Shown: positions 1-64,000, counted from the first letter of the stretch. The stretch: DNA of 64,000 nucleotides from Amphiscolops sp. MND2022 (GCA_964187785.1 OZ076409.1:64792001-64856000), one strand, 5' to 3'. The notes: generated by a model not told the origin, from the letters alone. Made by a program: numbers and translations.

Positions 1-262
1 AAAGTCATCAAGGAGCGTGATTGGAGTTCAGCTGACCACTAACCAGAATTGTACTCTCGAACGAAACAATTGTCACTGTCGACCGCTAAACACCTCACCA
101 TCCCAGCCATGGAAGAGCTCAACACTCTTCTAGTCATTAAACCGAGCAAAACAAATGATGCTCGCGTCAGTGGCAAAGCTTCTGGTGAAGACGGCATCCA
201 TCCTGAGGCCATCACAGCTGAGAGAAACTTGTTTTCTTGATCAACTTTACAAGTTGCTGCTG
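1..262 (+). pseudogene. RTE-clade LINE ORF2 fragment, part 1 (pre-RT linker)
   Basis: Translates to ...MEELNTL...SGKASGEDGIHPE and LDQLYKLLL, the typical 'KAPGxDGIPPE' region upstream of non-LTR RT. It continues at 1784. Confidence 0.7.
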
Positions 263-1783
263 CGTGTGTGTCTGTGGAATTATTTGGCGCCCAAAAGTGT
301 TCTTCTGGCAAGCGCTATCGACAAGGCTGGTTATTCAGACGGAGTTCTAGGCGGGGTTCTATGGTGTCGAAAAGTCCTTGGCGGCACCTTGCTGTAGATT
401 GGCAATTCATCCAATGCTCCATTGTTTGTGGTTCTTCGTGGCATTTGGGGCAATTGGAGTCTAAGCTTCCGTTCATGAGGTGAGCATATGCTTTCAAATA
501 GCGAGAGTGTCCAGCTCCCAGCTGTGCTTGCAGGTTAGCGTCTTTAGATTGCCTATTTGTTCTTCATCTCTTTTTTTTCTGAGTACCCAGCGTGGGTCCG
601 TTCAATTCGTTGGTGGGACGGTGCGGGAACCCTGAAGGACCGTTTGATACAAGCTAGAGCAGTTTTGAGACTGGTACTTTCGGGTTGTTCTGTTATCAGT
701 GTAGATCCATTTTTCGCTTCTTCGTCTGCGATTTCGTTTCTTTCAGTTCAGAATGCCCTGGTACCCATTGGACACCAATCGATTCCTCGCTTCTGTCAAG
801 GAGTTTTCTCAGGTCTGCGGTGTCTCGGGTTTGTGATTTCAGCGCGGTACAGAGGGAATGGCTGTCTGTGTAGATGAGTGCTTCTTCATCATGGGGATGG
901 TGTTTTTCATGCATCTCATGTTTTTCATGTGTTTTTAGTCGGCGCCTTTTCCTTTAAGGAAAAAAGCCCGACTATTACAGTGGCTAGTTTTTTTTCGTCA
1001 GACCACAGAGCTCATCGCGTATGTACCACTTTTTACAGAAACTGATAAGACTACTCAGGCGAAGTCAGGGCAATGGAAACTTAGTGCAAAGGGTCCCCCT
1101 TTCATTTTTTACCTTTTTTACGTAACCTACAAAACCGGAAGAGACCAAAGGGTCCCCCCTTTCAATTTCTTTTCGGCACTGTGCGAAATTTTTTGAAAAT
1201 TTTTTAAGGTCTCAAAAGAGCCCCCCCTTCGAGTTTTTTGATATTTTGCAACAGAATGTATGTTAATGAATCCCAAAGGGTCCCCCTTTTCATTTTTCGG
1301 CACTATGCGACATTTTCGAAGTTTTTTCAAAAAAAAATTTCTAAAAAATTTTCAAATTTTATTTTGTTCCCAGTCGGGAAACAGTGATTTTCCAGTCATA
1401 TCGAGCATGAAAGGCACACTTTGGGTGTCTCGAAAGTGTTTTCAAAGCTTTTCATGACTACGTCCTGAGCATATTTAGAAAACTTGGCGCTTCTTGAGCC
1501 TTAGATATAGCACCGACTTTAGACGTTCCCGTCTTGTTCATGTAGGCAGGATTGAAGGGCTATCTTTTCTTCGTCGTTGGATGAGGTGATGACCCTGTCT
1601 CGTTTTCTGATTAATCTGAAAACTTCTGGGGAGGAGGTGCTACCCCTGGTGAAGATAGCGGCGTACCCTCCATCAGTTAGTGGCTGAGCCGTCGGTGTAG
1701 ATAGTTACTTTGCAGTTGTAGGAGTCTGGGCGATATTACTTCCTTCAAGGTTACGTTTTTATTTTGGTTGTTGAACTTACTGC
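263..1783 (-). mobile_element. 5'-truncated non-LTR retrotransposon with RNase H and C-terminal CCHC finger, inserted antisense into the RTE LINE
   Basis: The minus strand gives RNase H motifs VTIYTDGS (~1690-1710), IYTDSHSL...QWVPGH (ORF 696-914) and the zinc finger CPKCHEEPQTMEHWMNC (ORF 315-497). A simple-repeat tail lies near 255-270. The element is frameshifted and interrupted by 932-1538. Confidence 0.75.
932..1538 (-). mobile_element. Non-autonomous DINE-1/HINE-like (Helentron-type) interspersed repeat
   Basis: The minus strand starts AACAAGACGGGAACGTCTAAAGTCGG and ends ATAGTCGGG...GGCGCCGACTAAAAA (short AGTCGG/CCGACT subterminal inverted repeats). It sits in a T-rich site with no clear TSD. 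Related copies occur elsewhere in the window. Confidence 0.5.
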
Positions 1784-2782
1784 TTCATTGCTGGGTTGAG
1801 GAAAAGTCCCCCAGGACACGAACGGGTCCAATATTATACCGTTGTACAAAAACAAAAGTTATCGGAGTAACAACAATTATGGCATATCGCTTCTCAGCCT
1901 AGTCGGTAAGACGTTTGCTCGCGCCTCAATAAAGAGTCTTCGAATGCTTACAGAAAGACCCTATGTGGCTTCTGAGTCATGAAATCGTTAATAGACGTGA
2001 TTTTCGCGTCGAGGCAAATGGAAGAAAACTTTCTTGAGCAGAGACGACCACTATACATTGCCCTAATGGAGCTGGCGAAGGCATTCGACCTGGCAAGTAG
2101 ATCTGAACTTTTCAATCTCTCGAAATGCGGATGCTCTCCAAACTTGCTGAACATAATCGCATCATTCCACGGGAACATGCTGTGTACCCTCCAATTCGAC
2201 AGCTTTAAGACAGCGATTTGCTTTAAAAGTGAGACAAACAAGGTTGCGTTCTCGCACCGACTGTGTTTGGCATGTTGTTATCACTGCTACTCAGCTAATC
2301 ATTCGTGCAGTCTTGTGGAGGTGTATACCTTCACACAAAATGCGATGGACGCTTCTCCAACTTACCACGCCTTCGTGCTTAAACCTAGATCCGGAAAGTT
2401 CTCGTACGCAAGAGATGCAACCCTGGTATCACAAACAGAGGTGGGACTCCAGCGATTGATGGACTGCCTAAAACGCGCATGTGGGAAATTCAGACTCACC
2501 ATCATCAAGAAAACAAACATTCTATGTTAAGATGCTAGTAAATCTCCCCATATCACAAAAGATCAACATACCTTGGACGAGGCCTGCCATTTCACGTACT
2601 TAGTGTCTGTCATATTCAACGACAACTACTTGGACTCAAGACTAGATAAAACTGTCTCAACCATGATCCGTCTGTCAACTAGGTCAACTAGAGTATGGAA
2701 CAATACCAAAATCACCACACATAAGAAGTATATCGAGCCTGCGTTCTCAGCACTTTTTTGTAAGGAAGCAGAAGCTGGACCC
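1784..2782 (+). pseudogene. RTE-clade LINE reverse transcriptase, part 2 (decayed)
   Basis: Motifs CWVEEKVPQD, IIPLYKNK, GISLLSLVGKTFAR, DVIFASRQMEE, AKAFDL, GLQRLMD and FTYL, with many frameshifts. Confidence 0.85.
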
Positions 2783-3159
2783 CCCAGGTTGACCCAACAT
2801 ACTCACCATACTATGATCATACTAAAATCATACTATGATCATGGTCATTCCATGATCATGATCATGCCAAGACCTTACCACAGTGACCATGTTCCATAGT
2901 ATGATCATACTATGATCCATCATGTTTCATAGTATGAACATAATATGGAAATAATGTTTTGGAGAAAAATGTCGGACATGACAACCACCTGTAAACAAAG
3001 TTTACAGAAATAGGTTGCCGAGGTCCTTATTCTGTATTTTTAAGGAGGCTCTCAGCTCGTGAGATACATAGTATCACACTTGACGAGACCCACGACGAGA
3101 ACGTGGCCTCCACGGGTCTCAAAAAAAACTGAAAAAAAAAGAATTATGAAATACTGAAA

Positions 3160-3533
3160 GGAAATCAGCTATTGAAATAGGAATCAGATCTAAAAGCTGG
3201 GTCAATTTGATCTAAAAACGAAAACTCTGAAGACAACGAAACTAAGTTATGCATACTTTCGCCTCTATTGAGAATAATATCTAAAAATTTGGCAAAATAG
3301 CTGCAAAATTATGGAGATCAGCTATTGAAATAGGAATCAGATCTAAAAGCTGGGTCAATTTGATCTAAAAACGAAAACTTCAAGACAACGAAACCAAGTT
3401 ATGCATACTTTCGCCTCTATTGAGAATAATATCTAAAATTTTGGCAAAATAGCTGCAAAATTATGGAAATCAGCAACTAAAATAGGAATCAGATCTAGAA
3501 CCTGGATCAATTTGAACTAAAATCATCGAAAAC
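3160..3533. repeat. ~152/162-bp satellite, left block
   Basis: Repeated GGAAATCAGC...ATAGGAATCAGATCTA...GGCAAAATAGCTGC units, the same family as 15316-17305. Confidence 0.9.
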
Positions 3534-3534
3534 C

Positions 3535-4360
3535 CGGGTGACTAAAGGCCTGAAACATGAAATTTATTTGATAAACAGATTACGCGAAAAACATTAAGAT
3601 TAGGTTTTTCAAAAATAACGCGGAAGCAATCGAAAAATATGCACAACCGAGATAAATTTTCCACAGAACATATATCTACAAACCAAGAAAACCGTTAGTA
3701 CGGGTGACTAAAGGCCTGAAACATGCCATTTACTTGATAAACAGATTACGCGAAAAACAATAAGATTAGGTTTTTCAAAAATAACGCGGAAGCAATCGAA
3801 AAATATGCACAGCCCAAACACGTTTTCCACAGAACATATATCTACAAACCAATAAAACCGTTAGTACGGGTGACTAAAGGCCTGAAACATGAAATTTATT
3901 TGATAAACAGATTACGCGAAAAACATTAAAATTAGGTTTTTCAAAAATAACGCGGAAGCAATCGAAAAATATGCACAACCGAGATAATTTTTCCACAGAA
4001 CATATATCTACAAACCAAGAAAACCGTTAGTACGGGTGACTAAAGGCCTGAAACATGCCATTTACTTGATAAACAGAATACGCGAAAAACATTAAGATTA
4101 GGTTTTTCAAAAATAACGCGGAAGCATTCGGAAAATATGCACAGCCCAAAAACGTTTTCCACAGAACATATATCTACAAACCAAGAAAACCGTTAGTACG
4201 GGTGACTAAAGGCCTGAAACATGCCATTTACTTGATAAACAGATTACGCGAAAAACATTAAGATAAGGTTTTTCAAAAATAACGCGGAAGCAATCGAAAA
4301 ATATGCACAGCCCAAATACGTTTTCCACAGAACAAACCGAGAAAACCGTTAGTACGCGGT
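3535..4360. repeat. 166-bp tandem repeat, ~5 copies
   Basis: CGGGTGACTAAAGGCCTGAAACATG starts at 3535, 3701, 3867, 4033 and 4199. Confidence 0.95.
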
Positions 4361-6481
4361 CACTGAAGGTCTAAAATATGCGAAAAACCTAACATACTAA
4401 TTACGATATAACTACGAGTATAACGATAACTAGCCGCTACCGCGCTCAGGAGCACACAAAAAAGAAATTTGCCATACGTCGTCGAAGGGCATGCCTCGGC
4501 ATGCCCACGGACGGTGGGCGTCGGAACGCTATGTGGCGTTGTACTAGACACGGCGAAGCCGTACCGGGAGGGTGGGACCGATAACGTTAGGAAAAGTAAA
4601 TGTTATGCTGTTGAAGGGTGAGAATTGTGTTTTTCATTTTGATTTGTACTTTTCTCGACAAAAAATTTTTAAAAAATGTCTTTGAGTTTATATTTTTTTT
4701 ATCAAAGACCGAATGCAATCGTTATCTGACCTGATGGAAGGAACTAACGATATGATCGAATCACGAAATTAGTCATCGACAGCAACATCCTATAAACAAA
4801 TGAGCTTTTTGTTGACAGTTTTTTGATGTGACAGCCTTCTCAAGTTGACACAAGGCCAACTTGAAAGGCCATCACAAGATTCAGCTAACAGGTACTTGAA
4901 GAATATGCACAACTTGTCCAGCCAGGATCGTAGAAAGAGCACATGTCAGCATTGTGAATATTTTTAATCATTTTGGGTCCGTAAGGTTATGTTAGAAGTA
5001 TTTAAAGATTTTTTAGGCACGATCAATGCCATTCTATCTCAGCAAAATAGCGTATTTTTTAGCTTCGGCTTTTTATTCTGCTACAAATGTAACACATGCG
5101 AAGGGAATTATTTCGGAAAACAAAAGACATGAGTGTTTCTGATCAACCACAGTGTTCATCTATATTCTAAACATTGAATAAAGTAATTGAAAGTATATGG
5201 CGAAGTGTTTTGAGATATTGGGCTAAAAATTTTGGAAAATACAGTGCTATCTGGGAAAAAAATGATTCATACCATCCCTTGAGCAGACCGATTCCTTCAA
5301 AAACCTCCTTATAGTTCTGAAACTCATCCTACGCATCCTTTGTACATAGTGATTGACGAAAATGAGTTAACTTTTGATAATATCACTCTTCACTGTGATC
5401 CCAAGCTTCCGAGATATTTACTTCGATTTAGAGCTTTGGCTCTGAATAACGTCTTATCACGTCTCATATGATATTGGAGCAACTGATACCAGTCCCAGTC
5501 GTGTTTTTGAGTATCATGGGCCCCACTGGTTACGTCAGAGTTAATAATTTTGCTTAAAAAGCTGAATTTGAATTTTCGACCTGACAAAAAATGGGTATTT
5601 CGGTCGAAAAATTTCTAAGTTCCGAATGTGTGCAAAATGACTGAAGACCGGGTGAAAATATTTTTTTAAAGTTTCTTTTAATATAAATGGTTCCTACGTT
5701 GCCAGTACAACCGTTCTTGAGCATAAAAGCTTTTGCCGACACGCCTGGATGAAAATAATATGTTGAAAATGACCAATTTGTAAATTGAAACTAATTTTGG
5801 AAATCCTTGTGAAACACCTAAGACCTCGAAAAAAATTTCAATTCCACATTGGATGCAAACTGTTGAGTGTTTGGCAGCGATTAGTTTCCGACAGAAACCA
5901 TGGATACCAAGGTTTCCAACTTAGAGCAATTAAAAATTTTTTCTGTGGCGTTTTTGACATATGGGGTACAGATAGTAGTGATAAAAATTTCAAAAATGTC
6001 GAATTTTTCAAAAATGTAAAAACTTTATGTCTTTTGTGTTTAATGCATTGTAACAGACACGAAACGAAGGTCTCGAGCTTGTAGAACAGTCAAGGTCCCG
6101 GGACAGTTAAAGTCGAGGGACTGAAAATGGTTTTCAAAGATAAATAAAGATGCATGCAGGAACATGTAGTCCACAGTAAAATATGTGAAAAAAAACACGA
6201 ATAAAAAAGGTTATCTCCCAACTTCTATTGCTTGAACAAAAAGTTATTCAAACCAATTAAATAGATAATAAAACTAGCAATGTTAGAATGAGATTGTCCC
6301 AATGCAACGTTATTCCCAGGAGTCAGCCAAAAAAGCATCGAAGCTAAGCCGACTCAAGAGTAAACGATGCATAACAAATTCACTACAGCAGTCAGCCAAA
6401 AACCCAGAGCTACGTCGACTGAGGGACTAAAAATACAAGTCTCCGTTGGAGGATTGGAAACTTGGGATGAACAAAAAGAAA

Positions 6482-8162
6482 TCAAAAGTGGCTGCTCTCT
6501 CTGCGAGTACTGGACGTAGTAGCATCCTCGCTCGCATGGGGCAAGTCAGCTTTCCATTCTCGTCCCCTCTGATTCGCAGAGTTGCGGGCCAGTTGATACG
6601 CATATTGCGCTTTTAGAGGGCCTCTCTTCGAATAAGCCCATAAAACAAGCTCTTTAAAATCAGCTTGCTTCTGTAGGTCAGCTGCCGGACGGGTCGGTTT
6701 GTTTCCTTCAGGCTCTATCATGGAATGAATAAGCTCACTTTCAGCATTTTTGCCGAAAATGTATTCAGCTATCTTCCGACCATATTTTGAGGGCTCGTAG
6801 GAAATCGTCAGCTCACGTAAGTTTATCCCCTTGTATTTAATTTCTCGAAGATCGGAAATATCATTGGAGCACGTTGCTTCAGTGTCGGCATCATTAACGA
6901 CATCGTCGTTGAATGCAGCAGCTTTTCCGTTCTTGAAGAAGAACTCAACAGACTTTGACTAAAAAATCATTGAAGTGCTGTTAGATGCACACATCGAGCG
7001 AATATCTACAAACCTTGTCTCTTATAACTTTCAGTAATACTTCAAATATGCAGTTGGGGTTTCAGAGTTCCTATTTTAAGTATGACTTAATGCCTCTTAA
7101 AACTTAAAAACAAATGTCCAAAACTTACAAAACTCAAATGTGCAGAAAAGTAGTATGAGCAGTTTGAGAGAAATTTTTTTTCACTATACCGTCGTGAATA
7201 AAATGGCACAATAGTCATCTTAATCGAAATAAATATTGCCGATCGGCAGACTTGAATGATTAATTACTATAACTTGCATCTTAAGGATTTTTATTGACCT
7301 ACCAGGCGTTCGCGTTCTTTCCGCTCTTTCCTCGCTTCCTCGCGATACTCCCTCCAACATTCCCTGTGCGATTCCAGCAGCTTCTCCATGGTAGTGGTAA
7401 AAACCTGCAGGGTCTCGCGGATTGCGCCAGAAGTACACTGAAAAATATAACAATGGAAATGTACGCTGTCAACAAATGATAAACAGAGATCGCAGTTGAT
7501 GAACAGTCTCAGAATCAACTCTTGCACCAACAAAAACCTCAAAACGGGTTCTCAGTTGGGTGGAAGTCTAAGTAAAGAAAGCAAATTCATAGACCTTGCG
7601 CTAAAACTCCACACGAACTTACTTTTTCACCACCATCGAATTTGCAAGGAGTTGATGTCAAAGGAGCTACGTTGTCATGGAGAACAATCGGAGATTGTTC
7701 AAAGACCGGTTTTGGTTTCGCAATCTGTTTTACACGCTTAAGGGGTGGCTCCTCGTCCTCTTCCTCCGAGTTATATGAGCGTTGAGTTCTTTCCGGCTGG
7801 GTGTCAACTGGCGCAACGTTTTCTTCACCAGTGAAGGAAACGCTCAAATCCAACAGCGTTTCTTGCATGTTGGAAATCAAATTAGGACCTTTCGCCTCGA
7901 CTTTCCTCAGAAACTCCTCAGTGCCGCTGTCGATCAACGAGCACTCGTGAAACTTCCTGGTGACAGGATTTCTGATTTAGATCTTTGCGTGTTTCTGAAG
8001 ACTCAGTTTGCGATGCAGCGTCAACTCCTTCGGCCATCCTGAGCTTTCTGCAGAAATCATGAAAACTGTTTTATCGCCAGGGCAATAGAACAGCCAACGA
8101 GTATTGGCAACATCCTCCAAAAGCGTTCTAGTATCGTTGCTCCTTTTTTCGCGTTTGTCCAT
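6482..8162 (-). CDS. Multi-exon coiled-coil + C-terminal BEN-domain protein (one premature stop in exon 1)
   Basis: Exon 8162-7623 has an in-frame TAA at 7977-7979 and a GTAAGT donor. A coiled-coil exon at ~7438-7303 reads AIRETLQVFTTTMEKLL...ERERL|GTAGGT. The last exon 6958-6482 follows TTTTTTAG and encodes PSKYGRKIAEYIFG...ELIHSMI...GNKPTRPAADLQKQADFKELV...AYQLARNSANQRGR, matching the BEN helical pattern. Confidence 0.6.
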
Positions 8163-9361
8163 GACGTTAAACCAATGTCTGAAAATAAAGCAAGATCAAT
8201 CAAGCAACTACAATTCATGAAAAAATTGTTTGAAACGTTAGCACGAGCGCGTACAATCGCAACGCCAATCCCAAAAGTCAGCCAAAAAAAGCATCGAAGC
8301 TAAGCCGACTCAAGAGTTAACGAAGGATGATACACGTGAATGAAACCAATTAAATGAAGCGTTGACAATTTTCACTGAATGAGTTTACAGGCAAACTAAA
8401 CCCAGCTAAGTGGTCAGCCAAAAAAGCGTCAAAGCTAAGCCGACTGAAGGACTAAAAATAGTTTACCTCTAAAAGATAAAGAAAGGTCCATGGTAGAACC
8501 TGTCAACAAAAAAGGGAAAGAAAACCTTTGCTTGGTAACGCAGTGATGTCATCTTTACCTGAGATAAAGTGTACATCACGCTTTCTTGTGAAATTTTTTC
8601 TTGTCGTCTTTTAAGTTATAGCAAAAAGAGACAGCAACGTTTACAAGACGCTCATATTTTCTACAAAAACAGTAAGTTGCGTTTTCCGTTCGAAGAGATA
8701 CGATATCTAGAAGCAAGTATATACGCACGAATAAAAAAATTGATCTCCCAACTTTTATTATTTGAAGAAGAACTTATTCAAACCAATTAAACATAATAAA
8801 ATCAGCAACAATGGAATGAGTTTTACCAACGCAACGTTTTTCCTTAGAGTCAGCCAAAAAAGCATAGAAGCTAAGCCGACTCAAGAGTAAACGATAACAA
8901 ATTCAGCCCAGCAGTCAGCCAAAAACGCATTAGAGTCACACCGACTGAGGGACTGAAAATGGTTTTCAAAGATAAATAAAGATGCATGCAGGAACATGTA
9001 GTCCACAGTAAATTATGTGAAAAAAAAACGCGAATAAAAAAGGTTATCTCCCAACTTCTATTGCTTGAACAAAAAGTTATTCAAACCAATTAAATAGATA
9101 ATAAAACTAGCAATATTAGAATGAGATTGTCCCAATGCAACGTTATTCGCAGGAGTCAGTCAAAAAGCATCGAAGCTAAGCCGACTCAAGAGTAAACGAT
9201 GGATAGCAAAATCAGTCCAGCAGTCAGCTAAAAACGCATTAGAGCTAAGCCGACTGTGGGACTAAGAATGGTTTTCTAAGATAAATAAAGGTCCATGCTG
9301 GAACATGTAGTCCAGTGTAAAATATGTGGAAGAAAACGCAGGGAGACGAGGTTTTTGTTTC

Positions 9362-12300
9362 CTAATTGTGGTCAAAGTGTGAAGACAATTTAATCAAAAT
9401 GTTCTGGTGCTCGAAGGAGAATACAATAAGTTTTCCCAAAAGTCGTTCACAAGGTAAATCAATTCTTTCATTGGTTGTTTTTCCGTGATAAAACGCACAA
9501 GGTAAGCGATCGCCACCAGGACATTTGAATGATTTTTCCACAGCGTAAAGCTCAACGAGACAGAATTTACGTCGTCCACGACGGAAAAAAGCAATCACTT
9601 GACCGAATATGAGTTGGTCGGCACCAATGGGAGAGAAAGTAATGAAAGAGTTGGAGTTAGATTTTGTATCACTGGCTGAATCAAAAGCGAGTCCATTCAG
9701 AACTTCTCTCGCTGACACTGAAGACGCTCGGCTACAAAGTTCTCGAACATCATCGGTATCCTTCAAGTGTCCTTGTCCAATTTTTTTCCGGCCCGAAAGT
9801 AACTCAGAAGTCAAATTAAAAAGAGCGTTGTTTTCAAGATTTGTTCTCAGAAGTGACTTCTTGACCAGGTACCGCTCTACCAGCAACCTCAAATGGTTTA
9901 CAGATCCAGTGAATGCGGAAACAAGGGAGTGGTGGGCCGATTCAAATGCGAAGCAAGATGCTGTCCACAAGGGGCCATAGTTTCGAACTTGCCAAGTGAG
10001 ATGACGCAAGGAGTGTAAATTGAATGTTTGCTCAGCACTGTCGATGGCAGCAAAACCGGCACAAAAATCGTTGAGTAACTGATCACACTCTGTCAGATGC
10101 TCATCACTTTCAAGTAATAATCGGATGGCATAGGAAAACTTCCACAACAAGTTACTGATATTTTCAGCCAACAAATCCAACGTCACTACAGGTGCGACAT
10201 ACAACAGCCACGTTTTGAATTCACTTGCTTTGAAATGCGACATTTGGTCCAAACCACGAACCGATCGTTGAAACTCAAACGGCATTTTGAAACCTTTGGC
10301 TCTTTGGTTCACGATTCTCCTTTCCATGGGTTGTAAAGAAGTGTACATGTGATTCAAAAAGTTTTTGGCTACACCCAAGCAAACAGTGTGCATGTAATCG
10401 ATTGTCACGAAGAAAGGCATCCTCTTAGTGATCAAAGTTAGGAGGGCTTCTACCTTAAGGGTATAGAGCTTTGTGCAAACATTTGATTTGGAAAAAGCAT
10501 CCAAAAACTTGAAAAATCTGTTGTTGTAAGTAGAATTCATATCACAAAAGGGAATCCATATGAATTTCAGTTTTTTTCTCGTTCAAATATCGTTTTAATT
10601 TCCGACATATATCTTTGTTCAATACCCTTGACACCCTTGGTTCGGTTGCGGAAAGATTTTGACCCAGGATCAAAGTCCGCTGCTTCTAGTTTTTGCGCTT
10701 CGGACAGGTTTTTCTCATATGACTCGAAAGTCCGCATCTTGATAACAATGTTACACGGATAAATTCGCTGTCTGTGCGAGACGATTTCGCCTTCGTCTTC
10801 ACAGAGATGACAGCCAAAATAACCGTTAAACTGCTTCATGTTGAGTATTGCAGCTTTGGCAACATTATCGGCACTGAGAAAGACGAATTCTACGATTGCA
10901 GCATACGAAAAACCCTCATGGCTAACAAATTTAAGATCTGTGATCTCTCTTTGGACATACTGGAAAACAATTTCGAAACCAGGTTTGCCATCACCGAACC
11001 ACAAACTCGCGAGAGCAATATTGTCAAAAGAAAAACGCAACACCGAAGGCAAATCAGCAATAATTATCCACAATGGGTAGAGATGTTTACCCGAAGAATG
11101 GATGATTTTGACGCCATCGGTCGAAATAATCAAGTGCAGCGTAATAGCTGTTTCAGTTTCATTGATAAACTTTCCAAGTCTGATGTCGTTTCTGGTATTA
11201 GAAATTAAACTCCGAGATCGTTCCACCAAAATTTCCCAATTTCGACAGCATATTTCTTTCAATTCCAACGAAAACCTCAAAGGTATCAACCCACCTGAAT
11301 TACAAGGAACCTGGCTGTATGTGTTCTCAAGAAACGTTTTACGACTCTCTTTTTTGAATTTTTTTATTCCTGGCAAATCAGTGTCGGGTTTTAGGAGACG
11401 GAAAACTTTCAACACATCGTTCATCAGCGCGTCCGATGCCCGATGCTTGGAGCCAATTGCAGTTAAACACACTTTGAGGTTATTGAGCTCGATTTCAGCA
11501 TCATCAGTGTTTTCGTTGTGATGATTGGGAGTCGAAGAACCTAATGGTTGTACCACATCGAGATGTTCAATTGGAAAATCCTCAGAAGAAAGATCAGTGG
11601 ATTCATCCATTGGCGGACAGCGTAGATCTTCTGAGTCTCTGGGAGAATTGTTCAAACGGACAGTTCTTTTTCTTTTATAGGACTTCGATGTCTCTACACC
11701 AGCGAGTGCCATAAACCCCGACAAGGAAGAAATACGGGGTCTTCTACATTTTTTGTTCCGTGACTCAGGAGACATTGACAGACTGGAAGGAAGATCAGAT
11801 AACTCCTGCTCATGAAGATGTACATGCGGACATTGACATTCAAGTGTTTCGAAGAAGTGTTTCCCATAAAACACTGTTATCTCTTCTCCTGGTTGAATAA
11901 TTCTCAAAGTTTTCAATCTCACACACGGTATTCCATTTGAAGATGTGAACTCATATCGGCAATTAGGGTCACAAGGGGAATTGACGAAACGAATGGTACC
12001 TGCCAAAAGTCTGGGCAAGTTGCATAATTCTGTGGCAGCAACGGTAGATGTATCATCGAAGAGGTGCTCTTCGCTAGGCTTGATTTTAGCGACCAGTCCA
12101 ACTGGAAAGGCAAGAACATTGTCTCCTAACCTCTGGTGCAGTGTCGTGAGGGTATGGCCACCGAATGCATCAGCCACAAAACTGTAACCAGCTTTCAATG
12201 TCTCCGCATAAATGTCCTCTAAGCGGCGCAGTAAGTCCAACTCCTTTTTCGTTGCCGTTTCACTGAACGTTGAAAAATCCGGTAGCTCAATCAATGTACT

Positions 12301-12381
12301 TGCGGTACGACCAGTGGTATAAACGAACTTCTTGGCAGCAAAGCCATCACAATAAGCCAAAGTGACTGGACGGAAACTCAT
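9362..12381 (-). CDS. SUV4-20-like SET domain fused to EnSpm/CACTA-family transposase (two exons, predicted intron ~10450-10625)
   Basis: ORF 12381-10567 has the SET motifs RFVNSPCDPNC and IQPGEEITVFYGKHFF..CQCPH, then transposase motifs LIISTDG, LYPLWIIIADLP, SLWFGDGKP, ADNVAKA, QFNGYFGCHLC and KGVKG. ORF 10540-9362 has IDYMHTVCLGV, RSVRGL..FKASEFKTWLLY and FNLHSLRHL..QVRNYGPLWTASCFAFES. Confidence 0.85.
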
Positions 12382-12697
12382 TGCATGACACTTAAATTTC
12401 AAAAACAAATTATCGACCGTGAGACTAAAGAATTTCCATTTACTACATTCAGTACACTCTCAGTGAATTCAAACAGTCAATAGAAGAATTTTTCACCTCG
12501 TCCACTGATTGAGCAGTTGATAAGCACTAAAATGGAAAACACAAGCAAAGAAAAGAATAGTTAGAAAAGCGAATATTAAAATAGAAAAAAACTCGTAAGC
12601 AGACGAAAAAGATTGTTAAAGGAAGGGGAGAGTTTAAAGCGCGTGAAGAGTTCCGGCAAAAACAGATGCCGTAAAACGAATATCAAAAGTTCCACTT

Positions 12698-13075
12698 CTA
12701 ATTTTGAAAATGCTGGCTTTCACTTCTGGCTCGTTGTTTTTTCCGTTTTTTCTTCTCAGCGCCTGTCAGTTTTTTCTGTATCAGAGGCAACGTCCCTTCC
12801 TTGAGTCTCCTTACTATCCTAGAGAGCGTTGCTCTGATTGAAAACCTTGTTTGGTGGAAAGGGTCCCCAGCCTTGAAATGAAGACCGCCCAAGAATATCT
12901 CATGAACTTTCGATGATTCGCTCAAAGAACACTGTAAGAGGGTATTTTTGATCTCCCTGTTGATTTCTCGTTCGTTGATGTCACATGGCAGCTTCGATTT
13001 CTCCAAACGCCACAACACACAATTCTTCCTAGCTTCGGCATTTTTAATTTGCCTCTTTGAGATTCCAACAAACAT
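12698..13075 (-). CDS. Orphan ORF (125 aa, basic C-terminus) inside the EnSpm-like element
   Basis: Open ATG-initiated frame co-oriented with the transposase, with an NLS-like KKKRKKQR stretch. No recognised domain. Confidence 0.3.
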   Translation of the reverse strand: MFVGISKRQIKNAEARKNCVLWRLEKSKLPCDINEREINREIKNTLLQCSLSESSKVHEIFLGGLHFKAGDPFHQTRFSIRATLSRIVRRLKEGTLPLIQKKLTGAEKKKRKKQRARSESQHFQN

Positions 13076-13450
13076 TTCGATATTGCGTCGTTGGCAAAGT
13101 TGGTTGGCCTGTATCGGTAATGCTCATTTTGTGTATATTCAGTTTTATTTCAAACAATTTTTCATAACAGCATGCAAGGAACTAACCAAAAACGAATTAG
13201 AACTTGAATTATTCGAGTAAGGTGTCATAATCGCCGTGAGGCATGAAATCGATTATTTAGCTAACCTTAAAAAACGAAGAGGTCATCCATGTGGTTACTT
13301 GTGTAGTTATTATTACTTTCCTTATTACAGAGCACGACATATATGACGATATCAATGACCACTTATAATTTAGGATTCATTGAGGGATTTTAAGGCCGCT
13401 TCAACTTTAGTGGTCCAAAATGAAATCTGCACATAATCTAAACAGGTTTA

Positions 13451-13876
13451 CTAGTTAAAATGAGCACCACTGGCCTCAAGCAAACGTTTTTTCACTTCGG
13501 AAGAAGAAATGGCATCATTCTGTCGTCCACGATTAGTAAACAAAGAATTTTGAATGAAATCGGGATAAATAAAAATACACCGAGCCCCCCAATCAAAAGC
13601 AGAGTGTAGAGCTCCATTGAGGGTTAAACTCTTGTTCTGGTGTTGGAACCTAGCCCCGCTTCCCCCAAAGCATTTTAATTGACAGCCATCCAAATTGTTC
13701 AAATGAAACGGCACAGTACATTTGTTGACACAATCACAGGTCTGCCACCCAATTTTTCTGAATACTGGTCTGTGAAGTCTCTTAAAACTGCTCCTGCAAT
13801 GTTTCCGAACAGAAACAAAACCGTTCGACGCAATCAAGACTGCTATTTTCTTGCCTTTCTTTCCTATTCTGGCCAT
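13451..13876 (-). CDS. Orphan ORF/exon (141 aa, Cys-rich) inside the EnSpm-like element
   Basis: Open frame preceded by an acceptor-like TTTTTCAG|ATG, on the same strand as the other element genes. No recognised domain. Confidence 0.25.
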   Translation of the reverse strand: MARIGKKGKKIAVLIASNGFVSVRKHCRSSFKRLHRPVFRKIGWQTCDCVNKCTVPFHLNNLDGCQLKCFGGSGARFQHQNKSLTLNGALHSAFDWGARCIFIYPDFIQNSLFTNRGRQNDAISSSEVKKRLLEASGAHFN

Positions 13877-14608
13877 CTGAAAAAGGCGTAACTCCTAAGT
13901 AAATCATAATACATTTAAAAAACAAACGCATAGCAGTAAGATGAGAATAATCTTGTGTGCAAATACCAGAATGAACCAGATTTACCTAGTAAATTACAAC
14001 CACAACAACACAAGTAGAGCAATATTGAAACAATTAACAACAAACGCCAGCTTCATACAGGGCTGTATGAGGTTCTAGGCCGTATCGGAGACAGCTAAAA
14101 AACTGCTGTATACAGCTACTCTAGTTGCTACAAGGATTCCTACGCAATACACCTACGAAAAACTACGAAAGAAACATGCAGCTAGAGAAAAGTCCGGGAC
14201 ATCTTCCCCGAAACCAATGTTTTCGAGTCGGAAATACTGAATTAGAATTAAATAACACAGAGGCGAAGCCGTGCTTCGCAAACACTTGCGAACTTTTGAA
14301 AACCAAATAAGCAATATCATACGTAGAACCAAGAGTAAGTGGACTATGTTAAAATTTCATCAAATTTACAGCGCCAAAAATTCCCGAAGGGATGGGCATA
14401 AGTCTCGAAAGCCTTTCTTCCCCAACTGAAAACAGCAAACAACCCATCTTCCTCAACGGAAAACCTTAAACACAGAGGCGAAGCGGTGCTTCGCAACACA
14501 TGACGAAGACATCGATTATTTTAAAGATAGCTTAACTATAGCTATATTAACGTACGCGTATTAATATCGCATGCGTATATATTCAACAGTTCAACTTTGT
14601 TCAATAAC

Positions 14609-14680
14609 GTTCCTATGGCACAGTGGTCAACACTTATGCCGTGCAATCGGGAGGCTGCAGGTTCGAATCTCTCGGGGGGT
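14609..14680 (+). other. tRNA-derived sequence (Pol III A/B boxes) embedded in a repeat
   Basis: A-box TGGCACAGTGG and B-box GGTTCGAATC at tRNA spacing. The stems are degenerate. Confidence 0.55.
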
Positions 14681-15315
14681 TTTTGCTTTTATCTAAAAGG
14701 CGCTCATTATGAAGTTGACTATGGTGGAAAAAAAACTTTCTTAGCTGGACTGCAATGCACATTGACTTCGTCTTGTGCAAAATCAGAAAATTGAAGGAAA
14801 AAATTCCAAATTGAAAAAATTCCAAAGTTTTTCCAAAAAATTTTTTTTGAAGGTCACCGGCAATTTTTTTGAAGTCGCATAGTGCCGAAATCCTTGACGA
14901 TTCCTTTACAGTCGCAAAACGTTTCATTTTTGGTAAAAATTGAGGGGGGACTTCGATGAAAAAGTCGCATATAAAAAACACCGGTCTTGGAAAAAATCGG
15001 ATATAGCGTGCTGGGCCTGAGAAAACCCAATTTTTAAACAAAAATAATTACTTTTGAAAAATCTCACAAGGCCGAAAACTGTGAAAGGGGGGTTCTTTGA
15101 GGTTTTTAACGTTCGTTCTGTTGCAAAATATCAAAAAAATGAAGGGAGGACCCTTTGGGGACATTTAAAAATTTTCGAAAATAGGTCTCAAAAAGCCGAA
15201 AAGATGGGAGACTCCCCAGTCTCATTGTCGAAAAAAATGAGAATCTTCCGCTTCGAAAAACTTGTAAAAAAAATTAGCACACAGGCAAGAAAGTGAATTA
15301 TGCGACTTGCGGTCT

Positions 15316-17305
15316 GGGCAAAATAGCTGCAAAATTATGGAAATCAGCAACTAAAATAGGAATCAGATCTAGAACCTGGATCAATTTGATCTAAAATCAT
15401 CGAAAACTCTGAAGACAGCGAAGAGTATCTAAATTATGCATAATTTTGTCCCTAAATCGAGAATAATATATGAATTTTGGGCAAAATAGCTGCTAAATTA
15501 AGGAAATCAGCTCTTGAAATAGGAATCAGATCTAAAAGCTGGGCCAATTTGATCTAAAAACGAAAACTTTAAGACAACGAAACTAAGTTATGCATACTTT
15601 CGCCTCTATTGAGAATAATATCTAAAATTTTAGCAAAATAGCTGCAAAATTATGGAAATAAGCAACTAAAATAGGAATCAGATCTAGAACCTGGATCAAT
15701 TCGATCTAAAATCATCGAAAACTCTGAAGACGGCGAAGAGTAGCTATATTATGAATGATTTTGTCTCTAAATTGAGAATAATATGTGAATTTTGGGCAAA
15801 ATAGCTGCTAAATTAAGGAAATCAGCTATTGAAATAGGAATCAGATCTAAAAGCTGGGTCAATTTGATCTAAAAACGAAAACTTTAGGACAAAGAAACTA
15901 AGTTATGCATTCTTTCGCCTCTATTGAGAATAATATCTAAAATTTTGACAAAATAGCTGCAAAATTATGGAAATCAGCAACTAAAATAGGAATCAGATCT
16001 ACAACCTGGATCAATTTGATCTAAAATCATCGAAAACTCTGAAGACAGCTAAGAGTATCTGAATTATGCATAATTTTGTCTCTAAATCGAGAATAATATG
16101 TGAATTTTGGGCAAAATTGCTGCAAAATTATGGAAATCAGCAACTAAAATAGGATTCAGATCTAGAACCTGGATCAATTTGATCTAAAATCATTGAAAAC
16201 TCTGAAGACAGCGAAGAGTATCTAAATTATGCATAATTTTGTCTCTAAATCGAGAATAATATGTGAATTTTGGGCAAAATAGCTGCTAAATTAAGGAAAT
16301 CAGCTATTGAAATAGGTAGAGGGGGGAATAAGATCTAAAATCAAAAAAGGGAATAAGATCTAAAGGGAATAAGATCTAAAATTTCAGGACGGGAATAAGA
16401 TCTAAAGGGAATAAGATCTAAAATCGGGAAATTGTCTCTAAATTGAGAATAATATGTGAATTTTGGGCAAAACAGCTGCTAGACGGGAAATTGTCTCTAA
16501 ATTGAGAATATGTGAATTTTGGGCAAAATAGCTGCTAAATTAAGGAAATCAGCTATTGAAATAGGTAGAGGGGGGAATAAGATCTAAAATCAAAAAAGGG
16601 AATAAGATCTAAACGGAATAAGATCTAAAATTTCAGGACGGGAATAAGATCTAAAGGGAATAAGATCTAAAATCAATGCATTTTAGATCTTATTCCCCCC
16701 TCCCTGAAATAGGAATCAGATCTAAAAGCTGGGTCAATTTGATCTAAAAAGATATCATGGATCTTCGTCATCAATCAAGTGCCATGTGTATCATCATGTT
16801 GGGGGGAGAAGTCATGTTTTGATCTAAAAACGAAAACTTTAAGACAACGAAACTAAGTTATGCATACTTTCGCCTCTATTGAGAATATTATCTAAAATTT
16901 TGGCAAAATAGCTGCAAAATTATGGAAATCAGCAACTAAAATAGGAATCAGATCTAGAACCTGGATCAATTTATCTAAAATCATCGAAAACTCTGAAGAC
17001 AGCGAAGAGTATCTAAATTATGCATAATTTTGCTCTAAATCGAGAATAATATGTGAATTTTGGGCAAAATAGCTGCTAAATTAAGGAAATCAGCTATTGA
17101 AATAGGAATCAGATCTAAAAGCTGGGTCAATTTGATCTAAAACGAAAACTTTAAGACAACGAAACTAAGTTATGCATACTTTCGCCTCTATTGAGAATAA
17201 TATCTAAAATTTTGGCAAAATAGCTGCAAAATTATGGAAATCAGCAACTAAAATAGGAATCAGATCTAGAACCTGGATCAATTTGATCTAAAATCATCGA
17301 AAACC
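15316..17305. repeat. ~152/162-bp satellite with alternating A/B monomers, right block
   Basis: Monomer B (GGAAATCAGCAACTAAAATAGG) and monomer A (GGAAATCAGCTATTGAAATAGG) mostly alternate. Small insertions interrupt the array. Confidence 0.9.
16566..16704. mobile_element. 139-bp Mutator/Foldback-like MITE
   Basis: TIRs GAGGGGGGAATAAGATCTAAAAT / ATTTTAGATCTTATTCCCCCCTC. The 9-bp TSD is TGAAATAGG (16557-16565, 16705-16713). A partial duplicate lies at ~16316-16424. Confidence 0.75.
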
Positions 17306-17504
17306 CTGGAAAGAGTGAACAGTATACAAATTATGCATAATTTAGTCTCTGTATTGATATACATATCTAAAATAAGCGCTTTTTCCATCTTGAAATCCTA
17401 TTTTTCCAAAAAATCTTACCCTATCACAGCGGCTTCAGGAAACGCGGTGCCGAAAAGCGTCCTTAATGCTACCCGGGTCATTAAGGTAACCCTAGATCTT
17501 CCAA

Positions 17505-18051
17505 GGGGACCGCAACTAAGGTCTAAGGAATAAGATCTAAAGAAATTTCGTAACTAAGATCTAAAGAACTAAGATCTAAAAAGCATGCACCGTAACTAAG
17601 GTCTAAATTGAATTAAAATAACGTCTAAGGAATAATGTGGGGTCATATACGGTGTATGCACGCTCGCCCTCACCGTCGCAAAGACCAGCTCCCACTACGA
17701 TCGCTTCGCGATCTCCGTTTCCGCTAGGTCTTTGCTCCTGTTCGACCTCGCTTAGCAAGATGGGAACATAAGCGGCCCCAAGGGGCCGCAGGGCACTAGA
17801 GGAGATGGGGACATATCTGAGGCACGTTTTATACTTTAAAGCATTTTATACTTTACCCGTAACATCTAAAAAATGGGAATAACGGAAATTAAAACGGGAA
17901 TAACGTCTGAAATTTAGACTTTCGGTACGATTCGGGAGCTGGCATTCTCTAGATCTTAGTTACGAAAAATGACATTTAGATATTAGTTCTTTAGATCTTA
18001 GTTACAGAAGTGCGTTTCGATCTTATTCCTTAGATCGTAGTTTGTGCCCAC
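17505..18051. mobile_element. 547-bp Mutator/Foldback-like MITE
   Basis: Exact 9-bp TSD ATCTTCCAA (17496-17504, 18052-18060). The long TIRs are built of TAAGATCTAA subrepeats. Confidence 0.8.
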
Positions 18052-18299
18052 ATCTTCCAAAACCAAATAACGCGCCAACGAGTCACTTTTTGATGTATTT
18101 CAAATTTCAAATTTTGCCGCTAGGGGACTTCGAATTTTTGAAAATTTTCGAACATGGTCACTCATACTATGACCATAATCGTTGCCATGCTAGTCATAAT
18201 ATGACCATACTATGACCATATTATGATGATCATTTTTCACCATGATCTCACTATGACATAGTATGATTTACCATTTCTGAGTATGGGGGTCAACCTGGG

Positions 18300-18720
18300 C
18301 CTCCACTGTTTGGGACGAATTTTTGGTTTGATATGGCAAGATCGAGTCTTCAACGTTGAGGTTCTCCTGCGTGCAGGAATTACATGCCATATTGGCTCGG
18401 AGACTTTTACGATGGCTCGGACAAATTGCCCTTTTGCGAGAGATATGCATTGGAAAAGATCTGCTACATGACGAGCTTGCCATTGGCTCTCGAGCATTAG
18501 AAAGACCCTCAAGAGAATGTTCATTCAAAAATTGCTAGAGCGATCTCAACTCACCGAACATCGGCTCTACGGAAATCGAGGTGTTGAAAGCAGACTGAAC
18601 TCCATGGCACAAGGTTACCGATAGGCTGCCGAATCAGTTGAGTCAAGGTGAAAGATGATGCCTAATAGAAAATGTCGGCGAAACGAGAGATGAGAGATCA
18701 CAAACAACCCACAGTGATTA
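18300..18720 (+). pseudogene. RTE-clade LINE, part 3 (C-terminus)
   Basis: LHCLGRIFGLIWQDRVFNVEVLLRAGI, RRLLRWLGQ and KDLLHDELAIGSRALERP match the RTE C-terminal motifs. Confidence 0.85.
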
Positions 18721-18983
18721 AGCATCACAAATTCGCACCACGTATCGACCGGCAATGTCGTTTTTGATAAAGGTGAGCCCTACATCCCAATTTTATAAGG
18801 TGTTTACCTGTTATCAATCATGAGACTACCATATTTGGTTCTCAGAAATGTCTTTGTCCCTGAAATAAACTGTCCAAATGAGTTCCGAATACTCTTCCGA
18901 ATACAAAAGCGGTAGCTTCAATTACCGCTGACTTTTTGTTTCGACGACCTGAGACCAAAATTAGCTTTGTCCAAGACCATTAG

Positions 18984-19603
18984 AACAAGTCGGGACCGGC
19001 CCAAATGGCGCCCCGCTCAATTTTCAAAAAAGTTTCTTAAATATGCAAAAGACACTGGTGTTGAAATTCATTCAATTTCTCAGTGCCGAAAAATACTCGA
19101 AGGGATACGTATAAGGCTTGAAAACAGCTTTTCCCCCACTGCTAACAACAAAAACTTTTTTTTGAAAAATTTTCCATCAGAAAAAAGTCTCAAAGTGCCG
19201 AAAATGGAGCTTTTAAAGGGGACACAATTGAAAAAACTTTTACAAGGGGACACTTGTAACAAATTTACAGTTCCAAAAAGACCCGAAAGGATACCCATAA
19301 GACTCGAAAACCGCCTTTCCTTTTCCCGAACTCGACTAATCGAAAAACCCAAATAACATTGAAAAATTCGCCATTGAAATTATATCCGGTATACGCTATA
19401 TCCGGTATGCGTTAAATCCGCTATGGGTTGCGTTATTGTCGAAAAGGGCTCCCAAGCATTTTTTTACAGTTCAAATGTAGTATGTTGATGGCCAAAAGAG
19501 ACTGCCAAAATTGAAGAATTTTTGTAGAACTATTTTAGCTAGTTCAGGTTTATCGAAAAAAACTGACGAAAGGCCAAGACTATAGTCGACTTTTTTCTAA
19601 AGA
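18984..19603 (+). mobile_element. DINE/HINE-like repeat copy
   Basis: Starts AACAAGTCGGGACCGG and ends near GACTATAGTCGACTTTTTTCT, the same architecture as 932-1538. Further fragments lie at ~20640-20905, ~29112-29380, ~59575-60480 and ~61200-61497. Confidence 0.45.
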
Positions 19604-21096
19604 ATCTTTTTAGAATAGTTGTTGTTAGATTAAGTTTTGATCAAATCTTCCTCAAGGACCGAAACAAATATCTTCATGTTCTCCAGCATTTTGATAGTTT
19701 GAAAATGATTCTTTATTATCATCAGTAAGTTTTTCGCGGAATATGAATGACGGTTTTCTTTTATTAGCTGACGAAAGTTTAATTAGATTATTGATATCTT
19801 TCAGTCCAAATTTTGCAATAGGTAAGGGTTTCGTTGACAAACAAAATGTCTGAGTGAAAAAAATATTCGAAATTTTGAAAACGCGCAGCAAAGTTAGCAT
19901 TTTTCCTTTTTCTTCTGAAAAATGGAGGTTTAAAAAATTTCAAAGAGCGAAATGGCACTGCGGAATGTCCTGTCTTCTGTTACAAGTCTCATATAGGCAA
20001 ATTTGAAAACTTTCGAGAAAAGTAACGAAGTGTGATCTTACTAAGAAAACCCCACAAATCAGAAGGTTGGCTCATGCATATAAGCATGAACATTTCCGGG
20101 ATGGCAATTAAAATGCACTTTAAAACCAGAGAATATGTTTCGAGAGAAAACAGGTTGGTTGGATTCAAAGATTAAAGTCTTCGCTTTACCGTGTTGACGT
20201 TCCATGTATGATCATGTAAACTCCAAGCTTGCCATGCATGATCATGCATTGTGCATGCATGGAATCGCTTTTTTTTCAAAACAAAGTTTCCAAAGCCAAA
20301 AAATCAACCTTTTGCTCTCCACATAGTATTTCTAAAAATTGGGAATGCAAAACTTTGTTTAAATCGCAATTCATCCCAAAGTTTGGGTTTCAGTTCAGTT
20401 GTGGTGTCACTGCAGAAATGCTTGAACAACTCACTGGTTCACAAGGGAATTTTGATATGAATGTTGTTTTTGTTTCATAATCGGCGCTTCATGAAGTGAA
20501 GCGCAACTATAACAGCTACTTTGTTTTTCAATCCACACGAACTGACAAAGATAGTTCTACAAAACTTTAAAGGGCCAAATTGTACCATTTAGCACAAGGA
20601 AGTGAACTATATACGTTTTTCTTTTCCTTTTTAGCGTAACATGCAATTCCGGACGAGACTAAAAGGTCCTCCTCTTCAGGTTTTTGGCATTATGAGACTT
20701 TACTAAATTTTACCCCATTCAATTTTTTAAATATTTTGCAACAGAATGGATGTTAAAATACACCAAGGGTTCAACTTTTAGCGCGCCAGTTCGGTCCCGT
20801 TTGGGTTTTCCGGGTACTATGGAAGATAATACTTGACGCTTTGAAGTCCTTTTGCTATTTTTGAGCCTTTAAGGGAGGCGCCGACTTTTGCCGTTCCCAA
20901 CTTTTTTTCTTTTGTCAAACTTTTTATTACAAGAAGAAAAGCCAGATGTGATGGAAAACGTTAGGAACAAAAACTGTTGAAGTTTTGAAGAAATCACCGA
21001 TTTGACATTAATATGTCATTCATTCAACGTATCGAACATTTATCAAAGTTGTTGATTTCCATATTACAAACATTCGCAGAAATATTTTTGGGCCTC

Positions 21097-22561
21097 TGTC
21101 GCAGGCTCCGCCTGTGACAGTAATGTGTACGCGATTGACCATAGTAGGCCAATCGCCCTACCAGGAACGCTACCGTTATAACAAACTGAAACTCCCAAAG
21201 TTTCATTGACATTTTGAAACTTTACATGATTGTTCTCAATACATGTATATGCATTTAATTCAGTTACGTGCTATAAAAATTGACAGCAAGCTATACTGAC
21301 AGGCAGAACGGAATGAGTTCAAATGTCTGCCTGCTCAGTATAGATAGCATAGCTGTCCACAGCGCATTAGGCAATCACAGTTTAGCACTTGGTTATTGTT
21401 TAGCACATGTTTTATTGCAGCACTGGTAATTTATCAGAAAAGAACGAATGAGGCCACTTTGCCTAGCTGGTTTTATTTGTTAAACTAATACTGTTGTTGA
21501 TGCTTGCATCTTAGAATGTGTGCCGTTTAATGAACCCTTTCATTGACAAGACGCTGATGGGAACTCTAAATTTGCTATCAACGACGTTTCCTCAGCATTG
21601 ATATCTGTAGGGCCTGACATAACAGGATGACCAGACGAGTTTTAGTGCACATGAAATGTCGAAATGAAAAATTGCTGTTGAATATTTTGTTCATGTAATT
21701 AGCCGTATTAGGCCACACTTCACTGCTCCCCTCCCATTTTCCTTGCCGCGACAGACTCTGATCTCGCCGCCTCAAAAAACAAATGTGACATTTTTAGATG
21801 AAGTCTGTTTTTAGTAACATGGTTGCGATAATTCTGAGTGTCATGACCACTTGGGTAAGTATACCCGAACTGGGAGTTTGACCACAGAATTTTCTATGGA
21901 TCGATATAGACAAGTTGCTTTCTTAGTGTTCATTGTACAATCAGCATAGATAACCATATTACAAGAACAATTTAGATATTTCTTCCTGAACGAACATCCA
22001 TGCCATCTACGAGAAAACAAAAGGCTAAAGCTAGAAAGTCGAGCGAGATGGGCATTTTGTCCATTTACGGCAACAAGGGCGTAATGTTAGCAGAAGGTAA
22101 GTCAAACGCCATAAATATGGAACTTGATAGCATCCTAAATTGTTCTGACAGGCAACCGGAATTCCAGTGCTTACCTAACAGGGAGAACTCGTCTCAAGAA
22201 AATGAGATCAGAGATATTGATAATGGAAATAGATCAATTAAGTAAGAAGAACTGTCTGAGCCTAATAATTTTTTGTCTGGTGAGATGAATGATAGACTCC
22301 TTTGGGAAAGTGATTCGTTGCTGGACTTGATGCAATCTCACATTTGCAGGGCAATTAGGGCTGCTATAATCGATAGAGTTTCACCTGATATGCAAAATAA
22401 AACAAGAAAATTGTCTTCAGACCGAATTGGTCCTGAGCTGTGTACGTCCTCAACTGAAGATGGCATTGGTATTGCTTGGAAAAACACAAACAAAAAAATT
22501 ACAATGAAGGACTCAAGGTCCGCTTGTGATTTTAGAGAAGATACAGACTTTACTCCTTACA
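21097..22561 (+). repeat. 5' LTR of Gypsy-1 (~1465 bp)
   Basis: TGTCGCAGG start after GCCTC, ACTCCTTACA end followed by the PBS. Homologous to 29571-31027. Confidence 0.7.
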
Positions 22562-23877
22562 TCGTGATAGGAGCCAACGACCACCAACATCCGATCACTG
22601 AATTCCCCACAAGACAAATTCAATCCCAGCTAGGCTTGCAGAGGCCAGCACCAGCCCATGACACAACGATGGATACAACTCTACCGGTAGCACAGACCGT
22701 CCCGGTTGAACAACTACAGGATCCTATCAATCGACTAGTAGACGTACCAGTGAACCTAGAAAGCAAACCACAGTCGATGACAATCAGACCAGTCACGACA
22801 ACTTCTATGACTTTCGATGGCAAAACCAACAAATGGGAACTATTCGAAGATCTCCTCCATACCATGGAATCAATGCAGCCTGCCATGACAGAACAGATGG
22901 AAAGCAACCATTTTCATTCACCATTACAGAAAAACGCCCTACAGACCTTTCGAAATCTAAAATTGATAATTTGCCAATTATTGGAAGACGTATTTGTCAG
23001 ATAATGCCGAAATTATGTTAAACGCGATTCTCAAGTCACTGCAAAACACAAGGGGCATAGACTCATTTTTGACCCCAACATCATGAAGTTACCAGAAATC
23101 TTGAAAGCTTTCAAGTAAGGCTCCTAGAAGATTTTTGGTGACAATGCCAAAAGCATGATCGACAGCTTGCTTCATGCCAAATTTAATTTGGAACTCAAAA
23201 AAATTGCAAACTTTGCCAGGTTGGAAAACGGGACTTATGAGGAAATCGTTGCCTATTTCAAGAGAAAATTAGAACTCACAGCTTTGGAGGAATCAGATGA
23301 ATTACCAATTGCCGCAATGGCTTCAACATCCGGCTCGAAACCTGCTGTCTAACGACATTGATACAAAAAAACGCCCAATGCTCATACTGCAAAGCTGAGG
23401 ACCACTACTGGAGAAACTGCCCGAAACTTAAAACGAAACCAGATACGGACGCTAAAAGTGGCAAAAAGCCACAACACCCCACGTACCCAGAATACCCAAC
23501 TTGCAGCAAAACCAACCACCCAGCAGAAGAGTGTTGGCGCCCAGTAGGTGCGCGACACCGCCCTAAACGAAATAGACAAGATGCCAAAACCACTTCGGTC
23601 TGCGACGATGAAGAAAATACCCCCATCGCTCACAAAACCACATCAAATTGGAAAAATTTTATCCAATAAACTATAATTTTGCCACGACTCCATTTTTGTG
23701 ACCGAATGTCAATACGACAAAATGTCATATCTGACCCTGCTAACTTCTACCAACAATCTCATAGCGACATCAACGGAACATCATCAGTTGTCTGGCGGTA
23801 ACAGATGGAAGAAGCTTTTATTAAAACCTACAAATTGGTCCATGATGACCGAGCTAACATATTTACGCACTCGACTA

Positions 23878-25204
23878 CATTACAGTGCATCTGCAAGGTA
23901 AATCGCCACAGACACTTTTCTGTGCGTGTATGTCCTCCGATTAAGTAGACATGTCTTAAAGCGTGTAAAATTGGCAATTTAGCACTGATTTTGCGGAATC
24001 CACGCCACGAAAATCGGCGTTTTTCGGAATCCGAGGGCATGGGTTAATACGTTAGCCGGTTTCAAATTGCGGAAACTGGGACCAAAAATATGCCGACAAA
24101 TGCCGATACGATGCCGCCAAATTCGTGTCTTGGATTCCACAAAGTGCATTACAACCAATCAGATGCCTGCAAATTTTAGCGTCTTAGTTTCCACTTACAT
24201 TTTAATTAGCTGAAATCAAATTTAATAAACCAGAGAGTAAATACAAAGTCAATTACCACAAACAAGTTACAATCAATGTCTCCCTTTCCGTAAAACTGTC
24301 GGCTTCTCTTCCTTTCATCTATACTATTCTATACTACTATATTATGGTACTACAATTATACCAACTGTAATTGAATTTGAAAAACTGAAATTTGAAAATG
24401 AATTTGAAAAAACGAAAAAGGAATTTTTCTTTCAACACTTTACTATAGTGGAACGTGCCCGTATTGAATCATCATAATTCAATTACTTTGTAGAGTTGAA
24501 CTTCGGAATAGAGTACTTTCAGAATAACGTAAATCTCGTAGTTACGTAATCGTTTGTCGTGACCTGTCAAAAATAGTATTATATCAACGTGATAATTATT
24601 CAAGGCAGCATAAGGGACTGCTTAAAATCGCATACCGAGCCCGTATTTTTGAGAATGCGCATTAAAGCGCATAATCGAGCGAATATACTGCTCTATTTGA
24701 CGCAGCGAAAGCATTTAGTTTAATAGCAAATAGATATCGTTCAAAAAAGAAGACCGTTGGCCAAATAGGATGCGCGCTAGCTTTCCGATCGTGAGATCGT
24801 GGGTTCAGATCCCGCTAACGGCAATTATTTAGAAATGAGAGACTGATTTTTATCTAGCAATTTTCATCTGATTTCAAGAGATAAAATGCGGAAACACATT
24901 ATAATTGTTCCGGAATGTAGGTGTACGAATTACTCTACTGAATAAAACTCTGGAATCTGAGACACGTTGCACTATTTGCTTTCTACATAATTGGCTCGTT
25001 TGAGGCCTGGCATAAGTGGCAATTAATTGGCCTCATTAACTTGCCAAGACACACAAATGCGGAAAGTAAGGTTTCAACATCAAAGGAAGCTGAGGCAGTC
25101 GACATCAAAGAGGAATGAATTCAGTGCACGTGTCTCGGTTTCCGAGATTTCGTGTCCTGATTTCCGCAAAACGCTCAGAAAAAGCTTGCAGATGCACTTT
25201 AATG
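23878..25204. mobile_element. Non-autonomous TIR element with TA TSD (Tc1/mariner-like ends) inserted in Gypsy-1
   Basis: TA|CATTACAGTGCATCTGCAAG ... CTTGCAGATGCACTTTAATG|TA (20-bp TIR, 1 mismatch). There is an inner imperfect inverted pair TTTTGCGGAA/TTCCGCAAAA. Confidence 0.8.
24753..24823 (+). other. tRNA-like sequence inside the TA-TSD element
   Basis: CCGTTGGC...GCTAACGG acceptor-like stem, A-box-like TGGCCAAATAGG and T-arm GGGTTCAGATCCC. Confidence 0.5.
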
Positions 25205-28200
25205 TATACTCAAGGCTTTGTTATCGAATTCCGACCACTGCAAGTAGTGCAAGGTTATAACCCTCATTATATCGATCCCGGATAAGGTATCGATCCGTAT
25301 TGGGACAACTCCCTTTCTGACAAATGAAAACTACAATTACAATGTGAAGATTACCCACCGGGAGGCGATGAAGAAGACGCTGAAACCCAGACAGTAAATT
25401 ATCGAGGTCACTGATCGAATTGTGGCAGCCGAATTCGGAAAGTAATAACCTGGAGGAAATAGAGAATCAACCCTTCGAAACCGAATCAAAGACCAAACGG
25501 CCTAATTGACGAAACCGCCTTTTTGCATCCCCTCGTGACTAAAGAAGGAGAACCGCCATATGTAAACCTCTCTAAAAACCTTGGACTTAAGTACACAAGA
25601 CGGATCCTTCATTTCCCAATGGGATTCGGAGAATTAACCATGGACGGCCTAATCGACACTGAGGCCCCATCCGTTGCAATCCAGAACCACACCTCTAAAA
25701 AAGTTGCTTTTTGGCGCCCCAATAAATAGTTAAAGAGGGACCAGCTCCAACTTTCCAAATCATGATCGCAAATGGACACATGGAAACCTCAAAAAGCACC
25801 GTTGAACTAAAGTTCAAAGTGGGTGACATCGAGTTCCATGAACTATTCATTGTCATGGAAAAATTGTCCAGTCCAAAAGAATCACACAGTCCTGGACTTG
25901 CGCCAAAGTATCCTTAACTTCCCCTCTTTCTCTATGCAACTCAAAACGGCCGACCATAAATACTTCAATATGTTATCGAACCAACACTTAATCCAGACGA
26001 CCAAATGGCCGAATGCTAGTTACAGTTAAATAACAAATATACCCTGATAGCCTTGTGAACTTTTGCACGAAGAAGGAGACATCACTTTCTGCGCTGCAAT
26101 TGTCACCTTGTTGGATGAGATAGTAAGGTTTTACGACAACAACTTCACTGGTCAGCCATATGAACTCAAAAATGGACTACATACAGCAAATTTTTCGGTT
26201 TTAACAGCACAGCAGATGAAACACGTTAAACCCCTAGACCCAGTATCTTCTTGCCATTTGCTGAACGAAAGTGAAAAAATGCGACCTGCAACGTCACCAG
26301 TCTCCTCAAAGCAAACAGATATAGTGACCACAATTTTGGTTTCCAACAACCGAGATCCCAAGGGACAAAGCGTCTCACACACCTATTCAAAGACGGATTT
26401 TGCAAGATTTAGGCAATTAACAAGATTCAGAAAATTCCATCCACAGGACAACGAGGAATCTAGACAAAATTTCCTTGGCGATTTTGACTGGAAGGACTCA
26501 ATGCTACAACTCATGAAGTTAAGAGGATTGAATCGCTACTAGTAGAATTTAATGACATTTTCGCCTGACACGGTTTTGACATAGGGATGATGAGGAATTC
26601 ACGGTCAAACTGACCCCGATAAAACTAAGCCTAAATACTCCAGTCAAAAGAAAGGAAGATATACTAGCAGAATTGGCACTACTCTACAAGTATGGAAAAA
26701 TCACAACACTGCCATTTACAAAATATGCAAGCCCGATCTTTGCGCAGAAAAAAACCCAATGGCAAACTAAGACTACTGGTTGACTTGAGAAAAATCAAAA
26801 ATCTCATCTCAGATGATTACATTAACAACAATCATACAGTAAGCTCCTTCACAGACGCGGCGCAACACAAGGCCGACAAAAAACTTTTCCGCAAACTCGA
26901 TTGCTCGCAGGCCTACTTTTGTCTCCAGATGGCAGACTAATGATCCATTGAGATGCTGCGTTCATTCGCAAGCAGAACGTTCGCCTACAGAAGATTTGCC
27001 CAAGGACTCAGTAGAGCCTTTTCGGCCTTCTCAAGCTTCATGCGCGAATATCTGGTCAAAGTTATCAAAGCAGATCAATTCGCGCAACACTTGGACGACA
27101 TAGACATAGCTGCCAACGAGGCCAAGCACCTGATTAAAAACCTGAGAGCAACATTTGAGTGCATTAGAAAAACCGGACTGAAATTGACAATGCACGAAAG
27201 CTATTTCGGGGCGACTCAAACCACAAAAACGGGTAACTACTTTCCTGAAAAAACGAACTTTCAAAATCTTTTTAAAAACCCCTGCCAAGATATCTTGGGT
27301 TCCTGAATTACTACAGGTACTATATCCCAAGATGTTCCGAAAACCAAACTCCAAGTATTCAACTCCTTCAAATGGACGAAAAAAGTCTTAAAGACCACAG
27401 GCCTAATACAACAGTTCAATGAAGTCAAAAAAACTTGAATAAATGCTGTCACTTGGCCTTAAAACAACCTAGTCCTAATGACACGCAACTTTTGCGGCAG
27501 CAGGAGACGTGATCTTCACCGAGGATGACTCAAAACAAAACTTAACTTCTGTCAAAAAATCATATGCTCCGATAGCATATGGATCAAAAACCTTTACTCC
27601 ATTGCAACTCAAGATGTCCATATATGCCAAAAAATTCTTAGCTTGTTTGCAGTCAATTAAGTTGGACACAAATTCCGGGGAACGCTTAAGCCGATCACTA
27701 TCCTGACGGACAATAAATCGGTTACCAGATTCTGGCAGACAAAAATAGTTCCTCCAGCACTCTTGAACTCATGTGACAGATTTTCAGGAAATGGAAATTG
27801 TTCTCGCAATGAAAACTGAAACACTTTCATCGGTGGATTTGGTTTGGAATGGGACACAAGAGAAGGAGGTCGGACACTGTGTACTAACTCGGGTAGTTCT
27901 TCTTTCTCAGCTTCTTGTTCTTGGAGTGAGTGGCCTCCATGGAACTGGATTCTGACAATTCCTCCTCTGACGACATATCTAAACAGAAGAAAATGAAAGT
28001 TTGCGGGAAATTACCCAGAATTGAAGCTATACTGCCGCATTTACAATCTTGAGCGCCAAGGTTCTCCAACTAAAAAAGGACAAAAAGTACGTGGATGAGA
28101 AGGAGAGCATTGATCAAGCTCATTTTCGTTCAAAATTACAAGACCAGAGAGCTTGCCTGTGGCTGTTCGACAAATGAAGACTAATTGTAGAAGAAGAGAA

Positions 28201-29570
28201 AGTTGTTGTTTGCTGCAGTTGGACATCGGCCGTAATTTCGATAGCCATATATAAAATCCGGGACGTACATTCTGGTAAAAAAAGAAATAAAATTGTTCTC
28301 AGATGAAAAATGGGTGACGAATGGACTGGAAAACTGAAAATCTAACTACGAACTTAAATAGACAATGGTTAAAGTACGAACTGAAAAGTGTAACAAAGAA
28401 CAAGAATATAAGGTTTATGCGAATTGTGAAAAGCAGATTTTGGAGATCGTGGCTATCTGGATTTGCTGACAAATCATTAAACAATTGAGGAAGTTTATTA
28501 GGTGGATGGAACTGCCAGAGAAGTTCACACTATTCACATTTTACGAATTTATTAGCTTCTCTTGGTTTTATTATTTTACAGTTATTCATTTTTTCCCTTA
28601 TTTCGGTTTTTTTTACCTAATCCGCCATAGTGCAGATTCAAACGACATGCTGAATTCTCATTGACTGTTGAAGACGAGAGGACGTGCGTGTCCTTCAGCT
28701 TACCTAGCATCACTCCATTTTGTGCATGCATGGAATCGCTTTTTTTTCAAAACAAAGTTTCCAAAGCCAAAAAATCAACCTTTTGCTCTCCACATAGTAT
28801 TTCTAAAAATTGGGAATGCAAAACTTGTTTGAATCGCAATTCATCCTAAAGTTTGGGTTTCAGTTCAGTTGTGGTGTCACTGCAGAAATGCTTGAACAAC
28901 TCACTGGTTCACAAGGGAATTTTTGATGTGGATGTTGTTTTTGTTTCATAATCGGCGCTTCATGAAGTGAAACGCAACTATAACAGCTACTTTGTTTTTC
29001 AATCCACACGAACTGACCAAGATAGTTCTGCAAAACTTTAAACGGCCAAATTGTACCATTTAGCACAAGGAAGTGAACTATATACGTTTTTCTTTTCCTT
29101 TTTAGCGTAACATGCAATTCCGGACGAGACTACAGGGTCCTCCTCTTCAGGTTTTTGGCATTATGAGACTTTACTAAATTTTACCCCATTCAATTTTTTA
29201 AATATTTTGCAACAGAATTGATGTTAAAATACTCCAAGGGTTCACCTTTTAGCACGCCAGTTCGGTCCCGTTTGGGTTTTCCGGGTACTATGGAAGATAA
29301 TACTTGACGCTTTGAAGTCCTTTTGCTATTTTTGAGCCTTTAAAAGAGGCGCCGACTTTTGCCGTTCCCGACGTTTTTTTTCTTTTGTCAGACTTTTTAT
29401 TACAAGAAGAAAAGCCGGATGTGATGGAAAAACGTTAGGAACAAAAACTGTTGAAGTTTTGAAGAAATCACCGATTTGACATTAATATGTCATTCATTCA
29501 ACGTATCGAACATTTATCAAAGTTGTTGATTTCCAGGTTACAAACATTCGCAGAAATATTTTTGGGCCTC

Positions 29571-31027
29571 TGTCGCAGGCTCCGCCTGTGACAGTAATGT
29601 GTACGCGATGGACCATAGTAGGCCAATCGCCCTACCAGGAACGCTACAGTTATAACAAACTGAAACTCCCAAACTTTCATTGACATTTTGAAACTTTACA
29701 TGATTGTTCTCAATACATGTATATGCATTTAATTCAGTTACGGTCTATAAAAATTGACAGCAAGCTATACTGACAGGCAGAACGGAATGAGTTCAAATGT
29801 CTACCTGCTCAGTATAGATAGTATAGCTGTCCACAGCGCATTAGGCAATCACAGTTTAGCACTTGGTTATTGTTTAGCACATGTTTCATTGCAGCACTGA
29901 TAATTTATCAGAAAAGAACGAACGAGGACACTTTGCCTAGCTGGTTTTATTTGTTAAACTAATACTGTTGTTGATGCTTGCATCTTAGAATGTGTGCCGT
30001 TTAATGAACCCTTTCATTGACAGGACGCTGATGGGAACTCTAAATTTGCTATCAACGACGTTTCCTCAGCATTGATTTCTTTGGGGCTGACATGGCAGGG
30101 TGATTAGACGGCTTTCAGTGCACATGAAATGTTGACGTAAAATTGATGCAGAATTAGCCGTATTAGGCCGCACTTCACTGCACTTCTCCGCTCCCATTTT
30201 CCTAGCCGCGACGGACTTTGACTTCGCCGCCTCAATATACAAATGCGATACTTTTAGATGAAGTCTGTTTGTAGTAACGTGATTGCGATAATTCTGAGTG
30301 CCATGCCCACTTGGGTATAATAAAACGAACCAGGCGTTTGACTACACAATTTTCTTTGGAACGATATGATACAAGTTGCTTTGTTAGCGTTCATTTAACA
30401 ATCAGAATTGATAACCGTTTTACAAGAACATCTTAGATATTTCTTCCTGAACGAATATTCATGCCATCTACAATGAATCGAAAGGCTAATTCTAGAAGGT
30501 CGAGAGAGATGGACATTTTGTCCGAATACGGGAACATGGACGTAATGTTATCTGAAGGTAATTCAAACTCCATAAAAATGGAACTTGATAGCATCATAAA
30601 TTGTCCTGACGGACAACCTGATTTCCAGTCCTTACCTAACAGGGAGAACTCAACTCAAGAAAATGAGATCAAAGATATTGATAATAGAAATGGATCAGTT
30701 AGGCAAGAAGGACTGTCTGAGTCTTTTAATGTTTTGTCTGGTGAGATGAATGCTATGCTAAACTATCTCGGGAAATGGACTCAATGATGGACTTGATGCA
30801 ATATCAGATTTACAGGGCATTTATATCTGCCATAAACGATATAGATGTACCTGAAACACAAAATACAATGGGAAATTTGCCTTCGAATCGAAATGGCCCG
30901 GAGCCGGGTAGGACCCTAACTGAGAATGGCATTGGTAACGCTTGGAAAAATACAAACACAAAGTTTACAAAGAAGGACTCAAGTTCAGCCTGTGGTCTTA
31001 GAGAAGATACCGACTTTGCTTCTTACA
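29571..31027 (+). repeat. 3' LTR of Gypsy-1 (chimeric)
   Basis: Same start and end as the 5' LTR, followed by the TSD GTCTC (31028-31032). Confidence 0.7.
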
Positions 31028-33169
31028 GTCTCAATGATGATTATCAATTTCGTCCCATCAGAATGGAACTGACACGGCTTCTGATACGTTACTCAACAGA
31101 TAAAGCATGTATTTGGCAACGGAACGGAAACAGTTGAATTTTGCAGACGAATTTGGCATTTTTTACGAGAATAAAGTTCGAAGAAAGCCAAATCAGCATG
31201 TCTCAAGTTGGCAAGCTTGATGAAACTTTACTCTTCTAACTTCTTTCCGGGTTCACTTCCGATCGAAATTAAACTGCAATCAGAGAATAGAAAAATCTCC
31301 TCGAATACTCGCTCTTGTTCTTAGTAGATTCCCACGGTGATTATATTTTGTATAGAGCTAATCAGAAACCTCGTAGAAAGCCACGAAGTGATGGAGAGCA
31401 AAACTGTTGTGTATTGCAACTAAATTGGGTAATTTCAACGACCTGTTACAAGGTACTTATCTGATTGGTAACTAAATATAAAAAGTTCCAATTTCAGGTT
31501 CTGCCAAAAATTAATTCATAGAACTCTTCAGGTCACCAATAACCCTCGCCGACAATTATAACAACGCATTGCTTTGTTATGATTTTTTTTGGAAAATGTT
31601 GAAAGTTTGTTTCTGTTTTTCTTTGTTCCTTTAAGGGTGGGGAATTACTAATGCGTATTTGAGGTACAAAATAGCATAGCAGTACCTGTTTTGCAAGAAA
31701 AGTATGTTTTAGCCGTTGACGCCAAAAAATGAAGTGTCGGAAAATCAATTCAGTCCTACTAATACTGTCATGAAAATAATGCTCTATGGCTTCGCCGTGT
31801 TTTCACATGCAAGTATGAGTTTGAGCAAGTAGCTTAAAGACAAAAACCATAAATGTTTCTGTCTCCCCATGCTTGTAAAGCCAAAAAAAGTTACGTCCGT
31901 AAACGATCCCCACAGAGATAATTTCAACCTGAGCAATCCAAATGTTGCCGAAACAATCCACAAATCCTTTTCAAAAACCGACGAAAAGCAAATATAATAC
32001 TTGCATTTAGTTAAAATTACTGTAGAAAAAAAACACTTTTCGACTTTTTTCAGTTTTCCACTTCGAAATGAAAAGTAAGCCAACTTGCCACGACAACATT
32101 TTAAAAATAACTGAATATATTGCGTACCTGAAGGTACTGATTTAGTATTTCAAAAATGTTTTGCTGTAGCAAACTTCAATCATTGAAAAATCATTGAAGT
32201 TCTATCGCTTTTTCCAAGCAAAAAAGCGAACAAAATCCACTCATTCTTGACCAACATGTTACTCGAAACCTTTCTCTGATATTTTTTGTTATTTCTAAGA
32301 AACAGAGTTATTCCTATATTTTCTCAGAATTTGCTTTTAAATTGAATTTGTCAAAGGATCCGATAGTTCTTCAAAACTAGAGAGCAACTGACTACGAAAG
32401 CGTTAACAAGTTTTTGATGCGAAACCTTCCAGCAATTTATTGCCTACCCTAGTTGAAACTGCTTGAAACTTTTACATGATTTTATAGGCTACCTAGCACT
32501 TTTAGCATGATTTTTAGAGTTTCATAGAAAATCATTAATGCTAAATATTTCCCTGATGCAATGCTATTTCTTCAAGTATTTATTAGGATTTCTATACAAT
32601 TTGGCGGGTTTTCAGAGCAACATCAAGGAAGTTCAAGAAAAATTCCCCGCGAAATTTTCCATGTTTTTGCGGGCAAAGCCTCAAACTTTGCGAGTGCTGA
32701 AGCTACAATATGATGTAAACAAAAATTTTGCGTGTGCCAGTGTGGCAAACAAATTCGTATTACTGGAATTTTTTTCGATGGAAAATTTTTTTTTGCTTGG
32801 AAACTGTTTCAAACGGTAATTATTATATCTTCCTGAGTTGGGCAAATTGAAAACTTGTTAATTGTGAAGTTCTTTGAGGTTTTTTGGGGAACTACTTTGA
32901 GAGCGGAGTATTAGAATCAGCTGTTTTAATTGGGTGGAATTTTTCATCGCGGTGAATCGGAAAAAAACTTAGAAACTAAAAAAAACAAAATCTCAAAACT
33001 TTCTATCGGTATTTTCGTCGGTTTTGTGCGGTAAAAAGAAAAAAAATCGCCTACTTTTTGAAAAAAATCACAAAAAAATTTGGAAACCAAAAATTCTAAT
33101 CCGGAAACTTCAGTCAAAATTACGGCAATACTGAGTTCAGTTCTGATAGCGTAGGGGCGCGAATAACGT

Positions 33170-34095
33170 TTAATAACGCCTAAATTCTACTGTATCCATC
33201 ATTTTAAATTGTAATTCCAGTGTTTAGACGTCTCTTCAGCATTTTTGGTCACGTTTTCAGTGTTTGGACATTTTTCCTCGATTTTAGTCCTTATTCTGAT
33301 AAAATCGTATTAGTTGTAGAAAAACGCCTAAAGCACTTAATTTCGGTAAAATAAGGACTAAATTTTACTGTATTCATCATTTTTAGTCGTAATTCTGGTG
33401 TTTAGACGTTTCTTCAGCATTTTTAGTCGCTACTTCAGTGTTTGGACCCTTTTTCCTCACTTTTAGTCCTTATTCCGGTAACATCATTTAAGTGGTGGAA
33501 TAACGCCTAAAATCAATTCATTTCCGTAAAATAAGGATTAAATTTTACTGTGTTCATCTTTTTAGTCGTAATTCCAGTGTTTAGACGTCTCTTCAGCATT
33601 TTTGGTCGTATTTCAGTGTTTGGACCTTTTTTCCTCGATTTTAGTCCTTTTTCCGGTAAAATCATATTAGTTGTGGAATAACGCCTAAAACACTTCAATT
33701 CGGTAAAATAAGGACTAAATTTTACTGTATTCATCTTTTTTAGTCGTAATTCCAGTGTTTTGACGTCCCTTCAGCTTTTTTAGTCGTTATTTCAGTGTTT
33801 GGATCTTTTATTTTCAATTTTTGTCCTTATTCCGGTAACATCATTTAAGTGGTGGAATAACGCCTAAAATCACTTCATTTTGGTAAAATAAGGCCTAAGT
33901 TTCACTGTATTCATCAATTTTAGTTGTTATTCTAGTGTTTAGACGTATCTTCAGCTTTTTTAGTCGTTATTCCAGTGTTTGGATCTTTTATCTCCAACTT
34001 TAGTCCTGATTCCGGTAACATCAATTTAGTGGTGGAATAACGCCTATAATCACTTCATTTTGGTATATTAAGGCCTAAATTTTACTTTACTGATC
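33170..34095. repeat. ~179-bp tandem repeat, ~5 copies
   Basis: GTGTTT(A/T)GACGT recurs at ~33220, 33398, 33577, 33756 and 33935 with a conserved surrounding unit. Confidence 0.9.
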
Positions 34096-37000
34096 AATTT
34101 TAAAGGTATTCCAGAGAAATCAGCTTCTTTGACTACTATTTTTTGATGTTTTTTCTTCACAACTCGTGATATTTTGATACAAAAGTGAAACCATGTGGTA
34201 TTGAATGTCGGAACCGAATGTTTCTCATAACAAACAACTTGTTTCGAAACATCGGACGGTCAAAAGGTGTATTGTTTTTGCCGCGTCGCTTGTTCAACAT
34301 GATGGTCGTCTCTACATGATGAGTACAGTACCTTTTTAATCTAGATGATGACCAAAAAACAAGTTTTTAAAGTTTTTCTGGTTTGCTTGTCATTTTGTAG
34401 TGTGCCTGTTTCGTAGCGTTAGGAAGCTAGGACTGCCCAGTCAACAAATATGATTAGGCAGTTCAATTTTTTACAGTTTTGTCTTTGTCTGGTGTTGCCA
34501 TATGTTTGCTAACGTTTCAAGCATCTTTTGATTGTTCCTTTTTTGTTCCAGGTCCTCGTTGGAGAATGCTGGCTTTTGCCTGGATGCTGCTGTGAATCAA
34601 TGTCGGAAGCTGATGCATGGAGTCGATGATGTTATCAAAAAGTTCACCGATGAACTCAACAGTTATGGAACTATATGTGTATATCGTGTTTTTTAATATT
34701 GGAATGATTTTTTCTCATATCATTTTCAATTGAAAGTTTTTTATGCCTAATTTTTCAGCCATTAGGGACGTGCAGGATTAGCAATACTGTTATCGACAAG
34801 ATTTTTTTTGAATAAGTGGAGATTTGGGCTAAGAAAAGGTCGTTTTTGAAGAAAATGTTTACAGTGTTGCATGGATTTTTTTTCAAAAATGCTTTAAGCT
34901 GCTTGGACATTTCTTCAAAGCACAGGGAAATGCTGCCTGGATTTTCCATGCTGCAGGGAAGTTTTGCAAGAATTTTCCATGCAGGGTCCCTGAATTTTCT
35001 ATGTTTTTTAAAAAATTAGCCTGCGCGCATTAATGCTGCATGTAAAAAGTTCCTGTAGTTTCGACTAGAGTAAGCTGTAGGAAGGGCCAATAGCTTTCTG
35101 TAGTGTTGTGACACAGTTTAAAGTTCAAATAAAAACGGACGAAAGAGTACTAAAACTTCCAAGACCAAAAAGTCTGTCTTATTGATTCAATTCAAACTGC
35201 ACAGGAGAAATCAGAGTCGAGATTAAACGAGACGACCGCTGAGCAGCGGAAGACTTTCCACCCCGAAATATTCTGGCAACAATATGGTCTCAAAAATCGA
35301 CCGTAGCCAATATTTCTTTCATTTTCTTTCAATAAGGATTCATCTTATCCTATTTTCGAAAAAGGACTCAATTTCTCTCTGAACAATAGTATACTGAGTA
35401 ACTCATTGTTCCATTGACAAACTCTGTGGATACTAATACTCAAACCTCCAATAAATGCAAAGCTATTGCAAAAACAGTCAACAGTTTATAATTCACCAAA
35501 TCTGCATGGTCGGGGATTCACCATTTCTGATTTTCGAAGTCGGTAGCCTTCCCAACAAATCTTCCCATAGCAAGATACAGTATCACAGTTGCAGCAACCT
35601 GGTCAAGCTATGGTCGGCTTGAGCCTGTGATTTCGAAGTGCTTGCTCTGGGTCACAGGAGTGACTGCTCCTCCTGGGTTTCGCAATTTTCCATTCCCCGC
35701 CAAACTTTGTAACTTGATATCGCATCAATCAGATCTAATGCTGCAACCACTATATTATTATGCCCAAAAACAACAAACTTTGGTTATATTCAATCAATTT
35801 GGGAATGAAAAACTATTTTCAAAAACACAAAAGTTTGCTACATAGCAAATAATTTGGCGTTACAACCCTTTGGGTTTTCAAACCCACGCAAAAATTCAAA
35901 GGTGAATTTCAATTTTTGGTTCTTTTAGACACTGTTATCTTCAAAAACACGCTAAATAATCACCAATTTCGTGTTTTAACTCTGTTTATATGTATAGTCC
36001 TGATAACGTCTCAAATTTGTTCACAAAATGGATAAGAGTGTTATAAACCGAACGTTTTGTCTTTTTCAGTACTTTTCACTAACTGTTTCAGAAGTATTTT
36101 CATTGGCTATACCTTTTGTCTTTACACACTATTTGTAAATAATCATAACAACAAGAATAAACTAAGTTTTCATACCTATCAAATTGCTCAAAAGTTGCTG
36201 AAAACAGTCGAATATTGAGTAAAAACAATTTGTGACGTTTTTGAACAAAAACCATTCCTTTCAAAAGGCGAACAGGAAAGCAGTTCGCCAATGTAGATAG
36301 CTCAGGATCTTCCCATTTACGACAACATTCCAAAACTGTGCAAATGAGTTGTTGGAAAAAAATTCAGGAAGTTTGACATTTTGAAGTCATTTTGGTGGAC
36401 TTCTTTCGATCAAAAACTTTCCACTGAAAAGCAAAGTGTATAGTTTCAAAGTGGATGTTCTACTCAGCAAAAATTTTGGAAAACTGCACGAAACTTGCAA
36501 AAAGTTTGCTAAAAAATAGGGCTTATTGAGGCACTTTTCCTTACACAAACCTACTTTGATCAAAAAGCGAACTGGATAACTTTCGGGTTTTCAGGTTTTT
36601 TAACTTTCAAGCTTTTGTAACACAAAAATAATCAAAACCTTTGCAGAAATTGTACAAAAATGTCAGAAAACGAAAAATGGAGTTTCGACTGCTTTGAGTT
36701 AATTTCCGAGAAGTTCGAGTTATTTCCAGAAAACAACTAAAACTCTTTACAAGTAAGTATCCGACGAAACTATCTTTTTGGTCGCTGGTCATTGAAACTG
36801 TGGAATCATCTTCATCATTTGAGCATAAACTTGGAACATGGCCGTTTTTGGCCATAATTTGTAATTTTTTGCCCATATAGAATGAAGAACAAAAAAATAA
36901 GTGTTTCGATTGATAGTCGCCATGCCAAACTACAGCCAAAACGTTTCAGCTGTGGTGTTGTGTACTTCATAATGGATGTTCCTTGTGTTCATTATAAGGA

Positions 37001-37864
37001 AGTAGAGATAAAGTAGCTGGAATATTCTATTGAACTAAGCGACGGTTATTAAGCCTTTAGGTAGTTATTTCTGGAAATCTTACTACGTTATTCGACACCA
37101 AAAGATTCAACGTTTTTTGTATTTATAGTGTTGACTTGGAGTTCCTTCTATGCTGACTGAAACATGGAACTAATGTCGGTCATCTTTGATCATTTTCGGT
37201 AATGGAAGAAACAATTTGACCGAAAAGTCAATATTACGAAATCTAGAAACTTTTTGTGTCCAAAAGTTTAGTAGGTTAACTTTTTCTATTCTTTCAATCA
37301 GAGGAACGTACATTCAATGTTACGTCTGAATTTGTTTGCAATCGTTTTCATTTTATAGGAATTATTCTGGAGTGTTTTCCAGCTTGATGGATAAATGCTT
37401 GTCCCCATTGCTCGGATTGAATTTCTGAGAAAACAAGTATTAGAGTGAAAAGCTGATCTTTTTAGTTTTTAGGTTACTTAGCGTGGCTGAGGGGCGGTTA
37501 GAGTGGCCTGAAAAGATAGAGGAGAGACCAAAGGACGTTTTTTTAGGGCTATGCGAGTTTTTTTCGAAAATTTTCAATTTTACCAAAGAGTAGCCATTTT
37601 GAATTGATTAGCACCGAAAAGTGTTTTATGGCATCTAGATATTTTTTGAGTTCGTTGGCCCTGTGCATTTTTTTTCTTGGAAAAGAGTTGTTTCTACAAT
37701 TTGTTAAAAGCGTTTTTCGAGTCACAAGTGTACCCAACTTGGTTAGTTTTCAGTACTGTGAATTTTCACAAAAATTGTTCTTGGGCATATTCAATTGATC
37801 CTTTTGAGCCTTAAGCGAGGCGCCGAGTTGGGGCGTTGTGGCATGTTTTTTGTATGAAAGCATC

Positions 37865-40800
37865 TTAAAAAAATCTGACTTTTGGGTTATGTGGTTTTGA
37901 TATCCTTATATGTGAAACTTGCTTCAAACCATTGTACGACTGGTTTCGTGCATAGTTTAAAACACGAGCTGGACCATATTTCCTGCTTTTGTCTCTGATA
38001 AAATCTAACGATTTGTTAGTGAAAAACCTATGATCTGGAAACAAATGTTTCCATTGAAGCTTTGAACTTTTGAGCCCATAAAACTCAATGTTACCACTAT
38101 AAGGTGTTATATTAGAATAAAACATGTCGAACAACCTACCATACTGTAATGAATGAATTGGACCCCTGATTGTAAAAAATGATTTGGACAAAAATTAGGT
38201 TAGCTGGAAAGCTGTTGGTTGATGACCTGAAAGGACAGTAAGGTCGGAGACGTAAACAGATGATTGAACTATTAATTAGCAAAGCAGGTTATTGAGTGTT
38301 GAAGAACTTTTGCTTATAAACACGTGCTTCCTATTACTATATATTTGTCCTGTTAATTATTTGTTTGTAATTATCATCGACCAGTGTTCAGATACGTTCA
38401 TTACCCCAGATGTGATTCTAATTTTCAGTTGACTATTAACTAATCTATGTTTTCTTCATGTACGCGAAACACTGCGCGATAGACTGAATCCTGATCGTAA
38501 CAAGTTATAATGCCCAAGTGTGAATTGAACAGAGACAATTCGCGTACAACAGCCCGCTCATCTCAATCAATTGCAGACTGAAAACTTGTTTCCAACAGAA
38601 AGAACCTCGATAAAGAACGTTTTCCTGTGTCAAAATGCAAGAATGAAGTGGCTCTGTTTCTCTGGAAAACAAGAAGACTTCGCAACATGGAGTACTCAGT
38701 TAATCGCCTATGTTCTAACGAGAAATCTTTTTGAAACACTTGCCTGCACAGCAGTGCAACCAGTTGAACCTGCAACATTGGGAAACGCTTCGACGAATGA
38801 GCAGAGAGAGGCTCAAGGAGTTGCAATAGAGGAATTTGAAAAGAATAAGAAGAAATTCCGAGACGAAAAAATCAGTGATGCATGCTGGCTCTGACCCTTG
38901 ACTCGACAAGTCTACTGCTGATACGACATGACTGTGTTGAAAAAGATGGCCTTCAAACAAAGATTCAGAAGTGAAGACTCACCAACAGTTGTGGCTCTTG
39001 TATCTCAAATCGCGAGAATGCGACTGAAACAAGACGAGGCACTGCACGAGTATTTCATCAGAGCACAAGAATTGATGACAAGACTGAGTTGAGTAATGCT
39101 GGTGATTTCGGAGACGATATTCATGGCGTTGGTTCTCAATAGTCTTCCGGAGAGATTCAAGAATTTTGTGGTGCAGGAAAATTTCAATCCAACTTCACTG
39201 AATTGAGATCGAGATTGACAAACTACGAGGACAGCTGCAAACAACGCAATGCCGAAGAAGAGCAGCAAAATCAGCATGTCGCAATGCCGTCAAGGGGGGA
39301 ATTCGAGAGAAGTAGCAGTAAGTCAAAGAAATTTGATTACTAAATAAGCATAAGCCAGAGGAAAACAAGCGATTGAGTTGTAATTGCTGTGGTAAAGTAG
39401 GTCATATAGCGAAAAGTTGTTTTATTTTGAGAAACAAAGCAGAATGTCAAAAATGTGTTGAAAAAGATCATTTAGACGTTATTGTAGGAGTCAGAGTACG
39501 GAAAAACTGCCGTACAAATGCCCAACTCTCAACGTCTTCTTCAATTCACCTAAGTTCAGGGAGCAAAAGGGTGAGTAAAGACAACGTTTTCATTGACTCA
39601 GGTTGCACAGATCACATTCTGATACACCGGAAACTTTTCCAAAACCTCCAAGAGATAACGTCTAGCGTGAAAAACCGAGATGGAAGTTTTTGAAAATTTC
39701 AAGGCATTAGAGACGTTCAAGTTGAACTTGGTAACGGAAAAGGACACGTTGATAATGAATGATGTTCTTCTAGTACCAGGTTGAGAAACTAATTTGGTTT
39801 CAGTGTCAAAATTTGTCGAAAAAGACACCTATTTGAGTTCAGCTCGAACTGTTCGCAATTGGAAACTCAGAGAGGTGCAAACTACAGAAATGATAGAGAA
39901 GGAAGTCATTAAACTTTTCAGATGAAACTAGTTGACAAACCTTCGAGCTTTGCTACACAATTAGTTTGAATACGTAGAAAGAATGACTGTTTTGGAAACA
40001 TGGCACAAAAGATTAGGTCATGCTAATAAACGAAGTAGAAGACTCACTGTACCTAGTTTGAAGAAGTTTGAGCTCTTTTGCGAAACGTGTGCACCTTGTA
40101 TATTCACGAGACGCCAGTACCTCGTGAAGCAGCTTCCAAAGCTAGTAAGAAGTTAGGAAGAGTGTATACTGACATAATGGGGCCCATTGAACCCGCAAGT
40201 ACCAATGGTTACCGATATGCAATCAGAGTGATAACGCAAGCGAGTACAAAAGTCAAAGTTTTCAAAAGTTTCGCGTTGAGAACAAGATGAAGAGTGAATT
40301 CACAGTTCCGGTTGTAGTCCATCTTACATTGTTCAAGAGATTACTTCAGGCAAAAGTCATTTTGCGACAAAATACTGTTTTCAATGAGAAAGAGATAACA
40401 AGCTCAGATTCCAGCGGAGACAGCGTTGTTAGGTCAGAAGACGTTCCCATTGTTGATGTTTTTGAAGACCTTGCAGAAAAGAAGTCAAATTAAAACTCAA
40501 CTAATCAAGAGAATGTTGAAATTGCAAATTTGCATACAAATGCCCAAAGAGAAGAACAATCCGATGGAGTCGAAAGTCTCGATTATGATCAAGCAATATT
40601 TGAGGTAAGCAATGATGCCAATAAAAATCAATTAGTTGAAAAAAGAGACTGAAGAAAATTGCAAACGAGCACAAAGTACTTCGAGCAAACCTAACGTCAA
40701 TGACTGTCAGTTATTCTCGGATGACAAACGTTCAGATGTCTAGCTCGTGAAAACACTGTTGATCGCTCAGCAGCGAGTGAGAAGAACGAAAAATCAACGT

Positions 40801-42930
40801 AAAAGTTTTTTGGAGGAGAGGATTTCAAAATAGAAGCGTACCAACTATATATGGTACAACATACACCCATACGAGTGAGAAAGTAGACATTTTTGTGCGA
40901 AATACATATCGCGAAGCTTTTGAAACCTCAGACAAAACATTATGGTTTGAAGCAATGCAGCAAGAAATGAACACATTTGCTGAAAATGAAACTTGGATTT
41001 TGGTAGAGAGACCAAAGGATAAAAATGTGATAAACGGATTATGGGTCTTCAAAGTGAAACAGAACGATGGAGGCAAAATAGACAAATGTAAAGCAAGATA
41101 TGTAGCTAAGGACTATGCCCAAGATAAAGAATTAGATTCGTATGAAACATGCGCACCAACATATCGACGCGAAGCATTCAGGTCAGTAATAGCAATACCA
41201 GCAAATAAAAAAGTTGTCATGGAGCAAACGGATGTAAAGTCTGCCTACTTACATTCTGCAACACAAGAAGATTTTTACCTAGAGCAACCTGAAGGATTTG
41301 AGAAAGGAATCGACTCAGTGTGTAATTTGAGAAACTCGTTATATGGATTGGGACAAGCTGCAAAGAATTGGTAAAAAAAGTTATATGACTTTTTGCTAGA
41401 AAAAGGATTGACAAAAAGTGCAAACGAACCGTGTCTTTTTAAACAAAAAAGTCAAGACAACTTTTTGTATATTTAACGTGCGTAGATGATATTCTGAGAA
41501 TGGGAAGTATACTTCAAAAAAATCAAAAACTGAAATATAGTCATTCCCAAACAATTAAAATGGGAGATTGAGGCAAACTCAAACATTTCTTAGGACTGAG
41601 GATTAGCCAAAATGAAGATCAAAAGTTCAAAGAGGAAATGTTCACTTAAAACGTGCTTTGAAGGTTCGGAATGGAAGATTGTAAGTCTATTAGAACTCCA
41701 GCTGTAATGAATCTGAAGTTAGACAAAAGTAGCAAACCAAGTAGAGATTAAAACCTAACAGCCAATAGGAGTTTGGTTGGATCATTGCTTTATGTGTCAA
41801 TACAAACAAGACCTGATATCACTTGGATTACGATTCAGTTATCGCTTCATATGCAAAATCCTACGCAGCAACATTGGGTTGCAGCAAAAATACTTTTGCG
41901 AAATCGGCAAATCACGAAGACAATGAATATTGCTTATGAATGAAATTGCGACCTAATACTTCAAGGTGCATCAGATGCTTATTGGAGTGGTGGTGCATCA
42001 GATCGGAAATCAACCATTGGATTCTATCACAATTTTAGTGACAATGGGGAGCAACAAGTCGGAACTGCAAAAAAAGCAAAACAGAGTTGCCTTATCAAGT
42101 TGTGAAGCAGAGTACAAAGGAATGTGCGCAGCAGTTCATGAAGCGATCTTTTTGAGACAACTATTGGCAGATTTGTTCATTCCGCAGGTGAAACCAACAC
42201 AAATTGCGGAAGAAAAACAGAGTTGCATGAAATTCTGTATCAACCCAGTATTTCATAAAAGGTCGAAACACGTGTCGACGAAACTACACTTTATCAGAGA
42301 AACTGGAAAATAGAATTGTGGAAATATTCTATCAACCAACCGAAGAAATGGCAGCAGATATTTTCACCAAAGCACTGGGAAAATTGAGGCATGAGAAGCA
42401 TCGAAACTATTTACTTGGAGAACACCAGCTGAAAGATGCAGACTTATCCTATAGAGGGAATTTACCCGGAAAAGTCTGAGTGGGGGTGTTTAGGTGATGA
42501 CATAAAAGGACAGAATAATGTCCGAGGAGTAAACAGATGATTGAACTAGTAATTAGCAAAGCAAGCGTGAAAACTTATCGACCCGTTGATGAGTAAATTT
42601 TGCTAATGAACACGTGCTTCCTATTACTATTTATTTGTCCTGTTAAGTATTTGTTTGTAGTTGTCATCGAACAGAGTTGAGATTGTTTCAATACTCCAGA
42701 TTTGTGATTCTAATATTCAGTTGACTATTACCTAATCTCTGTTTTCTTCACGCTACGCGAAACACTGCTCGATAGACTAAATCCTGATCGTAACCAAACC
42801 CGAGTTATTCTGGAGGTCATCAAAAAAACTTGATCAGTTATTATAAAATTTGAGAAAACACTTCAGAATCAGTTTTGCAAACACTTTTGTAGCATTGTAG
42901 TATCACTTTGAACAACTTGTATTTACTTCT
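37865..42930 (-). pseudogene. Decayed minus-strand coding exon split by the Copia element
   Basis: The minus frame ...SSFFDDLQNNSG (right of Copia) continues in frame as FQLT*FLSKSFFTIRGPIHSLQYGRLFDMF... (ORF 37865-38191) once the Copia and one TSD copy are removed. Several stops are present. Confidence 0.3.
38213..42795 (+). mobile_element. Ty1/Copia LTR retrotransposon (decayed)
   Basis: LTRs at 38213-38502 and 42487-42795, TSD AAAGC/AAACC, PBS AGTTATAATGCCCAAG (degenerate copia GGTTATGGGCCCAG) and PPT GAGTGGGGG. Motifs: gag FSGKQEDFATW, CCHC CNCCGKVGHIAKSC, protease IDSGCTDH, IN WHKRLGH/TDIMGP (core deleted), RT WVFKVK..KARYVAK/DVKSAYL, RNase H ALSSCEAEY/FHKRSKH. Confidence 0.93.
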
Positions 42931-43860
42931 AAGTACTGATGTAGAGCAAGTTTATGCACATTTACACGTCTCACAGACCCGATTTGGTTTTATAAGTTCA
43001 AGTTTCTTCCTCTGAAATGTCCTGTTCAAGGTTTTTTTTCGAAACATTGAAATGAAAATTAATCAAGTGAAAAATTTTTGTTGGAAAAGCGTCTGAAAGA
43101 TTGAAATTGAATTTTTTCAACTGTCAAGGCTTTCGAAATTCGAAATACAATAAATTAAAAACGAAATCAGTAGTAAAATGCATTGTTTCCAAGTTTTTGT
43201 CTTTTGATCGCAGAGTTTTCAAACAGAAATGTTTGTAATCAACATTAAAATTCATGAACGTTTTATTTTACAGTTTTCGATAATACTTTTTTCGTTCAGA
43301 AGATTTTGGTCTCCTTAAATTGAGTCCAAATCAATTTTAACAATCACAGGTCAATTCTTTTATTACAGTATCGTATTGCTGATGAGTTTTTACGTTGTTT
43401 GTCTCTCGCTGAAGTATTTTTCTGATTTCACCTAAAAGCATTTTGTCTGATTGGACATAAATATTGCAGAACAAATGCGCGTTTTTAATGTTTCCGAGCC
43501 TTAAGTTGACCACGGAACTTTGCTGTGCCCGATTCATCATTTCTATTCTTGTACTTACTATCAGGAAGAAATGTTCTCATCGATGAGAACGCTTACCCCG
43601 CGAGCACTAAAAGCCTTACAATTACATCTTAATAAATTGAAATTTTCGATTGTAGAGACAAAAAAATTAATGTTTTTTACGTTGCTTCGGATAAGGAAAA
43701 GACGTAGTCAAGCTGATGGCTGCTTTTCAAAAAATGTTCTTTTGTGTTCAATTTTGTCCTTTTTATTTCAGTTGGAGAGAGGTCGAGTTGAGGAGTGCAG
43801 TAATTTTAATTCATGGGTGATTGGGTTATTTTGGAGTTGGAGAAAGGACTCCTGTCACCA

Positions 43861-44252
43861 TGTTTTGACTTTGGTCGGCGAGCGGTTAGCTTCATTTTAG
43901 TTTTCAATTCAGTTTCTAAGATGCGTCATTAGGCCTCACTAAGTTTCTCCAAATTGAAAATAAAGAGAGCAAAAATTTATTACAAGTGATTATGAAAGCT
44001 CAAGTGTTTTCAAGAGATTTATAAAAGATTTTGAGAGTAAAGTTTTGAAATTAGATTCAAGAGCATAAGTACTATACAACTGGTTTTATTGTCTCTGTTC
44101 TCGTCTTATGAGTTGCTCTGGTTTGAGTTGCTGTATTTCTTATCGTTTGCTGGTCTTCTCTGATTGATCGAGTGTTGTGATTCGTCCACATCTTCTTTAG
44201 GTAGGTCCGTTGATCGAATTTTTGTTATAGATCCTTGATGAGAATCATAATA
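43861..44252 (-). repeat. 3' LTR of Gypsy-2 (~390 bp)
   Basis: Highly similar to 58842-59227. On the minus strand it is preceded by a short purine-rich GCGGGTAG. Confidence 0.85.
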
Positions 44253-44925
44253 CTACCCGCGGAAGAAGGAGGAGTCAAGAGTTGAAAGGAAAAATGCAGA
44301 GAAGGACCAGACAGCAAAACAGCACCGAAGGACGAGTGATGAAGCGGCAGGCATGTTAACAAAAATGACAAGAGGAAGAGCGCTCACAAGAACACAGAGA
44401 AAAAAATGAAAGGAGATATAAGAATACATAGGTAAACAGAAAGAAGGATGGGGGCCTCGACTTAAAAAGGAGAAAGAGGAAGAAATCAAAAAGAAAGAAA
44501 TAGGGGCCAAATGGGGGGCCAGAAGGAAGTATGTGCTGAGTAAACGCTAGTGCGATAAATATGGTGAGTTATACATTAATAAAAGGTACAGTGAAGAAAT
44601 AGTAGGAATGATGAATGTTTAGCAAAAGCAAAAGAAGAGAGGAAGTTGGCACAAATGTGCAGGTAAAGGGACTCATGGGGGCGGAAGAGCGAAATAACAA
44701 ATGTGAGTGATTGAGCACAGCATATGGGAGCAAGAGAGAGATGTTAGAACTAGGCAAATATACTGAGTGAGGTGGGTTTGGACGGTGAACATACGTGACC
44801 GAATGTCAAGAAGGTTGATGTAACAGAGGTCTCAAGATGGATTGGTGAAATTGTTTACATGATTTCAACAAGCAAACAAAGATCTCTTGAGAGGGCGAAG
44901 CACAGAAAAGCAAAAGTAGTGCAAG

Positions 44926-47078
44926 TTATGCCTGTAAAAAACTTGTGTCCCAAAAATGGGGAAAAAGAGCTTTAACTGGAAACGGAGGGGGAATTTTCAT
45001 GTATGTCAGCGTAAGGATTTTCAGGGACTGAAGAGGCCCGGTTTTGGGTGATTGTTGAACGTTGCATAAGGCAAGTTTTCTTGCATACTTCAGGGTCATT
45101 TTTGATTTCATGGTAATCACAATCTTCAACAGAAAGGACAGGTTTCAAACGAATAAGATTATCGCGCCTCGGTTGACGCGGACGAAGTGGCAACATTTTC
45201 CGATAGTGCTGAACTCGATGGTAGATGTAACCCACGAGGAGATGAACAAGCATCGAGATGACGAAGCTGGCAATTGCCATCCAGATCTAGGTGGTGAAGT
45301 TTGACACGGAGGACAATTGTCCCCGAAGGGGGCGTTTTAAATCAACCATTTTCATCGCAATAGGTTGTGCAGGAGCCTTGATATCTTCGGAGGAAGACAT
45401 TTGAGACATTGTCAGAAAAGTCACATCATTCTGGAGAGTTTGGATCAAGTCTAAATTCGCTGAGGTTTCAGTGTTGAAAGTAGGCAACACATCCAGAGGC
45501 GGCAAGACACAAGGTAATTCGTCAAGAGCAGGCGGAAGATCCACGTGAATGAATGTCGGTAGAACAATTCTACAGCTGGAGAGATCAGAGAAGATAGTAA
45601 GGTCAGGTTCCTGGAGTTTATGACCACAGGCTATTGTGTTAATGCAGATGTGACCACCGTCATAGGAGGTGACTGGAAGCGGCGACGGGGCATCTACATT
45701 AAATTCGTGCATTTGAAAATCATCAGTGGCACGTTCGATTAGCCAGATGCCATACTTAAGGTTAGTGGCGCGGGCCTTCGAGGGAAAGACATGAGGTCGA
45801 AAAGAACAAAATTTCATAGCATGCAAAAGGTTCTCAAAGAAGAGCGCATGGATAGGCATTAGGAGTCTCACCACCGCAGCCAGAAACGGTGCAGTTAGGT
45901 CCCACGTAATGGCGACTCCAGGGGAAACCGGCTGGGGCAAAGGCTAAGGAATGGACTCATAGATTGTAAACGTCGTTTGTAAAGAAGCCAAAGGGAAAGA
46001 CATGGTCAAAAGCAGTCTGTGTGGGAGTGTATTAACGTCACGCAATATTTTGCTTCGTAATAAGAAAGAAGATGTTCAAAAGGAAAAGCTAGAGACAAAT
46101 GGTCAGTAGCATAAATCTGGTTGTAATCTACAACTTCTATGATTTTTCGAAGAGACTCTCGATCGAGAAGCAACATAATTACATAATGGGATAAAAGCGC
46201 AGGAACGCTATTCAACATATTGATAAGATATGCAAAGAGCGCAGCTCTATAGGCTTTAATGTTCGAATAGTTTAACGAAAGAAGTGATGCAACTGGATCG
46301 AAGTTAAAACTAACTCGTTGTCGCGAGTATAGGAGCTGATGACAATTGCACATTTCATGTATATTATTCTTGAAAATCTGTAGCTGTTCCTATATGAGTT
46401 TCCAGGTAGCATTTTGAGTGTCCTGCATCTGATCTGTTCCATTTTTCAGGTGATGGACACTGGAGAAGAACCGTTCTGACATATCAAACAAACGATCGAT
46501 GGCTTGGTCATTTTCACGGGCTTGGCAAGTTCCAAAGATGCCTGCCATGCCACAATCACTTGTTCCGAGAGCGACTCCTGATCCGAAAACACTAATAGCG
46601 CCTGCAGCAATGGCTGCAAGAGGAAGGGCGCGTTTACTTCTATGTTGCGGTGCCTCATATGTCGATGGAGTCACGAAAGGGGCGGTCGCAGTGAGGAGGT
46701 TGTGGAGGTCTATCTCGGCGGCGGGAATTTCGCTGTGAACTTCATCCAGAAGCCATTTTACATTGAAACCTTCCATAGACAAATTGAAAGTGTAATTGAG
46801 ATGGCAGAAGAAACTGGGCAGACACATTGTTGCGAGCGTCAACGTGAGATCATCTAGATCCTTTCATATTTGTATTGAGAACGTAAGAAACGGCAATAGA
46901 AAGTGTTATCATTAAATTTTTCTATCAACAATAAATTTTTTTGCTCATGAAAAATATTGCCTTATTTAAGGGCGCTGGCTGTATCATCGTAGGACCTGAC
47001 AGGAGTTTGAAAACTTGCTATTTGCAACAAGAGAAAAAAGGAGAAAATTTGGAACATTCCAGTCAGCAGCGGTGACAT
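44926..47078 (-). pseudogene. env: env-like class I fusion glycoprotein (frameshifted)
   Basis: Signal-peptide-like MFQIFSFFLLLQIA, furin site RSKR (46630-46641) followed by the fusion-peptide-like ALPLAAIAAGAISVFGSGVALG, a heptad/helical region, a Cys-rich ectodomain, and the C-terminal TM MAIASFVISMLVHLLVGYIY. Confidence 0.8.
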
Positions 47079-47444
47079 TTTGAATATTCACGAAAAGTCA
47101 GAAATTTGATATTTATGATCGGTGAAAGAAACTAATTGGAATAACAACGTTGCTTTGTCAAGATGGTTTGATTTGGAGTTGTGATTTCAAAGAAACAAAA
47201 TTGAACAAAAGGTACGTGGTCAAAAATCGGACGATGGAAATCTAAACGAAGTACACAGGATGTTTGAAGGTTTACTGAAAATCTAGTAAGAAATCAGAGT
47301 AGAAGCGAAAAATCAAATAGAGTGAAAAACATTTTGTTGTCTTACTTTCGTGCCGTCAAGTTGAGTGTATTTGCGTGTTTAGCTGATTGTTGTTATTCTA
47401 CAGCTAAACGGAAGAGCTAATCTAAAGTAAGTCATGTCTAATGT

Positions 47445-50400
47445 GGAATCGAGTCTTTCAAAATTTGTGGAAAAAGAAAACATAATTGTGTAATCAAGTC
47501 ACAGTGGACAATTTTGTGTTGACGTGTTGTTAGAGAAGGCAACAAGTTGCTCTCGTTCAAGCATGAGCGAGATTCTGCTTGTCCGCCACTTTGGCCACAA
47601 GTGACAGAACAACAAGAACCCGAATAGTACGGCTGGCTCGTCACAGTCGGCATTGTCCTGACAGTTTGGATTGTCGCCATATATTTGACTCTTTATATTA
47701 CGTATTTCTTTCAAAGAAACGGAACAACGTTGCAGTCGATAAAGACGGAAGAAGTGCCAAAATGCGGCAAGACCAAGAAGTGGGGCAAAAAGTAATTGTG
47801 ATGCAGCCCAAAAATTAAAAGAAAAAGACAACATAAGAAAAAGAAAGAAAAGCAGATAAAAATAGAAACAGTTAGAAGATCAGTCAAATAAGAAAAAGAA
47901 AAAACTTGTGCAGAAAGAAAAATGAAAAGGATGCTTTGTAGAAGTAGAAGAAAAGGAAGAAAACAGTCTGAAGTTAGATTTAGACCCCAAAGATTTTAAA
48001 CTTGTACACTATACTAAAAGGAAGAAAATTAGAAGCAAAAGGAAAGGAAGGAAAAAACATTGAGAACGCAAATTCCTGTTTTGTTACTTTGTACAGAGTT
48101 GAATAGGGAAAAGAGTGCATACCATTTGTCAGGTAAACGTTTGTGTCGACATTGTAAATGTTAAAGGACGTCCAATGAGAGATTGGTACCAAGACATATT
48201 TCCCGTTTGAAAATCAGAAAGTGTCTCGAAAAAAGTTTAAGTCGTCATGTATCTTTTTTGTAGGTTGCGGTGAGAATGAATCGCTATTTGAGAGAACCAT
48301 GTGAAAAACGGCTTGTGGAGGGTGTCCTTGATAAGAAGGCGCTCGACACAGGCGAGAAACGTGAAAACAGTAAGACATTCTGCCGAAGTTTGAGCGTTGA
48401 AAATGAGGTTCTTATGTACGAAGGAAGACATCCCATTATAAAGAAAATTGTGCCAACGCCGGAGCAATTCTGGGTCGTCCTTGATCCCATACATCGAGGC
48501 GGGCGTGAAAAACATGTCTGTCACGAGCAGACATTGGTCGGGGCACTGTCTGATGCTGGGGATGCCTTTCTTAATGCGAATGGGTGATTATCGGCTTTAG
48601 TAGAAGAGTAAGCCTCAATATGTACAAAACAACGAATATGCCTAAGAATGATGTACTACTTGTAAAGAATGTAATGTTCTAGATTCATCCGAAACCGTGA
48701 GACTTGTTACTTTAAAGATGTAATCAAGAAAAGTCAACGATATGTTCTTGTCTCAGTGGAACGTAGGAAGGAGCTGTGTAAGCTGTTTAACTATCCTTGC
48801 TACTGGGAGGAAGGACATTCGGGACGACAGTCTCGAGGGTCGGGCTTTCTGGATAGCCCAAAAAAGAAGCAACCGGCTTGCCGAAGTGGGGGGCGAGTGC
48901 TGGTTCTCCAGCATATATTATTTGCTGGTCGGCAGAAAACCTGGTGAGACAGGAAACAAATTACATGAAAGAAAATATATGTAAGAGAGAAGTCATGCGG
49001 GCAATATTTCAGAGGAAAGTGATAGCAGTGACAGCAAGACGGATTGCCGCGCTCTACGGATTGCAAGACGCGCTCTACGGATTGCCACCATGCAAGCCTT
49101 GCGAACCATGGCTTTCAAAGAGTTCTGCCGGGGCGAGTTAGGAAGCGCACCCAATGACTTCCAAATCCAGGAATCTGAGAAAACAGGGGACTCTATCTCA
49201 GAAGCGGCAGGAAGCAATGGCGATAATAAAATTTGATGCTAGGCAAAAAAAGGAGAAAAATAAAATCTAAATGACCAGTATGTGGTGTTTCAGATGTTAG
49301 CGTCTGCTTGGGTGCTACAAACAGACATTGTAGCATACTGGCAGTACAATCTCGGCGGGGGGCTGGGTCCGTTATCGATATGGACCTGAGAGTTCTGCTA
49401 TAGATGGGGGCCACTTTTCTGTGCCACGTAACTCAGGGGGGCCGGCTACACGGAGGTATTCTACTGTGAGCCGATACCGGAGTATCTGGAGCCAGAGTTT
49501 GTAACTTTGCATAAAAATCAAGGTATATCTGAAGGTAAAAAACGGTAAATTCGGATTTATTTGACAGAGTACGGTCATCAGGAAGTGGGAAGCCACCACC
49601 GGCGCATCCGTGGGAGAGCCAAGAACACGGCGATGAGGCCGGGCCTGGTAGCAGTCATTAATAAAGGTAAAAACTTGACACTTTGGTAGTTCGAGGAATC
49701 GAGTCTTTCAAAATTTGTGGAAAAAGAAAACATAATTGTGTAATCAAGTCACAGTGGACAATTTTGTGTTGACGTGTTGTTAGAGAAGGCAACAAGTTGC
49801 TCTCGTTCAAGCATGAGCGAGATTCTGCATGTCCGCCACTTTGGCCACAAGTGACAGAACAACAAGAACCCGAATAGTACGGCTGGCTCGTCACAGTCGG
49901 CATTGTCCTGACAGTTTGGATTGTCGCCATATATTTGACTCTTTATATTACGTATTTCTTTCAAAGAAACGGAACAACGTTGCAGTCGATAAAGACGGAA
50001 GAAGTGCCAAAATGCGGCAAGACCAAGAAGTGGGGCAAAAAGTAATTGTGATGCAGCCCAAAAATTAAAAGAAAAAGACAACATAAGAAAAAGAAAGAAA
50101 AGCAGATAAAAATAGAAACAGTTAGAAGATCAGTCAAATAAGAAAAAGAAAAAACTTGTGCAGAAAGAAAAATGAAAAGGATGCTATGTAGAAGTAGAAG
50201 AAAAGGAAGAAAACAGTCTGAAGTTAGATTTAGACCCCAAAGATTTTAAACTTGTACACTATACTAAAAGGAAGAAAATTAGAAGCAAAAGGAAAGGAAG
50301 GAAAAAACATTGAGAACGCAAATTCCTGTTTTGTTACTTTGTACAGAGTTGAATAGGGAAAAGAGTGCATACCATTTGTCAGGTAAACGTTTGTGTCGAC

Positions 50401-51938
50401 ATTGTAAATGTTAAAGGACGTCCAATGAGAGATTGGTACCAAGACATATTTCCCGTTTGAAAATCAGAAAGTGTCTCGAAAAAAGTTTAAGTCGTCATGT
50501 ATCTTTTTTGTAGGTTGCAGTGAGAATGAATCGCTATTTGAGAGAACCATGTGAAAAACGGCTTGTGGAGGGTGTCCTTGATAAGAAGGCGCTCGACACA
50601 GGCGAGAAACGTGAAAACAGTAAGACATTCTGCCGAAGTTTGAGCGTTGAAAATGAGGTTCTTATGTACGAAGGAAGACATCCCATTATAAAGAAAATTG
50701 TGCCAACGCCGGAGCAATTCTGGGTCGTCCTTGATCCCATACATCGAGGCGGGCGTGAAAAACATGTCTGTCACGAGCAGACATTGGTCGGGGCACTGTC
50801 TGATGCTGGGGATGCCTTTCTTAATGCGAATGGGTGATTATCGGCTTTAGTAGAAGAGTAAGCCTCAATATGTACAAAACAACGAATATGCCTAAGAATG
50901 ATGTACTACTTGTAAAGAATGTAATGTTCTAGATTCATCCGAAACCGTGAGACTTGTTACTTTAAAGATGTAATCAAGAAAAGTCAACGATATGTTCTTG
51001 TCTCAGTGGAACGTAGGAAGGAGCTGTGTAAGCTGTTTAACTATCCTTGCTACTGGGAGGAAGGACATTCGGGACGACAGTCTCGAGGGTCGGGCTTTCT
51101 GGATAGCCCAAAAAAGAAGCAACCGGCTTGCAGAAGTGGGGGGCGAGTGCTGGTTCTCCAGCATATATTATTTGCTGGTCGGCAGAAAACCTGGTGAGAC
51201 AGGAAACAAATTACATGAAAGAAAATATATGTAAGAGAGAAGTCATGCGGGCAATATTTCAGAGGAAAGTGATAGCAGTGACAGCAAGACGGATTGCCGC
51301 GCTCTACGGATTGCAAGACGCGCTCTACGGATTGCCACCATGCAAGCCTTGCGAACCATGGCTTTCAAAGAGTTCTGCCGGGGCGAGTTAGGAAGCGCAC
51401 CCAATGACTTCCAAATCCAGGAATCTGAGAAAACAGGGGACTCTATCTCAGAAGCGGCAGGAAGCAATGGCGATAATAAAATTTGATGCTAGGCAAAAAA
51501 AGGAGAAAAATAAAATCTAAATGACCAGTATGTGGTGTTTCAGATGTTAGCGTCTGCTTGGGTGCTACAAACAGACATTGTAGCATACTGGCAGTACAAT
51601 CTCGGCGGGGGGCTGGGTCCGTTATCGATATGGACCTGAGAGTTCTGCTATAGATGGGGGCCACTTTTCTGTGCCACGTAACTCAGGGGGGCCGGCTACA
51701 CGGAGGTATTCTACTGTGAGCCGATACCGGAGTATCTGGAGCCAGAGTTTGTAACTTTGCATAAAATTCAAGGTATATCTGAAGGTAAAAAACGGTAAAT
51801 TCGGATTTATTTGACAGAGTACGGTCATCAGGAAGTGGGAAGCCACCACCGGCGCATCCGTGGGAGAGCCAAGAACACGGCGATGAGGCCGAGCCTGGTA
51901 GCAGTCATTAATAAAGGTAAAAACTTGACACTTTGGTA
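47445..51938. repeat. Near-perfect tandem duplication of 2244 bp
   Basis: 47445-49688 and 49695-51938, separated by GTTCGA. Only about six substitutions were seen by eye, and the ORF track repeats with a 2250 offset. Confidence 0.97.
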
Positions 51939-52549
51939 AAGAAAAGTGAGGAAAACTCCAAATTCCTGATATAAAAGTGAAGAAAAAGGCGTGAAAAACG
52001 TGTCTTGTGAAATGGGAGGGGGTCAAAATGGATAAAAATTGAAAGGAATAGAAGCGTTAGAACAATCAGAGACCATATGGTCAACGAAAAAATCGAAAAA
52101 CTTGCAAAAATGAGGTGTTTCTGGGAATTTTACAGGTAGGGGCAGAGGAGATCAAAATCCTCCCCCGAAATTTTTTAAAAGCGATTCTGGATTTTTTTGC
52201 ATTACCCAAACCCTGGGGTCAATTGAGGAAAGGTTCCCTACGGATTTTGCCTACAAACAGTTTTTCGTGAAATGGCATAGGTTTTTTGGAGGTCAAAATT
52301 GAGTATTTTTTTGAAGAGCAATGTTGCCTAGTTTGGAGTCAATTTTGAAAATCCGGTTGAGGGTCAATTAAGAAGGGTCAGTGTGGGAAGCTGCCAGGCA
52401 ACAAACGGGCAAAATGGAGAAAATTAGAGTTAAGTTGGCAAGAGAAAAAATGGAAAAAGTCGCAATCTTGTACAAAAGTCGGTCAGAAATCGACTAAATT
52501 TCAGCCAAATTTCAGATGTGTCCAAAGCTTAGTCGGAAAAATACCAATT

Positions 52550-55500
52550 TCCTTCGGCTTCGGGCGTAGCCCATACGGTTACGGAATGCGGGGGCTTGAG
52601 CATCTAAACGACTAGCTTCTGCGTCGCGTAGACGTTCAACACGTTTAAAATTCTGTATTCACTCAGCTAGAGTTCCCGAAGCATTAACCAAGTGACCATA
52701 AGGATCACATAACTATGGCATCAAGTGGATGTCACTATGTTCAACTGACAGAGGTACAGAAGTACCTGGAGGTACAGGTTCCAATGATGGGCGGTGTTTT
52801 TAAGGATGCATAGCTAAGACCTTGAGAAGGAGAAATCACGGAAGATGGCGCCTGAGAACGAATGTGAGTCGAAGTCTGAAAACCCTGCAAAGGGGTGCAG
52901 GTGTGGATGAGGGGACTAAATGGGGTGAGCCAAGACCACGTGGTGTCGGGGATAGGGGTCGTGGTATCCGTGACACAAAAGGTCGTTGATAAGATTGAGA
53001 TACAGGAGGTCTAACGTTCGAAGGTAAATTTGGAGATCACAAGAGCCTGGAGGAAGAGGATTGGAAAGATCATGTGAGGGGAAAGGATCCAGTATAGGCT
53101 GAGCTCGTGCAAAAAGCGATTGCGAGAACCCAGAAAAAGAAGTAGAGTTAGTTGAGAATGAAGGGGGTACACTGTGTGATCAGAATGGCAAATAGGTATA
53201 GGGGTAGCTGTTGTCATAAACGTTAAAAACGTCGGGACAGTCACCTGAAGGACCGCAGCATCAGTGTACGCAACCCGAGAAGCGAAAAGAGGAGGTGCCA
53301 AGGTAGTTACTCGAAGGATATCAGCAAAATTTTCTTCAGTTTCGGAAAATGGAAATTCACTATGTAAAGGGGTGGTGATCGTGGTTCCGGTACGACCGGT
53401 GGGGTGGGTCGTAAACGACGGGGGGCATAACAAAATAGTACTGCTATTTCCTCCTGACATTCAGGAGGGCCAGAAAAGGGTGAGGTCCGGTAAAAGATCA
53501 GGCAAAGCGTTATCAAAAAGAGTAGGTTCGGAATAGTGACTTGTAATGGTGTCCGGAATGAAATTATTTGAGTGGATTACGGACAAGTCCCTAACCGCAT
53601 ATTGCAATTTGATCGGTCGAAGGCGAATGCGATGAACGCCTTGAGTAATATTCGTGCCCACTTTTCCAATGATATAATTGAAATTAGTTAGCACGGTTTC
53701 TACTCGGTAAAGTGGCATTTATAAGGGACTTTCCCATTGAATCATTAACAGTTGTCAATTGTGGATTCAACAATAGGCAGTATTGATGTTTCTTCAAAGG
53801 CAACGCTGACGTTTTCTGTCGTAAAACTGACGAAAATTGTTGTCCGAGGAAATCGTGGCGTCGTGTGCCGTGGAGAATACCTCTTTCATTTTGTCTTGTA
53901 AGCCTCTTGAGAATGTATAGCTGGTTTCTAGAGTTTGTATTTTGTTATTGAAGCGTAGGTCTAGCGGTGTTATTGGTTGACGTCCATGAAACATAAATGT
54001 TGGCGTGCATCCTATGGATGCGTAATATGATGTATTATGTACAAAAACTGCTAAATCGACATAATTGTGCCAATCATGTTTGATTTTATGTTCATAAATC
54101 CCAAGATATTGTTTAAGTGACGCATGAGTGCGCTCTAATGATCGGATAATATGGGGATGCTGGACTGTAGCGTACTCAAGTTTACCTTCAAGTAACCGAC
54201 AAAGTTCAAGTAAACTGAATAGTGCCGTAAATTGAGTACCTACATCTGAAAGTATGATCTTAGGGATGTTGAACGTTCGAAGAACAATTTGAGGTAATTG
54301 CGTAGCTACGTTTGATGCGCTGGCATAACGCAGCGGAATAGCGAACAGGTATTTGGAAAACACAACGTTTGCAGTCAAAATGAAACTAAAACCAGCGGAT
54401 TCCGGGAGTTTGCCAACAAGATCAATCTGCAAAAGGTCTCCGGGAAAACACTGGTCAGTAGCTAATGAAAAGAGCGGTGGTTTGAGGGTTGCATGTTTGG
54501 CAGGTTTGACTGGTAAAGAAGTAGAGCAAGGTAGTCGGTTAAAAACTCAACAAAGTTAGGAAAGTAAAAATACTGACGAAAACTTGTGGCAGTTTTGGCA
54601 ATTCCACAATGTCCGGCATATTTGCTATTGTGAACGCGCTAAAGGATTTTTTTTCGCATGTGCTGGGGAACGACATACTGTCGTATTTTATTGCGCCCCG
54701 AGTGATCGTAAAATTTACGGTATAAAATGCCATTATGATTTTCAAGACGATCAAAATGTTTGAGATATTTCATGAGTTCCGAGTTTGAATAATGCGTTGA
54801 AGATGGCGGATCTGTTGCTAACCATTGTAAGACAGTTACGATATTCTGATCTTTCTGTTGCTCATATCGTAATTTCACAGGGTTTTGTTTATCGGTAAGG
54901 TCAAAAGAATCGAGTGGATTATGTTCATCTACGGCATTTAATTCAGGACAGTATTTTCGCAAGTCATGTGGAGTCAAAAATATCTCACAATCAAGACGTA
55001 CTTCAAGTTTGACTTTTCGAAAAGGTAATTTCGAATTGAAACGCATTTGAATTTTGGTGTGAGGATTAATATGAGTACGCGACAAATAATCGGCAGCGGC
55101 ATTCGCTTCTCCAGGAATATGTCCTAACACAAACTTCAAATTTAAGACATGATCGACACAAGACCACAGACTAGAAGGGATGGTTTTTGCTTGGAAAAAT
55201 CTCGTAAGGTTTTTGTTATCAATTAACATTAAAACTGGTTTTGTACTTTCCCAAAGTATATGGGCAAACGTGTCAAACGCAAAATGGACAGCAAGAAACT
55301 CTTTAGCGTATTTTGACATTTTTAAGAACGTCGGAGTAAAAATTTTTGATTCGAACAAACCGGAACATACGTTTTGAAAGTTTTGCCCGACTGGTCAGTG
55401 AGGTGTTCCTCAATCCTCAACACATAAAAAGCCGCATAAAAACTGGCATCCGTGAGAATGACGTATTGTGCATTCGCTTTCGGTGGTCTAAGCGACATAT

Positions 55501-58500
55501 TGCAAGCTTGTTCCAAATCTTTTCGCAGTTGGTTTGTGGATTCAAAGTGTTCCGCAGTCAATTTAAGTTCATTTTCAGATCGTAAGAGACGGTAGAAGGG
55601 AAGTAATTTCTTACCCAAATTTGGAATAAAGGATCTGAAGTATTGGAAGAATCCAATAAATCGGCGGATTTGTTTGAGAGTATTAGGAGTTTTCAGTGTT
55701 GATAAAAATTCTGAAACTTTGGTTTTGTTAGGAGACATGCCTTCACTAGAAATGGAATTGCCCAAAAAGGTCAATTCTTCAAGGCCAAAAACACACTTGG
55801 AAGGGCTGAATTTAAGACAAGTTTTTTCAATAATTTTACAAATAGCAGTTAGGTTGTCCAAAAACTGTTCAAACGTAAAGGCAGCTGTTCCCAGGTCATC
55901 TACATACTGGAAACACTGATCTACGACGATGCATTGATCCAATTACTTACGCATAAATGAACTAAAGGCACTAACAGATCGACTTGGGCCTTGCGCAAGA
56001 CGTAAATATGCAAACGTTCACGACAAGAAATTGAAAGATAGAAGCTGGACTTAAAGAGGGTCAGCCAACTGTGAAACATGATAGTCCTGACTACAGTCCA
56101 GTTTTTTCCCTGCTGAGTGTGTATTCACATGCGCAAGAGTAGCGATGTGAAAATTGTGCTTGTTATAGTCGTGACGTATAAGGTACAATACACAACTCAA
56201 GTCCACAAGAAGACGTAATTTGCCTGAGGGTTTGCGTACCACAAAAATCGGAATAAAGTATTTTGAATACTGCAAGGATATGAAGACAGCCCAATACTGG
56301 AGAAGTGCGAGTTCGACTAGAAATTCATCACGCAAATGAATTGGTGTTTGGGGTCCTTGCGTATACATGGGTTAGTCTTTTTTGGGTGTTAGTTTTACTT
56401 CATAATCATGGTTTGCACCAATATCTAGGCGATGTCGTGCAAAAAAAGGTGGTAGCGGAGTGAAAGGTCTTCTACTTGTTTCTTTTGAGAAGAATACAAC
56501 ACTGAATTTGCCCACGGAAACTGCGCCAAGAAGTTTTTACGTTCTTCTGGATCTTTTTTTCCTGGTTTTTTGAGTTTGGCTATTTCTTCATAAAAGCGTT
56601 TGTTAATTCCTTCTAGCTTTTCCGGATTCGGGCAATTTGCTGGTGTTGGAAACCAATGTTCATCAGACGACATGTTTGGCGGTGTGGTTGTATCGGAAAT
56701 TATTGAGTTTATGTCATTAAAGTAATTAGTTAGAAGTGCTGGGTTTACTGGTTGTAAGTAATCCGTTTGTTTTGCCGTGAGAATGGTAACACACGCAATT
56801 GACGTGTTTTGGGAATGGTGACTTTATGGGGCAAAGCATTGATAATTCCGAGAGAAACTTCAATATCCTTGTCCAATTTGACAATAGCGCTAGTCACGCA
56901 TAATCCCGTTTCTTTTTCGAACTTTGGATTTGATTCTACCATGGCTACGGTACCGTCTGTAAATGTGACGTGAGTTAAGGAACAAGAGACAATTTCAGTA
57001 GCACTGGGTTTGACAGTGAAAGGTTGTGTGTTTTCAAAAACAGATTTTTTTGGGGTTAGAGCACTAATTTTACCATCCTTACGGACCCGTTCTGTTAGTT
57101 GAATGGTTCTATATTGTAGCTTCAAGGTACGGATTTTTGGGTGAATGACGATGCCACTATTTCCGAAAAATGGTAGTCCCCAACTTGTTTGATTCATTGA
57201 ACGTACGATAAGAAAAGGTTCACAAAACGATTCGTTAGCTATTTTAAAGGAAGCTGTGAAAGAACCGCAAGTTGAAATTGCAGTACCACTTGCAACTCTT
57301 ACAGTAGTACGGGGTTGTAGTTAGCTATATGATGAGGACAAGTGGCTTTGAGTTTATTAAAAGTGCTAATGGGCATAGCACTAGAAAAAGCACCAGTGTC
57401 TATGAGGTTGGCTCATGGAGTTGTCTACCGTATAGTAGTAGTTGGAGTCATACGTTGGAGGCCATTGTTGTTGCGGGGGCAGTGGTGGTGTCGTATACAG
57501 GTAATTGACTTGTGGCGGGGGTGCATACGTTTGTGCTTTCACTTATTGGTAGGGCAACGCAGGTGGTCCACGTGGCTGCTCTCGAAACCAAAAGGCTGAG
57601 GGTGGGTGTTCAAGTTTTTTTTGCAAATGTTACAGTGCACACGGCCGGAATGGAGTCTGTATTGATTATTCCATGGGCCTCGTCCACTACGCCAGTTTTG
57701 TCGACTGTTTTGGTTGTATGGGCCTTGGTGTCGGAAGTTGTTGCCTCTGTAATTCCCTTGGGAATTACCACGATAGTTCCCACGATTATTTCCTCTGTAG
57801 TTAAGTCTTTAGTTTCCTCGATAGTTACCTCTGTTACTGGACGTGTTTTGGTTCGCTTTATTTTGGTTGTCAAAAGACATCTCATTCAAAGAGGCAGAAT
57901 TGAAGTTCTTGCTCAGTTCCTCAAGTTCGTCTGAAATTTTCGTTGTTTCTGTATTAAACTTTGTTTGAGTTTTCGCAAGTTCTTTGATGCCTGCGAAAAA
58001 ATCCTTGGAGGATGTGCCTGTGATCTCATTGAAAGCACTGTCATCTTCTTCCGGGTAAAGCCTATCTACAATCATACGGCTTGCTGCTTTTGCGCACAGT
58101 TCGTCCACCGAGAGTCTTCTGGTTGGGTTAGGAGAAAGCGTCTTAATTTCATTGGCATGCCATCGATGAAGTTTTCTTTCACTCGTCATCTTCTTTCATT
58201 TGCACGTTTTCTGCTACTACTACAGGGCGGCAGCTCCGGCTTGTATGTCAGGGTAGGCTTCAAGTGCCAGTCTCTGAAGTTCAGTTAGAAAGCCTTGAAC
58301 ATTTTCTTCAGAGGGTTGTAGCTTTCGTGCTTGAAATTTTAATTTTTGGAGCTGAATGCCTTGATCATTTTCATAGCGCTAACGCAAAGCTGCGACTGCG
58401 TTGTCGTAGTCCCCTCGAGTTGCTTGAGGAAGTTGATCGAAGAAACACTAATGGACCGCCTTTCAAATGTAAATGTAGGTAGGTATGGCGATTTGCGTCC

Positions 58501-58613
58501 GGAAATCCCGCGACTTGCATACAGCTAGTCAGTTGTCTGAACAATTCTTCAAAATTTTCAGCCTCTGAGACTTTGAAAGGTTGTAAGTTAACAAATGGTT
58601 GTATTGCGGTCAT
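52550..58613 (-). pseudogene. gag-pol of Gypsy-2 (PR-RT-RH-IN, frameshifted)
   Basis: ORFs 58371-58613, 57809-58189, 56745-57197, 56051-56368, 55322-55942, 54639-55358, 53794-54432 and 53461-53718 follow the Gypsy domain order. Confidence 0.9.
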
Positions 58614-58841
58614 TTGGTAGGTGAAAGTAGATGATGATGTTCAAGTTTTGATTATTCTGCGAATGAGAATTGAAGTAGTGAAGGATTTTATTTTAACTGA
58701 CAGTTGAGCAGGTATTTTAGATGATTCAATTTTGTCATTTTTATTTCAGATTGAGAAAGGTCGAGTTGAGGAGTGCAATAACTTTAATACACCAGTGATT
58801 GGGTTATTTTGGATTTGGAGAAAGAAGGACTCCTGTCACCA

Positions 58842-59227
58842 TGTAATAACTTTGGTCGGCGTGCGGTTAGCTTCATTTTGGTTTTCAATTCAGTTTCTAA
58901 GATGCGTTATTAGGTATCAGCTAAGTTTCTCCAAATTGAAAATAAAGAGAGCAAAGAATTATTACAAGTGATTAAAAAAACTCAAGTGTTTTGAAGAGAT
59001 TAATAAAAGATATTGAGAGTAGAGTTATGAAAATAGATACAAGAGCATAAGTACTCTGGAACTAGTTTTATTGTCTCCGTTCTCGTCTTGTGAGTTGTCC
59101 TAGAGCTGTATTTCTTATCGTTTGCTGGTCTTCTCTGATTGGTCGAGTGTTGTGATTCGTCCACATCTTCTTTAGGTAGGTCCGTTGATCGAAGTTTTGT
59201 TATAGATCCATGATGAGAATCATGACA
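58842..59227 (-). repeat. 5' LTR of Gypsy-2
   Basis: TGTAAT...CATGACA on the plus strand, with the PBS adjacent at 58829-58841. Confidence 0.88.
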
Positions 59228-61975
59228 CCGGGGAAACCCGGTGTCGAAAGTATGAATATTATCGAATTTTTGATTCGTTGTGAAGAAAACCTTTTGATAT
59301 CATTAAGGGTATTCAAATGATTAAAGTAGCTCATTCCATGTTATTTATATCGATATTCATAATTCATAAAAACTTCACATCTTTAGTCAGTTTTTTCTCT
59401 CCGAAAACCGTCGACTAAAAATGGAGAGTGTATGATCGGTCGCCCGATCAGAGCCCAAAAATCTCGCGATCTCATGGGAAAAATTGAATGGGAATAAACT
59501 AGTCATTTAAATTTTGTTTTGCTTCAATATATTGAGCTATTGAAATCCTAGATGGGGCGTGACTTCGGTCGTTATTTTTAGTCGGCGCTTTGTTGAAAAT
59601 GGAAAGCGCTACAACTGAAGTACCTTTTCATCGGTTATTCAATATGTGCCATTCGGCCCAGCCAGGTATTTCTGAATTTTGGACGCTATATTCGAAGTAA
59701 TTGATCTTTCTGGTTCAGATAAAAGCAAAAATCTTTTTAGGCCCGAAATGGTCCACCCTCAAGGTTTTTTGATACTGTGAAATTGAGAGTTGTTTATTCT
59801 CGTGGGAGAACGCATTGATGCTAGGCGTCAATTTCATTTCTACTTGGCACATGGACTCTAATGAAGCAACCCGGAACGGCATAAGTCGGGGTCCCTCTTA
59901 AGGCTCACGTATTTTCCCAAAAGGCTCATCCGAAAACCCAAAGGGGATCTTTTTGGACATAAAAGGGTTTTTTGTTTATTATAACTAGAAATATCACATA
60001 CTTCGGATATAAAGTCAAACAAAACTCATGTAAAAAATATATCGTGCTTTTTTCGACTTTGGCAGGAAACGAAACATCGAAACAGACGAGATTCGAACCG
60101 CGGCCCCCTACTTAGTAAAACGTAATTTTTTTTACAAAGATATAACGTAACAATTCGAATAAAGCGCAATATTTTCGAACCTCCGCCTCTCCTGAGTAAA
60201 ATACGATAAAGTTCATATATAACGTCAAAAGTTCAAGTATTGCGCAATTTGCTTATATTGCGCAATTTGCTTCGGATATGAGACTAAAAAGTCTGATAGA
60301 GCAATTTTGGTTCTTATCAGAAAAAAGTCGATATAGTTCAGTTTGATAGGCCAAATGGTATTCAGATTTTGTAGAATTTTGAAGAACTTTTTTGGTCAGT
60401 ACGTAAGGATTGAAAAAAATGTCAAAAAGCTACTATATTGGTCGAGTTTTCATTTCATAAAACACTGACTAAACATGAATGCGACCGAGATCGCTTAATT
60501 CATAGATTGTTGAACTTTCTTTTGGTCAGTACGTTTGCTGTAATAAGAACGCTGGTTCATATCGATGGTGATATTTGAGTCACCGGCTCCTCTTTATTCA
60601 TTATCTTAGTGCTCTTCCAATCGATCTGGTGGACAAGCAGCATTTCAACTCGCTTATGAAGCAGTATAGGACTGTGTCTTCTGATCGATCAATTAATTAT
60701 TTCAAAATCGTACGTCTGAGTACGTTTAATTTCTTAATTCATTGTTGATTCGTTCATGATCATTTTGCTACTAGAGAAGTGTTTTGAGTATACTATTTTG
60801 TCATTTCACTTCGCTATTTTTAGTACTGCAGTATAGTTCCACCTGTTACTCGCTATTTTTAGTACTGCAGCATAGTTCCACCTGTTACACAGTGTAGCCC
60901 TAGAAAAAGGAAACGCAAGTCGGTACCGGTTGAAGACTCAGAAACCGCAAGGTCAGATAATCAACTAAATGATAAAATGTCCATTGGAGGACTGTAGATG
61001 ATAGCTACAACTTTCCTTCCAATGGGCTTTTTTACTTGAACGCGCATGATTTAAGTATGTATTTGCAGCAATATCAACAATCTGAGATAACAGATTGAAT
61101 TATTTGCTTCATTTTTATGACCAAGGTATACCGAAAACAAGACGGTAAATACATAAGCTTTTCGACTCAGTTGTTTTTGGAAAAATCAATACTTCAGTAA
61201 CAAAAACAAGTCCAAGGAAGGACCCCTGGGCTTCTAAAAATTTCTGATGAAAAAACTGAAAAAATCAAGAAATCAAGAACACTTTCTTGAAATGAAAAAC
61301 TTTCGAACGAAAATCAGTGCCGAAAAACACATCTAGCTAGTGTCAAATAAAGATGTCAAAATGGGAGGGAGAATCCTTTGAATCCTTTTGGCCCTCTTCT
61401 TAGGTCCTGAGTCTTATCGTAGAACTTTTTTGGTCACTTCGAAAAGCGACCACACCACAGCAGTTGCGTTTCATTTCATAAAACGCCGACTAAAAATCGA
61501 AATTTCGAATTTTCACAGCATCCAATTTTCGCAAATGAGCCGTGTTACATGAATAAACTAAATAGTTGAGTGTGTAATGAAGTGGATAAACTATAAATCG
61601 TTGGGTGTGTAATGAAATGCTACAAGCTGAAATTAATGATAATTTGCCAAACCCTTTTTTTAGCTGAATTTTCGATGCATGGGAATCATCGAGGTCAAGT
61701 AAACTAAGCAGTATTTCATAAGCTGTATCTCAACAGCCAATGGGAATTGAGAATAGTATTTACTTTCAGCTGCTCAGTCGCATTACCCAGGATGACACTA
61801 CTTCCTGTTTTCTTCAATGTCAACTATTGAAACAGCATTCACTTGTTGTTGTCGAAAAATACAATATATTCAAATGATAAAATTTCAAATTCCGTAGGAA
61901 GAAAATTCACAGAAATAACAGCAAAACACAGCACATTCTATTTACATCTCAATAGTGTACTACAGCCCAATAATC

Positions 61976-64000
61976 GAATGAATGAATGAATAATTAATTC
62001 ACTTTTGTTACCCCGAGGGGTGTACAAAACTCAAATTATCAATTTTACAGCGGACACGGTCGGTGACCAATTTACAATACATACTGAGGTGCGTTAATCT
62101 TACGGTGCTCGTCAAGTTCATCAGTTGGTCAAGTTTCAGTAGACTGGGGTTATGTTGGTAGCACTTGCTTAGGTATTTTGCACGTAAGTCTTTTAACTCA
62201 GTACAGACAAGTAAAAAATGGTACTCATCAGCATTCACCTGATTATTACAAAGTGGGCAATGCGCCTCTTTTACCCCTGTAAATTTTTCCCTGACGTCTG
62301 TTATAATCAGTGCAGCACATCGAAATCTACTCAATTCAATTCTGTCTTTTGTCCTCAAGGTAAAAACATATGGCTCGATTCGATATTTGTACTTATATGA
62401 AGCGTACAATCTGCAGAGTGAGTGGTTTTTCACTGATGTGTTCCACTGTTGTATTGACACATCCTGTAGCTTGTTCTTGGTGTAATCTTTAAAATGAGCT
62501 TCATTAACATTTTCGATAAAGTGATAAGCACCGGGAATTCCGCATTCTATCAGTATTGTTTGAACACAAGACAACCATTTGTCTGAGGGGAAAATTTTTC
62601 GTCAGTGCTTGTACATAAGGCACGAGAGTTTGTTTTTGTCGTCGCTCAACCTTTTCCAGAAACCTAGAATTCGAAGCCAAATTTTATACTTTATTTCATT
62701 TCTACCTAATTCTCCATAAATCATAGCATTTGGAGTACTATTCCTAACGTTTAAAAGCGTTCGCAAAAAATTCCGATGGAAACTTTCAATCTGTTCATAA
62801 GGTTCATGTCCCCACACTTCGCAACCATAGGTTAGGATCGGTAAAACAATTGAGTCAAACAAGTGTAGTTTTGTCTGTATTGCGAGTTCATGTCCACTTG
62901 TTTCGGCTCTCAATTTGAACAACGCCTTCTTTGCTTTGTCAACGTTGTTTTTTATCGTTAGTTGAAAGGTGTTATTGTACTTGAAAATCACTCCTAAATA
63001 GCAAAAACTGTCAACTCTTTCAATTGGGCTGTTGTTTATAAACATCACTGTCGATTTACGAACCTTTCCCCTGGAGAAGATCATATATTTTGTCTTGGAG
63101 CAATTTATTCGAATATTAAAATTACTGCAATATTGACATGCAGCATTTAAAGCTTTTTGCATGTCATTTTCGCTTTCTGTCAAAATAATGGTATCATCAG
63201 CATACAGAAGTGCAAAGATTTTCTCCTCGTCAACATCCAGGTGGCTCTTCATTGAGTTCGATAGAAAGGTCAATCCGTTACAATGATTTTGCAAGTATGA
63301 TTTAAAGTCATTTACAAAAATTGTGAACAATAGTGGTGATAAATTATCACCCTGCCTAACACCAACCTCACATTTGAAAAAACTAGAATAACAGTTGCCC
63401 ACTTTGACACATGCTTTTGTTTTTGAGTAAAGACTACGTATGACATTGAAAACATTTCCATTGATATTATGATCCTGTAACTTCTTCCAAAGAATAGCTC
63501 GATCAACTAAATCGAATGCTTTTTCATAATCGAGAAAGGTGGCGTACACTCGTTTTCCATTTGCCAAATACGAAGATAGAATTTTAGTCAGAGCGAAAGT
63601 ATGGTCCTCGCATCCGTGTCCTTTTCTGAAGCCAGCCTGTTCCGAACCAATTCTGTTTGTTAAATCTAAGTAGTGTTTGATTCTGGTACTTATAATTGAT
63701 GAGAAAACTTTTCCGATGCAATTAATCAACGAAATTCCCCGATAATTATTAGGGTCGGTCATTGGTCCCTTCTTATGAATTGGACAAATAGTTGACAGAG
63801 CCCAATCATCAGGGACAATTCCTGTCTTTAAAACTAGGTTGAAAAAACTATTAAGTACTTCGACAAGGTTCCCAGGAACATATTTCAGAAATTCCGGGTA
63901 AATATTATCTTGACCAGCTGATTTCCCGCATTTAAGAATTTGCAGAGATTCCCGCACCTCTTCACAACTAAAATTTTTATTCAATTCAACATTGATGTCC
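61976..64000 (-). mobile_element. Non-LTR retrotransposon (RTE-X/CR1-group-like) ORF2: RT + C-terminal CCHC, runs off the window
   Basis: Motifs KSAGQDNI, NYRGISL, QAGFRKG, DYEKAFD, GVRQGDNLSP, LLYADD, YLG and CPLC...DEYHFLLVC. ORFs 62602-63984 and 62008-62574 are in frame across a single TGA. The 3' tail is (ATTC)4 at 61976-61991. Confidence 0.93.

Follow-up and report, generated by a model that had tools for sequence, protein, structure and literature searches.

An EnSpm-like transposon family that encodes a SUV4-20-derived SET module in frame with its transposase

The window analysed here, by which we mean the whole stretch of 64,000 nucleotides, comes from a eukaryotic genome of 1.07 Gb and contains an EnSpm-like (CMC) DNA transposon of 15.5 kb on the minus strand (2783-18299), which encloses a gene joining a SET module to a transposase. 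A stop-free frame of 604 amino acids (12381-10570, minus strand) spans the SET to the transposase part, bearing out the uninterrupted SET-linker-transposase frame reported in a preliminary description of this DNA. When compared with Pfam, the frame gives a SET match over the cut-off (aa 103-173, E 2e-10) and a DUF1258 match under it (aa 405-533, E 4e-7). The second half of the transposase lies in a separate frame (10582-9362, minus strand). The features of the element, in window coordinates, are:

2783..18299, minus strand: whole EnSpm-like (CMC) transposon, recognized from the C3, C5 and C13 copies, which match up to or near both ends, and from its TIRs and flanks
2783..2805, plus strand: left TIR CCCAGGTTGACCCAACATACTCA, preceded by the 2-bp duplication CC (2781-2782)
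3103..4380, unstranded: left subterminal arrays of ~152-bp units (3103-3525) and 166-bp units (3535-4380)
4467..6098, unstranded: nested repeat that the C5 and C13 copies share and the C3 and C7 copies lack
6482..8162, minus strand: second, probably spliced gene ending in a putative BEN-like domain, with an in-frame stop near 7979 in the window copy
9362..10453, minus strand: transposase exon 2, with the H(3)H motif and the catalytic Glu; frameshift at 10443 in the window copy
10454..10625, minus strand: predicted intron of 172 nt, phase 1, GT..AG, from flank conservation in three subfamilies
10626..11489, minus strand: transposase exon 1, with a helical domain, the first two catalytic Asp and the C(2)C motif
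11490..11811, minus strand: Ser/acidic linker, disordered and with basic patches; the window copy has lost 29 aa near 11499
11812..12381, minus strand: SUV4-20-derived module, aa 1-190, with shortened N-flanking helices, SET and post-SET Cys-x-Cys
12698..13876, minus strand: third coding region in two frames (13876-13451 and 13123-12698), upstream of the fusion gene
15242..17371, unstranded: right subterminal array of alternating 152/163-bp units, the unit and its orientation as in 3103-3525
17504..18051, unstranded: nested MITE with an 8-bp duplication and long inverted arms, missing from the C5 and C13 copies
18278..18299, minus strand: right TIR, followed by CC at 18300-18301

The intron is predicted because its flanks, with GT at 10625 and AG at 10454, are conserved in three subfamilies and its interior has diverged. 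The C-terminal half of the transposase had been placed after a probable intron, and it is indeed encoded in 10582-9362; in this copy, the frame is broken just after the predicted intron. An extra base at 10443, private to the window copy among the aligned copies, ends the spliced frame at 594 aa. Reading the second exon as an open frame from 10582 was ruled out, since the extra base is missing in the other copies. The window copy also lacks 29 linker residues that are present in its four closest copies. The earlier pairings of its motifs with those of SUV4-20 match the PDB alignment. The NSPC in its SET motif is a private Ser-to-Pro change (all six other copies checked have the Ser codon). The window copy is dead and the full protein cannot be made from it; it had been read as a working gene, a reading that fails on the frameshift. 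The disorder of the linker is apparent in the model of an intact relative, with pLDDT below 50 for aa 178-317.

The ends of the element were located by tracing copies outward. Its TIRs are 22-23 nt long and start with CCCAGG, and the end motif has 308 matches genome-wide, against 0 for a reversed control. A 2-bp duplication flanks three of the four elements with both ends read, namely the window element (CC) and the C3 (CT) and C5 (TC) copies, and is absent at the fourth, a 1.4-kb derivative. The proposed copy count and examination of TIRs and target duplications thus revealed a multi-copy, TIR-bounded element with 2-bp duplications.

The transposase carries the residues expected of the CMC clade. 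The two Asp of the DDE triad are invariant in both alignments (A1 and A2), and the Glu is invariant in A2 and present in exon 2 of the window copy. D451, D534, C553 and C556 are invariant in A1, as are C641/C644 and H855/H859, of the C(2)C and H(3-4)H motifs, in A2; both motifs are found in the window. According to excerpts of PMC12730594, the clade is defined by the DDE triad plus C(2)C and H(3-4)H, placed between the second Asp and the Glu. In a Foldseek search with the model of an intact relative (P0036), the top rows were RAG1 (E 6e-12, TM about 0.55 by target, about 600 columns), and the modelled fold is RAG1-like. Transposase_21 matches of the relatives were weak and under the cut-off. 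The TIRs and the 2-bp duplication at three of four elements agree with the TIRs and 2-5-bp target duplications of the clade, but the termini read CCC..GGG, and not the 5'-CA..TG-3' that CMC elements have in most cases (excerpts of PMC12730594). We therefore call the element EnSpm-like and of the CMC clade. The EnSpm/CACTA type assigned earlier accordingly holds for the triad, the two motifs, the RAG1-like fold and the TIRs, and departs from it at the CA..TG ends. Animal EnSpm elements with CCC ends exist. Animal EnSpm/CACTA elements (CMC(T)) and RAG1/Transib also share with this family the 2-bp duplication, subterminal repeats and additional ORFs; the present family differs by its CCC..GGG rather than CA..TG termini and by its N-terminal SET, which all 30 transposases outside the branch described below lack.

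The SET module derives from SUV4-20 by sequence, fold and tree, as the preliminary description had proposed. In a PDB sequence search, the best 10 of 18 matches were SUV420H1/H2 (E 1.5e-9 to 9.7e-9; next class 4e-5), and the family profile matched SUV420H2 with E 1.7e-28 (next class 6e-9). Superposing the modelled aa 1-193 on SUV420H2 gives Z 20.3 and rmsd 2.7 over 186 aligned residues, and the next family reaches Z 11. The model aligns to chain residues 4-240, so that the helical N-flanking domain of SUV4-20 is present in shortened form, with two middle helices apparently deleted. In a SET tree of 57 rows, one clade (support 100/99) unites the 40 transposon SETs with the host SUV4-20, with a Set9-like protein of cellular type and with two more ORFs that look mobile; outside it lie eight further SETs of the host and five additional repeated SETs. 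An AU test (p 0.30) neither establishes nor rejects that the transposon SETs form a group to the exclusion of the host gene. In the host SUV4-20 gene, on C12, two predicted introns interrupt the part that is intron-free in the transposon, which upholds the earlier view of an intron-less SET, and capture via mRNA is plausible. Atlas matches of the SET part to Chlamydiota SET clusters (at most 162 of 256 shared features) were taken as generic SET likeness, given that profile, fold and tree point to SUV4-20.

The fusion extends well beyond the window. Four other copies of the window element share 94-97% DNA identity with it, and two sister subfamilies in the genome, at about 70% DNA identity, both contain SET and transposase, as do many distant subfamilies whose lineages are 22-35% identical. 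Among five distant loci that were read, three hold single intron-free frames of 1016, 1043 and 1099 aa; at the remaining two, about 140 nt separate the SET frame from that of the transposase. Since sister subfamilies and many distant lineages carry the junction, it is not a chance one, and the test for a chance junction that had been suggested ends with a fusion shared across the family. Word-index protein searches, which were shallow, gave few matches (7 and 4), and an alignment search returned only the query itself. Profiles built from 12 relatives were used to search a library of 1.84 billion proteins; among the best 150 matches, which include 11 of these relatives, both domains were present in 28, the SET alone in 13, the transposase alone in 105 and neither in 4. 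A quick tree was built from 63 transposases after near-duplicates and short matches had been dropped. In this tree, all 24 SET-bearing rows group in one 33-row branch (SH-aLRT 98), and the other nine rows of this branch are N-terminally short or start in linker-like sequence. None of the 30 transposases outside the branch has an N-terminal SET, six of these having long N-termini. The subgroups of the branch mirror the SET tree, which is what a single capture followed by co-inheritance would produce. The fusion is ancient, family-wide and co-inherited.

Other genomes also carry the family, given that the scored candidates of this genome reach no more than 40% identity to P0036 and 39% to P0044 and that one of the loci (L069) comes from another assembly. 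In one relative subfamily (L072-L075), four copies on three contigs share 99.85-99.92% identity over 4 kb, suggesting that it was active recently; about 200 nt lie between the SET and transposase frames of these copies. At L072-L075, L064 and L067, the two frames are separated by gaps of about 140-200 nt, which fall in the linker at L064 and L072-L075. Should these gaps be introns, a SET protein on its own might arise through alternative splicing.

Between subfamilies, the SET shows pN of 0.18-0.26 and pS of 0.69-0.81, the latter near saturation, and omega is 0.11-0.15 (four of eight pairs; the others are saturated). Over ten copies, the tree-wide omega of the SET is 0.27, compared with 0.44 in the linker and 0.17-0.25 in the transposase core, and SET omega among copies within subfamilies is 0.4-0.8. 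Purifying selection acts on the SET part, and the dN/dS comparison called for earlier thus detects constraint between subfamilies. It is very improbable, and already largely refuted, that the SET is a passenger, joined by a chance junction or a neutral capture. The broken window copy and the omega within subfamilies would fit such a passenger, but these values correspond to the ordinary decay of dead copies, which affects the transposase too, and neither the strong constraint between subfamilies nor the persistence of the SET in frame across such divergent lineages does.

The active site was compared over 118 columns in 40 SETs with a median identity of 31%, numbering residues after mouse Suv4-20h2; eight of these rows are SET-only fragments assigned by similarity, and the cellular protein P0186, which is without a transposase, was left out of the counts. 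Four of the 118 columns are invariant, three of them being Ser161, Asn182 and Tyr217. The lysine-channel residues Ser161 and Tyr217 are each kept in 40/40, and Ser161 of Suv4-20 holds the substrate lysine (PMC3874154, here and below from excerpts). The motif-I Gly is mostly kept. In the post-SET zinc site, the first three Cys are found in 38-39 of 40 SETs; the fourth is found in 11 of 41 rows (one being the cellular P0186), and in 27 of 41 rows a His follows 3-9 residues later. Of the 40 SETs, 25 have lost His183 of the NH motif, the window subfamily among them, and 15 keep NH; the residue is Ser in 23. Tyr164 is lost in all 40, and the substrate-side SET-I residues 160 and 162-164 vary freely. 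Basic patches follow the SET. SUV4-20 uses arginine anchors for the nucleosome's acidic patch (PMC10697951, in excerpt); these anchors cannot be aligned to the linker, nor the patches across lineages.

A further change concerns the pocket that demands K20me1, formed in SUV4-20 by Phe191 together with Trp174, Ala178 and Ile181 (PMC3874154). Position 191 is Tyr in 31/40 and Phe in 7/40, and Trp174 is present in 0/40, with Met or Leu in its place; the window SET has Tyr at 191 and Leu at 174. The cellular Set9-like protein is also without Trp174 and has Met there. Owing to this altered Phe191/Trp174 pocket, the module is SUV4-20-derived and stands outside canonical SUV4-20/KMT5B-C membership. It has in common with SUV4-20H1/H2 (KMT5B/C) and Set9 the fold, including the N-flank, as well as Ser161, Asn182, Tyr217 and three zinc Cys; it differs in that 191 is mostly Tyr, Trp174 is gone, His183 is often Ser, the fourth Cys is mostly absent, the N-flank is shortened and the SET region has no introns. 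The label of 'heterochromatin writer' is therefore not supported as it was given: the me1-to-me2 pocket is changed in most or all lineages, and the label is unproven because the specificity Phe is Tyr in 31 of the 40. Product specificity may differ between lineages, since seven SETs keep the Phe. In line with the heterochromatin writer of the preliminary description, the SET might work like the host enzyme and deposit H4K20me2/3 on the element itself or at the break left by excision, for self-limiting silencing or to favour end joining. The invariant Ser161, the seven SETs with Phe191 and the fifteen with NH agree with this idea, but Phe191 is absent from 33/40 and Trp174 from every SET, and as both build the me1-binding pocket, we consider it distinctly improbable.

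The reading that we put forward, tentatively and from conserved residues, is that the SET could be a re-tuned H4K20 methyltransferase, probably making me1, which the transposase tethers to the element ends. An ancestral EnSpm-like transposon would have captured the SUV4-20/Set9 catalytic module once and passed it down fused to the transposase. The transposase would bind the element ends, a DNA binding expected from CMC/RAG1 biology, and the SET, hanging from it on a long flexible linker, would be tethered there as in SETMAR, whose transposase DNA-binding domain brings the methylase to element ends (excerpts of PMC6326780). Given that the catalytic residues are kept, the SET of the family probably marks or grips chromatin; most likely, it still binds SAM and methylates H4K20 on nearby nucleosomes. 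With Tyr at the switch and no Trp, the re-tuned pocket would probably take unmethylated K20 and make me1 rather than me2/3. Tyr at the switch position is a mark of monomethylases among other SETs (PMC3874154). H4K20me1 is reported to open chromatin (PMC8379281, in excerpt). With this mark, the element or the site it targets would stay open, and the repair of breaks could be steered. The switch Tyr, which nearly abolishes the activity of the mouse enzyme, the losses of His183 and Tyr164, the loss of the fourth Cys, the apparent deletion in the N-flank and the acidic-patch anchors that do not align to the linker count against this H4K20me1 reading.

The SET may instead be a catalytically weak or dead reader that grips the H4 tail or the nucleosome and steers the transposase by the state of K20, as chromodomains do for some integrases, which we regard as unlikely. 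Changing the switch Phe to Tyr in mouse Suv4-20h1 causes a dramatic loss of activity, which is nearly abolished (PMC3874154), and such a reader would also fit with the loss of the NH His in most SETs. The lysine-channel Ser and Tyr would stay conserved in a reader as well, and non-catalytic nucleosome roles of SUV420H1 are indicated by PDB titles. The SAM-motif Asn is, however, invariant and the motif-I Gly mostly kept, both of which argue against a reader. Active SETs without the NH His also exist (PRDM9), which further weakens the case for a reader.

It is quite unlikely, too, that the SET is an active lysine methyltransferase for a substrate other than H4K20, be it the transposase itself, proteins that partner it, or a factor of the host's silencing or repair. 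Invariant catalytic residues alongside SET-I residues 160 and 162-164 that are free to vary would suit such an enzyme, but main-chain contacts dominate the reading of H4 by SUV4-20 (PMC3874154), and variation in SET-I need therefore not change the substrate. Another multi-copy ORF of the genome bears a SETD8-type SET, SETD8 being the second class of H4K20 writers, which also speaks against a different substrate.

Searching the genome for the Pfam SET domain yielded 1,399 first-look candidates, and 150 of the 150 scored were over the cut-off, with many repeated identical scores. Seven repeated SET types were sampled. L051 and L053 are of the SUV4-20 class in a different type of ORF; L048 is of the SETD8 class, and L050 and L052 group with it in the SET tree; L049 and L054 are without a SET class, the PDB matches of L054 giving no clear one. 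As the genome holds far more SETs than a host needs, H4K20 enzymes are suggested to be a recurrent mobile cargo. A wider and doubtful proposal is that elements repeatedly captured both H4K20 writers, SUV4-20 in the EnSpm-like clade and in a second, unrelated type of multi-copy ORF, and SETD8 in others, and that the SUV4-20 of the EnSpm-like clade turned into a monomethylase, with the transposase writing H4K20me1 at its own ends and break sites. If true, an H4K20-centred counter-defence would keep elements open and steer repair. Zinc-finger-like and recombinase-like parts lie beside the SET in the L051 and L053 ORFs. We take L051, L053 and L054 to resemble tyrosine recombinases by their motifs, a label that Pfam did not confirm.

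SETMAR, the one SET-transposase fusion named earlier, is not the only parallel: SET genes are already in print for HarbingerS and MuDR of Phytophthora (excerpts of PMC12730594) and for Helentrons, and the SET of the proto-Helentron is a separate ORF most like Clr4 (H3K9) (excerpts of PMC4067079). All of these resemble the present family in being mobile DNA elements with a SET methyltransferase. HarbingerS, MuDR and Helentrons belong to other superfamilies and other hosts, whereas here a CMC transposase shares its frame with a SET of the SUV4-20 class. SETMAR (Metnase), the source of the tethering model, also has its SET N-terminal to the transposase, but it is a domesticated host gene derived from mariner with another SET class. 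The present family does not consist of a single-copy host gene without mobile ends, being multi-copy and TIR-bounded, with both decaying and near-identical copies. TET/JBP-carrying fungal transposons and plant Vandal likewise encode their own epigenetic modifier or anti-silencing factor, but these target DNA methylation and are separate genes (excerpts of PMC12730594). We found no report in the literature of a SUV4-20-class SET fused to an EnSpm/CMC transposase, although a Repbase entry may exist, and excerpts of PMC6431247 list no such fusion. SET-carrying transposons are thus known already, and what appears to be new is the in-frame SUV4-20-class fusion in a deep, apparently still mobile CMC clade. 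SETMAR raised the question of whether a transposase profits from a histone methylase of its own, and is itself a retired host gene; with the fusion in a mobile, diversified family that has intact single-frame members, this question becomes directly testable. The 40 natural SET variants also probe the specificity of SUV4-20, as they keep the catalytic Ser and mostly contain the switch change that kills the mammalian enzyme.

Two further coding regions lie in the element. The gene at 6482-8162 had no Pfam match; its first Atlas matches (0.92-0.93) were to clusters with BEN in 12-25% of members, with a recognition score under the threshold, and its BEN-like identity is a lead only. A 21-aa match to this gene occurs downstream of the fusion gene in L069. 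The region at 12698-13876, also without a Pfam match, is conserved in the sister subfamilies at 54-65% aa identity in one frame only. At L069, a GDSL/SGNH-like ORF (11659-12333, plus strand; Pfam E 8e-5, under the cut-off) follows the fusion gene and two BEN-like pieces. The third ORF of the window was considered as its counterpart and rejected, there being no match between the two.

Several observations concern the repeats in and around the element. The subterminal units measure 152-168 bp, about one nucleosome, both in the window family (3103-4380 and 15242-17371) and in the distant L069 (2756-3762), and one may speculate that they position nucleosomes for the SET to act on. The repeat nested at 4467-6098 forms tandem arrays elsewhere, with a period of about 2 kb, on C1-C4. 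The end motif recurs at a spacing of 1.3-1.7 kb at C1:63166983-63173058 and C1:76502271-76507421, which suggests tandem arrays of non-autonomous derivatives. The MITE at 17504-18051 is presumably hAT-like, and we take the insertion site of the element to be a LINE-like fragment, its LINE class being read from its translation. Elsewhere in the window, 22200-28000, 38500-42300 and 44900-58300 are presumably decayed LTR-retroelement frames, labelled from their translations as gag/pol-like, copia-like and gypsy-like; what we take to be the gypsy-like element contains a frame resembling env, and an internal duplication of 2.25 kb lies at 47499-51950.
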